Source: a virus
Lineage: Duplodnaviria > Caudoviricetes
IMG/VR virus record: IMGVR_UViG_3300044739_000092
Coordinates: 1-54,410 of that record
DNA length: 54,410 bases
Reading direction: 5' to 3' (one strand)
This document shows, piece after piece, positions 1-54,410 of the stretch. The notes under the pieces were generated by a model. It worked only from the letters and a program-made list of their open reading frames with translations, searched no databases and was not told the DNA's origin. How positions within the stretch are numbered: the stretch's first letter is position 1; every line of letters starts with the position of its first letter. The position numbers and the translations under genes were made by a program.

Positions 1-696
1 GTGAACACCGTCCGCCAGCATGCCCGCCGAGTCCGGGACCGGTCCGCCCTCCGCGCGGACCGGTCCCGGCGGGACCTCCAGGCGATGCAGGTCCTCGCAC
101 CGCTGTCCACCGCGTACCTGCCGTGGAGCGCGTCCGCGCTCCGTCCGAGCGCGATCGTGGGCATCCTGAACGAGATCGTGATCCGGCGCCGGCGCCGTGT
201 CGTGGAGCTCGGCGGCGGCGTGTCGACGCTCTACCTCGGCCGGTTGCTGGGCCGCCACGGCGGCCGGCTCCACACGGTGGAGCACGACGCGGACTGGGCC
301 GCGCTGCTCGACGACCAGCTCTGCGCGGAGGGGCTCCGCGAGGTCGTGACCGTCGTGCTGGCCCCGCTCGCCCCCACCCCGGGCGGCTGGCCCGGCGCCC
401 CGCCCGAGTGGTACTCGGAGGCCGAGCTCGACTGCGTGCGCTCCGGCGGGCCGATCGAGCTGCTGCTGGTCGACGGTCCACCGGCGTGGCGGCGGGAGCT
501 GCGGCACTCCCGCTATCCCGCGGCCCGGTTCTTCCGGGACTCGCTGGCACCCGGCGCGACGGTGGTGCTCGACGACATCGACCGCCGCGGCGAGCGGGAC
601 ATCCTGGCGCGGTGGGAGGACGAGCTCGGCATCACGTTCGAGCGCCGCTTCGCCGACGGGTCCATCGCCGTCGGCCGCATGCCGGGCCGCCCCTAG
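1..696 (+). CDS. Class I SAM-dependent methyltransferase (host gene)
   Basis: Motif I VVELGGGVST, acidic TVEHD, LLLVDGPP and VVLDD, typical of the Methyltransf_24-like family. Confidence 0.8.
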   Translation: MNTVRQHARRVRDRSALRADRSRRDLQAMQVLAPLSTAYLPWSASALRPSAIVGILNEIVIRRRRRVVELGGGVSTLYLGRLLGRHGGRLHTVEHDADWAALLDDQLCAEGLREVVTVVLAPLAPTPGGWPGAPPEWYSEAELDCVRSGGPIELLLVDGPPAWRRELRHSRYPAARFFRDSLAPGATVVLDDIDRRGERDILARWEDELGITFERRFADGSIAVGRMPGRP

Positions 697-706
697 ACTC
701 GACCGG

Positions 707-1222
707 ATGCGAGTCGCCACCTGGAACGTGAACTCCGTCGGTGCCCGTCTTCCCCGGCTCCTCGACTGGCTGCGGGACGCGGTACCCGACGTCGTGTGCC
801 TGCAGGAGATCAAGTGCACGGCCGACGCGTTCCCGTACGAGGAGGTCCGCGACCTCGGCTACGAGACCGCCGCGCACGGCGACGGCCGCTGGAACGGGGT
901 GGCGATCCTGTCCCGGGTGGGGCTGGCCGAGGTCGCGGCGGGGCTGCCGGGCGACCCCGGCTACCCCACCCCCGAGACGCGGGAGGCCCGGGCCGTCGCG
1001 GCGACCTGCGGGCCGCTGCGGGTGTGGTCGGTGTACGTGCCGAACGGCCGGGAGCCCGGCCACGACCACTACGCGTACAAGCTCCGCTGGCTCGGCGCGC
1101 TCCGCGACGCGGTGGCCGGCGACGCCGCCGCGGACCGGCCCTTCGCGGTGCTCGGTGACTACAACGTGGCCCCCACCGACGACGACGTGTGGGACCCCGC
1201 CGCCTTCGTCGCCGCGCGCTAA
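707..1222 (+). pseudogene. xthA: Exodeoxyribonuclease III (xth), 5' part only, truncated by prophage insertion
   Basis: MRVATWNVNS, VCLQEIK, WNGVAILSR, SVYVPNG, GDYNVAP; stops at 171 aa after DVWDPAAF, lacking the C-terminal RID and SDH catalytic motifs; its stop overlaps the integrase stop. Confidence 0.9.
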
Positions 1223-1235
1223 CCCACAGGCCACG
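1190..1235. other. Putative attL (host/prophage junction)
   Basis: ExoIII similarity ends near GCCTTCGTCG (~1210), immediately followed by the 3' end of the integrase; exact crossover needs attR. Confidence 0.65.
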
Positions 1236-2676
1236 TCGGCACAACCACCACCGACAACTCCACGGCCGCCGTCACCTCGACCCGGGCGATCACCGCCGCC
1301 AACAACGCCCGCCGATCCACCGCCGGAATCGTCTCCCACTCAGCCAACAAGCCCCCGTACACCGCGAAATCCAGGGCCGGCGCCGACTCCCGCATCTCCA
1401 CCTGCTCAAGCCTCGCGGCAACGAGGGACCTCGTCGCCACCAGCTCGTCTCTGGCGTCCCGGAACGCCTGCTCCGGGATCTCCCTCATCGCCCGGTCGAC
1501 CGCCAACTGGGCCAGCGCCTTGTCCAATTTCACGATGTCCCGCGCCAGGTGGCGGCCCTCATGTTCGGCGGTGACCTGCCGCACCACCGCGGCTTCCTTC
1601 GCAGCGGCCGCCGCATCGACGTCATCCACCAGCTCCCGCAGCCACCGCAGCACAGCCCGCTCCACCTTCGGTAGAGACGGAAGCCGGTTCCCGCACCCCG
1701 ACACGCCCTCCCGGCGGCGCCTCTCACAGCGGTACGACACCCCGCGGGCATGCGAGTTCGGATACATCGGCGCCCCGCACAGCCCGCAGAACACCAGCCC
1801 CGACAGCGAATACCGGGACCCCTTCGTCCGCGACGGCTGCCGACGCACCACACCCCGCCGAAACCGGTACGCCTGCCACTCCCCCACCGTGATCACCGGC
1901 TCTTGCGCACCAGGAACCCACCGGTGCTCCGCCAGGATGTGCAGCAGCCCGGCGCCGAACCCGGCGTCCATCATCCGCAGCAGATGACCCGACTTGAACC
2001 GGTTCCCCGCCGTCGACACATGCCCCTGCACGTCCAGCCACCGGGTCAACGCCCCCGCAGACTCCCCGGCGATGTACCGCCGGTACAGGTCGGCGAGCAC
2101 CGGACCCGTCTTCTCATCCGGCCGGTACCCGGCGCCCCGCTCATACGTGTAGCCCCACCGCGGCAGGCCGTCCGTGGGCAGCCCCATGGCGAGACGACGC
2201 GCGTGGGTTTCCTTCCACTGCTCGCCCTTGACCTCCGACTCCCACGCCGCGAGCTCGGCCAGCATCCCCCGCGCCAGCCGGCCCGTGGAGGTCGTGGTGT
2301 CGAGGCCCTCGGTGGCGGACTCGAGTGTCCCGCCGGCGACTTCGATGCGGTCCACGGCGATCGCCCACCTTCGGCGGTGCCGGGCGGCGCGGGAGAACTT
2401 CCACACGAGGACGACGTCGATGGGCCCGTCCTCGACCTTGCTGATGGCGTCGTCGAGTTTGCGCCACCACTTCGACCGGTCTCGTGACGCCGTCTCGTCG
2501 AGGGCTTCGACCCATTCGGTGATGTCGATGCCGCTGCGTGAGGCGTAGTCGGAGATGGCGGTTCGTTGCAGGGTTGGGGAGATGAGGTCTTCCCGGCCGC
2601 GGGCTTTCGACACCCGGACGAGGGCGATACCGCGGCGTGGGGTGTCCGGGACGGGGCGGAGTGGCGGAGCCGCCAC
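1219..2676 (-). CDS. int: Large serine recombinase (integrase)
   Basis: LVRVS catalytic Ser, VWKFSRAAR, recombinase domain (PRWGY), zinc ribbon LSGLVFCGLCG...YRC...C, coiled coil. Confidence 0.95.
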   Translation of the reverse strand: MAAPPLRPVPDTPRRGIALVRVSKARGREDLISPTLQRTAISDYASRSGIDITEWVEALDETASRDRSKWWRKLDDAISKVEDGPIDVVLVWKFSRAARHRRRWAIAVDRIEVAGGTLESATEGLDTTTSTGRLARGMLAELAAWESEVKGEQWKETHARRLAMGLPTDGLPRWGYTYERGAGYRPDEKTGPVLADLYRRYIAGESAGALTRWLDVQGHVSTAGNRFKSGHLLRMMDAGFGAGLLHILAEHRWVPGAQEPVITVGEWQAYRFRRGVVRRQPSRTKGSRYSLSGLVFCGLCGAPMYPNSHARGVSYRCERRRREGVSGCGNRLPSLPKVERAVLRWLRELVDDVDAAAAAKEAAVVRQVTAEHEGRHLARDIVKLDKALAQLAVDRAMREIPEQAFRDARDELVATRSLVAARLEQVEMRESAPALDFAVYGGLLAEWETIPAVDRRALLAAVIARVEVTAAVELSVVVVPTWPVG

Positions 2677-2679
2677 TAG

Positions 2680-2841
2680 TCAGCCGGCTTCCGGGAGTTC
2701 CACGTTCACGTCGCGGAGCATTTCGGCGAGGTCGGTCTTCACGTCCTCGTCCAGAACGCCGTGCCGGAACAGCAGCCACGTCTCGTCTCGGGTGGTCACT
2801 CGGACCAGGTTTGGGGTGATGTCGGCGGATCTGACGATCAT
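2680..2841 (-). CDS. 53-aa hypothetical protein upstream of int (not in the ORF track)
   Basis: MIVRSADITPNLVRVTTRDETWLLFRHGVLDEDVKTDLAEMLRDVNVELPEAG; GGAGG 8 nt before ATG; stop 3 nt before the int start. Confidence 0.65.
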   Translation of the reverse strand: MIVRSADITPNLVRVTTRDETWLLFRHGVLDEDVKTDLAEMLRDVNVELPEAG

Positions 2842-2945
2842 GTGCTGAGCCTCCCCGGGGGGGTAGGGATGATCAACTCTGGCTGAGCCCCGAGGTTACG
2901 GCCTGTGTGGTGAAGATCACCAGCAATCACCCTAACGGTCCAGCG

Positions 2946-3317
2946 TTACTGACCGTTCGATCCTTTTTGCTCTGATTGTTCCGATTCCATGGCAATCACA
3001 GCTTCTGCCGCGCCTCGGGCGGCGGCCTCGGCTGCACGCCGGGCCTCAGGTGTGAGACGCCGCGGCACGACGATTGTGACGACCAGGTCCTCACGGACGT
3101 CCGGCATCGGGATGTCGAGGGTCACCCGGCCGCCGAGGTCGATCTCGAGAACGTCCTCGAGGGCGGCGATGCGGTTCTGAGGGATGAACTCGCCTCGTTC
3201 CCATCCCCCGATGGTCCGCAGGCTCTTGATGCCCACGGCCTCCGCTAGTTGGGCTTGCGTCCAGTGCCGTCGTTCGCGTCCAGCGCGGATCCGACGGCCG
3301 ATCTCCCCGGCGTCCAT
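2946..3317 (-). CDS. Immunity repressor, XRE/Cro-CI HTH
   Basis: IGRRIRAGRERRHWTQAQLAEAVGIKSLRTIGGWERG; divergent from the Cro-like gene; start chosen at MDAGEIG. Confidence 0.85.
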   Translation of the reverse strand: MDAGEIGRRIRAGRERRHWTQAQLAEAVGIKSLRTIGGWERGEFIPQNRIAALEDVLEIDLGGRVTLDIPMPDVREDLVVTIVVPRRLTPEARRAAEAAARGAAEAVIAMESEQSEQKGSNGQ

Positions 3318-3332
3318 GCGCACATCGTGACA

Positions 3333-3521
3333 GGCAAGTTTAGGCAAATCCAATACCTGGGCGGCACGCATCTGTCGGATATCTCCCGTCTGTGTCCCCT
3401 CATGCCTACTCTTCCTGGTCTTGACCGATTCCGGCAAGCACCCACCGACGATTGCCTAACTTTGCCGAGAAAGACCCGACAGAGGTATTGACCTACAGCC
3501 GGACTTTGCCTAACTTTGCCG
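3333..3521. promoter_or_regulatory. Genetic switch: three operator-like repeats and divergent promoters
   Basis: TTGCCTAACTTTGCCG at 3452-3467 and 3506-3521; inverted variant GGCAAGTTTAGGCAA at 3333-3347; TTGACC(3488)-17-TAACTT(3511) upstream of the cro ATG. Confidence 0.75.
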
Positions 3522-3522
3522 T

Positions 3523-3765
3523 ATGCCACCCACCACGAGAACCCGAGTCGCCAACGGCGCGGCCATCAAGGGCCTCCGTGAAGCCCTCGGCATGTCGCAG
3601 GGTGAACTCGCCACGGCCGCCGGATGGGAACACCAAGGTCACCTGTCCCGCATCGAAGCCGGCAAGGCGCAGCCCTCACCGCCGAAGCTCGCGCAGCTCG
3701 CGCAGCTCCTCCACGTCGATGTGGAGGCCATCTCCACTCCCGTCGATGAGTCGGTGGCGTCGTGA
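3523..3765 (+). CDS. Cro-like HTH regulator
   Basis: IKGLREALGMSQGELATAAG...HLSRIEAG. Confidence 0.85.
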   Translation: MPPTTRTRVANGAAIKGLREALGMSQGELATAAGWEHQGHLSRIEAGKAQPSPPKLAQLAQLLHVDVEAISTPVDESVAS

Positions 3766-3947
3766 CCCGCGACGAGGCCGTGAACCAGGCGGCGCAGATC
3801 GCTGTCGACGCCTGCGCGCGCCGTGACGCGATGACTCCGCGGGAGGCCGCTGAGGCCGCGTGGTCACCGTGCTGTGGGCGGACGGTCGAGCAGCTGGAGG
3901 AACTGATCCGCGCCGGCCGACTCGGCACCCGTACTCGCACTGCCTGA
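3762..3947 (+). CDS. Hypothetical early protein
   Basis: GTGA overlap with cro. Confidence 0.6.
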   Translation: MTRDEAVNQAAQIAVDACARRDAMTPREAAEAAWSPCCGRTVEQLEELIRAGRLGTRTRTA

Positions 3948-4056
3948 ACAGACCGAGGGCCTGCGCCGCCCCTCCGACAGAGACCGGCGCAGGCCCCAGA
4001 CATGAGGAGCATCGCATGACCGACCAGTCCAGCACCACCGGGCCGCAGGTGCAGTC

Positions 4057-4251
4057 GTGAACGGCCCAGAGCACTACCTCGACGCCGAGCGGGCGATGGG
4101 AGAGGCGAAAGAGCAGCCCGAGGGCAGCGCCGGGGAGAGGTTCTACCTCGACGTCGCTCAGGTGCACGCCACGCTCGCGCTCGCGGTGGCTGTCGCCGAC
4201 GCCAGTGGCCTCACCGGCACGGGCCCGTGGGCCAAGGCGGTGCAGTCGTGA
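4057..4251 (+). CDS. Hypothetical phage protein
   Basis: MNGPEHY..AE...AQVHATLALA pattern common in actinophages; coupled start. Confidence 0.65.
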   Translation: MNGPEHYLDAERAMGEAKEQPEGSAGERFYLDVAQVHATLALAVAVADASGLTGTGPWAKAVQS

Positions 4252-4487
4252 GCGCCGCGGTGGTGAACGTGAACGCCCAGGCCCTGGCACGGGCTGTCGC
4301 AGCAGGTCAGCCGCACGGCCGGCCGTACACGGTGGTCTTTTTTCGGGACCACCGGAAGGTGAATGTGTTGCGTACGACGGCGCGGTCGCGTCGGGACGCG
4401 GTGGAGCACGCGCAGGTGATTGCGAATCATTCGGCGTGGTTCGCGCACATCGAGCTCACGTACTTGGTGTCGGCGGTGGCGTCATGA
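4248..4487 (+). CDS. Hypothetical protein
   Basis: GTGA/ATGA coupling on both sides. Confidence 0.55.
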   Translation: MSAAVVNVNAQALARAVAAGQPHGRPYTVVFFRDHRKVNVLRTTARSRRDAVEHAQVIANHSAWFAHIELTYLVSAVAS

Positions 4488-4801
4488 CCGCCGACCTGAC
4501 CCAGCGCATCGCCGCCGCGATGGACCAAGCACAGAAGGCTGCCGAGCTGGCGAAGTGGCCCTACGGAAAGGACGCCAGGTCGGCACGGTGGGGCGGTGAC
4601 CACGAGTGGTCGCGTGCGCTCAGCACCGACGAGGGCCCGCACATCGCGTTCTGGTCTCCGGACCGTGTGCTGGCCATGATCGCCGCCGACCGGAACCTCC
4701 TCGACTACGCCACAGAGCTTGCCGCCAGCGGTGAGCCGAACGCCGTGGTGATCGCGGGCGGGCTGGTCAAGTACCTCGCCGCCCGGTGGGTGGCGTCATG
4801 A
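4484..4801 (+). CDS. Hypothetical protein, DUF6221-like
   Basis: HIAFWSPDRVLAMIAADRNLL resembles the DUF6221 core; coupled. Confidence 0.55.
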   Translation: MTADLTQRIAAAMDQAQKAAELAKWPYGKDARSARWGGDHEWSRALSTDEGPHIAFWSPDRVLAMIAADRNLLDYATELAASGEPNAVVIAGGLVKYLAARWVAS

Positions 4802-5148
4802 ACGCCTTCCAGCCCGGCGACAAGGTGCTCGTGGAGGCCGAGCTCGTGACGGCCGGCAGCGACCGGGCCGTCGTGCGCTTCTGGGTAGGCGACGCCAGCC
4901 CCACCAGGATCAGCGTCCCCCTCGCCACCGTCCACCCCGCGCCTGAGCCGCTGTACGTGGACCCGGAGTTGGTGCCCGGAATGGTCGTCGCGCCGCTCGA
5001 CGCGAACGACGACCGCGAGTGGTGGGTGGCGGCAGCCCCCTACGTCGGCGCGGACTGCTGGTTCATCGAGCGCTCCGGTTCCTGCGTCCGGCGTACCGGG
5101 CTTCCCGACGAGATCCGCGTCGTGCGCCCCCGCGAGGCGACGTCGTGA
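4798..5148 (+). CDS. Hypothetical protein
   Basis: Coupled ORF. Confidence 0.6.
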   Translation: MNAFQPGDKVLVEAELVTAGSDRAVVRFWVGDASPTRISVPLATVHPAPEPLYVDPELVPGMVVAPLDANDDREWWVAAAPYVGADCWFIERSGSCVRRTGLPDEIRVVRPREATS

Positions 5149-5305
5149 CGGCCGCTCCGTCTCGGGACCGGGTTGCGTCCGGCCCCGAGACACACCAACC
5201 CCGACACGCCATCGAAACGGACATCACCCTCATCGGCCGGCAGCTCCGCCCGACCGGCCGCCGCTTCTGGTTCTACGCCACCACCAAGCCCCGGAGGGAC
5301 GACCG

Positions 5306-5533
5306 ATGAGCACACGGAACACGTGGCGACTGCGCTGGTCGCCCGACGGGTCGATCGAGACGATGCCCAGCTTCAAGCGCGCCTACGAGGTCGTCGCCGA
5401 AGAAAGGGAGCGGGCCGAGGAGGGGCACAGCAGTGCCGCTGTGGCCGTCGTCGTTGAACTCGACACTGGCGACGGCCACGGCTTCCAGCCGTACGAGCGC
5501 ATCACGTTCAAGCCTGCGGGCGGTGCGTCGTGA
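5306..5533 (+). CDS. Hypothetical protein
   Basis: GGAGG RBS; coupled. Confidence 0.6.
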   Translation: MSTRNTWRLRWSPDGSIETMPSFKRAYEVVAEERERAEEGHSSAAVAVVVELDTGDGHGFQPYERITFKPAGGAS

Positions 5534-5835
5534 GCACTGTGGATGTTCTGCGGCAGGTGTGCGGGCTCATCGAGTACCGCTCCCTCCCCTCGCCCCGCAT
5601 CGTCTCCGTCACCCTCGCCACCACGTCCGACGTGGCGGACTTCGTGGCCCTGCACCTCACCGAGCACGGCGACGTGTGGCGGTGGGCCAACGAGTTCCAC
5701 GCCAACCCGCACCTCAGTGTCGCGAACGGTGTCCGGTTGTGGTCCGTGGACGTTGTCCACGACGGGCTGCACATTCGGGTCGCCTCGTACGAGCACCACG
5801 CGGCCGATGTCGAGCCCACCGCGGCGGTGGCCTGA
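5530..5835 (+). CDS. Hypothetical protein
   Basis: Coupled ORF. Confidence 0.55.
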   Translation: MSTVDVLRQVCGLIEYRSLPSPRIVSVTLATTSDVADFVALHLTEHGDVWRWANEFHANPHLSVANGVRLWSVDVVHDGLHIRVASYEHHAADVEPTAAVA

Positions 5836-6278
5836 TGAGCGCCGAGACGCCCGGCACCGTAGTCCGTTACGACAGCGAGCGGCTGGATGGCTGGTGCCGC
5901 GAAGGCATGGCTGTCGCTGACGCGCAGGGCACGTTCGTCGACACGTACTGGAGCGTCGGTGTCGGCGACGACCACGTCCTCACCGCGAGCGAGGCAGCAA
6001 CCGCCCAGACCTTGTTCCACCTCGCGGCCTACCGCGAACTGCTGGACGCGGAGCGCCACTCGTGGCACAGCTACCACCCGGACGACCGGCAGGTCATCAC
6101 TTCCCAGCACGGCCTGGTGGTCCGGTACTTCGTTCGCATCGGCGCCGCGCCTGACCACGGCACGCGCGTCGAGAACGCCCGTGAAGCCGTCCTTGAAGCA
6201 GCGGAACAGGTCGAAAGCGCCCAGCGGGCACTGACCTACCGCCGCGAGGAACTGGCGCGGCTTGAGGCGACCTCGTGA
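5835..6278 (+). CDS. Hypothetical phage protein
   Basis: TGATG coupling; starts MSAETPGT; C-terminal coiled coil. Confidence 0.6.
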   Translation: MSAETPGTVVRYDSERLDGWCREGMAVADAQGTFVDTYWSVGVGDDHVLTASEAATAQTLFHLAAYRELLDAERHSWHSYHPDDRQVITSQHGLVVRYFVRIGAAPDHGTRVENAREAVLEAAEQVESAQRALTYRREELARLEATS

Positions 6279-6592
6279 CTGCCGCGCCCATGGTGCCCCA
6301 GCGGCGCCGCACCGACACCCCACCCGTACCCCCCGCCGTCCTCCAAGACGCACTCACCGGACTCGCACGCGCCGCCGTCCACCACGACGACTCCGACCTG
6401 CTCACCATCGACGCCATCCTCGCCGTCGCCCTCCCCCACCTCACCCTCACCCAACGACACCTGCTCTTCCACGACGTGAAAGACCAAGTCGCCGCACTCG
6501 ACGACCCCGCCATCGGCACCGAAGACGACCTCGCCCGGGCAGTCGCCCAACACAACCTCGACGCCGCATTCCAGCAAGCAGGGGTGCAGTGA
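6275..6592 (+). CDS. Hypothetical protein
   Basis: Coupled ORF. Confidence 0.55.
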   Translation: MTAAPMVPQRRRTDTPPVPPAVLQDALTGLARAAVHHDDSDLLTIDAILAVALPHLTLTQRHLLFHDVKDQVAALDDPAIGTEDDLARAVAQHNLDAAFQQAGVQ

Positions 6593-7503
6593 TGGCCGTC
6601 TACCTCGGACAGTGGGAACCCGGATCGCCGAAGTGGCATGCCGCACGCGCCGGCCGGGTCGGCGGGTCCGACATCGCCGCCATCCTCGGCTTGTCGCCGT
6701 GGACGTCCCGGTTCTCCCTGTGGCACGAACGGAAAGGGCTGGTCCCGCAGCAGGCGGAGAAGCCGGAGATGACATGGGGCAAGCGCCTCGAACCCGTCAT
6801 CTGCGACGCCTTCCAGGAAGGGCACCCGGAGTTCACGGTGGTCCGAAAGTCCGGCGCCGTGTTCGCTCACCAACTCCGAGACTGGCAGGTCGCCTCACCG
6901 GACGCACTGCTCGCCCGGCACCAGATGCAGATGGGCGAGTCTCCGTCCGGCCTCGAAGTGAAAACAGACCGGTTCGACATCGGCTGGGGACCCACCGGCA
7001 GCGTCGAAATCCCCCTGTACTACAGGTGCCAAGTCCAGTGGTGCATGGACGTGTTCGACCTGCCCGAGTGGCACGTCGCGTTCCTGTGCTCCGGCTCCGA
7101 CTACCGCGAGTACCTGATCAAAGCCGACCCGGCAGACCAGCAGCTGATGCGCGACGCGGCCCGCGGGTTCCTCGACACGCTAGTCCGGGACGAGCGGCCG
7201 TCCATCGACGACCACGACGCCACATACGAGGCCGTCAAGGCACTGCACCCCGACATCGACACCGCCGACTTCCCCGTCCCACCCGAGCTCGCCGAGGAGT
7301 ACTGCACAGCCCGGCACAAGCTCGCCGCAGCCGAGAAGACAGCGAAGCTCGCCACCAGCCGCCTCGCCGACGCCATGGGCAACGCCCGCCGCGCCCTCCT
7401 CGGCGCACAAACAATCGCCACCCGCCAAGCACGCAACGGCGGCACCCCGTATCTCGTGGCAGGCAAGAACCTGCCCGACTTCAACTTGGAGCAGGCGTCA
7501 TGA
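6592..7503 (+). CDS. YqaJ/lambda-exonuclease family recombination nuclease (RecE-like)
   Basis: W..R..RVGGSDIAAILGLSPW, WGKRLEP, ASPDA, LEVKT, YYRCQVQWCM. Confidence 0.92.
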   Translation: MAVYLGQWEPGSPKWHAARAGRVGGSDIAAILGLSPWTSRFSLWHERKGLVPQQAEKPEMTWGKRLEPVICDAFQEGHPEFTVVRKSGAVFAHQLRDWQVASPDALLARHQMQMGESPSGLEVKTDRFDIGWGPTGSVEIPLYYRCQVQWCMDVFDLPEWHVAFLCSGSDYREYLIKADPADQQLMRDAARGFLDTLVRDERPSIDDHDATYEAVKALHPDIDTADFPVPPELAEEYCTARHKLAAAEKTAKLATSRLADAMGNARRALLGAQTIATRQARNGGTPYLVAGKNLPDFNLEQAS

Positions 7504-8399
7504 GCCAGTCCGTCAGCAACGCGGTCGCCACACGAGACAGCGGCCCCGCAGGACTCGTCAAGCAGTACAGCAGCGACTTCTCCAGCCTCCTCCCCTCCCA
7601 CGTCAAGCCCGACACGTGGATCAGACTCGCCGCCGGCGCGCTGAAGAGGGGCAAGCAGATCCAGACCGACCAGGGCCCCCGCTACGAGCTCGAGGTCGCC
7701 GCCGCGAACAACGTCGGCGTGTTCCTCGCCGCGCTCAAGGACGCCGCTCGCCTCGGCCTGGACCCCGGCACCGAGCAGTACTACCTCACACCCCGCAAGG
7801 AGAAGGGGCAGCTGCAGATCCTCGGGATCGTCGGCTACCAGGGCCTCGTCGAGCTGATGTACCGGGCCGGTGCCGTGTCCTCGGTGATCGTCGAGTGCGT
7901 CTACACGCACGACAGGTTCGACTACGTGCTCGGCAAGCACGACCGCCCGATCCACGAGATCAACTGGGACCTGGAGGACCGCGGTCAGCTTCGCCTCGCG
8001 TACGCGTACGCGATCATGCACGGCGGCGCGGTATCGAAGGTTGTCGTCATGAACCGGGCGGCCATCCAGCGGATCAAGGCGTCGTCGCAGGGCGCCACTT
8101 CCGAGCACTCCCCGTGGGTGAAGCACGAGCCGTCGATGTGGATGAAGTCCGCCGCCCGGCAGCTCGCGAAGTGGGTCCCCACCTCCTCGGAGTACATGCG
8201 GGAGCGGCTGAAGGTCGCCGCCGAGGTCGGTCAGGCCGAGTCCCCGGCGCCCGTGCCGGCCGGTCCGCCGATGCCCGGCTCAACCCCAGACGAGGCAGAT
8301 CGGTCGACGGGCGAGATCTTCGACGCCGAGATCGTGGACCCGCCGGCCGATCCGTGGGGCGACGTCAACGTCGCACAGCCGCCGCTGGACGGTGCGTGA
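7500..8399 (+). CDS. recT: RecT ssDNA-annealing protein
   Basis: AARLGLDPG..YYLTP, IVGYQGLVELMYRAG, W..H..MWMKSAARQLAKWVPTS. Confidence 0.92.
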   Translation: MSQSVSNAVATRDSGPAGLVKQYSSDFSSLLPSHVKPDTWIRLAAGALKRGKQIQTDQGPRYELEVAAANNVGVFLAALKDAARLGLDPGTEQYYLTPRKEKGQLQILGIVGYQGLVELMYRAGAVSSVIVECVYTHDRFDYVLGKHDRPIHEINWDLEDRGQLRLAYAYAIMHGGAVSKVVVMNRAAIQRIKASSQGATSEHSPWVKHEPSMWMKSAARQLAKWVPTSSEYMRERLKVAAEVGQAESPAPVPAGPPMPGSTPDEADRSTGEIFDAEIVDPPADPWGDVNVAQPPLDGA

Positions 8400-8986
8400 T
8401 GACCGCCGAGACTCCGGGCACACCAGCAACCACCTGGCCCACCGAGATCACCGCCCGCCGAGCCGCAGTCGCCCTCTGCCGCTTGAACCACGGTAGGCCT
8501 GAGGGTGCCTGCGGCATCTGCTGGACCACGGCGCGCACGGTCCTGGCGAACGTGAACGACGTGGTGGCTGGCCGTGAGGCGGCGGCCCGCGAGGAAGGAC
8601 GCGCCGAGGACCGAAACGAGGTGTACGCCCGAATTGCGGCCCCTATGGCAGAGAGTGATGCCGCGATCGCCCGCCTGCGTGCCGAGGTGGCTGCGGCGCA
8701 GCAGCTCCTCAACATCGCCCTCGACGGCGAGGAGGTCAGCCGCGGCGACCTGGCGTACGACGTGGACACCGTCGTTGACCAGCGCGACGAAGCCCGCCAA
8801 GAGATCGTCCGGCTGGCGCAGAAACGGCTGGAACTGCGCGCCGAGGTGGCGGCGGCCGAACAGCGAGCGACCGATCTTGTCAAGGGGCTCCGTAAGGCCG
8901 TGAAGAACCCTTCGACCGCGTGGGTCGACGCGAACATCATCCGGCTGCTGCTCCGCAACGCCCAGGTCGACGGCGGTGCGTCGTGA
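8399..8986 (+). CDS. Hypothetical coiled-coil protein
   Basis: Coupled ORF with CxxC and heptads. Confidence 0.6.
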   Translation: MTAETPGTPATTWPTEITARRAAVALCRLNHGRPEGACGICWTTARTVLANVNDVVAGREAAAREEGRAEDRNEVYARIAAPMAESDAAIARLRAEVAAAQQLLNIALDGEEVSRGDLAYDVDTVVDQRDEARQEIVRLAQKRLELRAEVAAAEQRATDLVKGLRKAVKNPSTAWVDANIIRLLLRNAQVDGGAS

Positions 8987-9543
8987 CTGCCGCCGCGAAC
9001 CGCTGGCCCACTGTGCTCGGCATCGACCCGAGTCTCACCGCGACCGGCATCAGTGACGGCTGCGCGACGTGGCTGGTCAAGTCCAAGGGAACCGGGGACG
9101 CGACGCTGTTCGACCGGTCCTGGCGGCTCGCTGAGCTTCGCGCCGCGATCACCAACCACATCGCGACCCGCCCACACGTCGACCTGGTCGTCATCGAGCA
9201 GCCCGCGTTCTCCCGGCAGAACGGCCACATGCATGACCGGTCTGGGCTGTGGTGGCTCGTCGTCGACTGGACCGTGTTCCACGGCATCCCCGTCGTCGAG
9301 GTGTCCCCGACCGCGCTCAAGAAGTACGCCACCGGGTCGGGCGCGGCGAAGAAGTCCGCTGTCATCGACGCGACCGCCCGCCGGTTCCCGGAGGTGGACA
9401 CGGGCGGCGGTGACGACAACCGCTGCGATGCCCTGTGGCTGTCCGTCATGGGCATCGACCACCTCGGTGGTGACTCCGTTGTCCCGGCCGCGCAGCGCGC
9501 CGTCCTCGACAAGGTCGCCTGGCCGAAGGCGGTGTCCGCATGA
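8983..9543 (+). CDS. RuvC-like Holliday junction resolvase
   Basis: VLGIDPSLTATG, VVIEQ, PTALKKYATG, DNRCDA. Confidence 0.88.
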   Translation: MTAAANRWPTVLGIDPSLTATGISDGCATWLVKSKGTGDATLFDRSWRLAELRAAITNHIATRPHVDLVVIEQPAFSRQNGHMHDRSGLWWLVVDWTVFHGIPVVEVSPTALKKYATGSGAAKKSAVIDATARRFPEVDTGGGDDNRCDALWLSVMGIDHLGGDSVVPAAQRAVLDKVAWPKAVSA

Positions 9544-9770
9544 CGATCGTCCTGTTGGCCGCGTTCGTGGTCCTCGCCGTCGGGTCGCTCGCCGGGCTCG
9601 GGGCCGCCGCGTGGCAGGGCTGGTGCGACGCATCCGCCCGGGTCACCACATGCCTCAACACCATCGAACCGCCGGACCTGTCCACGGAGTTCGACCAGTA
9701 CGTCGATGACGCGCTGCACCTCGTCGGCAACGACTGGGACACCGCATTCCGGAAGGAGCTGGCCCCGTGA
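9540..9770 (+). CDS. Small membrane protein
   Basis: N-terminal hydrophobic helix; coupled. Confidence 0.55.
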   Translation: MTIVLLAAFVVLAVGSLAGLGAAAWQGWCDASARVTTCLNTIEPPDLSTEFDQYVDDALHLVGNDWDTAFRKELAP

Positions 9771-9988
9771 TCGCCACCGACCAGCGCACCAACGGCCACC
9801 AGTACCAGATCGCCTGGGTGCACGGGCACGCCACCGTCGGGCCCCGCTGCACTGATCCGTGCCCGTGGACCGGCACCCCGTGGCGCCCCGAACAGGGCAG
9901 CCCGGCACGCATCTACGAGGCCGCCCGCGAGTGGCACGAGCACGCCGCCACCGCCGCCCCCATCACCCGAGAGGAGATCGCGTCGTGA
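9767..9988 (+). CDS. Hypothetical protein
   Basis: Coupled; GGAG RBS. Confidence 0.55.
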   Translation: MIATDQRTNGHQYQIAWVHGHATVGPRCTDPCPWTGTPWRPEQGSPARIYEAAREWHEHAATAAPITREEIAS

Positions 9989-10383
9989 CCGGCCGCAGGA
10001 ACCCCACACGCATCGCATCCGGCGTCACCTACCGCGACGCAGAACGCCCCCTCGGCACCTGCGCCACCGGCCAATACGACACCGAAATGTGGACCGTCGA
10101 AAAAACCCGACTCACCGACAACAACCAAGCCGCCATCCACCTCTGCCACACCTGCCCCATCCACGACTGGTGCGCCACCCAACCCACCAACCCCGGCACC
10201 ATCCAAGCCGGCATCCACACCCCACACGGCAACCGCGACGGACGCCGCAAAACCGACAACGTGTGCGGCAGCAGCGCCGGCTACACCCGACACCGCAACC
10301 GCGGCGAAGAAGCCTGCCGCCCCTGCCTCAACGCCGAAGCCGCCGCCACCGCCTCACGCCGCGCCCGAAAGACCGCCGCATGA
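9985..10383 (+). CDS. WhiB-family regulator with C-terminal Zn-like motif
   Basis: C...CHTCPIHDWC...TIQAG (four Cys plus a GxWGG-like turn); CGS.AGY.RH...E.ACRPC tail. Confidence 0.72.
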   Translation: MTGRRNPTRIASGVTYRDAERPLGTCATGQYDTEMWTVEKTRLTDNNQAAIHLCHTCPIHDWCATQPTNPGTIQAGIHTPHGNRDGRRKTDNVCGSSAGYTRHRNRGEEACRPCLNAEAAATASRRARKTAA

Positions 10384-10775
10384 ACGTCGACCGGCGGTTC
10401 GACAACGCCATCCCCGACGCCCTCCGGCTCATCGACATCGTCCACGGCAACGGAAGCGCCAACGACGTTGCTCAGGCACTCCAGACCGCCGACATACCGG
10501 CCGTGCTCGTAGTGCTGGCAGCGCTGGTCCCCGACGACCAGACCGTCACCCAGCTCCTCGCCTGGAACCGGCCCCTCCACTCCACCAGCCGCACCAACAC
10601 AACCTGGTCCATCGCCCGCCGCACCGTCCCCGTCACCCCCGAGATCCGCGCCCTACACGCCGAACACCGGCGCCTCCGCGACTCCGGACGACCCGTCCCC
10701 CAGCACGTCGCCGACGGGGAACGCGCATACCAGCAGGTCAAGAAGCGCGGCCAGAGAGCGAGGACGGCCGCATGA
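10380..10775 (+). CDS. Hypothetical phage protein
   Basis: Coupled ORF. Confidence 0.6.
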   Translation: MNVDRRFDNAIPDALRLIDIVHGNGSANDVAQALQTADIPAVLVVLAALVPDDQTVTQLLAWNRPLHSTSRTNTTWSIARRTVPVTPEIRALHAEHRRLRDSGRPVPQHVADGERAYQQVKKRGQRARTAA

Positions 10776-10945
10776 GGCCCGCCGCCCCCGTCACCTACAC
10801 CGCCGCATGCCCCAACTGCGGCCACGACACCACCTGGACCACCGTCGCCCACGACACCACATCCACACTCATGCCCACCGCCATAAGCGTCACCGACGGC
10901 GGCAACTGCGAATGCACCCCGCCAGCCGGAGACGTGGCCGCATGA
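10772..10945 (+). CDS. 57-aa Cys-rich protein (not in the ORF track)
   Basis: MRPAAPVTYTAACPNCG...NCEC; ATGA overlaps at both ends. Confidence 0.5.
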   Translation: MRPAAPVTYTAACPNCGHDTTWTTVAHDTTSTLMPTAISVTDGGNCECTPPAGDVAA

Positions 10946-11619
10946 GACCACTCCGAGTCCTCGACGCCTGCTGTGGCGCAGGTGGCGCCACCCGCGGCTA
11001 CCAGCAAGCCGGGTTCCATGTCACCGGGATCGACATCGAGCCCCAGCCCAACTACTGCGGCGACGAATTCATCCAAGGCGACGCCCTCGAGTACATCCGG
11101 CAGCACGGCCACGAGTACGACTTCATCCACGCCTCCTGGCCCTGCCAGGCCGGCTGCACCCTCACCGCCGGCACCAACCAGGGCCGCGAATATCCGCAGC
11201 TCATCCCCGACGGGCGCGCCGCCATGCAGACCACCGGACGTCCGTGGGTCATCGAGAACCCGCCCGGCCGGGCGCCGATGCGGCGCGACCTGATGCTGTG
11301 TGGCGACATGTTCGGCGGGCTCGCCGTCATCCGGCACCGCATCTTCGAACTCGACGGCATCACTGTCCCGCAGCCCGCCCACCCGAAGCACCGCGGCCGA
11401 GTCGCCGGCATGCGCCACGGCCAGTGGTTCGAGGGCCCGTACTTCGCCGTGTACGGCGACGGGGGCGGCAAGGGCACAGTCGCGCAGTGGCAGGCCGCTA
11501 TGGGCATTGACTGGACCGGCGTCCGCAAGGAGATCGCCGAAGCCATCCCGCCGGCGTACGCCCTCTACATCGGACTCCACGTCCGCGCGCAGCTCCTCAC
11601 CGCGGAGGTGGCCGCGTGA
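10942..11619 (+). CDS. DNA cytosine-C5 methyltransferase (short phage type)
   Basis: VLDACCGAGG (motif I), HASWPCQ (IV), VIENP (VI), AEAIPP (X). Confidence 0.85.
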   Translation: MRPLRVLDACCGAGGATRGYQQAGFHVTGIDIEPQPNYCGDEFIQGDALEYIRQHGHEYDFIHASWPCQAGCTLTAGTNQGREYPQLIPDGRAAMQTTGRPWVIENPPGRAPMRRDLMLCGDMFGGLAVIRHRIFELDGITVPQPAHPKHRGRVAGMRHGQWFEGPYFAVYGDGGGKGTVAQWQAAMGIDWTGVRKEIAEAIPPAYALYIGLHVRAQLLTAEVAA

Positions 11620-11800
11620 GCCGCGCCCGCCTCACGGTGCCGCCGCACGGCCACCAGCCCACCGGCTACGGCGCCATGCCCCACCTCGACCCCTGCGGAC
11701 GCGACGGCTGCGGCATGCCACCCGCACACCACATCCACCACACCGGCGACCAGCCCGTACGAGACCTCACCGAACCGACCCACCCACGCGAGGAGGAGAC

Positions 11801-12001
11801 GTGACCCCCTGCCCGCGGCCGGACAAGCTCCGGCACACCACCCCAGCCGCCGCATGGGCACACGCCCGAGCCCTCCGCCGCAACGGCGGCAGCCCCGACA
11901 TCAAGCCCTACTACTGCCGCGACCACCAAGCGTGGCACGTCGGACACGACCCCAGGTCGCTGCGCCGACGCATCCACCACGCACTCAGGAAGGCCGCCTG
12001 A
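11801..12001 (+). CDS. Small basic Zn-finger-like protein
   Basis: CPRPDK...PYYCRDHQAWHVGH; GGAGG RBS. Confidence 0.5.
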   Translation: MTPCPRPDKLRHTTPAAAWAHARALRRNGGSPDIKPYYCRDHQAWHVGHDPRSLRRRIHHALRKAA

Positions 12002-12585
12002 TGGCCGTCAGCAGACGACTCCGCTACGAGATCCTGCGACGCGACAACCACGTCTGTCGCTACTGCGGTGTCGCGGCGCCCGACGTCCCGCTCACCGTGG
12101 ATCACGTCGTACCCGTCGCGCTCGGCGGCACCGACGACCCCACGAACCTGGTCGCCGCCTGCCAGCCCTGTAACGCCGGCAAGAGCTCGAGCTCACCTGA
12201 TGCCCCGCTCGTCGCCGACGTGGCTGCGGATGCCCTGCGGTGGTCCCAAGCCATGTATTGGGTCGCGTTCCACTTCGAGACTGAGCTGCTGTCTCGGCAG
12301 GGGTACCGGATGCACGTCGATCACGTCTGGTCTGAGTGGACCTACGGGCCGCAGAAGCTGCCAGTCCCCAGGCCGATCGACTGGCAGGACTCAGTGGACA
12401 GGTTCGTCATCGCCGGCATGACTGAGCAGCTTCTCACCGAAGCGATCCGCAAGGCCATGGCGGCCACCAATGTCAGCCCCGACAGCACCTGGCGGTACTT
12501 CTGTGGCATCGCCTGGCGGCAGATCAAGGAGATGCAGGAAGTCGCCCGCGAGGTCGTCACCATCGAAGACGGGGCGGTGGACTGA
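12001..12585 (+). CDS. HNH endonuclease domain protein
   Basis: ILRRDNHVCRYCG, VDHVVPVALGG.DD..NLVAACQPCNAGK. Confidence 0.9.
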   Translation: MAVSRRLRYEILRRDNHVCRYCGVAAPDVPLTVDHVVPVALGGTDDPTNLVAACQPCNAGKSSSSPDAPLVADVAADALRWSQAMYWVAFHFETELLSRQGYRMHVDHVWSEWTYGPQKLPVPRPIDWQDSVDRFVIAGMTEQLLTEAIRKAMAATNVSPDSTWRYFCGIAWRQIKEMQEVAREVVTIEDGAVD

Positions 12586-13634
12586 TGGCCCGCCACTTCG
12601 CCCAGCTCGAGGTCGCCATCTGGCGCGACCCCGACTTCAAGGCACGCAGTTCGGCGGCGCAGCGCATGTTCATGGTGCTGTTCTCCCAAGCTCCCCTCAG
12701 CCCGGCCGGCGTCCTGACCCTCGCCATCAAGAAGTGGTCCGGATTCGCGCCCGACACCACCCAGGACGACATCCGTGTCGCGCTGGCCGAGCTCGAGCAG
12801 CACCGGTTCGTGGTGGTCGATGAGGACACCGAGGAGCTGTTGGTGCGGTCGTTCATCCGCCGGGATGGGGGGTGGAAGAACCACCTGAAGATGTGGCCCG
12901 GGATCCGGGCTGCGGCGCTCCAGGTCGAGTCGCCGGTGCTTCGTCGGTCGATCGCTCGAGAGCTTCAGCGGCTACCTGCCGATCGCCGTCCGGGTGACGT
13001 GCCATCGGTGATCCGCGAGCTGTGCGTGAGTGATGGCATCGGTGATGGCATCGGTGATGCGATAGGCGACCGGCCCACAGATCCGGCTGTTTCTGTGGAT
13101 AACCCGGATAGCCGCAGGTCAATCGGTGATGACATCGGTGACCAGGTCAGTGATGCGGACGGTGATGGCATCGCCTCTGGTGTAGGTGAGTACTTACGTA
13201 GGAAGGAGACACCTGCACCTACACCAGGAACTACACCTCCACCGTCGCGTCCCGAACCGCAGGCACTTCCGGCCGATCTCGGCGAACAAGCGGGGGCGGA
13301 GGGGCAGCCTCGAGACCTCATGGGGAGCCTCATCGCTCAGGTGCAGGACGTCCGCCCTGAGTGGGGATCGACCGCGATCCGAACCACCCTCGAGCGGGCC
13401 CGTGCCGACGGCCGGCCGTGGCACCTGACCCGTGACGCCATGATCCGGGTCGCCAACGCCCCGGACTCCCGTGCGCCGGCACGGCTGCTCGAGCAGGGCC
13501 CGTGGTGGAACGAGGCCGCCAACGGCTCCGGGGTGAAGCCTCCGCGGCCGGCGGACCTGAAGAAGTGCCCGACCCATCCGGGTGAGCTGGCGTCGAACTG
13601 CCGTTGCTGTGCTGCGGATCGGAAGGCGTCGTGA
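12585..13634 (+). CDS. Phage replication initiator-like protein
   Basis: N-terminal IWRDPDF/wHTH-like region, ELLVRSFIRRD, low-complexity linker containing DNA iterons, C-terminal CxxH..CxxC. Confidence 0.65.
   Translation: MARHFAQLEVAIWRDPDFKARSSAAQRMFMVLFSQAPLSPAGVLTLAIKKWSGFAPDTTQDDIRVALAELEQHRFVVVDEDTEELLVRSFIRRDGGWKNHLKMWPGIRAAALQVESPVLRRSIARELQRLPADRRPGDVPSVIRELCVSDGIGDGIGDAIGDRPTDPAVSVDNPDSRRSIGDDIGDQVSDADGDGIASGVGEYLRRKETPAPTPGTTPPPSRPEPQALPADLGEQAGAEGQPRDLMGSLIAQVQDVRPEWGSTAIRTTLERARADGRPWHLTRDAMIRVANAPDSRAPARLLEQGPWWNEAANGSGVKPPRPADLKKCPTHPGELASNCRCCAADRKAS
13030..13200. repeat. Iteron-like repeats, putative replication origin
   Basis: About 7 imperfect copies of (C)GGTGATG(G/A)CAT in two clusters, followed by an AT-richer stretch GAGTACTTACGTA. 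Confidence 0.6.
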
Positions 13635-13853
13635 AGGACCGGCACGAGCTCACCGAGGGTGGTGCGGCGTGATCCGTATCCAGCAGCGGTGTCTGCATTG
13701 CAGGCATCTGGTTTTGGTGACTGCCGCTGCTGTGGGGTTGGTGTGGACGTGTGATGCGTGTCCGGATTTGCGTGGTTGTAATGCGCGGCCGGGTCGTTGT
13801 GTGACCGGCCGTTCCCTGACCCAGCGAGTTCCAACCGAAGGAGACACCGAGTC

Positions 13854-14144
13854 ATGACCGTGTACGTGGACGACATGCGCCGCCCGCAGACCGTGGGACG
13901 AGTGCGCGGCAGCTGGTCGCACCTGTTCGCCGACACCCGCGAGGAACTGCATGCGTTCGCCGCCCAGCTCGGGCAGAAGCGGTCGTGGTTCCAGGATCAC
14001 CCGACGCGCTGGCACTACGACGTGACCGACTCCGTCCGAGCCCGGGCGTTGGCGCTCGGGGCACAGCCGATGGCTTACCCCCGCGAGGTCGGCGCGTTCT
14101 TCGCCGCGCGTTCCCGCGCTGCTCGCGCCGAGAACCCGTCGTGA
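13854..14144 (+). CDS. DUF4031 family protein
   Basis: MTVYVDD...WSHLFADT.EELHAFA..LG.KR.WFQ...HYDVT. Confidence 0.85.
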   Translation: MTVYVDDMRRPQTVGRVRGSWSHLFADTREELHAFAAQLGQKRSWFQDHPTRWHYDVTDSVRARALALGAQPMAYPREVGAFFAARSRAARAENPS

Positions 14145-14313
14145 CTGGCGTCGAGTTGGCGGCCAGCTACGACCCGCCCGTGATGTCCGACACGGTTCCC
14201 CGCCGGCGTGTGTGCCGTCTCCACCACGTCGGCTGGCCGTGCGGTGTTCCGGCCCGGCTGGACTTCGAGGTCCGCGCCTTCCACACCCTCACCGACCCCA
14301 CCGAGGAGACACC

Positions 14314-14553
14314 GTGATGATCCCCGTCCGAGTTCAGCGTGATCAAGCTCCGGTCCTCGCGAGCGGCGGGCGCGTGTTCCCGATGAAGCCCGGTCATCCG
14401 CTGCACGGCACGGAGTGCCCTGCGTGTGGCGAGGCCCTCGCCGGTGACGTGGTGCTTGTCTACGTCGGCCGGGAGCCGGACGGTCTCCGTGACGGGTGGA
14501 CGACTGGCGGGTCGGTGGCCGTCCACAAGCCGTGCGCCGAGGTGACCCCGTGA
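14314..14553 (+). CDS. Small Zn-binding hypothetical protein
   Basis: CPAC...HKPC; GAGGAG RBS. Confidence 0.55.
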   Translation: MMIPVRVQRDQAPVLASGGRVFPMKPGHPLHGTECPACGEALAGDVVLVYVGREPDGLRDGWTTGGSVAVHKPCAEVTP

Positions 14554-14927
14554 CCGAGCCGACGCCGGACCCGCAGTGGCCGCGTCGGGTGGGTGAGCGG
14601 CACGCCGAGCTTCTTCGGCAGGTCGCTGACCTCACCGCCGAGCGGGACGCGCTCCGGCGGCAGGTCGACGCCGCGAAGCCCACGCCGACCCCGGACGACG
14701 ACCGGTACGTGATCGTGCCGATCCAGACACCCGACGGCGTGGTCCGCTGGCGCATCCCCCGGGCGCCGTTGACCATCCCGGCCCCGGAACAGGCCACCGC
14801 CGATCCACAGCGGACCGGCAAGCCTCCTCAGCCTGCCCAGGAGCCACGAACACCCGCCCCCGGGTCACCCAGTACCCCCGAAACGCTTAGCGAGCGGCTC
14901 AGCGCCCCAGACAGGGGCACGGCATGA
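14550..14927 (+). CDS. Hypothetical protein
   Basis: Coupled; coiled coil plus Pro-rich tail. Confidence 0.5.
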   Translation: MTEPTPDPQWPRRVGERHAELLRQVADLTAERDALRRQVDAAKPTPTPDDDRYVIVPIQTPDGVVRWRIPRAPLTIPAPEQATADPQRTGKPPQPAQEPRTPAPGSPSTPETLSERLSAPDRGTA

Positions 14928-15232
14928 CCCTCCACGGACAGGTCACCGCGCGCATCGACAGCATGGAACGGCAAGCCCGACGCGCCCTCGGCTGGACCGG
15001 GCGCGTCCACGGCTGGCGCGGCCGGAACGTGGAGATCGACGCCCAGTGGACGGTCGACGTGTGGGTGCCATCGCTGCGCCGCCGCGCCGAACGACACGAG
15101 CCGGTGGACCTGGGTCGTGTGGAGCACTGCTGCCAGTGGTGCTGCCATCCCGAGGACTGCGAGGACTGGCCATGCCCGGACTACCGGGATCTCTGCGCAG
15201 AGCTCGGCATCAACCCCGAGGAGACGACGTGA
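14924..15232 (+). CDS. Hypothetical phage protein
   Basis: CxxC...WPCP motif; coupled. Confidence 0.6.
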   Translation: MTLHGQVTARIDSMERQARRALGWTGRVHGWRGRNVEIDAQWTVDVWVPSLRRRAERHEPVDLGRVEHCCQWCCHPEDCEDWPCPDYRDLCAELGINPEETT

Positions 15233-15411
15233 AGAAGCCGCTGCTGTGCCGCCTCGGCTGGCACAGCACCTACGTGTGGGATCCGTACGGCGTCGAGTGC
15301 TGCAACTGGTGCGACTGGCGGAGCCGCGAGATCACCCCATCCGAGATCACCTTCTGGAACTCCGACGGCGTCATCGAAGCCATGCGACAGCGCTACAGCC
15401 CAGACGCGTAG
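15229..15411 (+). CDS. Small Cys/His protein
   Basis: LLCRLGWH...CNWC; GAGGAG RBS. Confidence 0.5.
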   Translation: MKKPLLCRLGWHSTYVWDPYGVECCNWCDWRSREITPSEITFWNSDGVIEAMRQRYSPDA

Positions 15412-15447
15412 CCGCACCATCCGCACCGCCCGAGGGGGGCCCGCACC

Positions 15448-16173
15448 ATGCTCGAACCGACCGAACCCAACCGATGCGCACGCGGACACCGCTGCGCCAA
15501 CCGCCAAACCAACAACGGACCCCAAGGCCAAGAACACGTCGGCGCCACCTGCGACCGGCCACTCTGCGACCCATGCCTCGACCACCTCTCCCGCATCCTC
15601 CGCGACCTCCCCAACCTCTACGCCCAACTCCACGCCCACCTCGGCACCCAACAACCAGGCGACGGACGCGGCGGCACCACCGGCCTCAAAGTCCCCATCA
15701 ACCTCGGCGTCGAAGCCCTCATGGCACGCATGATCATGATCGTCACCTCCTGGGAAGAAGTCGTCCGCGACCGCGCCGGCCACCTCCCCGCCTACGCCGA
15801 CCGAGTCCGATCCGGCACCCAACTCCTCACCGCCTGCGGCTACCTCGCCCAACGCACCACCGCCCTCGTGGCCCTCGACTGGTGCCTCGTCACCCGCATG
15901 ACTGGCATCGAATGGGAGTGGGTCGAGATGAACGGGCCTGGCGCCGCCCTGGAACTGTTCGCGTTGGAGTACTCGGTGCGGCGCGCGATCGGCACCGCCA
16001 AAGAGACCGAGCTCCTCGCCGAGCCGTGCTGGACATGCGGTGTCCGGGCCCTCGTGAGGGACACCGGCAGCAACACCATCCAGTGCGCCGGATGCGGTGT
16101 CACAATCAGCCTGGACGAACACGAGGCGTTCAAGTACCGGCAGGCACACATGACCGGGAGGCTCACGTCGTGA
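15448..16173 (+). CDS. Zn-finger phage protein, possible late-gene regulator
   Basis: LCDPC...CWTCG...CAGCG; at the end of the early region. Confidence 0.65.
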   Translation: MLEPTEPNRCARGHRCANRQTNNGPQGQEHVGATCDRPLCDPCLDHLSRILRDLPNLYAQLHAHLGTQQPGDGRGGTTGLKVPINLGVEALMARMIMIVTSWEEVVRDRAGHLPAYADRVRSGTQLLTACGYLAQRTTALVALDWCLVTRMTGIEWEWVEMNGPGAALELFALEYSVRRAIGTAKETELLAEPCWTCGVRALVRDTGSNTIQCAGCGVTISLDEHEAFKYRQAHMTGRLTS

Positions 16174-16454
16174 TCCTGGAACACAACGACCAGGTGTTCC
16201 TGCTGGAACGCCAGATCATGCGCATCTCCCGAGCAGCAGAAGCCGCCCACGTGACCCCCCAGACCATCCACGGATGGATCACCCGCGGCTACCTCAACGC
16301 CAGCGGCGAACGGGCCTTCGTCACAGCGCACATCGAGGACGGCCGGCGGTACGTGATCCTCGCCGACGTGCTCCGCGCCGAAGCTGTCACGTCAACCCGT
16401 GGCCGCGGTAGAACCCGGGCCCGGCCGGAGCTTCCACCGCGTGTCGCTGCTTGA
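16170..16454 (+). CDS. HTH DNA-binding protein (MerR/excisionase-like)
   Basis: ISRAAEAAHVTPQTIHGWITRGYL. Confidence 0.7.
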   Translation: MILEHNDQVFLLERQIMRISRAAEAAHVTPQTIHGWITRGYLNASGERAFVTAHIEDGRRYVILADVLRAEAVTSTRGRGRTRARPELPPRVAA

Positions 16455-16542
16455 CCGTTCAAAGTCATTGTGAGAGCCTCCCCGTGGGAGAAGTCTGCCC
16501 ATAGGCGCTGAACCGAGGCCACTGCCCGGTGTAGATGCCACC

Positions 16543-16576
16543 AAAGCCCCCGCCTCCCCCCGGCGGGGGCTTTCTC
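16543..16576 (+). terminator. Intrinsic terminator (possibly bidirectional)
   Basis: AAAGCCCCCGCC-loop-GGCGGGGGCTTT 12-bp stem. Confidence 0.75.
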
Positions 16577-16593
16577 ATGCCCAACCCCCGGAG

Positions 16594-17244
16594 GTGCGCT
16601 GTGGCTGCCTCCTGCGCCGAAACTTGCGCCTCCCCGGGCTGATGCGAACTACCAACCCGGACCCGCACCGCACCATCCGAGCGGCCCGCACGCTGGTCTC
16701 CGACTTCCTCCGAGCCACGCCGCTACTCGAGCACCACCGCGACGAGATGCTGTCCGACGCTCTCCACGCCGCCGTCGTGTACCTGCCCAGATGGCAGTCG
16801 GACCGCGGATGCACGGTGCACACGTTCCTGAGGATGAAGATGCGGTACGCCGTCATCGACGGCATCCGCGACCGGGCGCCGATCGGGCGCGGCCGGTACC
16901 AGCGCGGTGTCCGCCTCGAACACCTACCGGACTGGCAGCTGGACTCCCTGTCGCTGGAATACGTCCTCGACTGCGCGGCGTCACACGGGAAGTCCGGTGA
17001 CCGGCCGGAGGGCATGTTCCCCGACCCGCAGGCTGAGCGTGCCTACGCCGAAGTGGACGCGCGTCTGGCCGTGCGGCAGCTGCTGGCGATGCTGTCGGAC
17101 AGGCAACGTGAAGTCATCATCCGCATCGACCTCGGCGGTGAGACGGGCCGCGACGTGGCAGCCGACTGGGGTGTCTCCGAGTCGGCAGTCAGCCAAGTCC
17201 ACACGCAGGCCATGAGGCGCATGCGGAAGGAGCTGGAACGGTGA
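16594..17244 (+). CDS. Sigma-70 family sigma factor, FliA/WhiG-like (start may be 16642)
   Basis: Region 2 MRYAVIDGIRD; region 4 LSDRQREVI...VAADWGVSESAVSQVHTQAMRRMR. Confidence 0.85.
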   Translation: MRCGCLLRRNLRLPGLMRTTNPDPHRTIRAARTLVSDFLRATPLLEHHRDEMLSDALHAAVVYLPRWQSDRGCTVHTFLRMKMRYAVIDGIRDRAPIGRGRYQRGVRLEHLPDWQLDSLSLEYVLDCAASHGKSGDRPEGMFPDPQAERAYAEVDARLAVRQLLAMLSDRQREVIIRIDLGGETGRDVAADWGVSESAVSQVHTQAMRRMRKELER

Positions 17245-17834
17245 TCCCCCAAGCGGGCGACATCGGGCTCACCGTCATCACCGGGCCCCTGGGTTGGCTG
17301 ATCCGTGTCGGACAGTGGGCCAGCCTCGACGGCGCCCCGTACCAGCACGCGTTCCTCGTCACCGACGACGACGGCGGCACGATCGAAGCGATGCCCGGCC
17401 GGCGCGGTGTTCGCCCCAACCACGCCGACAACTACGACCCGGCGCGCACCGTCTACCTCCGCGTCGAGCAGAGCGACGACGACCGGCGGGAAGTCGCCCG
17501 GCAAGGCTCCGCGCTCCTCGGCCGCCGCTACTCCTACGCCCAGTACCCGGCACTCGGGCTCCTCGCCGCATCCGAATGGGCGGCGAAGCTCACCGGCCAG
17601 CCGAAGCAGGAACTGCGCCCCGGGTGGCTGCTGCGGTACATCGCCGACAGCCGCCGGGTCATCTGCTCACAGACAGTCGACGAGGCGTTCGTGCAGGCCC
17701 GGAAGGTGCGGGCCACCGTCGCCGAGCTGTTCGACGACCAGCGCGCTCCGGGTGATGTCAGCCCGGGTGACCTGTGGCTGGACGTGACCGCCCCGCACAT
17801 CCGGTTCAACCCGTACGCCGCGGAGGCGTCGTGA
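17241..17834 (+). CDS. Permuted papain-like (NlpC/P60, YiiX-like) enzyme
   Basis: GDI...HAFLV...IEA...Y...ICSQ.V...SPGDL, with His preceding Cys. Confidence 0.75.
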   Translation: MIPQAGDIGLTVITGPLGWLIRVGQWASLDGAPYQHAFLVTDDDGGTIEAMPGRRGVRPNHADNYDPARTVYLRVEQSDDDRREVARQGSALLGRRYSYAQYPALGLLAASEWAAKLTGQPKQELRPGWLLRYIADSRRVICSQTVDEAFVQARKVRATVAELFDDQRAPGDVSPGDLWLDVTAPHIRFNPYAAEAS

Positions 17835-18028
17835 TCCTGATCCACGAACTCGACCTGACCGCGCACGAGACACGCCGGCGGGCCGAGGTACTCAACGCCG
17901 TCCCCGACTGGGACCCTGCTGCTGTCCTCGACGGTGAGGCCGAGGCGTACGCCCTGCTGTACTCGGGCCTGGACCCGGCGCAGACCGCCATCTACGACGA
18001 GCTCCGTTCGGCTGGGGTGTTTCCCTGA
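17831..18028 (+). CDS. Small actinobacterial protein (DUF6400-like)
   Basis: DLTAHETRRRAEVL...DWDP...ALLYSGLD..Q..IYDEL..AGV. Confidence 0.6.
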   Translation: MILIHELDLTAHETRRRAEVLNAVPDWDPAAVLDGEAEAYALLYSGLDPAQTAIYDELRSAGVFP

Positions 18029-18240
18029 TGCCGCTCGACCCCACCGCTGACCGTGCGCGCCGCGCCTGGCTCCCCTGCCCCGCCTGCAACCACGGCGGGA
18101 ACTGCGACACCTGCGAAGCCGGCCGCACCTGCTCCAGCCACTGGCAGTTCCTCCTCGCGAACACCGGCCACGTGCTGCACCTGCAATGCCCCGCCTGCGC
18201 GCACCTCTGGGACCACGACACGCCCCGAACGGCAGCGTGA
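18028..18240 (+). CDS. Cys-rich Zn-ribbon protein
   Basis: CPAC..CDTC..C..H..CPAC. Confidence 0.65.
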   Translation: MPLDPTADRARRAWLPCPACNHGGNCDTCEAGRTCSSHWQFLLANTGHVLHLQCPACAHLWDHDTPRTAA

Positions 18241-18458
18241 TGGCCTACCCGAACGGGCCACTCAACCGGCTCCCCCGCAACATCCGCGCCGAGATGTGGC
18301 TCATCGACCACCTCATCGCCCGCACACCCCTCGAAGAACGCGCCACCGCCTGGATGGAGACGAACATGCGGCACCTACTCCGTACCGCCGCCGTCCTCGC
18401 CCTCCTCGGCGTCGTCTGGCTCACCGCCCCACAGCTCACCGCCCTGGCCGTGGCCTGA
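18240..18458 (+). CDS. Small membrane protein
   Basis: TGATG coupling; C-terminal TM segment. Confidence 0.5.
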   Translation: MAYPNGPLNRLPRNIRAEMWLIDHLIARTPLEERATAWMETNMRHLLRTAAVLALLGVVWLTAPQLTALAVA

Positions 18459-18628
18459 TGACCACCGTCCACACGTACCCCGTGAACGACCTCATCGAGC
18501 ACGACACCGACGGTGGCGACTGTCCATGCGGACCCGCCACCGAACCCGTGCCGCGCGACGACGGCACCATCGGCTGGCAGGTCATCCACCACAGCCTCGA
18601 CGGACGCGAACAGACCGAGGCCCAGTGA
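18458..18628 (+). CDS. Small phage protein
   Basis: HTYPVNDLIEHD...CPCGP...HHSLDGRE pattern seen in actinophages. Confidence 0.6.
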   Translation: MTTVHTYPVNDLIEHDTDGGDCPCGPATEPVPRDDGTIGWQVIHHSLDGREQTEAQ

Positions 18629-18900
18629 GGACCCCAGAACAGCAGGCCGCGGACGACGCGCTCACGGCAGCCATCCAGCAATGCCACGAGGCCTACGACT
18701 GGGACGCGGGAGTCCTCACCGAGTACGTCGTCGTCACAGCCTCAATGCGATGGGACGACGACGGCACAGGCATCACAGCCATCGGCACGATCTTCCGGGA
18801 CAGCAACCTGCCGTACCACCACGCGCTCGGCCTCACCGACTACGCGAGCACGCGCTTTCGGGCCACCATCGCCGGGAACGCCGACCTCGACACAGACTGA
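18625..18900 (+). CDS. Hypothetical phage protein
   Basis: Coupled; MRTPEQQAADDAL. Confidence 0.6.
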   Translation: MRTPEQQAADDALTAAIQQCHEAYDWDAGVLTEYVVVTASMRWDDDGTGITAIGTIFRDSNLPYHHALGLTDYASTRFRATIAGNADLDTD

Positions 18901-18917
18901 CCCGGTGAAGGCCCTGA

Positions 18918-19040
18918 CTACCGCTGGGCCTGCTGCTTCTCCACCGCGGCGAGCAGCTTCTCCAGCAGCTCATTCGTCCGCTTCTGCTCCTCGAGCTGCT
19001 TCTTCGTCCACCACAAGATCTGCGTCTCATTGAAGCCCAT
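18918..19040 (-). CDS. 40-aa coiled-coil peptide on the opposite strand (moron-like)
   Basis: MGFNETQILWWTKKQLEEQKRTNELLEKLLAAVEKQQAQR fills an otherwise empty gap; TACTCT 6 nt upstream of ATG. Confidence 0.6.
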   Translation of the reverse strand: MGFNETQILWWTKKQLEEQKRTNELLEKLLAAVEKQQAQR

Positions 19041-19072
19041 CACGCGAGAGTAGCCACGAACAAGGACACGCC

Positions 19073-19354
19073 GTGACCGCATGGGCGAACAGCACCCGAG
19101 CCCAGCGCCTACCCGGCAACTGGCAGACCCTCCGCCGGCGCATCCTCGCCCGCGACAAAGGCATCTGCCAGCTGCGCCTACCTGGGTGCACACACAGGGC
19201 CACCGACGTCGACCACATCGACAACCGTGACGACCACGGAGACGGCAACCTGCAAGCCGCATGCTCCCCGTGCAACCAGGCCAAGAACCTGCTCACCCGA
19301 CCCAAGCCGCCCAGCACACGACGACCAGTCGAACAGCACCCCGGACTCAGGTAG
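19073..19354 (+). CDS. Terminase-associated HNH endonuclease
   Basis: ILARDKGICQ...ATDVDHI...NLQAACSPCN; directly upstream of terS. Confidence 0.88.
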   Translation: MTAWANSTRAQRLPGNWQTLRRRILARDKGICQLRLPGCTHRATDVDHIDNRDDHGDGNLQAACSPCNQAKNLLTRPKPPSTRRPVEQHPGLR

Positions 19355-19480
19355 GGGGCACCACCCCCTCCCCCACCACGCCGGAACACCGTGAGGTGCT
19401 GCGGCTAGGGCTGGTTCCGGGTCTGGGACTTTTCGCACCCCTGCCCGACATGGGCTCTTTCCCGACACGGGAGGCACGTC
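19355..19480. other. Candidate cos/packaging region
   Basis: Non-coding gap between HNH and terS, the usual cos position in HNH-terS-terL phages; positional inference only. Confidence 0.4.
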
Positions 19481-19954
19481 ATGGCTGGTCATGGGCCTGC
19501 TCCGAAGGATCCCAGTAGGCGTGTACGGAAGGGCTCTGATCCTGTTCCGCTGCGGGTGATCTCCGCGGAGCCTGTCGCTCAGCCCGCGTTGCCGACGTTC
19601 GAGGTCGAGGTCGACGGGGAGCTGAACGAGTTCCGGTGGCCGCCGCGCACTGTCGAGTGGTGGCAGATGTGGGCGGACTCTCCGCTGTCGGCGGAGTTCA
19701 CGTCGACGGATTGGTCGGAGCTGCTGGACACCGCTCTCCTGCATGCGCGGTTCTGGTCGGGGCAGCTGTCGTTGGCGTCGGAGTTGCGGCTGCGGGTGGC
19801 GAAGTTCGGTGCGACTCCGGAGGACCGGGCTCGGTTGCGGATCACGTTCGCGCAGGCGGATGAGGCTGAGGACAAGCGGCCGAAGTCGCCGTCGTCTAGG
19901 GCGCGCCGCGGTGGGCTGCAGGGTCTTCCGGGGGCCGAGTCTCAGGGCGCGTGA
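19481..19954 (+). CDS. terS: Terminase small subunit
   Basis: MAGHGPAPK...WWQMW..SP...TDW..L.DTA...ELRLRVAKFGATPEDRARLR. Confidence 0.88.
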   Translation: MAGHGPAPKDPSRRVRKGSDPVPLRVISAEPVAQPALPTFEVEVDGELNEFRWPPRTVEWWQMWADSPLSAEFTSTDWSELLDTALLHARFWSGQLSLASELRLRVAKFGATPEDRARLRITFAQADEAEDKRPKSPSSRARRGGLQGLPGAESQGA

Positions 19955-19957
19955 CGC

Positions 19958-21619
19958 GTGCCGTGGAAGCCGTCTGAGCCGGGTGAGGTGCCGACACTCG
20001 GCTGGATCGTGATCGACTGGATCACCGAGTTTCTGGCCGCGCCCGATCGGGGCGAGTATGAGCCGTTCGTGCTGTACCGCGAGCAGGAGGACTTCGTTCT
20101 CCGGTTCTACGAGATCAACCCTCACACCGGCCGGCGGCGACGCCGGCGCGGGGTGTACTCGCGGCCACGAGGGCACGGCAAGAGCCCGTTTCTGGCTGCG
20201 CTGGCTCTGGCGGAGGCGTTGGCCCCGGTGGTTCCGGATGGCTGGGACTCCGATGGTCAGCCGGTGGGGCGGCCGTGGTCGACGGTGCGGACGCCGCTGG
20301 TGCAGATCTTGGCTGTCTCGGAGAAGCAGACGACGAACACGTGGTCGCCGCTGCTCGAGATGACCGCCGGCCCGGTTCTGGATGCGTATCCGGGGCTTGA
20401 GCCGCTGGACACGATGGTGAACCTGCCGCGGGGGCGTATCGAGCCGATCACGAGCTCGGCTCGGACGGTGAAGGGTAACCGGGCCGTGTTCGCGGTGATG
20501 GACCAGACCGAGGAGTGGGTGCCTTCCAACGGGGGGCTGAAGCTGTTCGAGAACGTGAAGAACAACACCGCGAAGGTCGGCGGTAGTTTCGTCGAGTCGC
20601 CGAACGCGTTCACGCCGGGCGACGGGTCGGTTGCGGAGCAGTCGGCGGCGTTCTGGTCGGCGATCCGTGAGGGCCGCGCGAGGGACGACGGCTTGTACTA
20701 CGACCACCGTGAGGCGCCGCCCGAGACGGACATGACGGACCGGGAATCGTTGGTGATCGGGCTGCGGGCGGCGTACGGCGACTCGTCGGACCACCCGGGC
20801 GGGTGCGTGCTGCACGACCCGCCGTGCCTACCGGGGCATGTGAACTTGGACCATCTCGTGGCGACGATCTGGGACCCGACGTCGGATCCGCAGGTGTCGC
20901 GCGCGGACTTCCTGAACCAGATCACGCACGCGTCGAACTCGTGGTTGTCGCAGCCTGAGTGGGCCGGGTGCGCGAAGCCGGCCCTGGTGGTTTCGGACGG
21001 GGATCCGATCACGATCGGTTTCGACGGGTCGAAGGGCCGCAAGAGGGGTGTCGCGGACTCGACGGCGCTCGTTGGGTGCCGCGTCTCGGACGGTCACATG
21101 TGGCCGATCGCGGTGTGGGAGCAGCCTGAGGGTCTTGCCGGCAAGGGCTGGGAGGTTCCGGTCGTCGAGGTCGACGCGGCCGTGCACTCCACGTTCGCCA
21201 GCCGGAACGTGGTCGGGTTCTACGCGGACCCGGCGAAGTACGAGTCGTACGTGGCGGCGTGGGAAGCGAAGTACCACCCGCGGCTGAAGGTGAAGGCCAG
21301 CCAGAAGCACCCCATCGAGTGGTGGATCAACGGCGGCCGGTCGCGGATCGTGACGCAGGCGATCGAGCAGCTGCACTCGGCGGTCGTGGGGCAGGAGATG
21401 TCCCACGACGGGTCGTTCGTGCTGACGCGGCACTTCCTGAACGCCCGCCGGGTCAAGGGCCCGGGTAACGGCATCTGGATCGGCAAGGAGCACCCGGACT
21501 CCGCGAACAAGGTCGACGCCGCGTGGGCTGGCGTTGCCGCGTACGCGGCCCGCCTGGACGCTGTGGCCGCCGGCCTGGCGACCCAAACCGAGTTCGTGAT
21601 GCCGCGCCGGTTGCGCTGA
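19958..21619 (+). CDS. terL: Terminase large subunit
   Basis: Walker A RPRGHGKS, AVSEKQT, Walker B AVMDQ, nuclease GFDGS..DST, KVDA. Confidence 0.93.
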   Translation: MPWKPSEPGEVPTLGWIVIDWITEFLAAPDRGEYEPFVLYREQEDFVLRFYEINPHTGRRRRRRGVYSRPRGHGKSPFLAALALAEALAPVVPDGWDSDGQPVGRPWSTVRTPLVQILAVSEKQTTNTWSPLLEMTAGPVLDAYPGLEPLDTMVNLPRGRIEPITSSARTVKGNRAVFAVMDQTEEWVPSNGGLKLFENVKNNTAKVGGSFVESPNAFTPGDGSVAEQSAAFWSAIREGRARDDGLYYDHREAPPETDMTDRESLVIGLRAAYGDSSDHPGGCVLHDPPCLPGHVNLDHLVATIWDPTSDPQVSRADFLNQITHASNSWLSQPEWAGCAKPALVVSDGDPITIGFDGSKGRKRGVADSTALVGCRVSDGHMWPIAVWEQPEGLAGKGWEVPVVEVDAAVHSTFASRNVVGFYADPAKYESYVAAWEAKYHPRLKVKASQKHPIEWWINGGRSRIVTQAIEQLHSAVVGQEMSHDGSFVLTRHFLNARRVKGPGNGIWIGKEHPDSANKVDAAWAGVAAYAARLDAVAAGLATQTEFVMPRRLR

Positions 21620-21632
21620 GAGGGGGTTTCGG

Positions 21633-23159
21633 GTGCCGATCAATGTCGATGCGCCCCGGTCGCCCGGGTGGTGGCTGAATCGGCTGTCGGGGCGGCTGAT
21701 GGACCGTGAGCGGCAGCGGCGGTTCCAGGAGTTGGCGGATCGGCTGGACGGGAAGCCGCCGCTGCCTGTTGGGGCGGCGAATGCGCGGAAGGCGTTCGAG
21801 GCGTTCCAGCGGAAGGCGTGTTCGAACCTGGCGGAGCTGATCGTGGAGGCTACGCGGGAGCGGATGCGCCCGACGGGGATCCGGACGTCGGCCGACGGGG
21901 ATGAGACGGGTGACACGGAGGCGTGGCGGATCTACCGCCGCGCCGGTCTGACGGTGGAGACCGCCGAGGTCCTGGACCTGATGCTGGGCATGTCCGAGGG
22001 CTACATGCTGGTCGGGCCGGTGGATGAGGGCACGGGTGCTCCGGTGGTCACGGCGGAGGATCCGCGGTGGGCGATCACGGAGAACGATCCGGCGCAGCCT
22101 GCGAAGGTGTTGGCGTCGCTGAAGATGCTCCACGACGATGCGGATGACGTGGACCGGGCGTACCTGATCTTGGCGCCGGACGTTGAGGCGGGCCGGCCGA
22201 AGGTGACCCAGTTCGTGGCGTCCCGTGAGGCGCGGAAGCTCACCGGCTGGCGGATGGAGTTCAACGCGCGGACCTGGGGCTGGGACACCGACCGGGGCGG
22301 CGTGGATGGTGCGGCGCTGGTCGTGGACCGGGTGCCTATGGTGCGGTTCCTGAACCGGCGCGGTCTGGGCGAGTTCGAGCCGCACACGGATCTGCTGGAC
22401 CGGATCAACCACACCATCCTTGACCGGATGGTTGTGAGCGCGATGCAGGCGTTCCGGCAGCGGGCGATCAAGGGTTTGCCGACGGTCTACCCGGCCGGGC
22501 ATCCGAAGGCCGGGGAGGAGATCGACTACGAGGGCATGTTCATCGCGGACCCGGCGGCGTTCTGGCTTCTGCCGGAAGCGGCGGAGGTGTGGGAGTCGGG
22601 GCAGCTGGATCTGACGCCGATCCTGGCGTCGGTGAAGGACGACTTTCAGCACGTCAGCGCGGTGACGCGGACACCGATGCACATGCTTCAGCCAGCGGGT
22701 GAGAACCAGTCGGCGGAGGGCGCCGGCCTGGCTCGTGAGGGTCTGGTGTTCAAGACGGAGGACCGGATCGACCGGGCGGACAATCCGCTGACGTCGGTGG
22801 TGTCGCTGTGCTTCCAGTACATGCCGGATGAGGTGCGGTACGCGGATGGTCCTGACGGGCGGCTGGACCGGGCCGACATGGACAAGTTGCAGATCATCTG
22901 GGCGCCGGTGGAGCGCCTGTCGTTGATGGAACGCGCGGATGCGTGGTCGAAGACGCAGGACATGCCGTTCCGGACGCGGCTGGTGAAGATTTTCGGGATG
23001 GCGCCGCACGAGGCGGATCAGGTGGTGGCGGAGCAGACCGCGGACCTGGCCCGGTTGGCGGCGTTCGCACCCCGCCCGCAGCTGGTGCAGCCGCAGCAGT
23101 CCGCGGCCGTGCAGCCGCAGTCCACCGAGGCGGCGCGGGCCAGTGGCGCTGTCGCCTGA
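21633..23159 (+). CDS. Portal protein (SPP1 gp6-like)
   Basis: Position after terL; NLAELIV, GEFEPHTDLLDRIN, QAFRQRAIKG, SAEGA. Confidence 0.9.
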   Translation: MPINVDAPRSPGWWLNRLSGRLMDRERQRRFQELADRLDGKPPLPVGAANARKAFEAFQRKACSNLAELIVEATRERMRPTGIRTSADGDETGDTEAWRIYRRAGLTVETAEVLDLMLGMSEGYMLVGPVDEGTGAPVVTAEDPRWAITENDPAQPAKVLASLKMLHDDADDVDRAYLILAPDVEAGRPKVTQFVASREARKLTGWRMEFNARTWGWDTDRGGVDGAALVVDRVPMVRFLNRRGLGEFEPHTDLLDRINHTILDRMVVSAMQAFRQRAIKGLPTVYPAGHPKAGEEIDYEGMFIADPAAFWLLPEAAEVWESGQLDLTPILASVKDDFQHVSAVTRTPMHMLQPAGENQSAEGAGLAREGLVFKTEDRIDRADNPLTSVVSLCFQYMPDEVRYADGPDGRLDRADMDKLQIIWAPVERLSLMERADAWSKTQDMPFRTRLVKIFGMAPHEADQVVAEQTADLARLAAFAPRPQLVQPQQSAAVQPQSTEAARASGAVA

Positions 23160-23997
23160 GCAGGCCGCGGCGGTGGCCGCCGGGTATCAGCAGGCGATGT
23201 CGCAGGTCCGTGAGCAGGTGGCGGCGGCGGTTGAGGCGGCGTGGCGGGCGTTGACGGCGTGGCGGGATGAGGACATCGACGGGTTCGTCCGCCAGGTGGT
23301 GCCGGTGGTGCTGGGTGGTCAGCAGGCGATGGCGGCGCTCGTGGACGCCTATTTCGCGGATCTGCGGTCGGCGGCTCTGGGTTTGCCGGCGCGGCCGTCG
23401 GGTGTGCGGATGGCGCGGGTGACTGGTGCGGCGGCCCGGAACGGCACGGCGCCGGAGGTGGTGTACCGGCGCGCGGGTGAGCAGGTGTGGACGGACCTGT
23501 CGCGCGGGAAGCCGCTCGAGGAGGCCGTTCAGCACGGGCTGGATCGGGCGACGAAGGCCGCGGAGACGGACCTGCAGCGGACGAAGACGTTGGCGGCGCG
23601 GGAGGTCCTGGCGAACGACCGCGAGGTGAGCGGTTTCCGCCGGGTCCTGGTCGGCGAGGAGAACTGCGGACTGTGCGTGGTGGCTTCGACGCAGCGGTAC
23701 CACCGCAAGGAACTGCTGCCGATCCACCCGGGCTGTGACTGTGGTGTCGCCCCGGACTACGGGGGCGACTCGGGTCAGGTCATAGACGAGGGCATCCTCG
23801 CGGCTGCGCATGAGGCGATCCGGTCGACGTTCGGGATCTCGGATGCCGCAGCGCGGAACCCGGACTACCGGAAGCTGATTCTGGTGCGTGAGCACGGGGA
23901 GCTCGGTCCGCAGTTGACGGTCCGGTCCCACCGGTTCACGGGCCCGGAGGCGTTGCGCTCCAAGTTGGACCTGTCCGGCCTCCCTGGGGGCCGCTGA
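23143..23997 (+). CDS. MuF-like minor capsid/head maturation protein
   Basis: RRVL....CGLC..AS...HPGCDC.V.P. Confidence 0.8.
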   Translation: MALSPEQAAAVAAGYQQAMSQVREQVAAAVEAAWRALTAWRDEDIDGFVRQVVPVVLGGQQAMAALVDAYFADLRSAALGLPARPSGVRMARVTGAAARNGTAPEVVYRRAGEQVWTDLSRGKPLEEAVQHGLDRATKAAETDLQRTKTLAAREVLANDREVSGFRRVLVGEENCGLCVVASTQRYHRKELLPIHPGCDCGVAPDYGGDSGQVIDEGILAAAHEAIRSTFGISDAAARNPDYRKLILVREHGELGPQLTVRSHRFTGPEALRSKLDLSGLPGGR

Positions 23998-24062
23998 GAC
24001 TTCCCCGCGTTCGCGGGGGCCGCCCGTCAGGGCATCCATCCATCCCGACATGGGAGACACGC

Positions 24063-24224
24063 ATGAGCCGACCGATCGTCGAGCCGTCCGCAGATTTGCG
24101 GCAGGCCGCTGCCCAGATGCGGCAGATGTTTATCGCGCTGCTGAACGAGGGATTCGAAGAGCGACAGGCTCTCGCGATCCTCGGACAGGTCATCGCGGCA
24201 GGCTCCAAGCAGCAGGACCAGTGA
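24063..24224 (+). CDS. 53-aa helical protein (not in the ORF track)
   Basis: MSRPIVEPSADLRQAAAQMRQMFIALLNEGFEERQALAILGQ; GGGAG RBS; TGATG-coupled to the scaffold gene. Confidence 0.6.
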   Translation: MSRPIVEPSADLRQAAAQMRQMFIALLNEGFEERQALAILGQVIAAGSKQQDQ

Positions 24225-24946
24225 TGGGCGGGCAGCCGTACCTGCGGCATCCGCTGACCGGTGCGCCCCTCGTTCCGCTCGGCATGAGCCGTCGGGGGCC
24301 GATCTGGCCGATCCTCGGCGCCGCGGGAGACGGAGACGGTGGGGACGGCAACAACGACCAGGGTGGTGACGCCGGGAGCTCTGGTGACGGCGGTGGCGGG
24401 TCCGACAAGGGCTTCCCGGCCGACACGCCCGTCGCCGAGATGACGGACGCCCAGCAGGCGGCGTACTGGAAGCACCAGTCCCGCAAGCACGAGAACACCG
24501 CCAAGGCGCGCGCCGATTACGACGCGTTGAAGGCCCGCGCGGCAAAGGCCGACGAACTGGAAGCTGCGACCGCCACCGAGACCGACAAGGCGATCAAGGC
24601 GGCCCGTGACGAGGCCGCCGCCGAAACCCTGCGCGCCACGGCGCCCCGGCTGGTCCGGGCCGAGTTCCGTGCGGCAGCGAAGGGTGTCCTGTCCGACGAG
24701 CAGCGCGATGCGCTCCTCGAGGACCTGGACCTCACGAAGTACCTCACCGACAAGGGCGAGGTGGACGAGGACAAGGTCGCAAGGAAGGTGAAGGCGTTCG
24801 CGCCGGCCGGCAACAACGGCGGGTCGGGTGGCCGCCCCGACATGGGGCAGGGCCGCCGAGCAGGTGCGGCGCAGTCCAAGGCATCTGCCGGCAAGGCCGA
24901 GGCCGCTCGCCGGTTCGGCGAGAAAACGACAGCAGCAACCCAGTAA
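24224..24946 (+). CDS. Capsid scaffolding protein
   Basis: Gly/Asp linker, YWKHQSRKHE, coiled coil; position before head genes. Confidence 0.8.
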   Translation: MGGQPYLRHPLTGAPLVPLGMSRRGPIWPILGAAGDGDGGDGNNDQGGDAGSSGDGGGGSDKGFPADTPVAEMTDAQQAAYWKHQSRKHENTAKARADYDALKARAAKADELEAATATETDKAIKAARDEAAAETLRATAPRLVRAEFRAAAKGVLSDEQRDALLEDLDLTKYLTDKGEVDEDKVARKVKAFAPAGNNGGSGGRPDMGQGRRAGAAQSKASAGKAEAARRFGEKTTAATQ

Positions 24947-24991
24947 CTACGCGGTTCGGAGCCTCCGACCGCCGATACCTAAGGAGTACGC

Positions 24992-25420
24992 ATGACCTAC
25001 ATCGGGGTCGAGAGCACCGCGTACCAGGTCGAGAAGCGGTCGTGGCTGCTGAGCCAGCACGGCACCGACCCCGGTACGACTCCGTCGATCACGCTCGACG
25101 TGTCCGCGTTCACCGCGGCCACGCACTACCCGGACGGGTACCTGAAGTCGGGGATCGTCCTCGGGCCGATCACGGCGACGGGTCTGTACGGCCCGTACGA
25201 CGACTCGCTCACCACCGGGCAGCAGGTCGCCGCAGGGATCCTGTTCAGCTCCGTCAAGGTGCCGAGCCTGAGCGACACCACCAAGGACGTGGGCGGGGCG
25301 ATGGTCGTTCACGGCTTCGTGAAGCGGTCGAAGCTCCCCATCGCGAACGCCGCCACGGGCCGCGGGTACATCGACACCGCAGGCGAGACCGACCTCAAGC
25401 TCATCCACTTCTCTGCCTGA
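24992..25420 (+). CDS. Head decoration protein
   Basis: SITLDVSAF...YLKSGIVLG...GLYGPYD...G; position before the major capsid gene. Confidence 0.8.
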   Translation: MTYIGVESTAYQVEKRSWLLSQHGTDPGTTPSITLDVSAFTAATHYPDGYLKSGIVLGPITATGLYGPYDDSLTTGQQVAAGILFSSVKVPSLSDTTKDVGGAMVVHGFVKRSKLPIANAATGRGYIDTAGETDLKLIHFSA

Positions 25421-25447
25421 CCGGCCGAAAAAGGAGACTGAACCAGC

Positions 25448-26485
25448 ATGGCTATCTTCTTCGACGCGCCGGTTGCCCCGGATGCGCTCACTGCGTTCGT
25501 CCGTGAGGTGCCGACCCCGTCGGTCCTCGCCCTGTCCAGCCTGTTCCCCACAAGGTTCGTGGACAGCAACACCGTGGACTTCGCGGAGATCGTCCGTACC
25601 AACCGCACGGCCCGGTACCGGTCGTTCGACGGCCGGATCCACGTGTCCGAGCGGGACACCGGCAGCGAGAAGCGCGTCAAGCTCCTCCCGCTGTCGTCCT
25701 CGCTGAGCATGGGCGAGTACGAGCGGCTCCAGCTGGAGTTCGCCCGCACCTCGGGCACCAACCAGCAGGCCCTCGCGAACGCGGTCTACAACGACGCGGA
25801 GAGCCTGACCCGTGAGGTCCAGAACCGGCTCGAGCAGGCCTGGGGCGATGTCGTCACCGACGGGAAGCTGACGATCAACGAGAACGGCTACGCCGGTGAG
25901 GCCGACTTCGGCGTGCCGGGGACTCACATCGTCACCGCGGGCACGGTGTGGACGAACCCGGCGGCGCTGATGTTCACGGACATCCGCACGTGGACGGACG
26001 TGTACATCGCAACGAACGGCTTCGCGCCCGGCTCGATGCGCACGTCGACCCGGATCCTGCGTGCGGCGCAGACGAACACCGAGTTCATCAACGCGATCCG
26101 CGGTGCTGCCGCGGGTGCGACGCGGGTGTCCCTGCAGGAGATCAACGATCTCCTGTCGGGTGAGGGTCTGCCGACGTTCGACCTGCCGTACGACACGATG
26201 GTCAGCATCGATGACGTGAGTACGCGGGTGGTCGGTGACGACAAGGTGGTGTTCGTGCCGCCGAACATCGCGGACCTGGGGTACACGGCGTTCGGGCTGT
26301 CGGCGACTGCGCTGGAGCTCGTGAACTCCAACGTGTCGGACCTCTCGTTCTCCGAGGCGCCGGGGATCGTCGGCGTGGTCATCAAGGACGGGCCTCCGTT
26401 CCGGCAGTTCACGTACGTGGACGCGGTGGCGATGCCGATCCTGGCGAACGCCAAGCTCCTCATGGTCGCCGACGTGGCTGCGTGA
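25448..26485 (+). CDS. Major capsid protein (phage capsid E family)
   Basis: 345 aa; AAGGAG RBS; R.FD...LLPLS, RLE, DFGVP, AVAMPIL. Confidence 0.88.
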   Translation: MAIFFDAPVAPDALTAFVREVPTPSVLALSSLFPTRFVDSNTVDFAEIVRTNRTARYRSFDGRIHVSERDTGSEKRVKLLPLSSSLSMGEYERLQLEFARTSGTNQQALANAVYNDAESLTREVQNRLEQAWGDVVTDGKLTINENGYAGEADFGVPGTHIVTAGTVWTNPAALMFTDIRTWTDVYIATNGFAPGSMRTSTRILRAAQTNTEFINAIRGAAAGATRVSLQEINDLLSGEGLPTFDLPYDTMVSIDDVSTRVVGDDKVVFVPPNIADLGYTAFGLSATALELVNSNVSDLSFSEAPGIVGVVIKDGPPFRQFTYVDAVAMPILANAKLLMVADVAA

Positions 26486-26500
26486 GAGGGCTGATCTGAG

Positions 26501-26854
26501 ATGGCGAAGCTGACGAGCACGGTCCACGTGCACCGCATGGAGAAGAACGAGCAGGGCCGCGAGTACGTGGCGGAGACGCGCGTGTTCGGGCCGGACGACA
26601 AGGTCCCGGCGGAGTGGGCGAAGCTGATCACGAACCCGGCTGCCTGGGAGGGCGGCGAGCCTCCGAAGTCCGCTGATGCCGGTGACGGCGGGCCCGCCGC
26701 GTCGGCGGATCCGAGTGCGGAGCCGCCGCGGTCGGGCAAGGGCTCCGGCGTCGAGGTGTGGCGGGCGCACGCTGCCCACCTCGGCGTGGTGGTTCCGGAG
26801 GATGCGTCGCGGGACGACATCGTCGCGGCGGTCGACGCGCACAACGCCGCCTGA
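26501..26854 (+). CDS. Capsid-adjacent protein with Lsr2/Rho-N-like C-terminus
   Basis: FGPDD.VP.WA..ITNP.AW; PPRSGKGSG...W..A. Confidence 0.7.
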   Translation: MAKLTSTVHVHRMEKNEQGREYVAETRVFGPDDKVPAEWAKLITNPAAWEGGEPPKSADAGDGGPAASADPSAEPPRSGKGSGVEVWRAHAAHLGVVVPEDASRDDIVAAVDAHNAA

Positions 26855-26859
26855 TCTGT

Positions 26860-26893
26860 CGCCCGGCGGGACGGGACCTGTTCCCGCCGGGCG
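26860..26893. terminator. GC-rich stem-loop (terminator or mRNA stabiliser) after the capsid genes
   Basis: CGCCCGGCGGGA...TCCCGCCGGGCG 12-bp stem, no U-tract. Confidence 0.5.
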
Positions 26894-26928
26894 GCCGTCA
26901 CACCAACTTGCTCGAAAGGGGATCCGCC

Positions 26929-27159
26929 ATGGCGGACGTGATCGACCCTGCCCGCCCTGTGCGGACCTGCATCGGATGCGGGCAGTCCGACGACCACCCG
27001 AAGGACCAGGTGGTGCTCGGCGCCGGCGAATCGGTGTTCTGGCACATGGACTGCCACGTCATCGCCACCGGCTGCGAGTCGTGCCGGGCGCAGATCGACG
27101 GCGCGGATGGTGCGACCGGTTCGGCGCTTCACCGGCACCTGATGACGAAGGGCGGCTGA
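26929..27159 (+). CDS. Small Cys/His protein
   Basis: CIGCGQSDDHPK...HMDC...C..C. Confidence 0.65.
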   Translation: MADVIDPARPVRTCIGCGQSDDHPKDQVVLGAGESVFWHMDCHVIATGCESCRAQIDGADGATGSALHRHLMTKGG

Positions 27160-27160
27160 C

Positions 27161-27544
27161 GTGGCGAACATCGTGCAGGCGGAGTCGAACCGGCTCCTCG
27201 ACGCGTCTCTCGGCACCGCGGCGTTCGTCGCTCCGACGACGCCGATGAAGCTGGCCCTGGACACTGTGAACGGCACCGCCACGGCGGCCGGTACGGAGGT
27301 CACGGGCGGCTCGTACGCGCGGCAGACGGTCGCGTTCACGGCGGCGTCGGCTGGTGCGACGGCGAACACGGCGCTGATCTCGTTCACGAACATGCCCGCG
27401 GCGACTGTGACCGGTGTCGAGGTCTTCGACTCGGCGGGGTCGCCTCGGCGGGTGTGGTTCGGTGCGCTGACCGCGTCTAAGACGACCGCGTCCGGTGACA
27501 CCCTGTCGTTCGCGGTGTCGGCCATCACGGTCGCCCTGTCGTGA
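27161..27544 (+). CDS. Virion fibre/spike base-like structural protein
   Basis: E.TGGSYARQ.V.F...N...I.F...T.....D...GDTL.F pattern of small beta-rich virion proteins. Confidence 0.65.
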   Translation: MANIVQAESNRLLDASLGTAAFVAPTTPMKLALDTVNGTATAAGTEVTGGSYARQTVAFTAASAGATANTALISFTNMPAATVTGVEVFDSAGSPRRVWFGALTASKTTASGDTLSFAVSAITVALS

Positions 27545-28350
27545 GCCTGTACGGGTTCTGCGTCGCAACGCAGTCGGGTGAGTCGTTCCAGCAGGCGCAC
27601 GCCCGGCAGGTCGGGGTGTACGGGCAGCCGAGCGTGGTGCGCTGGTTCGACTCCGGCAGTGCGTCGGCGGGCGCGTGGAACCCGGGGAACGCGAACCTGC
27701 GGTGGCTCCTGGCCCAGCCGGCGGCCGTGTTCCCGACGTTCAAGTGCGATCCCGAGCTGATCAGCAACGGGTCGCAGGACGCGAAGCTGCGGACCCACAT
27801 CGGGCAGCTCCGCGCCGGCCGGGACGTGTTCGGCTACTGGCACGAGCGGGAAGACGAGGTCCTCGCCGGCACCTACAGCGTCGCGGACTTTCAGCGCGCG
27901 GACGCCCGCATTCGGGCGATCATCGACGCCACGAACCCGGGCCTGGACTTCGGTGCCGTGGTCATGGAGTACTCGATGCGCCCGGAGCGGGGCCCCACGC
28001 GTCCGCTGTCGGACTACTTCGTGCCGGGTGTGCACACGTCCCTGTGGTTCGACGTGTACTCGGGGTACGCGGAGGGTTCCGGGTATGTGCTGGATCCGCA
28101 GACGCAGTTCGGGAAGCTCGCGGCGCTGGCGCTGAAGCACGGTGTGCAGTGGGGCATCGGGGAGCTCGGGTCGGGTGTGCGGCCGGCGGGTCGGCCGGAG
28201 TTCCCGACGCGGGCTCAGTGGTTGGAGACCCGGACCGGGTGGCTGCTGTCGTGTGCGCGTCCGCCGCGGTGGGTGTGCTATTTCGCGAAGGGCGGCAGCG
28301 TGCTGGATGGCGATCCGGCTGCGGCGGCTGTCATGCAGAAGGTGGCCTGA
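27541..28350 (+). CDS. Glycoside hydrolase clan GH-A (GH26-like) protein
   Basis: Acid/base WHE, YFVPG, FDVY, nucleophile GIGELG, CYF. Confidence 0.6.
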   Translation: MSLYGFCVATQSGESFQQAHARQVGVYGQPSVVRWFDSGSASAGAWNPGNANLRWLLAQPAAVFPTFKCDPELISNGSQDAKLRTHIGQLRAGRDVFGYWHEREDEVLAGTYSVADFQRADARIRAIIDATNPGLDFGAVVMEYSMRPERGPTRPLSDYFVPGVHTSLWFDVYSGYAEGSGYVLDPQTQFGKLAALALKHGVQWGIGELGSGVRPAGRPEFPTRAQWLETRTGWLLSCARPPRWVCYFAKGGSVLDGDPAAAAVMQKVA

Positions 28351-28353
28351 CCG

Positions 28354-30153
28354 GTGGATGCGTTCGCCAATGAGGCGACGACGACGCTGAACGGTGCGGT
28401 CCTGGCCGGTGCCACGTCGATGGTCGTCACCTCCGCCACGGGGTTCCCGGCTACGGCGCCGTACCTGGCCCGTGTCTCCGGGACGTTGACGGCGGGCGGG
28501 ACTGGCGTCGAGTACGTGCGGGTCACCGCCGGGGCGGGCACGACCACGTGGACGGTCGCGCGTGGCGTGGAGGCGCCGTACAGCACCGGGCTGGGGTTCG
28601 CGACCGCCGCGAAGGTCGAGGCGGTCTTCACCGCGGCGCAGCTCTCCGCGCTCGGCGGCCGGTTCGTGTCGGTGAAGGACCCGCAGTACGGCGCGAAGGG
28701 CGACAACGCCACCTCCGACACGGCGGCGATCAACGCGGCGATCACCGCGGCCAACGCTGCTGGTGGCGGTGTGGTGTTCATGCCACCCGGCACGTACTAC
28801 AACACCGGCACGATCGCGATGAAGGCGAACGTGGTCCTCCTCGGTTCCGGCCGGCAGGCCACCGTCATCCGGTGTGCGGCCGCCGCGACGGTGGGTGTGT
28901 CGATCTACGGCACGGACACGGCGAACCACCTGTACTACGCCGGCATCGAGCACCTGACCCTTGATGGTGACGACGGGACCGGGACGATCCTCGACGTGGC
29001 GTACGCGTCCGAGGTTCACCTTCGGGCCCTGTACATCCACAACAACCAGGGCTACGGCATGGATCTGGTCGAGGTGTGGGACTCGACGTTCTTCGACCTG
29101 TTCCTCGAGTTCACCGGCGGGACGACCGCCGGTGTCTCGTCCTTGCGTGTCATCGACTCCCGCGCCGCATCGGGGTTCGGGGCGGGTAACGACAGCTCCA
29201 ACGAGCTGTACTTCAAGAACCTGCACATCGAGCATTTCCGCGGCGGCGCGATCAAGGTCGAGCACGGGCCCGGCACCGGCGGGAACAACGGCATCTACTT
29301 CGACACGGTGAAGGTCGAGACGGCGTTCCTCGTTCAAGGCTCCACCGCGATCGAGGTCCAGCAGCAGACCGCGCGGATCCACCTGAAGAACGTCTACATG
29401 TACCTGGCGGCGTTCCTGACGGGGACGACGGTGGCGACCGGCATCAAGATGAACTCGGCGGGGCAGTCGTCGCTGAGGGACTGCTTCATCGGCAACGACG
29501 CGGTGGCGACGATCGGCGCCGCGGTGGACTTGGCGAACGGGTCGGCGCAGTCGTGCGTGATCGACAACGTCACCGGCGGCTACGGCACCGCGCCGACTGT
29601 GGCGCATCTGCGGCGCACGTCCGGTAGCGGGTACGTGGTCAACAACGTGAACGCCAACCTCGGGACGCTGTCGACCGGGCTGGAGGACGTGCAGAACCCG
29701 GCGTTGAAGTCGACAGCGGAAGCCTTCCGGTCGATCTCGGCGAATCAGACCACGACGTCCACCGCGGCGGTGGACCTGACGAACTTCGTGTTCCAGGTCG
29801 AGTCCGGGGCGACGTACATCCTCGAGGTGAACTTCATCAACCAGTCGTCCATCACGACGGCGGGGCCGCGGTACGCGATCGGCGGTACCGGTTCGGTTGC
29901 GGCGGCGGTGGGTGGGTGGTTGCGGATGTGGACGTCTACGTCGGCTGCGGTGAACACGATGATCACTGCGACGGGTGCTTCGACGGGGACGAATGTGGGG
30001 ACGGCGACGACGTCGTTTGTGACGGAGGGCCGGTTCCGGATTGTGCCGTCCGCGGCGGGGGCGTTGGCGATTCGGTGGAACATGTCGGCGGCTGGGACGG
30101 CGACGCTGGTGGCCGGTTCGTATGCGCGGTTGACGCGCGTCGGCGCGGTCTGA
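28354..30153 (+). CDS. Right-handed beta-helix (pectate lyase 3-like) fibre/depolymerase
   Basis: VSVKDPQYGAKGDNATSDTAAINAAI...VVFMPPGTY...LLGSG followed by beta-helix-like repeats. Confidence 0.8.
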   Translation: MDAFANEATTTLNGAVLAGATSMVVTSATGFPATAPYLARVSGTLTAGGTGVEYVRVTAGAGTTTWTVARGVEAPYSTGLGFATAAKVEAVFTAAQLSALGGRFVSVKDPQYGAKGDNATSDTAAINAAITAANAAGGGVVFMPPGTYYNTGTIAMKANVVLLGSGRQATVIRCAAAATVGVSIYGTDTANHLYYAGIEHLTLDGDDGTGTILDVAYASEVHLRALYIHNNQGYGMDLVEVWDSTFFDLFLEFTGGTTAGVSSLRVIDSRAASGFGAGNDSSNELYFKNLHIEHFRGGAIKVEHGPGTGGNNGIYFDTVKVETAFLVQGSTAIEVQQQTARIHLKNVYMYLAAFLTGTTVATGIKMNSAGQSSLRDCFIGNDAVATIGAAVDLANGSAQSCVIDNVTGGYGTAPTVAHLRRTSGSGYVVNNVNANLGTLSTGLEDVQNPALKSTAEAFRSISANQTTTSTAAVDLTNFVFQVESGATYILEVNFINQSSITTAGPRYAIGGTGSVAAAVGGWLRMWTSTSAAVNTMITATGASTGTNVGTATTSFVTEGRFRIVPSAAGALAIRWNMSAAGTATLVAGSYARLTRVGAV

Positions 30154-30157
30154 CCTG

Positions 30158-31912
30158 ATGGCCCTCCTCGGCGCTGTCCTGCCCGGTGCGGCTGTGCCGG
30201 GGGCTGGCACGGTCGGTGCCACTTTGACCGGCGCGGCGGCATTGTCCGGTGCCGGGGCCCTGACGGCCGGCGGGACGCTCGCGCTGCCGGGTGCGGTCAC
30301 GATGTCCGGTGCCGGCGCGGTCACGGCGGGCGGCACCCTGGGCGTGGCTGCTGCGGTCACGATGTCCGGTGCTGCCGCGCTGGCGGCGGATGCGACGGTC
30401 CCGGGGCCGTTCTTCGTGGAGCGGTACGAGGGCGGCACGCAGGGCGCGACGGCGACCACCAGCAACACGGGCTGGTCGTCGTTCTCGTCGGCGTCGCAGC
30501 AGACGTTCGACAACACGCATTCGGTGTCCGGTGGCCTGGCGGTGAAGGTCGCGGTCACGGCGAACACGGCCTACGCGACGAAGACGTTCACCGCCGCGAG
30601 TTTGCAGTCGCAGCGCTTCTACCTGTGGATGGACGCCTTCCCGTCGGCGGCCACACTGCTCGCGCGGCTGCTGTCTGGCACGACGGAGCGCGCGGCGTTG
30701 CGGATGAACGCCGACGGGACGGTCACGGTCCGGAACGCGCTCGTCGCCACCGGCACCGCCACCGGGGCCCTGCCGCTGGGGCAGTGGGTGCGGTTGGAGT
30801 GGAAGGTCGACGGGCCGGGCGGCGTGCAGGAGTTGCGCGCGTTCTGGGGCGCGAACATCGACGGCACCGTCCCGAACACTGCCGCGGGGTCTCCGGTGTT
30901 CACGAACGCGACGTTCGACACGTACCGGCTGGGGTCGCAGACGGCGGCGGACTGGACCGTTTGGTACGACGATGTGGCGCTGTCGGACCTGGCGGCATAC
31001 CCGGCGCCCACCTTGTTCCCCGCGACGGTGGGAATGGCCGCGGCGGGCGCGCTGGGCGCGGCGGCCGGGCAGACCCACGGCGGGGCTGTCGCCATGACAG
31101 CCGGCGGGACACTGTCCACGGGCGGCCTGGTCACCAAGCCGGCCGCGGTCGCCATGTCGGCGGACGGGGCGCTCTCGGCTGCGGCGGTGCGAACGGTCGG
31201 GGCTTCGGTCACGATGACGGCGACGGCCGCGCTGTCCGCGGACGCGGCGGTCACCAAACCGGCCGCTGTCGGCCTGTCGGCTGACGGTTCGATGTCCGTG
31301 TCCGGTATAGCTGTCCGCCCGGCGGCGGTCACGCTGTCGGGGCTGGGCGTGCTGTCGGCTGGCGCGGTGAACACGACCGCGGCCGCGGTGTCACTGTCTG
31401 GGTCCGGCAGCCTGTCGGCCGTGTCCGGCGGGCTCGTGTCCGGCGGGGCGACGTTCACGGCCGGTGGCACGCTCGCCGCCGCGGGAGCCCGCGCGGCGGT
31501 GACGGCTGTCGCCTTGTCGGCGGACGGAACGATGACGGCGGCGGCGCTGCGTGCCGCGGTCTCCGGCGTCACCCTGTCGGCGACCGGTGCGCTCCTGGCG
31601 ACCGCGTTGCGGACCACGTCCGGTTCGGTACCGATGGCCGCAGTGGGAACGCTGACTGTCGGGGCGTTGCTGAACCGGCCGGGCTCGGTGTCGCTGTCGG
31701 CCGACGGGCTGCTGACGGCGTCGGGAACCGGTACCCCGCCGCCGGTGTCCGGCCGAACCCGGATCCGGCGGACGCAAGCCACGGCCACCGTCCGAGACAC
31801 ATCCCCGCGACCGCTGGTCAGCGCCATGTCCGCACGCGGGCCTGTCACCGACACAACGAGCCGGACGCGTGTCTATGTCACCTCGGCCCCGGGAAGGGTG
31901 TCACATGACTGA
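30158..31912 (+). CDS. Ala/Gly/Thr-repeat fibre protein with an internal beta-sandwich (lectin-like) domain
   Basis: More than 12 copies of an ~19-21 aa repeat AAV.(M/L)S(G/A).G.L(S/T)A flanking a domain with GQWVRLEW and WYDDVALSD. Confidence 0.65.
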   Translation: MALLGAVLPGAAVPGAGTVGATLTGAAALSGAGALTAGGTLALPGAVTMSGAGAVTAGGTLGVAAAVTMSGAAALAADATVPGPFFVERYEGGTQGATATTSNTGWSSFSSASQQTFDNTHSVSGGLAVKVAVTANTAYATKTFTAASLQSQRFYLWMDAFPSAATLLARLLSGTTERAALRMNADGTVTVRNALVATGTATGALPLGQWVRLEWKVDGPGGVQELRAFWGANIDGTVPNTAAGSPVFTNATFDTYRLGSQTAADWTVWYDDVALSDLAAYPAPTLFPATVGMAAAGALGAAAGQTHGGAVAMTAGGTLSTGGLVTKPAAVAMSADGALSAAAVRTVGASVTMTATAALSADAAVTKPAAVGLSADGSMSVSGIAVRPAAVTLSGLGVLSAGAVNTTAAAVSLSGSGSLSAVSGGLVSGGATFTAGGTLAAAGARAAVTAVALSADGTMTAAALRAAVSGVTLSATGALLATALRTTSGSVPMAAVGTLTVGALLNRPGSVSLSADGLLTASGTGTPPPVSGRTRIRRTQATATVRDTSPRPLVSAMSARGPVTDTTSRTRVYVTSAPGRVSHD

Positions 31913-32567
31913 CGTAGGCGACGCTGTCACCCTGACGATGGAGACGACAACCGGCGCCACTGTCACCGCCACGGTGACACACCCAGGTGGCGTGACGGAC
32001 AACCCGGTGACCGTGGCAGAGTCCCCCGCCAGTTCGGGCCTGTACCCGTTCACGTATGTCCGCGAGGCCGGGCGCGCGGTCGTCACGTTCGTCGCCGCCG
32101 GCACAGTCACCGCGCGAGAGCGGTACGTCGTACTGACGGAGGACGGCCCGCTGCCGTACGCGACGGTCGACGATGTGCAGGCCGTGTTCGGCGGGCAAGA
32201 CGACGCGCAGGTGACGCTGACGGAGCAGATGCTGGAACGGGCGTCACGCCAGATGCGCCGCGCGGTCCCCTCGCTGGAAGCGAACCTCGCCGCGGGCACC
32301 GTGTCGTGGTTCGACGCGCGGGACGTGGCGGTGGCGATGGTGCTGCGGGTGCTGCGGAACCCGGCAGCGTTGCAGAACGAAAGCGCCGGACCGTTCTCCG
32401 TGAACTACAACTTCCGGCTGGCGGCAGGGTTCCTGTTCGTCGGCCAAGACGAGCTGACGCAGATCGCGCCGCCGGCCCCGGCCTCGAGCATGGGCGGGGT
32501 CGGTTCGGTCGGCTTCGGGCTGCGCGACCGCTGCACAACCGGGCTCGACTGGCCGGTGCCGCGGTGA
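31905..32567 (+). CDS. Head-to-tail adaptor with an extra N-terminal domain
   Basis: YATVDDV...AS..MR...VAMVLRVLRNP...ESAGPFS. Confidence 0.8.
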   Translation: MTDVGDAVTLTMETTTGATVTATVTHPGGVTDNPVTVAESPASSGLYPFTYVREAGRAVVTFVAAGTVTARERYVVLTEDGPLPYATVDDVQAVFGGQDDAQVTLTEQMLERASRQMRRAVPSLEANLAAGTVSWFDARDVAVAMVLRVLRNPAALQNESAGPFSVNYNFRLAAGFLFVGQDELTQIAPPAPASSMGGVGSVGFGLRDRCTTGLDWPVPR

Positions 32568-32893
32568 GGTTCCAGCACGGGCAGACGATCATCCGGATCC
32601 GCCGCACCTCGACGGGAACGGACGACTACGGCAACGAGGAGTTCACGACCGACGAGGTCGCGGTCCACGGTGTCGGTGTGGCACCGCGGTCGTCGTCGGA
32701 ACGCGAGCAGGGCGAGACGACGGTGATCGTCGGGAAGGCCCTGTACGTGCCGCCCGGGGTGTCGATCCTCGCGTCGGACCAGTTCCGCATCGGCGACATC
32801 GTGTATCAGGTCGAGGGCGAGCCGGGCGAGTGGACGTCACCGTTCACCGGCACCCAGTTCGGGACCGAAGTCGCGATCCGGAGGGTGTACTGA
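32564..32893 (+). CDS. Head-to-tail stopper
   Basis: DDYGN...VAP...D.F.I....YQVEGEP.EW.SPFTG. Confidence 0.8.
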   Translation: MRFQHGQTIIRIRRTSTGTDDYGNEEFTTDEVAVHGVGVAPRSSSEREQGETTVIVGKALYVPPGVSILASDQFRIGDIVYQVEGEPGEWTSPFTGTQFGTEVAIRRVY

Positions 32894-33216
32894 TGGCCGA
32901 CGGCTACGACGCAAACTACGCGGGAATCGGCGAGATGCTGTGCATGCCGGGAATGGTCGCCGACATGCGGCGCCGCGCCGAGAAGGTCAAGGACTTCGCC
33001 GAGGCCACCGCCCCCGTGGACGACAGTGGGCCGCACCCCGGCCGGTACAAGGCCGCGTTCCACGTCGACTCCGGCATCCAGCAGGGCAAGACCCGCCGAG
33101 CGTTCGGCCGGGTCACCAACGACTCCCCCGAAGCGTTCTACGTCGAATACGGCAACCGGAACGTCCCCAAGCACCGCACCCTCGGCACAGCCCTCACCGC
33201 CGCAGCAGGAGACTAA
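32893..33216 (+). CDS. HK97 gp10-like neck protein
   Basis: APVD...GRYK...A.YVEYG. Confidence 0.8.
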   Translation: MADGYDANYAGIGEMLCMPGMVADMRRRAEKVKDFAEATAPVDDSGPHPGRYKAAFHVDSGIQQGKTRRAFGRVTNDSPEAFYVEYGNRNVPKHRTLGTALTAAAGD

Positions 33217-33228
33217 GGAGCCCGCAGC

Positions 33229-33456
33229 ATGAAGAAGATCCGCATCAGCTACAGCCCCGACAACAGCCAGATCGGCACCGTCCGGGAAGTCGAAGACGAC
33301 GAGGCCCGCACGATGGTCCGTGAAGGCCGGGGCGTCCTCGTCGACTCCGACAAGGGGCCCAAGGCCGCCGGCCGATCCGCCGCGACCGGGTCACCCGGAA
33401 CGGCCACCGTGTCCTCCCCCGCGGGCACGTCGAGCTCGACCGCCACGGGTTCCTGA
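33229..33456 (+). CDS. Hypothetical protein
   Basis: AAGGAG RBS. Confidence 0.6.
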   Translation: MKKIRISYSPDNSQIGTVREVEDDEARTMVREGRGVLVDSDKGPKAAGRSAATGSPGTATVSSPAGTSSSTATGS

Positions 33457-33459
33457 CCG

Positions 33460-33852
33460 ATGCCGTACGCCAGCGTCGAGAAGCTGCTCGTCGCATGGCT
33501 GGAAACGCATCTGACCGCCGAAGCGCGGGTGGTCACGGAGCTGCCCGCCGACCTGGCGTCGAAGCTGCCCGTTGTTCGCGTCACGAAGTTCGGTGGGGCC
33601 GACGATGTGCTGACCATCGACCGGCCGACCGTGGACGTCGACTGCTACGCCGTGAGCCGTGGAGCTGCCGAAGACCTCGCCGAGCAGGTGCGTGACCTGC
33701 TGCGGTTCACACTCCGGGGTCAGACCGTCGGCGGTGTGACCGTGTCACGGACACGGACGATGGTCGGCCCCCACTGGCTGCCGTACGACGACACGGCCCT
33801 GCGCCGCAGCGGCGCGTCGTACGAGCTGACCATCCGCCGACCACTGAACTGA
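33460..33852 (+). CDS. Tail terminator
   Basis: TELP..L...PVVRV.K.GG.D....D.P.VDVDCYA. Confidence 0.8.
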   Translation: MPYASVEKLLVAWLETHLTAEARVVTELPADLASKLPVVRVTKFGGADDVLTIDRPTVDVDCYAVSRGAAEDLAEQVRDLLRFTLRGQTVGGVTVSRTRTMVGPHWLPYDDTALRRSGASYELTIRRPLN

Positions 33853-33921
33853 TTCCCAACCCTCTGTCACCCCGGCCCGACCGGGGTGTTCCCGCCTGCC
33901 CGCACGAAGGAGACCTGAGAC

Positions 33922-34491
33922 ATGGCGAGCAACGAAGACTTCATGCGAGCCGGCGCAACCGGCGTCGGGTGGACGGGCGCCGTCGGCGTCACGTTCCCCA
34001 CCGGCTTCGCGACACCCGCGACGGGCTGGACCGATGTCGGCTACATCTCCGACGACGGTCTGACGCAGGGCATGTCCGAGGAGCGGAAGTCGTGGACGCC
34101 GTGGGGCCGTACCGCCCCGGTGAAGACGCAGCTCACGAAGGCCGAGAAGACGTTCAAGATCGTCATGTGGGAGACGAACGTCACGACGCTGGGCCTGTAC
34201 TACAAGCAGCCCGCGTCCGCACTGATCCCGGACGTGACGACGGACATCATCAACTTCACCGACGCGAACGGCCTGGACCAGGACCAGCGGGCGTTCCTGT
34301 TCGACGTCGCGGACGGCGCGAACAACCTGATCCGGCACGCTATCCCGCTCGGTGAGGTCACCGGCCGCGGGGACATCGTGAACAAGACCGACGAGATCAT
34401 CGCCTACGAGATCACGATCACCGCCTACCCGGGTTCCGACGGCGTGTCCGTGCACTCCTACTTCAAGCTCGCCGGGATCGAGGGCGCCTGA
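33922..34491 (+). CDS. Major tail protein
   Basis: VGYISDDG...WG...ETN...GEV..RGDI......AYEITITAYP. Confidence 0.88.
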   Translation: MASNEDFMRAGATGVGWTGAVGVTFPTGFATPATGWTDVGYISDDGLTQGMSEERKSWTPWGRTAPVKTQLTKAEKTFKIVMWETNVTTLGLYYKQPASALIPDVTTDIINFTDANGLDQDQRAFLFDVADGANNLIRHAIPLGEVTGRGDIVNKTDEIIAYEITITAYPGSDGVSVHSYFKLAGIEGA

Positions 34492-34835
34492 TGGCCGCGG
34501 AAAAGGCACTGGCGGCTGTGCAGGCCGAGGTCGAGGCCGAGGACAACGACGGTTCGGTCGTCGTGGAGCTTGTCACCGACGACGGCGCGGAGGACATCAG
34601 CGTTCCGTCGCCGGGCAGGTGGAAGGCGCGGGCGCAGCGGATGCTCGCGCAGGGCGACTTCGACTCGTGGGCCGAGGTTGTGCTGCCCGAGGCTGACCGG
34701 GCGAAGTGGGTCGAACTCGACCCGACGAACGATGACGTGCAGGCGTTCTTCGAGAAGTGGAAGGACGTGGGCGGGCAGGACACGGGAAAATCGTCGAGCT
34801 CGCGGCGCTCCTCGAAGGGCACAGCGAGGCGGTAG
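34491..34835 (+). CDS. Tail assembly chaperone (short form, gpG-like)
   Basis: Between the major tail and tape measure genes; contains a slippery site. Confidence 0.82.
   Translation: MAAEKALAAVQAEVEAEDNDGSVVVELVTDDGAEDISVPSPGRWKARAQRMLAQGDFDSWAEVVLPEADRAKWVELDPTNDDVQAFFEKWKDVGGQDTGKSSSSRRSSKGTARR
34784..34790 (+). promoter_or_regulatory. Programmed -1 frameshift site GGGAAAA
   Basis: ACG GGA AAA TCG; the -1 frame reads GKIVELAALL... and stays open to 35311. Confidence 0.85.
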
Positions 34836-35311
34836 AAGCCGACATCGCCCACCACTATCCGGGCCGGGACCTGCGGGACCTGTTCCGGGGGCGGATGACG
34901 TGGCGCGAGCTCGGGGTGCTGATCGACCATCTGCCGTCGGAGTCGGCGACGGTGACCGCGATCCGTGACGGCATGACCCCGGAGCAGTTGGCGGCGTTGC
35001 CGAAGCCTGATGGTCACGGGCCGTGGTCGCGGGTGGAGGCCCTCCTGGCCGATGTCTACGACCAGCTGGGGTGGCTGATCTACGCGGTCGCCGCGGCGAA
35101 TGGCGGGAAGCCGCAGGAGCCGAAGCCGATGGCCCGGCCCGGTGTGGGTTCGTCGTTCCGGGTGCCGCCGTCGGCCGAGGTCATGGGCCACATGGTGGCG
35201 ATGCGGAACCGGCCCGGCGCCACACCGCTGCGGGGCGCCGGCCCGAAGGACCGTGCCGCGGCGGCACGTCACCTGACCGAGATGCGGAACCGTGAAGGGG
35301 GTGGCCCGTGA
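34784..35311 (+). CDS. Tail assembly chaperone frameshift extension (gpGT-like)
   Basis: EADI.HHY..DLRDL.RG.MTWREL..LI.HLP.ES; overlaps the tape measure start. Confidence 0.8.
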   Translation, partial: GKIVELAALLEGHSEAVEADIAHHYPGRDLRDLFRGRMTWRELGVLIDHLPSESATVTAIRDGMTPEQLAALPKPDGHGPWSRVEALLADVYDQLGWLIYAVAAANGGKPQEPKPMARPGVGSSFRVPPSAEVMGHMVAMRNRPGATPLRGAGPKDRAAAARHLTEMRNREGGGP

Positions 35312-38300
35312 CGTCTCCCATCAACGTCGGCTCCGTCGGGGTCACGGTCGTCCCCGACGCGCGCCGGTTCGCGCCGATGATGCGGCAGCAACTGAACCCG
35401 CAGGCGAAGAAGCTCGGCGAGGACATCGGCCGGGACATCTCCGACGGCATCGCGAAGAAGCTGCGTGCGGGGAAGACGCCGACGATCGGCGTGGACGCGG
35501 ACACAGGCAAGGCGCGGGCGGAGCTCGACCGGGTCGGCGCGCAGGCGGACCGGCTGGGCCGGTCGTCGCCGACCATCGGGGTCGACGTCGACACCGGTGG
35601 TGCGCACGCCAAGCTGACCGCTTTGCAGTCGCAGGCGGCGTTCACGGGTATCGGGCTGGCCGGCCTGGCCGGGGCGGGGCTGCTGATCGGCGGCGCGATC
35701 GTCCCCGCAGCGGCGGCCGCGGCGGTCGCGGTGGCCGGTATCGGAACGGCCGCCCTGGCCGCCGGTGTGGGCCTGGGCACGCTGGCGTTGGGGTTCGCCG
35801 GCATCGGCGGGGCGGTGAAGGCGCTGGGTGAGGCTCAGCGGGACGCCGGGAAGAACACTGCCACGGTGGCGGCCCGGCAGACGCAGGTCGCCGCGGCCGT
35901 GGATCAGGTCCGGTCGGCCGAGTCGTCGCTGGCGAATGCGCGCGCGAACGCCGCGGACGGCGCCCGCCGGGCCGCGGAGCAGGTCCGCACCGCGGAACAG
36001 GCACTCGCGCAGGCGCAGCAGCAGGCCCGTGCCGCGCAGGAAGGGCTCACGCAGGCCCGGCGGGACGCCCGGCAGGCCATGCAGGACCTGGCGTTGCAGG
36101 TCGCCGGCGGGGCCCTCGCGCAGCGGCAGGCGAACCTGGATGTGCGGCGGGCGAAGATCGAACTCGACCGGGTGATCGCGGACCCGAAGGCGACTTTGAT
36201 GCAGCGGCAGCAGGCGCAGCTGTCGTACGAGCAGGCCGTGCAGCAGCTCGACGAGCAGACGGTGCGGAATCAGCGGCTCCGGCAGGAGAAGACTGCCTCG
36301 GACCGGGCTGGTGTGAACGGGTCGCGGCAGGTCGCTGCGGCGCAGGACCAGATCGTGACGGCAACCGAACGTGTCCGTGCCGCCCGCCGCGATGTGGCGC
36401 AGGCCCGCATTCAGCAGGCGACGCAGGAGCGGCAGTCGGCGTTCGCGATCGCGCAGGCGCAGCAGGCCGTGGTGTCGGCGCAGCGTTCCCTTCAGACGGC
36501 GACCGTGTCCGCGGGGACGGCGGGGTCGGCGGCGATGCTGAAGCTGAAGCAGGAGATGGACGGCTTGTCGCCGGTCGGGCAGCGGTTCGCCCGGTTCCTG
36601 TTCTCGCTGAAGCCGCGCCTGGACGCGCTCCGTGCGACCGCGCAGGCCGGGATCCTCCCCGGGGTCCACGCTGGGATCGTCTCGCTGCTGCCGCTGTTCC
36701 CGCAGCTGAACCGTCTCGTCGCGTCCGTCGCCGGCGTGTTCGGCGACATGTTCGCCTCAGCTGGGCGGGCGCTGACGTCGCCGTTCTGGCGCGGCTTCTT
36801 CGACTACCTGGTTGCCACCGCGGCGCCGACGCTGATGCAGATGGGTCAGGTCGTCGGGAACTTGATGCGCGCGTTCGCGGGCCTGTTCATGGCGTTCGAC
36901 CCGGCGGCGAAGGACTTCGGCGGCGGCCTGGTGGAGATGACCGGCCGGTTCGCCGACTGGTCGGCGGGGCTGCGGGACAACCGGGGGTTCCAGGAGTTCC
37001 TGGCCTACATCCGGGAGCAGGGCCCGAAGGTCGTCGCGGTGATCGCGTCGGTCGCCGCGGGTGGTGCGCAGCTGGTTCAGGCGTTGGCCCCGATCGGCGG
37101 GGTCATTCTGGACGGGATCAGTGCTCTCGGTGACGGCCTGTCGGCGATCCCGGCCGAGGTTCTGACGGTCATCGCCATCGGCATCGGCGTGACGACCGTG
37201 GCCGTGTGGGGGCTGAACATCGCGCTCGGTGTGATCGCGGCGAACCCGGTGGTGTTGTGGGCCCTGGCGGTCGGTGTGGCGATCACGGCCCTGGCCGCGG
37301 CGGTGGTGTTCGCGTGGAACAAGTTCCCGGCGTTCCGGGCCGCGGTGATGGCCGCTTGGCAGGGCATCGTTGCCGCGTCGAAGTGGGCGTGGGAGAACGT
37401 CCTCAAGCCCACGTTCAACGCGATCTCGGACGTGATCATGCACGTCATCGTGCCCGCCGTGATGTGGCTGTGGCGCAACGTCGTCGAGCCGGCGTTCACA
37501 GCGATCGGCGCCATCGTGTCGTTCTGGTGGAACAACATCGTCAGGCCCTACTTCACCGCCGTCATGTGGCTGATCCGCAACGTCGTGGGCCCGGTCTTCC
37601 TGTGGCTGTGGCGCAACGTGATCCAGCCCGCGTTCACCGGAATTCGGGTCGCGATCTCAATCGCGTGGGCGTCGATCCGGGTCGTCTTCGGGCTGATCCA
37701 GATCGGTCTCAAGGTCCTGTCGGCGCCGTTCCTGTGGCTGTGGCGCGGCGTCGTCCGCCCTGTGTTCGAGGGCATCGGCTTGCTCATCGGAGTCACATGG
37801 CGGAACGTGATCCGACCCATCTTCCAGGCGTTGGGCGGGTTCATCGAAAAGTACGTGGCGCCCGGGTTCGCCGCCGGCGTGAAGGCCGTCGGGAAGGCGT
37901 GGGACAAGATCCGGGACATCGCGAAGGTCCCGGTGAAGTTCGTCATCGACACCGTGCTGAACAAGGGCATCCTGGCCGGGTACAACAAGGTCGCGAAGCT
38001 GTTCAAGGTCAAGCCGGACAACGTGCAGATCCCGTTGCCGAAGGGCTTCGCCGAGGGCGGCATCTTCCCCGGGTACACGCCGGGGCGGGACGTGGGCATG
38101 ATCGGCGTCTCCGGTGGTGAGGCGATCATGCGGCCGGAGTGGACCCGCGCCGTCGGGCCCGGCTACGTGGATGCCGCGAACCAGGCCGCGCGGGTCGGCG
38201 GCACCGAGGGTGTGCGCCGGTGGATGGGCGGGTTCGCCGACGGCGGGATCGTCGGCTGGATCACCAAGCCCCTCGACGCGCTGAAGGAACTCGGCAATTC

Positions 38301-39015
38301 GGAGTTCGCGCGGGCGATCGCGGCGATCCCGAAGAACATCGCCGACACGATCGTCGACAAGGTGAAGGGCTTCGTCGGTCTCGGCGCGGACGGGAAGGGC
38401 CCGGCGCCGAGCGGGGTCGTCAACGCCGGTGCGGGTGCGGCGTCGTGGCCGTCGATCGTGTCCCTCGCCCGCGCATCCGGGGTGCCGTTCAACGTCACCT
38501 CGACACAGCGGAACACGGACGACTACCACGGCCGCGGTCTCGCGGTGGACATGGCGTCGTCGACGGCGAACATGGCGAAGCTGGCGCGGTTCTTCTACAA
38601 CATGTCGTCGTTCGAACTGGAGCTGATCCACTCGGGTGGCGGCGGGTTCTTCGTGAAGAACGGGCGCCGGGTCGGAGCGGACTTCTACCGGTCGGTGATC
38701 GGGCAGCACTACAACCACGTGCACGTCGCGATGACGAACCCGGCGGTCGCGTCGGCCCGGTCGGCGTTCGCGTACGACTCGGGCGGCTACCTCCCTCCCG
38801 GCCTGTCGACGGTCTACAACGGCACCGGCAGGCCGGAGCCGGTGCTGACCGGCCATCAGTGGGACCGGATGCAGAGCTCCGCCTCGGGCGGAACGTTCAC
38901 CGGGAACCTGACGCTCGAGGACGGGACGTTCATGGGCCGGGTTCGCGGGGAGATGCACGCGGTGGTGGACCAGTTCGCTGGGCAGATGGCCGATGCGCGC
39001 ATCTACGGGGGCTGA
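35308..39015 (+). CDS. Tape measure protein with a C-terminal peptidase M15-like domain
   Basis: 1235 aa, Ala/Gln coiled coils, W-spaced repeats, FA.GG, H..G.AVD...H.NHVH, YDSGG.L.PG...N.TG.PE.VL. Confidence 0.93.
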   Translation: MTSPINVGSVGVTVVPDARRFAPMMRQQLNPQAKKLGEDIGRDISDGIAKKLRAGKTPTIGVDADTGKARAELDRVGAQADRLGRSSPTIGVDVDTGGAHAKLTALQSQAAFTGIGLAGLAGAGLLIGGAIVPAAAAAAVAVAGIGTAALAAGVGLGTLALGFAGIGGAVKALGEAQRDAGKNTATVAARQTQVAAAVDQVRSAESSLANARANAADGARRAAEQVRTAEQALAQAQQQARAAQEGLTQARRDARQAMQDLALQVAGGALAQRQANLDVRRAKIELDRVIADPKATLMQRQQAQLSYEQAVQQLDEQTVRNQRLRQEKTASDRAGVNGSRQVAAAQDQIVTATERVRAARRDVAQARIQQATQERQSAFAIAQAQQAVVSAQRSLQTATVSAGTAGSAAMLKLKQEMDGLSPVGQRFARFLFSLKPRLDALRATAQAGILPGVHAGIVSLLPLFPQLNRLVASVAGVFGDMFASAGRALTSPFWRGFFDYLVATAAPTLMQMGQVVGNLMRAFAGLFMAFDPAAKDFGGGLVEMTGRFADWSAGLRDNRGFQEFLAYIREQGPKVVAVIASVAAGGAQLVQALAPIGGVILDGISALGDGLSAIPAEVLTVIAIGIGVTTVAVWGLNIALGVIAANPVVLWALAVGVAITALAAAVVFAWNKFPAFRAAVMAAWQGIVAASKWAWENVLKPTFNAISDVIMHVIVPAVMWLWRNVVEPAFTAIGAIVSFWWNNIVRPYFTAVMWLIRNVVGPVFLWLWRNVIQPAFTGIRVAISIAWASIRVVFGLIQIGLKVLSAPFLWLWRGVVRPVFEGIGLLIGVTWRNVIRPIFQALGGFIEKYVAPGFAAGVKAVGKAWDKIRDIAKVPVKFVIDTVLNKGILAGYNKVAKLFKVKPDNVQIPLPKGFAEGGIFPGYTPGRDVGMIGVSGGEAIMRPEWTRAVGPGYVDAANQAARVGGTEGVRRWMGGFADGGIVGWITKPLDALKELGNSEFARAIAAIPKNIADTIVDKVKGFVGLGADGKGPAPSGVVNAGAGAASWPSIVSLARASGVPFNVTSTQRNTDDYHGRGLAVDMASSTANMAKLARFFYNMSSFELELIHSGGGGFFVKNGRRVGADFYRSVIGQHYNHVHVAMTNPAVASARSAFAYDSGGYLPPGLSTVYNGTGRPEPVLTGHQWDRMQSSASGGTFTGNLTLEDGTFMGRVRGEMHAVVDQFAGQMADARIYGG

Positions 39016-39018
39016 CGG

Positions 39019-39795
39019 GTGGCGACGCTGACCGCGACGGTGCAGCCGGGGAATGTGCCGCCGCGGGTGTTCCTTCAGCTGACCGGTGCGACGGGTACGA
39101 CGGTGGAGGTTGGCCGGCAGGACGCGGATGGCCGGACCAGGCCGGTGCGGGGCGGTGACCCGGGGACGTTGTCGGGTGGGACGTGGGTGGGCTACGACTA
39201 TGAGTCGTGGTTCGGGCAGCCGATGGTGTACGAGGCTGTGACGTCCGGTGGCACGACCCTGTCCGCGTCCGTGCAGCTGGATGTGGCCGATGTGTGGCTG
39301 CGGCACCCGGGGGCCCCGGATCTGTCGGTGATCGTGGAGATCCACGGTGAACCGGACGAGACGTACGCCTTGAATCGTCTGGTCACTGCGCCTCTGGGCC
39401 GGACCTACCCGATCGTGACGACCGACGGCCGGCGGAAGGCGAAGACCGCGACGATGGTCGTGGCGACGTGGGACGACGACCAGCGGAACGCGCTGCACAA
39501 CATCGTTGCCGATGGGGCGCCGCTGCTGCTCGATGTGCCCCCGGCGAAGGGCTGGGGCCTGGAGCACCAGTACATGGCGATCGCGGATGTGACCGCGGCG
39601 CGTGCGACACCGGAGCTGGCGGAGTTCGGTGGGCGTCTGTGGTCGCTGCCGTATGACGAGGTGGACCGTCCGGTGGGCGGCCAGCAGGCGCAGTGGACGT
39701 ACGCCGACGTGCTCGCCCGGTACGCCACCTACAACGCGGTGAAGGCCGCATACCTGACGTACAACGATCTGCTCGCGAACACGCCGAGCCCCTGA
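39019..39795 (+). CDS. Minor tail protein (distal tail-like)
   Basis: Immediately after the tape measure gene; DYE..FG..V.Y. Confidence 0.75.
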   Translation: MATLTATVQPGNVPPRVFLQLTGATGTTVEVGRQDADGRTRPVRGGDPGTLSGGTWVGYDYESWFGQPMVYEAVTSGGTTLSASVQLDVADVWLRHPGAPDLSVIVEIHGEPDETYALNRLVTAPLGRTYPIVTTDGRRKAKTATMVVATWDDDQRNALHNIVADGAPLLLDVPPAKGWGLEHQYMAIADVTAARATPELAEFGGRLWSLPYDEVDRPVGGQQAQWTYADVLARYATYNAVKAAYLTYNDLLANTPSP

Positions 39796-40889
39796 TGCGG
39801 GCACAGACGACCGGTTTCTTCGATGCCCTGCGTTACTCGCACACCGTCGCCACGAAGGTGGAGTTATGGTCCGGGCTCACGCTCATCGAAGGCGATGTGC
39901 CGATCAGCGGCGGGTCGGTGACGGTGTCATCCGACCGTGGGGTGCGCCGGAAACTCGATGTGACGATCACCGACACGACGCTGTGGGACCTGCTGGTCCC
40001 GGGCGTGGAGCTGCGCGCGTACAGGGGTGTTGCGTTCCTGAACGGGCAGACCGAGTACTCGGCCCTCGGGGTGTTCCGGGTGGACCGCCGGTCGATCAGT
40101 GCGGGGATCTCCGACAGCATCGTGGTGTCGTCGGCGCCGGACCGGTTCGCCCGCGTCCAACGGGCCCGGTTCACCTCGCCCGAGGCGTCCACGCTCGGCG
40201 CGCTGGTGCGGGACGAGATCCGGCGCCTGATGGTCGCCGCGGTGCCCGCCGCCGGGTACGAGGTGACGGCCACGTCGGCGGCAACGGTCGGCGCGCTGGT
40301 GTGGGACCGGGACCGAGACGAGGCGATCAACAAGGACCTGGCGCCGGCGATCGGCGCCGAGGCGTACTTCGACCCGGACGGGAACATCGTGGTCCGGGAC
40401 GAGCCGACGATCGTGACGGCACCGGTGTGGACGGTCGACGCCGGTGTGTCGTCGGCGGTGCTCGTTGCCGGTAGCCGCAGCGTGGACGACTCCCGCACGT
40501 ACAGCGGGGTGGTGGTGCGCCCGTCGAACGTGGACGGCGCGGTGCCGTTCACGCCGCAGATCGTGTGGGACACCGACCCGCTCTCACCCACCTACGTGAG
40601 CGTGTACGGGCAGGTGCCGTACTTCTACTCCTCCCCGGTCATCACCACCGCGGCACAAGCGTTGGCGGCGGCGAACACGCTGCTCCCGAAGGTGACGAGC
40701 TTCAACTCCCAGCTGGACCTGACGGTGGCGGCGAACCCGGCGCTCGAGCCGGGGGATGTGCTGACGGTGCGGTTCCTCGATGGGCTGGAGCAGCGGCACA
40801 TGGTCGACTCGTTGACGATTCCGCTGGGCTTGGGCGACATGACGATCGCGACGCGGTCGTCCAGCCCCGAGATTCCTGAGGAGCCGTAA
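39795..40889 (+). CDS. Minor tail/baseplate hub protein (DUF5047-like)
   Basis: GSV.V...VRR...LGVFRV...YG.VP.FYSSP...NPALEPGD. Confidence 0.78.
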   Translation: MRAQTTGFFDALRYSHTVATKVELWSGLTLIEGDVPISGGSVTVSSDRGVRRKLDVTITDTTLWDLLVPGVELRAYRGVAFLNGQTEYSALGVFRVDRRSISAGISDSIVVSSAPDRFARVQRARFTSPEASTLGALVRDEIRRLMVAAVPAAGYEVTATSAATVGALVWDRDRDEAINKDLAPAIGAEAYFDPDGNIVVRDEPTIVTAPVWTVDAGVSSAVLVAGSRSVDDSRTYSGVVVRPSNVDGAVPFTPQIVWDTDPLSPTYVSVYGQVPYFYSSPVITTAAQALAAANTLLPKVTSFNSQLDLTVAANPALEPGDVLTVRFLDGLEQRHMVDSLTIPLGLGDMTIATRSSSPEIPEEP

Positions 40890-41165
40890 GTGGCGTCGGG
40901 GCAGCAGCGGCTCGCCGCTGAGCTGACGGGCCGGCACACGCCGGGGCTGGCGGCGCCCGGCAGGTTCCAGCAGGGCGTTGTCGCCACTGTGACCGCGGGG
41001 GCGGCGGCGGACGGGAACGCGCGTGTGACCGTGAACTGCGACGACGGGGTGACCGTCGCCATGCCCTACAACGCGAACTACACCCCGACCGTCGGGCACG
41101 TGGTGCTGCTGGCGGTTCAGGGCACGCAGCGGGTCGTCATCTGCCGCGTCATCGGCACACCCTAG
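40890..41165 (+). CDS. Small baseplate protein (OB-fold-like)
   Basis: Y.P.VG.VV.L; position in the tail module. Confidence 0.65.
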   Translation: MASGQQRLAAELTGRHTPGLAAPGRFQQGVVATVTAGAAADGNARVTVNCDDGVTVAMPYNANYTPTVGHVVLLAVQGTQRVVICRVIGTP

Positions 41166-41183
41166 GCAGAAGGAGGTCCCTCT

Positions 41184-41912
41184 GTGGGTACCACTGTGGG
41201 CGGGGTTCCGTACCCCGAAGGCACCGACGCGCCGAATCCGCCGCTGCACATCAAGAACGCGGTGCAGGCGCAGGACCCGATGCTGGTCCGCAAGTTCACG
41301 TCGTCGGCGAACCGGACGACCCTCGTCCCGGCGCCCACCGAGGGGCAGGTGTCGTACCTGTCCGACGTGAACCACGTGTACCTGTACAACGGGACGACGC
41401 ACCGGCAGCTCGCCGAGCAGACCGACGTGGACGCGTACACGTCGTTCCTCATGGCGCCGCCGAGGGCCCACGTGCACCGCGACGCGAACATGACGCTCAC
41501 CTCGGGTACGACCCCGCAGCTGGTCACCTTCGACCATGAGGTGACGGACAGCAACAGCATGTGGGCCGCCGGCGCCCCGACGCGGGTCGTGTTCACCAGC
41601 GCGGGCAGGTACCTGATCATCGCGCAGGCCATGTTCGGCAACTACCAGCCGCCGATCCGGAACGTGCAGCTGCGGATGAACGCCGCCGGTGCCCCCGCCG
41701 GGGGGACGCAGTTGATGAACGTGAGCGACAACCCGGGAGGCGCGTCTTCGTCCCCGATCGGCACGACCTTCGAACGGGACATGGCCGCGGGTGACTACAT
41801 CGAAATGTTCGTGTTCCAGAACTCGGGGTCGACGATCTCCGCCGGGCTGAACAACGCGGTGATGCCGGAGCCGTTCAACACGTTCATCCAGACTCGGTGG
41901 GTGTCGAGCTGA
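41184..41912 (+). CDS. Minor tail/receptor-binding protein (C1q-like C-terminus)
   Basis: F.S.A.R....P.P.EG...Y; AG.Y.I.A, AGDYIE.FV.Q. Confidence 0.7.
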   Translation: MGTTVGGVPYPEGTDAPNPPLHIKNAVQAQDPMLVRKFTSSANRTTLVPAPTEGQVSYLSDVNHVYLYNGTTHRQLAEQTDVDAYTSFLMAPPRAHVHRDANMTLTSGTTPQLVTFDHEVTDSNSMWAAGAPTRVVFTSAGRYLIIAQAMFGNYQPPIRNVQLRMNAAGAPAGGTQLMNVSDNPGGASSSPIGTTFERDMAAGDYIEMFVFQNSGSTISAGLNNAVMPEPFNTFIQTRWVSS

Positions 41913-41937
41913 TGCCCCGCTTCCAAGGCTGGTGCCC

Positions 41938-42405
41938 GTGACGGCCCATTCGCCGATGCGGCCGGTGGTCATCAACTCCGGGCGCAACGAGTTCGAGGTC
42001 GCGTCGATGGCCGTGTTCGTGATCATCGGGCTGGTCTATCTGACCCGGTCGGCGCCGACACCGAACAGTGTGGACGAACTGCTGTCGCCTTGGTTCGTGG
42101 CCTTGTGGAAGCTGATGTTGGCGTGGGGTGCCGCGGTCAGCTTGGTGGGGATCGTGATGCCGCAGGACAGCATCGTGCGGATCATCCGCGCCCAGACGGT
42201 GGAGCGTACGGGAATGCTGCTGATCGCCGCGGCGGCGTTGGCGTATGCGGTGGCGTTGAGCGCGATCGGTCTGGGCGCGGGGGCGGTGGCGGCGATTGGC
42301 TACGCGAGTGCGTACGGCCTCGCCGGGGTGGTACGCGCGGTGAGGATCACCTACGACCTGGGGCGGATACGTATGGCGGTTGACGACCGGCATTGTGACC
42401 CGTGA
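41938..42405 (+). CDS. Four-TM membrane protein of the lysis region
   Basis: Four hydrophobic segments; start codon uncertain. Confidence 0.65.
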   Translation: MTAHSPMRPVVINSGRNEFEVASMAVFVIIGLVYLTRSAPTPNSVDELLSPWFVALWKLMLAWGAAVSLVGIVMPQDSIVRIIRAQTVERTGMLLIAAAALAYAVALSAIGLGAGAVAAIGYASAYGLAGVVRAVRITYDLGRIRMAVDDRHCDP

Positions 42406-42818
42406 GCGCCGCGGGGGGGCTTGTGGCGCAGGTCGTGCTGGCCATCGGGGCGCTGCTCGGCGGGGGCGGCTTGTGGGGGCTGTACTCGGCTGTCCAGGTG
42501 AAACGGAAGTTGGCCGCGGAGGGTGTCAAAACTGAGGCCGAGGGTGCGCAGGTCATCACGTCCACAGCGCTGACTCTCCTGGCGCCGTTGCGTGCCGAAG
42601 TTGAGGAGGCACGCAAGGAGGCGACGGAGGCACGTCGGGAGGCCACGGATGCGCGGCGGGAGTTGGACGACGTGAACCGCAAGGCCCGCGCCCTGGTGAA
42701 GGCCTTGGACGAGTCCCACGACCGGGAGCGCCAGTACCAGCAGGAGAACACCGAACTGCGGGCGACGAACGCGCGGCTCGAGGACGAGCTGACCCGCCGA
42801 CGTGAACGCCACAACTGA
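42402..42818 (+). CDS. TM plus coiled-coil lysis-region protein
   Basis: N-terminal TM (LLGGGGL), long heptad tail. Confidence 0.7.
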   Translation: MSAAGGLVAQVVLAIGALLGGGGLWGLYSAVQVKRKLAAEGVKTEAEGAQVITSTALTLLAPLRAEVEEARKEATEARREATDARRELDDVNRKARALVKALDESHDRERQYQQENTELRATNARLEDELTRRRERHN

Positions 42819-42827
42819 GGAGATCGG

Positions 42828-43625
42828 ATGGTCTACGGGACGATGCGGAAGGTCACCTCCGAGGGAGTGACCGGAACGTTGTGTCAGCCTGTCGCCGACG
42901 TGCTGGCGCAGCTGGCCGCGAATGGTGGCCGGAACGTTGGGACGATCGGCAACGCGACGCACCTGTGGAACAACGGAGCTCCGCGGACGGCGGCGAATCG
43001 GCGCCACGGCGACCACACCCCGTGGTCAGCCGATGGGCCTGCCGGGTTCGTGATGGCTGTGGATGTGAAGTCTCTGCCGGGGGTGACGCCGGTGGATCTG
43101 TGGCACCGGTTTGTGACGCCGTGCGTGAAGGCGGGCCTGTACCCGGAGTTCAAGTACGGGATCTCGGACTATGTGCTGCGGGATTCCCGGCCGCCGTTCA
43201 ACATGCGGGACCAGAAGGGCGGCGACGGGCCGGGGTGGCTGCATCTGTCGTTCCGGCCGTCGCATGTCCGCGCGCATTCGACGCTCATCGCTGACGCGGT
43301 GGCGTGGCACAAGGCCGGGCGGCCTAGCCCGGTGACGTTCGTGAAGCGCCTGCGCACCCCCCCGAAGCCGCCCCCGAAGGAGCCCACTGTGGCGCAGCCG
43401 AAGTACGACACGTTCAAGGACTGGTATGGCGACTGGTTCGGTCCGGTTCAGTCCCTCATCCACTGGTGGACGAAGACCCGCCCGGTCGAGCAGGCAGCGA
43501 ACACCGGCCGGGATCAGAAGCTCGCCGATCTGCGTGATGACGTGGATGCCGTGTCCACGAACCTCGAATCCCTCGAAGCGCGGGTCGCCGCGCTCGAACC
43601 CCAGAATGGAGCACCCAAGTCATGA
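42828..43625 (+). CDS. Endolysin, Zn-peptidase (M15-like) with Pro linker and C-terminal domain
   Basis: GTIGN..H...GDH.P...V.AVD...WLHLSF; located just upstream of the holin. Confidence 0.7.
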   Translation: MVYGTMRKVTSEGVTGTLCQPVADVLAQLAANGGRNVGTIGNATHLWNNGAPRTAANRRHGDHTPWSADGPAGFVMAVDVKSLPGVTPVDLWHRFVTPCVKAGLYPEFKYGISDYVLRDSRPPFNMRDQKGGDGPGWLHLSFRPSHVRAHSTLIADAVAWHKAGRPSPVTFVKRLRTPPKPPPKEPTVAQPKYDTFKDWYGDWFGPVQSLIHWWTKTRPVEQAANTGRDQKLADLRDDVDAVSTNLESLEARVAALEPQNGAPKS

Positions 43626-43873
43626 GTGGACACGCGAGCCGTGCGCTTCCCACCGGCCCGGTCGAGCTGAAGGTCAAGGTCGCCGCGTGGGCGACCTACC
43701 TCGGTGGCGTCGGCCTGCTGGCGATCCTCAACGCGTTCTCGGACGCGAACCTGATCGCTGGTCTGCCGGACGCGATCGAGGTGTTCGTCGCGCCGATGCT
43801 GCCGACTGCGATCACGACCGCCGCAGCGTGGCTGGCGAAGCACACCCCGCGGCCGGACCTCGGCCAGCAGTGA
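43622..43873 (+). CDS. Holin
   Basis: VE.KV..A...two TMs...AW.AKHTPR, actinophage holin pattern. Confidence 0.8.
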   Translation: MSGHASRALPTGPVELKVKVAAWATYLGGVGLLAILNAFSDANLIAGLPDAIEVFVAPMLPTAITTAAAWLAKHTPRPDLGQQ

Positions 43874-44298
43874 CCGCCGTCGTCCGCTCGGATGTTCCGG
43901 CTGATGATCCGGTTCGGGAGCCGTGGTGTCTGCCGGCGAAGTTGGTGGACGGTCTGCTGTTCCGGGCTTGTGTGATCCGGTTCGAGGATCATGCGGATGG
44001 GCCGTATGTTCACGCCGATTCGTCGCACCGCAACTACGGTGTGGGGAAGGTTCAGGTGCTGGACTCGGGCCGCATCGAGATTTACGCGGCGGGCCCGGTG
44101 GGTGCGATCGCCTCGGTGCACCTGAACGTCGATGAGTCGTTCGCGAAGGACGGGTACTCGGTGGGCGCGTCGGGTGGCGCCGGCCTGACGGTGGCGGTGT
44201 TCGGTCACCGGTCGGGTACCTCGGTGACTGGCATGAACACTGGCTTGTATGCGCCGGGGCGGAACATCTGGTGTTCGTGGTGGGGACTGCCCGCCTGA
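43870..44298 (+). CDS. Hypothetical beta-rich protein
   Basis: GTGA-coupled to the holin; ends before the terminator. Confidence 0.6.
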   Translation: MTAVVRSDVPADDPVREPWCLPAKLVDGLLFRACVIRFEDHADGPYVHADSSHRNYGVGKVQVLDSGRIEIYAAGPVGAIASVHLNVDESFAKDGYSVGASGGAGLTVAVFGHRSGTSVTGMNTGLYAPGRNIWCSWWGLPA

Positions 44299-44312
44299 CC
44301 TGCTGTACGACT

Positions 44313-44356
44313 GCGGCCCCTCTCTTGTCCTTCGGGACGGGAGAGGGGCCGCTTTT
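44313..44356 (+). terminator. Intrinsic terminator of the late operon
   Basis: GCGGCCCCTCTCTTGTCC-TTCG-GGACGGGAGAGGGGCCGC-TTTT. Confidence 0.9.
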
Positions 44357-44364
44357 CGTCGTGC

Positions 44365-44781
44365 CTAGGGTCGCCAGGTCTCGTCGTAGTCCTCGTGGTC
44401 GGCGTACGGCAGGGCGAGGAGGCGCAGGGTCGGGCACCAGCCGCTCTCGATGAGTCCGTAGTCGCGGTCCTCGTGGCACGTCCAGCACCCCGCCTCGTCG
44501 CCGCTCAGTTCGTGCTCGTGCTCCTCCACGATCCGCCGCTTCGCCTCGACGTCCCGCAGCGCTCGGGAGCGCTGGTGGATGGTTTCGGCGTGTTCCTCGG
44601 CGGAGCTAGTTATCGCCTCAACGGTGCCGCCGTAGACCGGTGATGGGTCGCAGTAGCGACACTGCGACCCCACCCAGCCCGCCGGGGCGCAGCATCCTGG
44701 CTCGCACGCGTATGGACTCAAGGTCCAGGTCGGCGCCTCGTCCCGGTCGAGCCGCGCGGTCAGGAACTCCACCAGCGTCAT
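44365..44781 (-). CDS. DUF6221 family protein
   Basis: LVEFLTARLD.DE...LRDVEAKRRIV...TLRLLALPYADH.DY.E.WRP. Confidence 0.85.
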   Translation of the reverse strand: MTLVEFLTARLDRDEAPTWTLSPYACEPGCCAPAGWVGSQCRYCDPSPVYGGTVEAITSSAEEHAETIHQRSRALRDVEAKRRIVEEHEHELSGDEAGCWTCHEDRDYGLIESGWCPTLRLLALPYADHEDYDETWRP

Positions 44782-44783
44782 GA

Positions 44784-45098
44784 CTAGGCCACAGCAGCAG
44801 CGCGGGCGAGGCGGCTGGCGTGGTTGTAAGCGAGCCGAGCGGCGAGGTTCCGCTCCCGCTTCGGGTCAGTCGACGGCGGGATGCCGGGACGGGCGGCGTC
44901 GATGGCCGTCGCGATGCGCTCGCGCTCCTTCTCGGCTCCTCGCTGTTCGGCTGCCGCCTCACGGGCGGCCACGAATGGGGCCAGCGCGTCGAGCACGTCG
45001 AGCACGTCGTCGCCCGAGTCCGCAGCGTTCCACGCCGCCCCTTCCTCCTCGTCTGTCCACTGCCAGGTGGTTGCCTGCTCGTCCGGCGTCTCGCTCAC
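44784..45098 (-). CDS. Hypothetical protein
   Basis: Coupled to the RHH gene. Confidence 0.6.
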   Translation of the reverse strand: MSETPDEQATTWQWTDEEEGAAWNAADSGDDVLDVLDALAPFVAAREAAAEQRGAEKERERIATAIDAARPGIPPSTDPKRERNLAARLAYNHASRLARAAAVA

Positions 45099-45373
45099 GG
45101 TTCGACCTTCCTGAGTGTCACGACTGTCTCCCCGAGGGTGCCGTGGATCGGACCTTCCTCGACCACGTACAGGCCGTCGTCGCCGTGCCTGAGCTTCACG
45201 AGGTCCACCGTGTCCCCAGGTGCCAGGACCGGGGCCGCCGCATACCGTTGCAACGACTCACGCACCACACTGCTCACCGTCTCACCGTGCCTCTCCGCCT
45301 TCGCGGCAGCGGCATCCCACGTGTCATCGGGGATGCGGATGTTGTGGTTCGGCGTGTGTGAAGGGTTCGGCAC
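45095..45373 (-). CDS. Ribbon-helix-helix regulator
   Basis: HNIRIPDDTWDAAAAKA...GETVSSVVRESLQRY. Confidence 0.8.
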   Translation of the reverse strand: MPNPSHTPNHNIRIPDDTWDAAAAKAERHGETVSSVVRESLQRYAAAPVLAPGDTVDLVKLRHGDDGLYVVEEGPIHGTLGETVVTLRKVEP

Positions 45374-45418
45374 GCCGACATCCTCTCAGCCGACCGGCTT
45401 CCATGCCACGACCATACA

Positions 45419-45488
45419 GCGTGTACCTACACGATCAAGCATGGCACGCTCGAAAACCTGGCGCGTGTACCCACACGACGTGTACCGT
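45419..45488. promoter_or_regulatory. Operator repeats and promoter of the transfer operon
   Basis: GCGTGTACCTACACG (45419-45433), GCGTGTACCCACACG (45463-45477), half-site CGTGTACC (45479); TACCGT -10 seven nt before the ATG at 45496. Confidence 0.7.
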
Positions 45489-45495
45489 CACCGCC

Positions 45496-46221
45496 ATGAC
45501 ACAACAGTCATCAGGAGCCGTACCGGCGGTGCCGCCAACGCAGACCACCGTCGGCACGGCCCTGCCAACAGGCCGAGGCTGGGCCTACACCGGCGCCATC
45601 CTCGGCATCACCGTCTCCGTCACCGCCAACATCGCCCACGCCCGCATCCCCACCCACCCCCACACCGGTGCCGTCGCATTCGCCGCCCTCTGGCCCCTGT
45701 TCCTGTTCGTCACCATCGAAATCATGGCCCGCACCCCGTGGCCCCACCTCCACCGCTGGAAGTGGGTCCGCTTCGGCGGACTCACCATCGTCGGCGTCGT
45801 CGCAGCGATCGTGTCGTACCGGCACCAGGCCGGGCTCCTCGCCTTCTACGGCGAAGACAGACTCACCACGATCATCGGACCCTTGGCGGTGGACGGGCTA
45901 CTGCTGACAGCGACAGGCGCGCTGATCGCCACGTCACGGACACGACAGTCCACGCCAGCACCCGCCACGACCGCCACGGCTGTCACCCCCACGCCGGCGC
46001 CTGTCCGGGTCGCCCAGGACAAGGCCGCCACAGCCCCGCCACCTGTCACCACGCCCCGGCCGCCCCTGTCACCCCCCGACCAGTCCCGCGCCTACGTCGC
46101 GTCCCACCCCGACATGACACGCGACCAGCAGGCCGCCGCGCTCGGCATCTCCCCCCGCACACTCGCCCGCCACCTCGCACAGCCCACGAAGCTCACCGCC
46201 GTCAACGGAGGCACATCGTGA
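45496..46221 (+). CDS. DUF2637/Spd-like membrane protein with C-terminal HTH
   Basis: SV.ANIAHA, WP..L...E, VAAIVSY.H, PLAVDGL; four TMs; C-terminal QAAALGISPRTLARHL. Confidence 0.78.
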   Translation: MTQQSSGAVPAVPPTQTTVGTALPTGRGWAYTGAILGITVSVTANIAHARIPTHPHTGAVAFAALWPLFLFVTIEIMARTPWPHLHRWKWVRFGGLTIVGVVAAIVSYRHQAGLLAFYGEDRLTTIIGPLAVDGLLLTATGALIATSRTRQSTPAPATTATAVTPTPAPVRVAQDKAATAPPPVTTPRPPLSPPDQSRAYVASHPDMTRDQQAAALGISPRTLARHLAQPTKLTAVNGGTS

Positions 46222-46415
46222 CCCCGACCCGCAGAGTCCTGATCTTCACTGGGGAGTGGGCGGCGATCCTCGCCTTCTGCCTTCTCCTCCTGGCGCTCTT
46301 CCTCAAGTCGGTGCCCGCCGTCTTCTGGGCACTGGGGCTGGTCGGTGTCACCATCGTCACGTCGCTGGTCGAGGAGTTCCTCCGGGGCGACGAGGAAGAG
46401 GAGGCGGCCCGATGA
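46218..46415 (+). CDS. Small two-TM protein (Spd-like)
   Basis: Hydrophobic; coupled. Confidence 0.6.
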   Translation: MTPTRRVLIFTGEWAAILAFCLLLLALFLKSVPAVFWALGLVGVTIVTSLVEEFLRGDEEEEAAR

Positions 46416-46621
46416 TCACCGAGGCCCTCGCGATCCTGGTCCTCCTCGCTGCTGGCCTGTGGTTCGGCTACCGCGGTCGCAGCTTCTTCGCCCCGATCTG
46501 CTACATCCTGATCGGCGTCATCCTCGCGGGCGGCACGTTCACCGGGGCAGCGAGTCACGGCGGCCACATCGTCACGACCGTGGCGACCCAGCTCGCCAGC
46601 TACGTCGGGGGGAAGGCGTGA
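46412..46621 (+). CDS. Small hydrophobic protein (Spd-like)
   Basis: Two TMs; coupled. Confidence 0.65.
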   Translation: MITEALAILVLLAAGLWFGYRGRSFFAPICYILIGVILAGGTFTGAASHGGHIVTTVATQLASYVGGKA

Positions 46622-48255
46622 CCGCGCCCACCGAACCCCCCGCCCCGGCGCCCGAGGTGTCGAGGCCCCGCCCTACCGTGTCCCGGACGCCCCGCCCGTC
46701 GCGTACCAAGCGGCGGGCCATCGCCGTGCCTGTGCTCCTTGCCGGCGGTCTGCTCGCGTTGGTTGCGTCGCAGGGCGGTTGGCTGCTGCTCCTCGCGGCG
46801 GCGGGTGGTACGGCTGCGGTGGGCGGCGGCCTGTGGGTGTCGGCTCGGCGACGTGCCGGGATGCGGTCGGGTCGTGGTTCTCGTCGGCAGCAGCGGTTCC
46901 GGCGTCCTCAGCGGGCGCCGCGCCAGTTCGGCGGGTTCGCTCCCCGCCGCCCGGCCGCCGCGGGGATCCGTCACGTCGGCGGCAACGCCGGGCGCGGCAT
47001 GGGCCGGGCAGCTGGTCGCGCGGCGGGTGGTGTCGGTGCGGTCGGCCGTCGCGCTGCTGGTGCGGGCCGGGGCGCCGCGTCGCGCGTCGATGCGTCGGCT
47101 CGACGCGGCAAGCAGGCGGCCGGTTCGGTTGCGGCGTCTGGCCGGAAGAAGGCGCAGTCCGCGCTGCGGATCCCGGGCCGGTCGAGCACCGGGCGCCCCG
47201 CGAAGCCCGCGAGCTCGGCAGCTGGTCATCGGCCGTCGTTCGCCAGGGGCCGGAAGTCGGCCACGCCGCGCGCTACGGGCGCGGCGAGCAAGACCGGACG
47301 CTCGGGCCGCGGCGGCGGGTTCCGGATTCCCGGCATGTCGAGCGGCCGGACCGGTGGCCGCACTGGTGGCAGGGCAGGTGGCGGCCGGATGTTCGGCGGC
47401 AAGGCGACACCCCGCCGCGCCCCCGGCATGTCGGCCGGGCGTCTCGGCAACGCGGCGCGACGGCTCACCGGACGGACACGACCCGCCGCCGGTGCCACCC
47501 CAGGCGCCGGCACGGCACGGGCACCCGGGCAGCGCGTCCGTGGTGTTCGGGGTGTCCTCGGCCGGACACGCGGTCGGCTGACCGGACGCCCCGCGCCGAC
47601 ACGGACACGGACACGACGCAAGGTGACACCCGGCAAGACGACCCAGGCACCGACGCTGACACGGCGCGCCGCCCGCCGAGCCATGACAGCCACCCGGGCA
47701 GGTGCCCTGCGGACCGGACGCGGCACCCGATCACTCGCCCGACGCATAGCCCGCCGCCTGTGGAACGCCCCCGCCGCCGCTGTCACCGCACTCACCGGAC
47801 CCGCCTACCCCCGAACCCCGGCCGCCACCCTCGGCACCCCACCTGTCACCACCCCGGCCGCCACTGCCAGGCCGACACCGCAACTCGCCACCGCTGGAGG
47901 ACCCGCCATGTCCCACCCCGCCATCGACCCATCCGTCGAAGCCGCGAACAGCCTCGGCGGCTACGAATTCCGCCACATGAGCGACATCCGGAACTTCACC
48001 TCCGCCGCCCCCGAATCCATCGCCGCCCTCGCCGCCGCCTACGCCGCCGTCGCCAACCGGCTCGCCGACACCCCCGCCGCATCCGGTGTCGCCGAGGTGT
48101 ACTCCCAGATCGCCGGCAGCCTCTCCGCCTCCGCCGACACCGCCGGGGAAGCCTCCGGGCTCCTTGCCGCCGCGAACCAGGACGACTTCCAGCGCATCGA
48201 CAACCCCCGCCCCAACGAGGGCATGGCCGACTACGGCCCCAACGCCGCAGGCTGA
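46618..48255 (+). CDS. Arg/Gly-rich membrane protein with a TraA-like C-terminal domain
   Basis: Two N-terminal TMs, long basic low-complexity region, helical C-domain ending RIDNPRPNE..AD...N; directly upstream of traB. Confidence 0.65.
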   Translation: MTAPTEPPAPAPEVSRPRPTVSRTPRPSRTKRRAIAVPVLLAGGLLALVASQGGWLLLLAAAGGTAAVGGGLWVSARRRAGMRSGRGSRRQQRFRRPQRAPRQFGGFAPRRPAAAGIRHVGGNAGRGMGRAAGRAAGGVGAVGRRAAGAGRGAASRVDASARRGKQAAGSVAASGRKKAQSALRIPGRSSTGRPAKPASSAAGHRPSFARGRKSATPRATGAASKTGRSGRGGGFRIPGMSSGRTGGRTGGRAGGGRMFGGKATPRRAPGMSAGRLGNAARRLTGRTRPAAGATPGAGTARAPGQRVRGVRGVLGRTRGRLTGRPAPTRTRTRRKVTPGKTTQAPTLTRRAARRAMTATRAGALRTGRGTRSLARRIARRLWNAPAAAVTALTGPAYPRTPAATLGTPPVTTPAATARPTPQLATAGGPAMSHPAIDPSVEAANSLGGYEFRHMSDIRNFTSAAPESIAALAAAYAAVANRLADTPAASGVAEVYSQIAGSLSASADTAGEASGLLAAANQDDFQRIDNPRPNEGMADYGPNAAG

Positions 48256-48270
48256 GGAAGGACAACAACC

Positions 48271-50403
48271 GTGCGCGAGTCCGAACGGCAGCGGATCGTC
48301 GCCGAGGAGACCGCCGACGAATGGCCCTACGAGGCCTGGTCGAACCCCGTCAGCGCGATGCTCGGCACGTACCTCCTCGGCGTCCTGCTGCACATGGCGG
48401 ACGTGTCACCGTGGTGGCCGCTGCTGACCGGGCTCGCTGTCACCGTCACGTGGGTCGGCTGCACCGTGTCACTCGGCACCAAGGACCTTGGTGTCGGGTA
48501 CGCGGCGGCAGTGTCCCTGTCGGTGACAGGGTGGCTGACATGGGCCGCCGGACACCCGACACTCGACATCCGGAACTGGCCTGTCACCCGCGACTCGTGG
48601 TGGATCCTCGCCACCGCCACCGCCATCCTCGCCGTCGTGTGGGGTGTCCTCATCCGGCAACGCGCGAACGCTGTCGCTGACGTGGCCGACCGTCTCCGCG
48701 GTGTCACCGGACAGGGCGACAGTTGGGAAGACGCCTGCCGGCAGGCCGGGATCGCCGGCTGGGAGTACGAGTCGCAGGAGACGACACCCGGCGGCATGAA
48801 GGTGACGATGCGGATCCGCCCGGGTGGCACCACGTACCGGCAGGCCCTCGGCTCGGTGGAACGGTTGGAGTCGTGCGTCGAGGCCCCGTACCACGGCGCG
48901 GTGCGAATCGAGAAGGGCGCGAACGCCGCCCGGGCGGTCATCGTGTGGAACGAGCGGAACATGCTCGCCGAGGTCCTGCCGTACCCGGACGACATGTCGC
49001 CGACGGACATCGTGAAGCCGATGACGACCGGCATGTTCGAGGACCGCATCCCGGCGACCGTCACTTACGCGTACCGGTCGAGCCTCACCCTGGGGCAGCG
49101 GGACGGCGGCAAGAGCAACGAGAACGCGGTGAAGATCGCGAACCTCGTCCGCGCCCCCAACGTCCTCATCTGGCTGTCGTGTTTCAAGCAGGGCTCGGCC
49201 GCGAAGCCGTGGCTGGCCCCGTACGCCGCCGGGCAGGCCGCCGCGCCCGCCCTCGACTGGGTGACCGTGTGCACCCCCGCCGACATGGCTGGTGTTGAAG
49301 CGCAACTCGACGCGCTCGACCGGATCGGGAACGAACGCGCCCGACGGCGCACCAGCGACAAGATCGTGCCCACCCCGGAGCAGCCCGCGATCCGCCTCAA
49401 CATCGACGAAATCGCCGACCTGCTGGCCGACCCGCGGAACTACCGCATCGCCGCGAAACTCGTCCTCGTCCTGCGTAAGCACAGGTCAGAGGGCATCGAC
49501 CTTGATCTTGCTTCCCAGCGGGGCACCATGTCGTTCCTCGGACAGTGGGCCCGCGACATCGCCTCCCAGGTCAGCATCGTCAACGTGTTCAAGGTCGACA
49601 ACCCCGCCGAGGTGTGGAACGCCCTCGGCTTGGACCGGTCCCGGATCGGCGGCATCGACCCGTCCACATTCGAGTACCAGGGCACGATGCTCACCGTGGC
49701 GCCCGGCGCCCGGATCGCGCCGCAGAAGGTGTTCCGCATCAACCACGACGACCCCCTCGCCGTCCCCAAGCTGGCGGCTGCCGGCGCCGCGCACCGGCCC
49801 CAGCTCGAGCAGTCGGCTGTGGCGGCGGCGGGGCCGCAGTACGCGCGCCGTTGGCAGACCGACCAGGTCCGGGCCCTGCTGGTGGATGCGGCGCGGATCG
49901 TCGGCGGCCAGTATCAGCCCGCGCACGTTCCCGCCGTCGGCCACGCGACCGTCCCCGCCTCGGTCCCCGTGCAGGTGGCGGGTCCGCCGCGGTTGCGTGC
50001 CGTGCCGTACCTCGACCCCACCAGCAGCGTCCCCGTCGAACGGCAACTCGGCCTCCACAAGATCGACGGCCGGCAGATCCTCGTTGACCAGTTCGGGCCG
50101 GTGGAGGGCGAGAAGGCGTGGCAGTTCGCGCAGGGCTACAACCTGCTCGTCGAGGCCCGCCGGATCCTCGCCGCCACCCCCGACCGGGCGTTGCCGACGC
50201 GGGACCTCCTCGACCAGTTGGCGTTGCGGCCGAAGTGGGACGGGCTCACCCCGGAACGCCTCGCCGAGCTCGTCCGCCCGCACGGCGTGAGGCCTGACCA
50301 GCTGGGGGCGTCGCGGTTCCCGGGGAACCCGCGCGGCTACCGCCTCTCCAGCGTCGAGGAGGCGCTGCGGCAGCCCGCCGAGGACTCCCCGACACCGGCG
50401 TAG
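48271..50403 (+). CDS. traB: TraB-type FtsK/SpoIIIE conjugative DNA translocase
   Basis: Four N-terminal TMs, Walker A GQRDGGKS, Walker B LNIDE, R.EGI..LASQR, C-terminal wHTH-like LAELVRPHGV...NPRGY. Confidence 0.85.
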   Translation: MRESERQRIVAEETADEWPYEAWSNPVSAMLGTYLLGVLLHMADVSPWWPLLTGLAVTVTWVGCTVSLGTKDLGVGYAAAVSLSVTGWLTWAAGHPTLDIRNWPVTRDSWWILATATAILAVVWGVLIRQRANAVADVADRLRGVTGQGDSWEDACRQAGIAGWEYESQETTPGGMKVTMRIRPGGTTYRQALGSVERLESCVEAPYHGAVRIEKGANAARAVIVWNERNMLAEVLPYPDDMSPTDIVKPMTTGMFEDRIPATVTYAYRSSLTLGQRDGGKSNENAVKIANLVRAPNVLIWLSCFKQGSAAKPWLAPYAAGQAAAPALDWVTVCTPADMAGVEAQLDALDRIGNERARRRTSDKIVPTPEQPAIRLNIDEIADLLADPRNYRIAAKLVLVLRKHRSEGIDLDLASQRGTMSFLGQWARDIASQVSIVNVFKVDNPAEVWNALGLDRSRIGGIDPSTFEYQGTMLTVAPGARIAPQKVFRINHDDPLAVPKLAAAGAAHRPQLEQSAVAAAGPQYARRWQTDQVRALLVDAARIVGGQYQPAHVPAVGHATVPASVPVQVAGPPRLRAVPYLDPTSSVPVERQLGLHKIDGRQILVDQFGPVEGEKAWQFAQGYNLLVEARRILAATPDRALPTRDLLDQLALRPKWDGLTPERLAELVRPHGVRPDQLGASRFPGNPRGYRLSSVEEALRQPAEDSPTPA

Positions 50404-50490
50404 CACCCGCTATAGCGGGCCCGTAGCGCCCCACCCGGGGGCCCGCTACGGGGCGTCCCGCTACGGCCCCCGCTACTGGCCCGCTACACC
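50398..50490. repeat. clt-like locus of 8-bp CCCGCTAC repeats
   Basis: Perfect copies at 50442, 50457, 50469 and 50480; palindrome CCCGCTATAGCGGG at 50406-50419; inverted GTAGCG at 50423. Confidence 0.8.
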
Positions 50491-50546
50491 CGGCTTGGCC
50501 TGCGAGGTAGCACCCACATGACCGCATCGGAGAAGGGGGGCCAACC

Positions 50547-51149
50547 GTGGCTCGGAGACGTCGTTCCAGACGGCGCCGCAGTGACGCGAGGGTGGTGCTC
50601 GCCCTGGGCGGTCTGATGGCCGTGTACTGGGGTCTGTTGCAGGCGTACCGGTGGGTGCTCGGGCACCGGGTCACAGCGGCCGGGATTGGCGCCGGGGTGG
50701 TGGCCGTCGGCGTGTTCGCGTTGCGGGTGTGGTGGCGTCGTCGTCGCGGCCGGAGGGCGGCGGTGCGGCGTCTGGCCTCGTTGGGTGATGGGACGGGGAA
50801 GGCCGCGGAGGAGCTGGTCGCCGAGTTGCTGCGCCGGGACGGTTGCACCGGCGTGGAGGTGCGCGGCGGGGGTGGTGATCTGGGTGCGGATGTGACGGGG
50901 ATGTTGCCGGGTGGTGGCCGGGTTGTGGTGCAGGTGAAGGACTACGCGAAGCCGATCGGTAGCCCGGCGTTGCAGACGTTCAATGGGACGTGTTGGGCGG
51001 AGCATGGGGCGGATGTGGCGGTGTTCGTGACGACGTCCAGCTTCACCAGTGCCGCGGTGGCGTTCGCTGGCCGGTCGGGTATCGAGTTGGTGGATGGGGC
51101 TGGGTTGGCGGCGTGGATGGGCGGGGAGTCGATGGGCTCGGCGGCGTGA
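50547..51149 (+). CDS. Membrane-anchored Mrr-like restriction endonuclease
   Basis: Two TMs, then E..VA.LL, GGGGDLGADV, VVQVKDY, FVTTS.FT..A, LVDG. Confidence 0.85.
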   Translation: MARRRRSRRRRSDARVVLALGGLMAVYWGLLQAYRWVLGHRVTAAGIGAGVVAVGVFALRVWWRRRRGRRAAVRRLASLGDGTGKAAEELVAELLRRDGCTGVEVRGGGGDLGADVTGMLPGGGRVVVQVKDYAKPIGSPALQTFNGTCWAEHGADVAVFVTTSSFTSAAVAFAGRSGIELVDGAGLAAWMGGESMGSAA

Positions 51150-51153
51150 AGAC

Positions 51154-51203
51154 GTTAATTCCGGTTGACGGGGCGAGGCCCGATACGGTAAAGTCGAGTT
51201 GAC
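51154..51203 (+). promoter_or_regulatory. SigA/HrdB-type promoter with repeated operator-like boxes
   Basis: TTGACG(51165)-18-TAAAGT(51189); GTTAATTCCGGTTGAC and GTAAAGTCGAGTTGAC imperfect palindromes. Confidence 0.65.
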
Positions 51204-51233
51204 AGAAAGAGCCGAACGAGAGGACATCTCCCC

Positions 51234-51590
51234 ATGACCACCCGCTACGACCTCGATCCGGTCACCACCGACCCTCCGATGGCCTACACCACCACCGCTG
51301 GCGTCAAGATCGCCGACCTCGGCGAAGACGGCGCGTACCTGGCGATCGGACACCTCACCGCCGAGGGGATGGTGGCCGCCGTCATCGACATGCAGAACTA
51401 CCAGGGGACGAGACCCGACGAGGAGTTCAGCGACGCCGAGATGGCCGAGCTCGTCGTTCGCACCCGCGTCGTGTTCCACAACCCCCAGGAAACCGACGCC
51501 GAGGCCGACTACAACTGGTGGATCGAGACCGGCCCGGATGTCGAGGCCAGCCCGAACGCCCTCGACGTGACCATCTGGGACCCGTCATGA
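51234..51590 (+). CDS. Acidic hypothetical protein
   Basis: GAGGA RBS; first gene after the promoter. Confidence 0.7.
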   Translation: MTTRYDLDPVTTDPPMAYTTTAGVKIADLGEDGAYLAIGHLTAEGMVAAVIDMQNYQGTRPDEEFSDAEMAELVVRTRVVFHNPQETDAEADYNWWIETGPDVEASPNALDVTIWDPS

Positions 51591-51853
51591 CCACCGGCCG
51601 CGGCGCCCGCGTGTTCTCCGACGGCAAGGAGTGGACCCCGTGACCCCGACGACGCCGGGCGCTCCGACGACCACCGACCGGCGCGGGGAATGCCGGGAGT
51701 GCGGTCGCGTGATGACGCTCAAGGTGGACGGCACCCTCCGCCAGCACCGGAGTGACATCTGGGTCAACGGGCACCCGCTCCGCTGCTGCGCTGGTTCCGG
51801 TGCCCTCCCGGCCCCCGCCGGTGGCACGCGCGCCGCCGACCGCGACACCGCCG

Positions 51854-52054
51854 ATGGCTGATCCGCTGGCCGCGGTGAAAGCCGCCACCGACGCCCGCAC
51901 CCGAGGCATCCAACGCCTCGACACCCGCTGGCACACCGCGATCCGCGCCGCCGTCGACGGTGGACAGTCGCAGGCCGCCGTCGCCCGGGCAGCCGGCGTC
52001 ACACGAGCCCGGATCAACCAAATCATGCGCAACCGCGAGGAGGAACAGGGATGA
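51854..52054 (+). CDS. Small HTH protein
   Basis: IRAAVDGGQSQAAVARAAGVTRARINQI. Confidence 0.75.
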   Translation: MADPLAAVKAATDARTRGIQRLDTRWHTAIRAAVDGGQSQAAVARAAGVTRARINQIMRNREEEQG

Positions 52055-52344
52055 GCGCAGCGAGAACAGTCCACCGGCACAAGCTCGACCACGGCATCAA
52101 CAGGCTCCGCGTCCCCATGGGGTGGAGGTTCCTCAGCACGGCGGTGAGACCGCTCGAAGCGGAGCCGTCTGTTTGGCTGGAAGTTCCCGGAGGCTCTGGC
52201 GTCCCGATGGAGACCCTGGTCCTGGAATTCATCGGGACCGGGCACATCGTACCGGGCAACGCGGCCGAGTTCCTAGGCACCGCGATCGTCCCTATCGCAT
52301 CTCCCCTGGTGTGGCACGTGTACCGCATCGAGGAGGACCGATGA
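52051..52344 (+). CDS. Hypothetical phage protein
   Basis: GTGH.......FLGT......VWHVY pattern. Confidence 0.7.
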   Translation: MSAARTVHRHKLDHGINRLRVPMGWRFLSTAVRPLEAEPSVWLEVPGGSGVPMETLVLEFIGTGHIVPGNAAEFLGTAIVPIASPLVWHVYRIEEDR

Positions 52345-52853
52345 GCGGGCAAGCCTGGCCGACCCGCGAGGAGGTCGCGCAGGTGCTCGACTTCGACGAC
52401 TTCCCGAGCGGCGTGGCCCTGGAACTGATCGCGGCTCAGGTGGCGGCGCGGGAGAAGGCGGCAGCCGAGAAGGCATGCGAGACCGCGCGGGGCGAGGTCG
52501 AACGTCTGCGCGCCAGGCTTGCCCAGGCGACGGTGTTCACCCTGCTGCCGGACACCTCCCCGTACCCACCGCACCAGGACATCCACACCTGGGGCATCCG
52601 TGTGGAGCAGCGCGGCCCCGATTCGTGGGCCGTGGTTGAAAGGTCCTGGTGTCTCGACCGGGACGGCCACCGCGAGTACGAGTCGACGCCATCCGAGCGA
52701 ACAGACGACTTCAAGGCCAGATTCCGGTTCACCCTCGATGACGCATTCGACATCGCCGAGCGGGCACTGCCTAACATCCGGATCAACGGCGCGACAGCAG
52801 TCGAGGCAGCCGCGTGGGTTGCCGCCAGACAGGCCAGGGACCCGCGCGCATAA
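52341..52853 (+). CDS. Hypothetical phage protein
   Basis: VE.RG.D.WAV......CL..DG..EYE..PS.R.DDF.AR.RF. Confidence 0.7.
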   Translation: MSGQAWPTREEVAQVLDFDDFPSGVALELIAAQVAAREKAAAEKACETARGEVERLRARLAQATVFTLLPDTSPYPPHQDIHTWGIRVEQRGPDSWAVVERSWCLDRDGHREYESTPSERTDDFKARFRFTLDDAFDIAERALPNIRINGATAVEAAAWVAARQARDPRA

Positions 52854-52912
52854 CGCCCGCCTCAGGTGCTGCCGGTGATCGCTTACGAGAACTTGGCTTC
52901 CGGGTATCAGTG

Positions 52913-52941
52913 GAGTCACATAAGATAGGATTATGTGGACC
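52913..52941. other. lox/dif-like recombination site
   Basis: CACATAA-GATAGGA-TTATGTG inverted repeat with asymmetric 7-bp spacer, AT-rich, just upstream of the tyrosine recombinase start. Confidence 0.7.
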
Positions 52942-52953
52942 TAGGGGGACTCC

Positions 52954-53982
52954 GTGGAAGACCTGGACGCTGAACTGCTCCCCGCGGTACCCGACGCACC
53001 CCCAGGAAACATCGTCCACGCGGGGGAAATCGAGCGGGCCAACCGCTACCTCAAGCGCGCCAAGTCCGACGCCACCCACGGCGCCTACGCCCAGGACTGG
53101 GCCCGGTGGACAGAGTGGTGCGCCGAAACCGGCCGCGACCCAGGCGTCCCCGCGGACCCGTTCGCGGTCGTCGCCTACGTCACCGCTCTCGCCGACGCAG
53201 GCTCCCCGCCCTCCACGATCCTGCGCCGACTGTCCGGACTCGGATACGAACACCGTCGCCGCGGCCACGACTCCCCCGCCCGGCACCCCGCCGTGTCCGA
53301 GGTCATGTCCGGAATCCGCAACGTCGCCGCCGACGGCGGCCACCGCACCCGCCAGGCCGCCCCCCTCGACACCGCCACCGTGCGACTGCTCGTAGAGGAC
53401 ATGCCCACCGGACTGGCCGGCGCCAGAGACCGGGCCATGCTCCTCCTCGGCTACGGACTCGGACTCCGGTCACGGGAGATCGTCCGCCTCAGCGTCCGAG
53501 ACATCACCGACATCGGAGCCGGGGGCGTCGAAGTCTTCATCGCGCAGTCGAAGACCGACCAGGGAGGCGCCGGAGTCACGCTGGCCCTCCCCCGGTCACC
53601 GCGGGAATCCACCTGCCCAGCCCGCGCAGTCCTCGCGTGGATCGAGGCCGCCCAGCTCACCGACGGGCCGCTGTTCCGCAACATCGACCGACACGGCAAC
53701 CTCGTCCCGCCCGGACTGGACAGCCGCGGACGTCACCGCGGCGACCGGATGGCCCGAGAGTCGGTCGGCCGGATCATCCACCGCGCCTGCCTGAACGCCG
53801 GGATCCTGTCCGGAGGATTCTCCGCTCACTCGCTGCGGCGCGGCTTCGCGACCACGGCGTACCGCATCGGCAAGGACGAGAAGGAGATCAGCCGCACCGG
53901 CAGATGGCGCCACCTGCCCACCCAGCGCCGATACGACGCGAGCAGCCGGTGGGAGAAACCAGCTGGCGGACTGGACCTGTAG
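52954..53982 (+). CDS. Cre-like tyrosine recombinase/resolvase
   Basis: SAM-like N-domain (T..AY..DW..W..WC), RDRAMLLLG...LRSRE, SKTDQ, HSLRRG, GRW, RY. Confidence 0.92.
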   Translation: MEDLDAELLPAVPDAPPGNIVHAGEIERANRYLKRAKSDATHGAYAQDWARWTEWCAETGRDPGVPADPFAVVAYVTALADAGSPPSTILRRLSGLGYEHRRRGHDSPARHPAVSEVMSGIRNVAADGGHRTRQAAPLDTATVRLLVEDMPTGLAGARDRAMLLLGYGLGLRSREIVRLSVRDITDIGAGGVEVFIAQSKTDQGGAGVTLALPRSPRESTCPARAVLAWIEAAQLTDGPLFRNIDRHGNLVPPGLDSRGRHRGDRMARESVGRIIHRACLNAGILSGGFSAHSLRRGFATTAYRIGKDEKEISRTGRWRHLPTQRRYDASSRWEKPAGGLDL

Positions 53983-54410
53983 TGAGCGACCTGGACCCGG
54001 ACGTACCCGCGTGCTGGTCGTGGCCCATCCACCCGGAGGACCGAGCGAGCGTCGCGAAGAACGGCACCGAAGGGCTCCGGCGGTGGCACACGTGGACGTG
54101 CGGGCTGTGCGGGAAGGCGAGTCTTCCGCTACGGGGTATCCGGACCGACGAGCTGGTGCTCGACCACGATCACGACACCGGACTCGCCCGGGGCTACCTG
54201 TGCCGGTCCTGCAACCGGCGAGAGACGTACGGGCGCGGCGCATTCGACCTGTGGCGTAGCTGTCCGTCCGCGGCGCTGTTCGGGCTGATCTTCGAGTACG
54301 ACCTGCCGCAGTTACAGGCGTCCGACTACGACGTGGCGGCGACGGTCGGGTCGTGGACCCAGTTCCCGCGCCGGCCGTCCCCGTGGGAACGGTTGCGGGA
54401 GGTGGGTTAG
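53982..54410 (+). CDS. Endonuclease VII domain protein
   Basis: CGLCG...LVLDHDHDTGLARGYLCRSCN. Confidence 0.85.
   Translation: MSDLDPDVPACWSWPIHPEDRASVAKNGTEGLRRWHTWTCGLCGKASLPLRGIRTDELVLDHDHDTGLARGYLCRSCNRRETYGRGAFDLWRSCPSAALFGLIFEYDLPQLQASDYDVAATVGSWTQFPRRPSPWERLREVG

Follow-up and report, generated by a model that had tools for sequence, protein, structure and literature searches.

At positions 45095-50515 of the window, by which we mean the whole stretch of 54,410 nucleotides analysed here, lies a module composed of an Arc-like regulator, four coupled membrane-protein genes, a 710-aa translocase and an array of 8-bp repeats. The module and its downstream neighbours comprise the following features.

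45095-45373, minus strand: Arc-like ribbon-helix-helix (RHH) regulator, divergent from the module (phrog_6506, 7.4e-13)
45374-45495, no strand: divergent control region with repeated GTGTACC(T/C)ACAC palindromes, read from the sequence
45496-46221, plus strand: DUF2637-like membrane protein that opens the coupled operon and has an HTH at its C-terminus (Pfam DUF2637; weak Xre-like HTH)
46218-46415, plus strand: 65-aa membrane protein with one TM helix (GC3 frame, hydropathy; GTGA start overlapping the preceding stop)
46412-46621, plus strand: 69-aa membrane protein with two TM helices (ATGA start/stop overlap)
46618-48255, plus strand: 545-aa membrane protein with two TM helices, a linker rich in Arg, Ala and Gly, and a C-terminal domain of 115 aa that is conserved
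48271-50403, plus strand: TraB-like FtsK-superfamily dsDNA translocase of 710 aa, with N-terminal membrane helices, motor, disordered linker and C-terminal DUF3631-like domain
50403-50515, no strand: clt-like array of sequence repeats, in which the palindrome CCCGCTATAGCGGG and an inverted copy precede four direct CCCGCTAC copies, with a CCTGCGA box and GTAGCACCC last
50547-51149, plus strand: membrane-anchored Mrr_cat nuclease (Pfam Mrr_cat 1e-24; PADLOC mREase_IV 7e-11)
51234-52853, plus strand: small phage-type genes in GC3 frames, at 51234-51590, 51631-51861 (Cys-rich), about 51854-52054 (HTH), 52051-52344 (DUF7352) and 52338-52853
52954-53982, plus strand: short XerC/D-like tyrosine recombinase inside the prophage (Phage_integrase 3.3e-13; weak XerD/XerC matches)
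53982-54410, plus strand: endonuclease VII gene (Pfam Endonuclease_7 6.7e-10)

The window holds a complete temperate siphophage of ~53.2 kb, integrated via a large serine recombinase in an ExoIII-family gene of its host, a high-GC soil actinomycete. A preliminary description had called it a complete tailed prophage, which is borne out by the virion genes, the serine integrase, attL and the attP left arm. The prophage runs from ~1205 to the last bases of the window, and its remaining landmarks are these.

1-1204, plus strand: host DNA left of the prophage, with a methyltransferase gene (1-696) followed, from 707, by the 5' portion of an Exo_endo_phos (ExoIII-family) gene (Pfam)
1205-1227, no strand: attL, with the core TTCGTCGC at 1205-1212 (common to attB, attP and attL), then the attP right arm CGCTAACCCAC at 1217-1227, from a three-way comparison
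1219-2676, minus strand: large serine recombinase, the phage integrase (Pfam Resolvase 1.7e-18, Zn_ribbon_recom 1.9e-11 and Recombinase)
2946-3437, minus strand: HTH_3 repressor-like gene (Pfam HTH_3 9.7e-9)
12585-13634, plus strand: phage replication initiator (phrog_3171, 9e-45)
19958-40889, plus strand: virion genes (PHROGs), namely large terminase (7e-68), portal (7e-81), head protease (2e-69), major head (3e-52), major tail (1e-38), tape measure (6e-123) and tail protein (2e-49)
44313-44352, plus strand: intrinsic terminator closing the late operon, directly after the late/lysis genes (18-bp stem with 13 GC pairs, then a T tail)

The att sites were defined by comparing the window with a contig of genome G047 that carries the empty attB (G047:C97) and with a second, mosaically related phage contig that carries attP (G001/L001; attP at 16650-16693). 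The host stretch 1-1204 is 100% identical to another contig of the same genome (G047:C6) and has a GC3 of 0.96-0.99, against about 0.9 across the phage. Its ExoIII-family gene is truncated through phage integration, while the intact gene in G047:C97 runs on past position 1212. L001 has none of this host stretch, and its homology to the window begins at 1196. Contigs from soil runs X1, X3 and X4 break at 1212, and one contig from X2, an independent study, matches the window only from 1196, as the attP form would. At the other end, the attP left arm opens with the last 9 bases of the endonuclease VII gene and of the window (54402-54410, GTGGGTTAG), which places attR ~20 bp past the end of the record. 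Five ATCGGTGA repeats (13004-13134) lie within the replication initiator gene, and this cluster is probably the origin.

The transfer module belongs to the phage, as had been proposed, because it lies between the attL core and the attP left arm. The second phage has this module in the same position, and in G001 a single molecule holds a large terminase, the lysis region, the module, the tyrosine recombinase, endonuclease VII, attP and the serine integrase, reading across attP. All five module genes are intact in both phages. Module DNA is about 73% identical between the two (about 27% difference), whereas the endonuclease VII-attP-integrase block is 95-98% identical, with 97% amino-acid identity for the serine integrase and 99% for the tyrosine recombinase; region 51234-52853 differs in L001. 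The dN/dS values of the module genes, 0.34-0.68, are rough as dS is near saturation, and indicate purifying selection. G001 lacks counterparts of the portal and the tape measure, and its terL has only 35% identity. In phages so mosaic, the two could share the module through exchange of a right-arm block and not through long common descent.

We examined the translocase by profile and fold. Its Walker A (GQRDGGKS) and Walker B (IDEIAD) motifs are conserved, in agreement with the preliminary description of an FtsK/SpoIIIE ATPase, and it matches phrog_31069 (3.4e-18). A family profile matched FtsK 2iuu (1.7e-21), and the structural model (pLDDT 90.8), which shows the membrane helices, motor and C-terminal domain, matched the dsDNA-bound FtsK motor 6t8g (2.4e-14), followed by the conjugative coupling protein TcpA. 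The protein is thus an FtsK-type motor by both profile and fold. The searches against named families gave a different answer, with no match to Pfam FtsK_SpoIIIE even at E <= 10 and none to NCBIfam plasmid_TraB; with that last model, whose cut-off is 800, a Glycomyces relative reaches 24 bits. The protein shares only 25-29% identity with the Tra proteins of Streptomyces plasmids. Judged by these comparisons, it is not a canonical TraB. A winged-helix-like tail had also been proposed. Winged-helix proteins do top both fold searches with the C-terminal domain, at scores below significance (Foldseek E >= 1; VIA Z 5.2-5.7), which weakly supports such a fold.

The genes upstream fit the description of an RHH regulator, a DUF2637-like protein and two small TM proteins after the lysis terminator, although the Pfam DUF2637 match (1.7e-4, 22.0 bits) falls just below the 22.8 cut-off. 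The corresponding slot in L003 holds a clear DUF2637 protein (1.9e-18), and the protein has 71% amino-acid identity to L001 (tblastn). The regulator, 60% identical to its L001 counterpart, is a candidate kil/kor-type repressor, and the palindromes beside it look operator-like. The 69-aa protein is 50% identical to its counterpart in L001, and two-TM counterparts of 68-77 aa are found in L002, L003 and L006. In place of the TraA-like protein named earlier stands one gene, 46618-48255, whose frame is fixed by third-position substitutions relative to L001. Its C-terminal domain is common to all of L001-L007 (35-71% identity) and L003 encodes a 654-aa protein built in the same way, which makes it a candidate Spd-like partner of the ATPase. 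Apart from the DUF2637-like protein, the membrane partners have no family match in Pfam, PHROGs, PADLOC or NCBIfam. The operon is coupled through GTGA, ATGA and GTGA overlaps; passages of Thoma 2015 describe spd operons as likewise coupled.

The array begins directly after the translocase stop codon, and the 8-bp repeats noted earlier beside the ATPase are enriched. The window as a whole has 16 copies of CCGCTAY, where 7.2 +/- 2.75 would be expected and none of 100 shuffles gave as many; six of the 16 copies fall within 50407-50487. In eight of nine loci an array stands at the same position, with a conserved CTGACCTGCGA-like box. Repeat class (GCTAC or GTTAC) tracks residue 687 of the translocase (P or A), in a GNPRGY motif of the C-terminal domain, and the correspondence holds across two unrelated pairs. 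This covariation comprises one clean column in eight sequences; among the 56 possible 5/3 splits, two have a clean two-state column in the C-terminal domain, the split by relatedness and the split by repeat class. The layout matches the clt of pWTY27, which passages of Wang 2012 report as tested and as covering the traA 3' end and 159 bp more, with 7-bp repeats bound by TraA. It also matches the general rule, as worded in part of Thoma 2015, that clt consists of 8-bp repeats read by TraB.

The closest genomic relatives of the translocase are in small AICE-like elements of Glycomyces, Stackebrandtia and Actinocatenispora with their own replication and integrase genes. The L003 element encodes a GntR regulator, a DUF2637 protein, a small TM protein, a long protein, a TraB-like gene, a DnaB_N-DUF3987 gene and a tyrosine integrase; that of L002 encodes a TraB-like gene, SSB, Prim-Pol, a DUF3631 protein and a tyrosine integrase. 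AICEs (pSAM2, SLP1, pMEA300) and the AICE-like loci L002-L007 and L016 have the same ATPase family (37-47% identity) and the conserved upstream domain, and share with the phage module the DUF2637-type protein, small TM proteins and an array after the ATPase gene. Such comparisons support the proposed architecture of an actinomycete dsDNA transfer system. AICEs, in the portions of te Poele 2008 and Ghinet 2011 that describe them, are 10-20 kb long, encode a Rep and a tyrosine Int of their own, are usually found in tRNA genes and lack virion genes. Here, unlike in AICEs, only the regulator/Spd/Tra/clt part is found, in a 53-kb tailed phage that supplies integration (by the serine recombinase) and replication.

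Plasmid systems are similar in outline. pSVH1 TraB/clt and pWTY27 TraA/clt, as far as passages of Thoma 2015 and Wang 2012 (and Vogelmann 2011 as cited there) describe them, share a membrane-anchored FtsK-like translocase of ~700 aa, a clt in which short repeats, direct and inverted, lie at the tra 3' end or just beyond it, and a coupled spd operon. The phage differs from them in its repeat motif and in a C-terminal domain that is DUF3631-like, its winged-helix nature being unproven.

The preliminary description knew of no element that combines virions with this mode of transfer, but there is precedent. According to a citation in Wang 2012, conjugal transfer of pZL12/phiZL12, a Streptomyces plasmid-phage (Zhong et al. 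2010, J Bacteriol), requires a major tra gene together with two genes next to it. On that account pZL12, like the phage described here, combines tailed virions with a Tra-type transfer locus in one actinomycete element. It persists as a circular plasmid (ParAB are mentioned in connection with pZL12 and pSLE1), while our phage uses a serine recombinase to integrate at a defined attB. pZL12 was absent among tblastn matches of the ATPase in the phage collection, so the Tra genes of the two are not close. Part of Thoma 2015 also notes that SpdB2 homologues in the temperate phages phiC31 and VWB were earlier suggested to aid the spread of phage DNA. As cited there, those phages have a Spd-like gene only, whereas here regulator, Spd-like operon, translocase and repeat array occur together. 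Finally, the 'FtsK-like DNA translocase' genes of Streptomyces phages Hiyaa, Galactica, Keanu and Spocter and of Saccharomonospora phage PIS 136 belong to the translocase superfamily (family profile against Hiyaa gp102, 4e-145). These are tailed, virion-sequenced phages, and Hiyaa has a weak DUF2637-like membrane protein upstream. Their translocases are only about 25% identical to ours, and the phages themselves, of 81-95 kb, are unrelated to the one described here; a literature search found no published role for these genes.

We consider it fairly probable, from gene content and repeats, that the phage carries a working TraB/clt-like module giving virion-free spread of its DNA beside infection. 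Alternatively, the module may be cargo, once captured but of no further use to the phage, an AICE piece (Tra and Spd, without Rep or Int) gained by recombination and perhaps decaying or selfishly retained. The AICE-borne nearest relatives, the mosaicism and the position in a moron-rich lysis-attP region beside an Mrr-type nuclease gene all suit such an origin. We nevertheless find it unlikely, as the five genes are intact in two phages ~27% apart in module DNA, dN/dS is below 1 for each of them, operon coupling is intact, and the array is kept, its class having changed together with the ATPase residue. Less probable again is that the ATPase and its membrane partners act in something other than transfer, be it superinfection exclusion, anti-phage defence with the Mrr nuclease, or host takeover. 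PHROGs files phrog_31069 under 'moron, auxiliary metabolic gene and host takeover', HerA/FtsK-type ATPases of defence systems are among the lower fold matches, the membrane Mrr_cat nuclease gene follows the array, and the Hiyaa-like phages carry superfamily members without an assigned role. Yet the PADLOC match of the ATPase is marginal (mad8, 4.8e-4), its four partners have none, and defence leaves the conserved 3'-end array and the AICE context of the relatives unexplained. Between the two phages the Mrr gene product has 91% amino-acid identity and the ATPase 61%, so they do not behave as one unit, and the nuclease is probably a separate type IV restriction-like moron.

The module could also serve the lysogen or move host DNA, with the translocase acting on the array in cis, from the integrated prophage, to mobilise the flanking chromosome in an Hfr-like manner, or moving other elements. 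A passage of Ghinet 2011 raises chromosome mobilisation via clt-like regions recognised by Tra proteins, and the array is present in the integrated state, near attR. Retention of the module in two phages argues instead for a benefit to the phage itself, and we hold this reading to be improbable, more so than a non-transfer role. The least probable, and very unlikely, is a separate integrative element nested in the prophage and excising with the module by the tyrosine recombinase. That gene shares its strand with the ATPase and lies 2.5 kb downstream, which corrects the earlier statement that no xis/int pair sits beside the module; it too lies inside the phage, and it shows no similarity to the AICE integrases. 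We found no att-like direct repeats around the module (43800-54410), and neither a tRNA gene nor a Rep gene in the block. The recombinase belongs to the 95-98% identical block and the module does not, which indicates different histories. Among the small genes between the two, DUF7352 was matched at 1.4e-13 (Pfam) and the HTH matches were weak.

Returning to virion-free transfer, its steps can be outlined conditionally. Relief of the regulator would allow the translocase to assemble in the membrane with its Spd-like partners, and its C-terminal domain would bind the array carried by phage DNA, whether as the excised circle or during replication. Double-stranded phage DNA would then be pumped by the motor into the hyphal compartment next to it or into a mycelium alongside. 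In the recipient, the phage integrase and replication initiator would fill the AICE Int and Rep roles; the phage's possession of its own initiator with internal iterons counts in favour of transfer. Assuming a mycelial life style of the host, transfer of phage DNA between hyphae by a TraB/clt-like system is plausible. A temperate phage genome entering a non-immune cell is expected to induce, and the benefit of transfer is not obvious. If our reading is true, this phage may have two ways of spreading, in virus particles and as naked DNA.

Anatomy, position and kinship make window 45095-50515 a transfer module of the type carried by the integrative and conjugative elements of actinomycetes (AICEs), and one belonging to a tailed temperate phage. 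The module and the features leading into it are these:

44313-44352: strong terminator, preceding the module
after the terminator, minus strand: three genes, for a DUF6221 protein, a protein without assignment and an Arc-like regulator
next: divergent spacer of 122 bp with GTGTACC(T/C)ACAC palindromes
45496-46221, plus strand: DUF2637-like protein with a weak C-terminal HTH
next in the plus-strand operon: membrane proteins of 65 aa and 69 aa
46618-48255, plus strand: 545-aa membrane protein
48271-50403: 710-aa ATPase
50403-50515: array of 8-bp repeats

The four membrane-protein genes are joined by overlaps (GTGA at 46218, ATGA at 46412 and GTGA at 46618), and TM segments are predicted in their products. 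Membrane proteins encoded beside tra in an operon with stop/start overlaps are what the accessible text of Thoma 2015 describes as spread (Spd) proteins, and this is the arrangement found here. The frame of the 545-aa gene, ambiguous by composition, was fixed by third-position substitutions against L001, the corresponding locus of a second phage; a 15-nt gap with a GGAAGGA site separates this gene from the ATPase gene. No match was obtained by tblastn for the C-terminal domain of the 545-aa protein among plasmids and phages, or for the DUF2637-like protein among phages. Complex prediction for ATPase residues 160-710 with the conserved C-terminal domain of the 545-aa protein (score 0.17, mark 0.32) is evidence neither way. 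Directly past the repeat array, 50547-51149 encodes a membrane-anchored Mrr_cat nuclease with 91% protein identity between the two phages, versus 61% for the ATPase; this gene is probably a separately exchanged restriction-like moron.

The ATPase carries Walker A (GQRDGGKS, residues 275-282) and Walker B (IDEIAD, 378-383) motifs, with G280, K281, D379 and E380 invariant in 14 sequences. The profile of its 86-sequence family matched the FtsK motors 2iuu (1.7e-21), 2iut (2.9e-21) and 4nh0 (6.9e-19), followed by EssC/EccC and the pCW3 coupling protein TcpA, and phrog_31069 matched the ATPase at 3.4e-18. The single sequence gave no match to Pfam FtsK_SpoIIIE (PF01580) even at E <= 10, and none in a PDB sequence search. 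NCBIfam NF041214 (plasmid_TraB equivalog) did not match it at E <= 0.01; against the cut-off of 800 bits, the related proteins of the Glycomyces locus L003 and of pDSM40587 scored 24.3 and 16.7 bits. An AF2 model (pLDDT 90.8) consists of helices 21-42, 48-67 and 72-94, a long helix (103-158), a motor (160-545), a disordered linker and a C-terminal domain (589-700). Foldseek ranked FtsK motors first, including dsDNA-bound states (6t8g_A, 2.4e-14, target TM 0.62; also 2iut, 6t8b and 2ius), and TcpA next. By Walker motifs, profile and fold the protein is a member of the FtsK/SpoIIIE superfamily, one that the Pfam model does not match. Of the TraB identity proposed in the preliminary description, the FtsK-type motor was borne out by profile and fold; matches to the curated plasmid_TraB and Pfam FtsK_SpoIIIE models were not obtained. 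As modelled, the ATPase has the TraB-type architecture of N-terminal membrane helices, translocase domain and candidate C-terminal DNA-recognition domain. For the C-terminal domain modelled alone (pLDDT 78.6), both fold searches put winged-helix proteins on top, with weak scores: the top Foldseek rows were forkhead, MarR and Rex proteins, weak at E >= 1, and the top VIA rows were LOTUS, Cdt1, ESCRT-II and DtxR-like winged helices, with Z of 4.8-5.7, under the safe level of the tool; a weak DUF3631 match (0.013) was also seen. A defence role for the ATPase was considered and set aside, the PADLOC match being marginal only.

Close relatives of the ATPase are rare, with 14 proteins among 8000 candidates scored. 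Pattern scans of one genome per species returned six loci from 71 candidate stretches, and a metagenome scan with the family alignment returned a single chromosomal locus, L016. The wider superfamily numbers 1385 cluster representatives at E <= 0.001, with lengths of 600-750 aa for most of the 150 that were listed. Streptomyces plasmid proteins belong to it (25 plasmid records, 25-29% identity; pDSM40587 at 1e-179 to the profile), as do the 'FtsK-like translocases' from five known phages (6 records, ~25% identity; Hiyaa gp102 at 4e-145 to the profile).

From the ATPase stop codon onwards, the array is made up of the palindrome CCCGCTATAGCGGG, an inverted copy, four direct CCCGCTAC, a CCTGCGA box and GTAGCACCC. 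Its 8-mer has seven copies in the window, four of them within 39 bp, and CCGCTAY is enriched in the window (16 observed, 7.2 expected; none of 100 shuffles reached 16). An array of the same plan occupies the same position in eight of the nine loci, the Actinocatenispora locus L002 being the exception, where it is not clear. Short repeats at or beside the 3' end of a tra gene are characteristic of clt, the repeat locus read by TraB, and the array at 50403-50515 is clt-like in this respect. Position and make-up agree with the tested clt of pWTY27, as far as the available portion of Wang 2012 describes it, and with a general statement on clt in the accessible text of Thoma 2015. In L003-L007 and L016, all AICE-like loci, a box GCACCCAAAAACAGGG is conserved ~150-190 bp past the ATPase stop, between array and next gene, and one more copy of CCGCTACC or CCGTTAC accompanies it; the box is absent from the window and from L001.

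The repeats fall into two classes, GCTAC in the window, L004, L005, L006 and L007, and GTTAC/TAACAC in L001, L003 and L016. This division departs from relatedness and tracks residue 687 of the ATPase (P versus A) in a GN.RGY motif that is invariant at its other positions; residues 678 and 681 lie nearby. Among the 56 possible 5/3 splits, a clean column in the C-terminal domain exists only for the relatedness split and for the observed one. With n=8 sequences, the association of residue 687 with repeat class is suggestive, and this covariation is the indirect evidence that bears on putative repeat binding by the ATPase.

The genome around the module looks like a predicted provirus, with its first base on a start codon and its last on a stop codon, i.e. 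cut at gene borders. Its G+C content is ~69%, no tRNA genes are present in the window, and nearly all genes are on the plus strand (exceptions at 1219-2676, 2946-3437 and 44365-45373). PHROGs identified a small-terminase-like gene, large terminase, portal, head protease, major head, major tail, tape measure and tail protein between 19.5 and 40.9 kb, and the phage also has a tail-spike-like gene. With this virion gene set and an integrase with defined attL, attB and attP, it is a temperate tailed phage of the siphovirus type. Candidate lysis genes at 42828-43625 and 43870-44298 had no PHROG match in the endolysin/holin test, and both are conserved in L001. In megablast against known phages, 44000-54410 had no close DNA relative, and within 19500-44000 the terminase region alone matched, at ~72%, Rhodococcus ReT1v and Streptomyces SF1/SF3. 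Genes for integration, repression and replication are these:

1219-2676, minus strand: large serine recombinase, left end of the phage
beside the serine recombinase, left end of the phage: HTH_3 repressor-like gene
12585-13634: replication initiator (PHROGs, 9e-45)

Five copies of ATCGGTGA together with CGGTGATG variants lie at 13004-13134, within the initiator gene, and are likely to form an iteron-type origin like that in lambda O. The early region further encodes YqaJ/RecT recombination, RuvC-like, methyltransferase, HNH and sigma-like proteins. An enoyl-CoA hydratase/carnitine racemase-like gene (17241-17834; phrog_1128, 2.2e-13) is found there too, adjoining the gene for a sigma-70 region 4 protein (16594-17244). 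DUF6221 genes occur twice in this one phage, at 4205-4801 in the early region and at 44365-44781 on the minus strand, just past the late terminator.

At the left border of the prophage, window 1-1204 is host DNA with a GC3 of 0.96-0.99, holding a methyltransferase gene and an Exo_endo_phos gene limited to profile positions 1-167 of 225. In the host-type genome G047, the end of contig C6 corresponds to window 1-1195 at 100% identity. Contig C97 begins at window 1086, is identical through 1212 and then continues an intact Exo_endo_phos gene, which makes it the empty attB. L001 has nothing in common with window 1-1195, and its homology begins at 1196. Its attP has arms GTGGGTTAGCG and CGCTAACCCAC, 22 nt apart, flanking the core TTCGTCGC, and the same core is present in attB. 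In the window, the right arm of attP lies at 1217-1227 and the left arm starts in the last nine bases (54402-54410); arm positions and core together thus set the prophage from ~1205 to ~20 bp past the record end, with attR just outside the record. G047 is without the right end of the phage, and stands either for a population free of the prophage or for a bin that lacks the phage contig. Contigs from four soil sequencing runs agree with the left border. In run X1, one contig stops at 1212 and a 41-kb contig begins at 1183, and contigs from X3 and X4 extend to 1212 and then diverge from the window. Run X2, from another study, has an 857-nt contig whose last 291 nt match window 1196-1486 and whose first 566 nt lie outside window 1-6000, which is what an attP form would look like. 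The phage integrates within an ExoIII-family (Exo_endo_phos) gene (window 707-1222; G047 C97 1-400) whose last ~63 codons it replaces, and lysogeny is therefore expected to leave that nuclease inactive or truncated. Most genomes of the order searched have this gene, in copies at 65-79% identity.

AICE-like loci with the same ATPase family (L002-L007) share nothing with the window beyond the ATPase and the long protein's C-terminal domain. In L003 the order is GntR, GGDEF, DUF2637, a 68-aa TM protein, a 654-aa protein of the same build, ATPase, PycTM, DnaB_N-DUF3987, tyrosine integrase and folB; in L002 it is GGDEF, two genes, ATPase, SSB, Prim-Pol, DUF3631, tyrosine integrase and host genes. 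Both layouts agree with the AICE plan of Int, Rep, Tra/Spd and regulator, as set out in the accessible parts of te Poele 2008 and Ghinet 2011. The GGDEF diguanylate cyclase genes stand upstream of the transfer genes (L002 289-1035, L003 4547-5209), and the gene that follows the ATPase in L003 (12729-13190) is Pycsar effector-like.

Of the features looked for in a separate AICE lodged in or next to the prophage, the FtsK/SpoIIIE-type Tra protein is present. No AICE replication gene (RepSA, RepAM or Prim-Pol) was found among window genes 45095-53982, the sole initiator being that of the phage at 12585-13634. An AICE-type tyrosine integrase at att sites or a tRNA gene was likewise not found: the window has no tRNA gene, and the module is not flanked by att repeats. 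The tyrosine recombinase encoded at 52954-53982 is XerC/D-like, differs from the integrases of L002 and L003, and is a second recombinase alongside the serine integrase. Direct repeats that might serve as att sites around the module were sought, and the imperfect GC-rich pairs that came up were rejected. The att arms that do exist bracket the whole stretch from ~1205 to ~20 bp past the record, and the earlier proposal that the module lies within the prophage holds. A phage-plasmid of the pZL12, P1 or N15 type would be an extrachromosomal replicon; the window, which begins with host DNA (1-1204), represents the integrated state, and the proteins scanned, which covered part of the early genes only, included no partition proteins.

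The module of this integrating phage recurs in a second one. Contig G001 (42.6 kb, CheckV completeness estimate 58%), which contains L001, has its large terminase at 2.5-4 kb and is colinear with the window over lysis region, module, tyrosine recombinase, endonuclease VII, attP, serine integrase and early genes. Structural genes common to both are 68-82% identical in DNA, and 46197-51152 is ~73% identical. As portal and tape measure have no counterpart in G001, the two phages are mosaic. The block from tyrosine recombinase to serine integrase (52881-54387 plus 1196-2661) reaches 95-98% identity, which points to recent exchange or strong conservation. Module genes have dN/dS values of 0.34-0.68; dS of the ATPase (0.65) is similar to that of the capsid gene (0.54) and far above that of the integration block (0.04-0.13). 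L001 is longer by ~540 bp between endonuclease VII and attP (L001 16102-16662), and a second small Arc-like ORF in this extra stretch (16551-16438) is 42% identical to the window Arc-like protein over 38 aa. Scanning viral contigs with the serine integrase recovered the L001 contig and three loci at 35-39%, those three without a TraB-like gene; the tyrosine recombinase recovered the same L001 contig alone, and lysin and portal scans gave no match. A related phage lacking the module, for which the preliminary description had called, was therefore not found by integrase, recombinase, lysin or portal scans, and this negative carries little weight because pattern scans reach close relatives only.

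We infer that the module most likely serves to move phage DNA, in TraB/clt-like fashion, from one hyphal compartment or mycelium to another. We tentatively put forward, at a little under even probability, an integrating phage with two routes, virions and TraB/clt-driven passage of dsDNA. The pump would carry the double-stranded phage genome through hyphal walls and cross-walls, while the serine integrase and replication initiator of the phage would stand in for AICE Int and Rep. Specificity of the pump for its own array would have been switched between the sister phages, GCTAC with P687 and GTTAC with A687, in a direction left open. Precedents exist: pZL12 is a plasmid-phage with a tra locus, as cited in the available portion of Wang 2012, so that no claim to be first can be made here, and the accessible text of Thoma 2015 mentions Spd-like genes of phiC31 and VWB. 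Hiyaa-type phages have FtsK-like genes without an explained role that resemble the ATPase described here. In Hiyaa itself (L017 1138-6662), which was sequenced from virions, gp98 (a membrane protein with a weak DUF2637 match, 1.1e-3), gp101 and gp102 (a 698-aa FtsK/SpoIIIE-like protein) form a local layout like that of the module. A literature search, with most subscription journals outside its reach, found no paper that describes a TraB/clt module in a tailed phage that integrates, and for Hiyaa only unrelated papers were among the matches listed (best 10 of 24). What is new is that regulator, Spd-like operon, translocase and array stand as a full set in an integrating phage whose att sites are defined, together with the direct kinship to AICE-borne systems and the apparent switch of repeat specificity.

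If this reading is true, the phage would be a naturally formed chimera of phage and AICE, directly linking both kinds of element in evolution. Surveys of conjugation genes in phages target relaxases and mating-pair systems, according to the accessible part of Pfeifer 2021, so single-protein TraB-type systems would be missed and such hybrids may be under-counted. Repeat reading by a TraB-like C-terminal domain could also be studied in these loci, as a compact natural experiment that sets one base against one residue. Should the module work, a temperate phage of a mycelial host could enter further compartments or adjacent mycelia without virions, evading receptor-level and adsorption-level barriers, and the boundary between phage and conjugative element in actinomycetes would be blurred.

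Follow-up and report, generated by a model that had tools for sequence, protein, structure and literature searches.

At the end of a traB-like gene in the tailed-phage genome of a soil actinobacterial prophage, a 112-bp array of nine GCTA(C) cores (positions 50400–50511) is probably the cis-acting, clt-type docking site of the adjacent TraB-like translocase, and we put the probability of this reading, drawn from sequence comparison, at about 70%. The array belongs to IMG/VR record IMGVR_UViG_3300044739_000092, analysed over its positions 1–54,410, a stretch of 54,410 bp hereafter called the window. That a clt-like array belongs to traB had been proposed in a first-pass annotation of this DNA, and the proposal is now supported by arrays at the stop codons of 15 out of 16 homologous traB genes, by element-specific motifs, by the covariation of a wing residue of TraB with the motif, and by an anatomy resembling that of the clt of plasmid pWTY27. 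Taken together, array and TraB would be a known kind of transfer module in an unusual carrier, namely, the genome of a tailed phage.

Anatomy of the repeat array

Read along 50400–50511, with direct cores written as > and inverted ones as <, the core orientations are < >< < > > > > (box) <. The first inverted copy, GTAGCAC (50400–50406, minus strand), includes the traB stop codon TAG (50401–50403). A perfect 14-bp palindrome, CCCGCTATAGCGGG (50406–50419), contributes one direct and one inverted half-copy, and a further inverted GTAGC (50423–50427, minus strand) sits inside CCCGTAGCGCC. Then come four perfect direct copies of CCCGCTAC on the plus strand (50442–50449, 50457–50464, 50469–50476 and 50480–50487), spaced 15, 12 and 11 bp from start to start, followed by a plus-strand CCTGCGA box (50499–50505), which separates them from a final inverted GTAGC (50507–50511, minus strand) inside GTAGCACCCACA. 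The three inverted GTAGC copies thus start at 50400, 50423 and 50507. The four direct octamers, the palindrome and inverted partial copies had been recognised in the first-pass annotation and were all recovered, whereas its extent of about 90 bp proved too short, the last inverted copy lying 17 bp past 50490. Likewise, the term octamer fits the four direct CCCGCTAC copies but not the others, as the core common to all nine is 4–5 bp.

The sequence CCCGCTAC occurs seven times in the window against 1.51 expected from 100 shuffles, four of these occurrences being packed into 46 bp. Seven GCTAC/GTAGC occurrences share one 130-bp span; the next best span in the window holds three, which is also the maximum reached in 200 first-order Markov simulations. 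None of 200 such simulations placed any 8-mer four times, without overlap, within 50 bp. The density of GCTA/TAGC reaches 33.3 per kb in the 270 bp past the stop codon versus 1.3 per kb elsewhere in the window. By a cruder control, the best strand-merged 6-mer cluster per 150 bp, the array merely shares first place in the window with a cluster at 31843 (n=6 for each). When the same control is applied across loci, only 8 of 17 have their best cluster, whether sole or tied, in the array zone, the other loci carrying denser repeats in repetitive coding DNA upstream.

An additional CCCGCTAC at 51241 coincides with codons 3–5 of the next ORF; the closest relative of the window, locus L008, has no copy there, and the N-terminus is unrelated. 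This occurrence is treated as chance, as are the single copies found at 7678 and 29624. Contigs from four soil sequencing runs span the stretch, the X2 pieces being identical and the X3 and X4 pieces over the array about 5% different; the ends of the record were not resolved by these contigs, and no RNA run was listed for the stretch.

The TraB-like translocase

The gene that ends in the array (48271–50403, plus strand) encodes a 710-residue FtsK-type double-stranded DNA translocase with hydrophobic N-terminal helices and a C-terminal winged helix. Its GC3 is 0.91. The Walker A motif GQRDGGKS (residues 275–282; 49093–49116, plus strand) contains G280 and K281, which do not vary in alignments of 14 and of 74 homologues, and the Walker B region RLNIDE (residues 375–380; 49393–49410, plus strand) contains D379 and E380, invariant in the 14-sequence family alignment. 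Long hydrophobic helices are seen, in the model and in the sequence, at residues 26–42, 48–67, 72–94 and 103–145. The protein matches the FtsK/SpoIIIE-like PHROG 31069 (E 3.4e-18) and is 25–29% identical to genes of Streptomyces plasmids annotated as 'DNA translocase FtsK' or hypothetical (tblastn, E to 5e-18). Searched with its AlphaFold2 model (pLDDT 89.4), Foldseek ranks FtsK motor domains highest (2iut, 2ius and 6t8b, with E about 1e-12), and its top hits also include TcpA, a coupling protein. No Pfam or NCBIfam family scored above cut-off, the FtsK_SpoIIIE model missing this protein; the cut-off of that Pfam model is passed by 2 of 10 distant homologues, and a third falls just below it. 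A sequence search of the PDB returned no match at E up to 1. The assignment of the product as a TraB-type protein, already made in the first-pass annotation, is supported by the Walker A and B motifs, the FtsK motor fold, the hydrophobic N-terminal helices and the C-terminal winged helix.

Arrays at homologous traB genes

The conservation of repeats beside homologous traB genes had been fixed in advance as a test on which the clt reading could fail. Among the nine close homologues, eight (L008, L010–L015 and L029) carry an array at, or a few bases from, the traB stop codon, and these arrays share the architecture seen in the window. The seven distant homologues (L023–L028 and L033) all carry one at the traB stop, built from other motifs. 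Repeats are therefore conserved at 15 of 16 homologous traB genes, and the reading was not refuted. The exception, L009, has no comparable array: about 150 bp hold only three CACCCGG and two CACCCG, in a single orientation. The first copy holds the stop codon in the window, L008, L010, L013 and L029. At least seven motifs occur among the 16 arrays (the window and 15 homologous loci), being, according to the element, GCTAC, GTTAC, GCTAT, GTGGAC/GTCCAC, GTCTC/GAGAC, CGTCCGC/GCGGACG or TGCTCCC/GGGAGCA. Read from the sequences, the window, L008, L011, L015 and L033 each have a CCTGCG close to a GTA, its counterpart being GCTGCG in L010 and GCGCCTGCGCG(CG)TA in L023–L028; as far as these sequences indicate, the CCTGCGA box is conserved across elements with different repeat motifs.

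The relatives come from Glycomyces, Stackebrandtia and Actinocatenispora. Element context was scanned at two loci, and both proved to lie in integrative conjugative elements of actinomycetes (AICEs): L009 with SSB, Prim-Pol, DUF3631, HTH_17 and integrase genes, and L010 with DUF2637, DUF3987/DnaB_N, HTH_17 and integrase genes. Wider searches for loci yielded little more: a metagenome scan gave one locus, G371 and G485 were the only additions from order- and family-level searches (151, 401, 201 and 401 genomes), and an IMG/VR pattern scan with the box and last copy returned only the record of L008 and an unrelated low-GC phage (L039).

The array of L008 has the same order of orientations as that of the window, and all nine cores are changed from GCTA to GTTA. 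Its first copy is GTAACAC, with TAA as the stop codon, versus GTAGCAC and TAG in the window; CCCGTTATAACG is aligned to the palindrome CCCGCTATAGCGGG, and the final inverted copy reads GTAACACCCACA. Such a change is compensatory for base pairing, the inverted GTAGC and GCTAC copies are able to pair, and the array is located at a gene end, all of which would suit a DNA or RNA hairpin that serves in termination, in processing or as a single-strand origin. However, as a single strand the array folds at -33.5 kcal/mol against a shuffle mean of -30.4 (z -1.13; 27 of 200 shuffles do equally well), a scan of 50200–51400 for terminator-like sites found none, and Rfam gave no match at E up to 1. In addition, the four to five same-strand copies exceed their possible partners, and the spacers between copies, as read from the maps, vary between elements and are not complementary. 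A hairpin function is accordingly very improbable.

Downstream of the array, an Mrr-like nuclease gene is present in the window and L008, small Cys-rich ORFs and then a DUF3987 helicase in L010, and an excisionase-like gene, read from its translation, in L023. Since the arrays are found at the traB stop despite these varying downstream genes, the array follows traB and not its neighbour. This observation also bears on the proposal that the repeats are iterons or operators of a protein other than TraB, marking a replication origin or a regulatory site of downstream genes. A precedent is provided by RepAM of the AICE pMEA300, which, in the account cited here, binds multiple identical 8-bp repeats that are hairpin-capable and form a putative origin (PMC2440964). 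Moreover, the array of the AICE locus L010 lies between traB and replication genes, one or two further copies occur just before the ribosome-binding site of the next gene in eight AICE relatives, and DUF3631 replication-associated proteins have a homologous winged helix. In that account, however, the RepAM repeats are inside the rep gene and bound by Rep, whereas those of the window are at the traB stop, with no adjacent rep gene. A Rep-bound iteron or AICE origin of the RepAM type was rejected, as the repeats of the window are neither in nor next to a rep gene and the array is followed, there and in L008, by the Mrr_cat nuclease gene and not by a replication gene. Furthermore, tblastn found no second protein with a TraB-type winged helix in the window, the motif tracks the TraB wing residue (see below), and the sole promoter-like site of a promoter scan (51165–51194) is outside the array. 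The iteron or operator proposal is thus improbable, and we retain TraB as the candidate reader.

The winged helix and a putative recognition residue

The winged-helix domain of TraB is encoded at 50176–50370 (plus strand). Its modelled secondary structure comprises a helix, a strand (640–642), a helix (643–650), the predicted recognition helix (661–671), and strands at 675–676 and 688–691, that is, a helix-strand-helix-helix-hairpin topology; wing residue Pro687 is encoded at 50329–50331. VIA-align gave Z scores of 5–6.6 against winged-helix domains, and Foldseek returned forkhead domains at a probability of about 0.9 but with E about 0.1. These weak and generic scores support, for the modelled domain, only the winged-helix fold class, from which we infer that it may read DNA. 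A weak match to the C-terminal part of DUF3631 covers residues 621–699, and the C-terminus of TraB is homologous to that of the DUF3631 replication-associated protein in L009. FtsK gamma, the winged helix that ends an FtsK-type motor, reads the 8-bp KOPS motif, the orientation of which matters. KOPS is dispersed and skewed along the chromosome, whereas the copies in the window form one local array with both orientations; the structure matches listed for the C-terminal domain did not include FtsK gamma.

The wing motif NPRGY/NPKGY pairs with GCTA in the window, L011, L012, L013 and L014, NARGY pairs with GTTA in L008, L010 and L015, and NQRGY pairs with GCTA in L029. Residue 687 (Pro/Ala) tracks the second base of the core (C/T) in nine loci, and on this covariation it is the probable reader of that base in G[C/T]TA. 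In a tree restricted to the N-terminal and motor parts, the GTTA carriers form two separate clades, which implies at least two switches. The covariation amounts to two or three switches in ten loci, several of them close relatives (L011/L012/L014), and since the codon of residue 687 is about 70 bp from the array, both may be inherited or exchanged as one block, so that their co-distribution is expected from linkage alone. The predicted recognition helix 661–671 is identical in the window and L008 despite their different motifs. For TraB of pSVH1, helix alpha-3 is reported as the determinant in the text cited (PMC3583192), whereas between the window and L008 it is the wing residue that covaries.

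Relation to characterised systems

The closest anatomical parallel is the clt of pWTY27 which, as described in the cited part of PMC3583192, consists of 16 bp of traA plus 159 bp, contains four 7-bp direct repeats together with inverted repeats, and is covered by a TraA footprint. In this clt and in the array of the window alike, the repeats start within the tra gene, at its 3' end, and extend into the adjacent non-coding DNA. Both combine four short direct repeats with inverted repeats, and TraA of pWTY27 is an FtsK-like membrane protein of about 690 residues, comparable with the 710-residue TraB-like protein and its putative membrane anchor. The motifs differ (TGACACC and CCCGCCC in pWTY27, GCTAC in the window), and close protein similarity to Tra of the pWTY27 type was not found, 25–29% identity being the best among the Streptomyces plasmid matches. 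Finally, pWTY27 is reported there as a theta-replicating plasmid whose clt binding and need for transfer are demonstrated, whereas the window is a phage genome in which both are putative.

More generally, clt regions are described as holding direct repeats, 8 bp long, that the cognate TraB recognises (PMC4447253). In pSVH1, pJV1 and pIJ101, as presented in the cited portions of PMC4447253 and PMC3583192, a hexameric FtsK-like pump that transfers double-stranded DNA uses its C-terminal winged helix to recognise element-specific repeats of 5–9 bp, and the arrangement proposed for the window element is similar in both respects. The sites in those plasmids are described as direct repeats and their hosts are Streptomyces, whereas the window has two opposed sets around a conserved CCTGCG box and its relatives belong to Glycomyces, Stackebrandtia and Actinocatenispora.

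The anatomy of the array is observed in the window, while the steps of the mechanism are inferred from the characterised Streptomyces system. By analogy with that system, the element would exist in double-stranded form, an excised circle being most likely, and the winged-helix C-termini of membrane-anchored TraB hexamers would bind the repeated GCTAC cores, which would offer two oppositely oriented sets facing each other and approximately one helical turn apart. The FtsK-type motor would then pump double-stranded DNA into the neighbouring cell or hyphal compartment. That the module may be functional, as suggested in the first-pass annotation, has its basis in the intact traB ORF and the intact repeats.

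The phage carrier and neighbouring genes

Genes for TerS, TerL, portal and tape measure mark the window as a phage genome, and the record is a trimmed provirus devoid of host DNA. Upstream of traB, an ORF at 45220–46221 (plus strand) shows a weak match to the Spd-like membrane proteins of DUF2637 (E 3.6e-4, 20.9 bits, below the 22.8 cut-off). Its true start is probably near 45570: the coding signal begins only at about 45500, and the block 45570–46223 is 82% identical to the relative G004. In the AICE locus L010, a clear DUF2637 gene is found upstream of traB. The next ORF (46345–48255, plus strand), which ends 16 bp before traB and has an uncertain start, encodes a membrane protein in which a hydrophobic segment precedes a long, low-complexity stretch rich in Arg, Gly and Ala. 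It has no Pfam family, its codon signal is clear only from about 47900, and the block is collinear with G004. The unit formed by this R/G-rich membrane protein, TraB and the array would correspond to an AICE transfer module, here within a temperate tailed-phage genome.

Beyond the array, the gene at 50547–51149 (plus strand) encodes a restriction-endonuclease-like protein with a hydrophobic N-terminus (Pfam Mrr_cat, E 1e-24). It is 88% identical in L008 and absent downstream of traB in both AICE loci scanned (L009 and L010); this gene is cargo, outside the conserved unit. A tyrosine integrase gene (52954–53982, plus strand; Pfam Phage_integrase, E 3.3e-13) follows 2.5 kb downstream of the array. 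It is 99.4% identical between the window and L008, although all nine repeat cores differ, and the integrase can therefore not be the reader of the array. The repeats were thus rejected as arm-type sites (attP) of this integrase, as the site does not track it and is 2.5 kb from int. A large serine recombinase is encoded at the other end of the record (1219–2679, minus strand; Pfam Resolvase and Zn_ribbon_recom). G004 is collinear with 17936–54387 of the window and then with 1196–4832, which places the serine recombinase directly after the tyrosine-integrase block, and L008 likewise continues into 1226–2652, by a noisy tblastx match. No att-like direct repeats longer than 14 bp, such as could delimit an inserted AICE, were found between 42000–46400 or 1–3000 and 52800–54410. 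Against 50,697 phage records, blastn of 47000–54410 gave no match, and tblastn of TraB gave only six distant ones.

Phages combining structural genes of the tailed type with plasmid-type functions in transfer or maintenance in one replicon, as in the window, are described for pZL12/PhiZL12, pSLE1 and PhiNon1 in the cited parts of PMC4487206 and PMC5431353, and two integrase genes are reported for pSLE1, as in the window element. According to these sources, they are autonomously replicating plasmids with ParAB, whereas the window is a provirus with serine and tyrosine integrases. The transfer of pZL12 is said to need one principal tra gene together with two genes beside it, and the passage describing them does not mention a clt alongside.

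It is also conceivable that the array is bound by TraB but serves no cell-to-cell conjugation, being used for intramycelial movement or partition of the phage or prophage DNA (through septa or into spores, for instance), as an aid to replication or packaging, or persisting as an inert passenger recently captured from an AICE. Streptomyces phages have FtsK-like genes for which the cited passages offer guesses, for example a role in replication (PMC11536984; bioRxiv 10.1101/2024.02.16.580700), and TraB is implicated in intramycelial spreading in the portion cited of PMC4447253. In the window, no AICE-type replication gene or clear regulator was found beside traB, and the block at 46.2–51.15 kb is 73% identical to G004 compared with 95–98% in the flanking blocks, which fits a swapped-in cassette. 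Nevertheless, two diverged phage genomes both carry an intact module and share its nine-copy architecture, which argues for selection over decay. The FtsK-like genes of Hiyaavirus lack an intergenic array past the stop codon and so represent a different arrangement, and both relatives whose neighbours were scanned (L009 and L010) reside in integrative conjugative elements. We consider a non-conjugative role unlikely, and the array is better viewed as part of a putative conjugative transfer module.

Biological significance

The broadest reading, in which a tailed temperate actinophage carries a complete AICE-type conjugation unit for double-stranded DNA (clt, TraB pump and a partner membrane protein), residue 687 belongs to a recognition code, and a conserved clt ground plan exists, is put forward tentatively as a joint proposal. 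If true, the opposed repeat sets around a CCTGCG box would represent a clt plan common to AICEs from several families of actinomycetes, in which hardly any clt sites have been described so far, and a ground plan located at the traB stop would allow the annotation of clt in AICEs of other actinomycete genera. The pairing of Pro687 with G-C-TA and of Ala687 with G-T-TA would be the first readable piece of a TraB recognition code, and the correspondence between the Pro/Ala wing residue and the C/T base would give a handle on how TraB pumps choose their DNA. The presence of the unit in a phage genome suggests a candidate function for FtsK-like genes in actinophages, at least for some of those that lack an explanation. 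An AICE-type module would give the phage a second, virion-free route of spread, so that, if the proposal is true, it can pass from the lysogen by conjugation as well as spread in virions. Mobilisation of the chromosome by integrated elements is a published hypothesis, outlined in the cited part of PMC11571958, and the possibility is raised that the prophage may spread, perhaps with host DNA dragged along, without lysis.

The repeat array downstream of traB

The IMG/VR provirus record studied here (54,410 bp, G+C ~70%) carries a 112-bp array with nine GCTA cores in mixed orientations at 50400-50511. GTAGCAC comes first, then the perfect palindrome CCCGCTATAGCGGG, CCCGTAGCG, four perfect direct copies of CCCGCTAC (starting at 50442, 50457, 50469 and 50480), a CCTGCGA box and GTAGCACCCACA; the first GCTA core includes the TAG at which the upstream ORF terminates. 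The four direct copies, palindrome and inverted copies reported at the traB stop by the first-pass annotation are present at positions read directly from the sequence; its term "octamers" suits the four direct copies, the only true octamers, and not the remaining ones. The octamer CCCGCTAC occurs 7 times in the window versus 1.5 expected, and GCTAC/GTAGC 7 times within one 130-bp span, versus 3 in the next best span of the window and at most 3 in any of 200 Markov simulations, none of which (0/200) contained any 8-mer four times within 50 bp. By a cruder 6-mer cluster count, the array is only joint first within the window. The array is real and non-random. A nucleic-acid structure was considered as another role for the repeats, and against it stand a fold z-score of -1.13, a scan around the array that found no terminator-like site and an Rfam search of the array that returned no match. 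Elsewhere in the window (31200-31990), imperfect coding repeats of ~60 bp each occupy 31200-31740 and are followed by six TGTCAC/GTGACA copies around a gene start at ~31906, a cluster that scores as high as the array in the 6-mer control.

The TraB-like protein

The ORF preceding the array (48271-50403, + strand) codes for a 710-aa protein for which no Pfam or NCBIfam family scored above cut-off, a weak C-terminal match to DUF3631 being the sole one; a PDB sequence search gave no match. The protein matches PHROG 31069 (FtsK/SpoIIIE-like) and shares 25-29% identity with FtsK-like genes carried on plasmids of Streptomyces and other actinomycetes; its identity to FtsK-like genes of six actinophages on record, five of them from Streptomyces and one from Saccharomonospora, is 24-27%. 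The GQRDGGKS and IDE motifs are kept in fourteen close homologues. A profile search retrieved 1,395 representative proteins at E <= 0.001, most of the best 150 being 600-750 aa long; two of ten scanned passed the Pfam FtsK_SpoIIIE cut-off, and a third fell just under it. When the AlphaFold2 model (pLDDT 89.4, built on 74 sequences) was submitted to Foldseek, the best matches were motor domains of FtsK and the coupling protein TcpA. In a separate model (pLDDT 89.8), the C-terminal 115 residues show a winged-helix topology and match exclusively winged-helix domains, all weakly (Z 5-6.6), including a forkhead match (probability 0.9, E 0.1). Taken together, the family matches, motor fold and winged helix suggest the same three-part organisation as in actinomycete TraB.

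Homology also links the winged helix (50176-50370) with the C-terminal part of a DUF3631 protein (L009:9323-10465; 36% over 55 aa, E 6e-5), which comes after Prim-Pol in an actinomycete integrative conjugative element (AICE) of an Actinocatenispora MAG. In elements of this kind, related sites may be read by the pump and by the replication protein.

Arrays at homologous traB genes

Close homologues, 34-61% identical across the N-terminal and motor region, came from nine loci: another IMG/VR record (L008), the Actinocatenispora MAG (L009), four Glycomyces loci (L010, L011, L012, L014), Stackebrandtia (L013), a metagenome contig (L015) and L029. Distant homologues came from another seven (L023-L028 and L033). 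The 16 loci cannot be counted as independent, as L011/L012/L014, L023/L024, L026/L027 and L025/L028 form closely related pairs or trios. The first-pass annotation named a lack of conservation beside homologous traB genes as refuting its reading, and the comparison did not bear this out: eight of the nine close loci harbour an array right at the stop codon, and opposed arrays follow traB in all seven distant ones, with quite different motifs and the CCTGCG box again present. The close loci share one ground plan, namely, three to four copies in one orientation, two to five in the other, a spacer and one to two copies in the first orientation, the spacer holding a CCTGCG-type box in L008, L010 (GCTGCG), L011 and L015. 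Core density is 30-41 per kb in these arrays versus 0.4-2.4 per kb elsewhere in the same locus. No comparable array follows the traB stop in L009. In the 6-mer control, the array zone held the highest-ranking cluster, alone or tied, in 8 of 17 loci, upstream repetitive coding DNA being denser in the others.

The box CCTGCG(A/C)nGTA (window 50499-50511), unlike a -10/-35 pair, also lies just past traB in L008, L011, L015 and L033, and takes the form GCGCCTGCGCG(CG)TA in L023-L028; it is common to arrays with otherwise unrelated repeat motifs. A CCCAAAAACAGG-like box is present ~150-190 bp past the traB stop, after a hairpin-like GC-rich stretch, in L009-L015 and L029; the window and L008 lack it and have an Mrr-like gene there instead. 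After this box, one to two extra repeat copies stand just before the ribosome-binding site of the next gene in eight AICE relatives, L009 excepted. In L008, CTGTAG/CTACAG copies at 8890-8935, upstream of the ORF after the Mrr-like gene, have no window counterpart and are possibly the operator of another regulator.

With regard to gene context, L009 (GGDEF, traB, SSB, Prim-Pol, DUF3631, HTH_17, integrase) and L010 (GGDEF, DUF2637, traB, DUF3987/DnaB_N, HTH_17, integrase) are of AICE type. These two elements, otherwise diverged, both have their GGDEF diguanylate cyclase gene at the same end (L009:289-1035, L010:547-1209). Queries with the window terminase and portal against the traB contigs of four host genomes gave no match. 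The repeats could alternatively be a replication origin, since RepAM binds 8-bp repeats (excerpt of PMC2440964) and the array of L010 precedes replication genes; however, the next gene in both phage records (window and L008) encodes an Mrr-like nuclease, and the array stays with traB regardless of the downstream gene.

Which protein reads the repeats

The arrays of the window and L008 align with identical orientation order, and all nine cores (9/9) differ by one identical base, GCTA versus GTTA, the traB stop shifting along with them (TAG versus TAA). These nine parallel changes argue for one reader that differs in specificity between the two. The tyrosine integrase is 99.4% identical in this pair, the Mrr-like protein 88% and TraB 60%; integrase arm sites are excluded by the unchanged integrase. 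A tblastn search of the window with the TraB winged helix revealed no other protein carrying a winged helix of this type.

The predicted recognition helix is identical in the window and L008 despite the changed core. In the wing, NPRGY or NPKGY accompanies GCTA (window, L011, L012, L013, L014) and NARGY accompanies GTTA (L008, L010, L015), while L029 combines NQRGY with GCTA. When a maximum-likelihood tree was built from the N-terminal and motor region, L008 grouped with the window, and L010 and L015 fell in the Glycomyces clade, which implies that the wing/core switch occurred at least twice. The wing codon lies only ~70 bp from the array, so that the two may travel together by linkage. The arrays at homologous stops and this pairing of motif and wing bear out, as the best reading, the earlier proposal of a clt-like array belonging to traB, and we put at roughly 70% the probability that the array is, as predicted, a clt-type TraB docking site.

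A phage genome as carrier

The window encodes a small terminase subunit (19409-19954), a large terminase subunit, a portal protein, a 1,239-aa tape measure protein and a large serine recombinase (1219-2679). The tail genes are followed by a weak DUF2637 ORF, an R/G-rich membrane protein, traB and the array, and then by the Mrr-like gene, a DUF7352 gene, a tyrosine integrase and an endonuclease VII-like ORF. The element carries two integrases of different classes. The membrane protein (46345-48255), directly before traB, has a very long Arg/Gly/Ala-rich, repeat-encoded region; a similar protein lies upstream of traB in L008 and L009, and its repetitive DNA forms denser k-mer clusters than the array in several loci. 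In phage Galactica, a "membrane protein" gene also directly precedes the FtsK-like gene.

A related 42.6-kb phage record, G004, encodes a large terminase of its own that shares only 35% identity with that of the window. The record is collinear with window 17936-54387 and then continues into 1196-4832, so that, on the circular map, phage DNA flanks the traB module at either end. G004 links 54387 to 1196 via an unrelated 560 bp with a 180-aa ORF. The GTG of a Methyltransf_24 ORF opens the window and a stop codon closes it, so the record was trimmed at gene boundaries; its first 1,195 positions (1-1195) lack a counterpart in G004 and may be host DNA or variable cargo. The window may thus be integrated and include a flank of host sequence, or it may be a permuted genome whose cargo differs. 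The traB cassette (46197-51152) is 73% identical to G004, versus 97.7% and 95.5% for the integrase blocks (52881-54387 and 1196-2661), a contrast that indicates strong cassette mosaicism.

Relation to known transfer systems

According to the excerpts consulted, direct 8-bp repeats in clt regions are recognised by the cognate TraB (PMC4447253); the clt of pWTY27 comprises 16 bp of traA and 159 bp, with four 7-bp direct repeats, inverted repeats and a TraA footprint, and those of pIJ101 and pJV1 combine direct and inverted repeats (PMC3583192). For the AICE pSAM2, the excerpt of PMC9513070 states that no clt had been described. Plasmid-phages are already known in pZL12, pSLE1 and PhiNon1 (excerpts of PMC4487206, PMC5431353), and the excerpted reports on Streptomyces phages note FtsK-like genes without assigned role (PMC11536984; bioRxiv 10.1101/2024.02.16.580700). 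In the limited collection of literature searched, we found no report of a tailed prophage with TraB and clt. The clt of an integrated element might mobilise the chromosome in cis, as suggested in the excerpt of PMC11571958. The less ordinary points are the location of TraB and its array inside a phage genome, the apparent pairing of the wing residue with the core base and, as judged from the loci compared, an array ground plan that seems conserved across AICE families.
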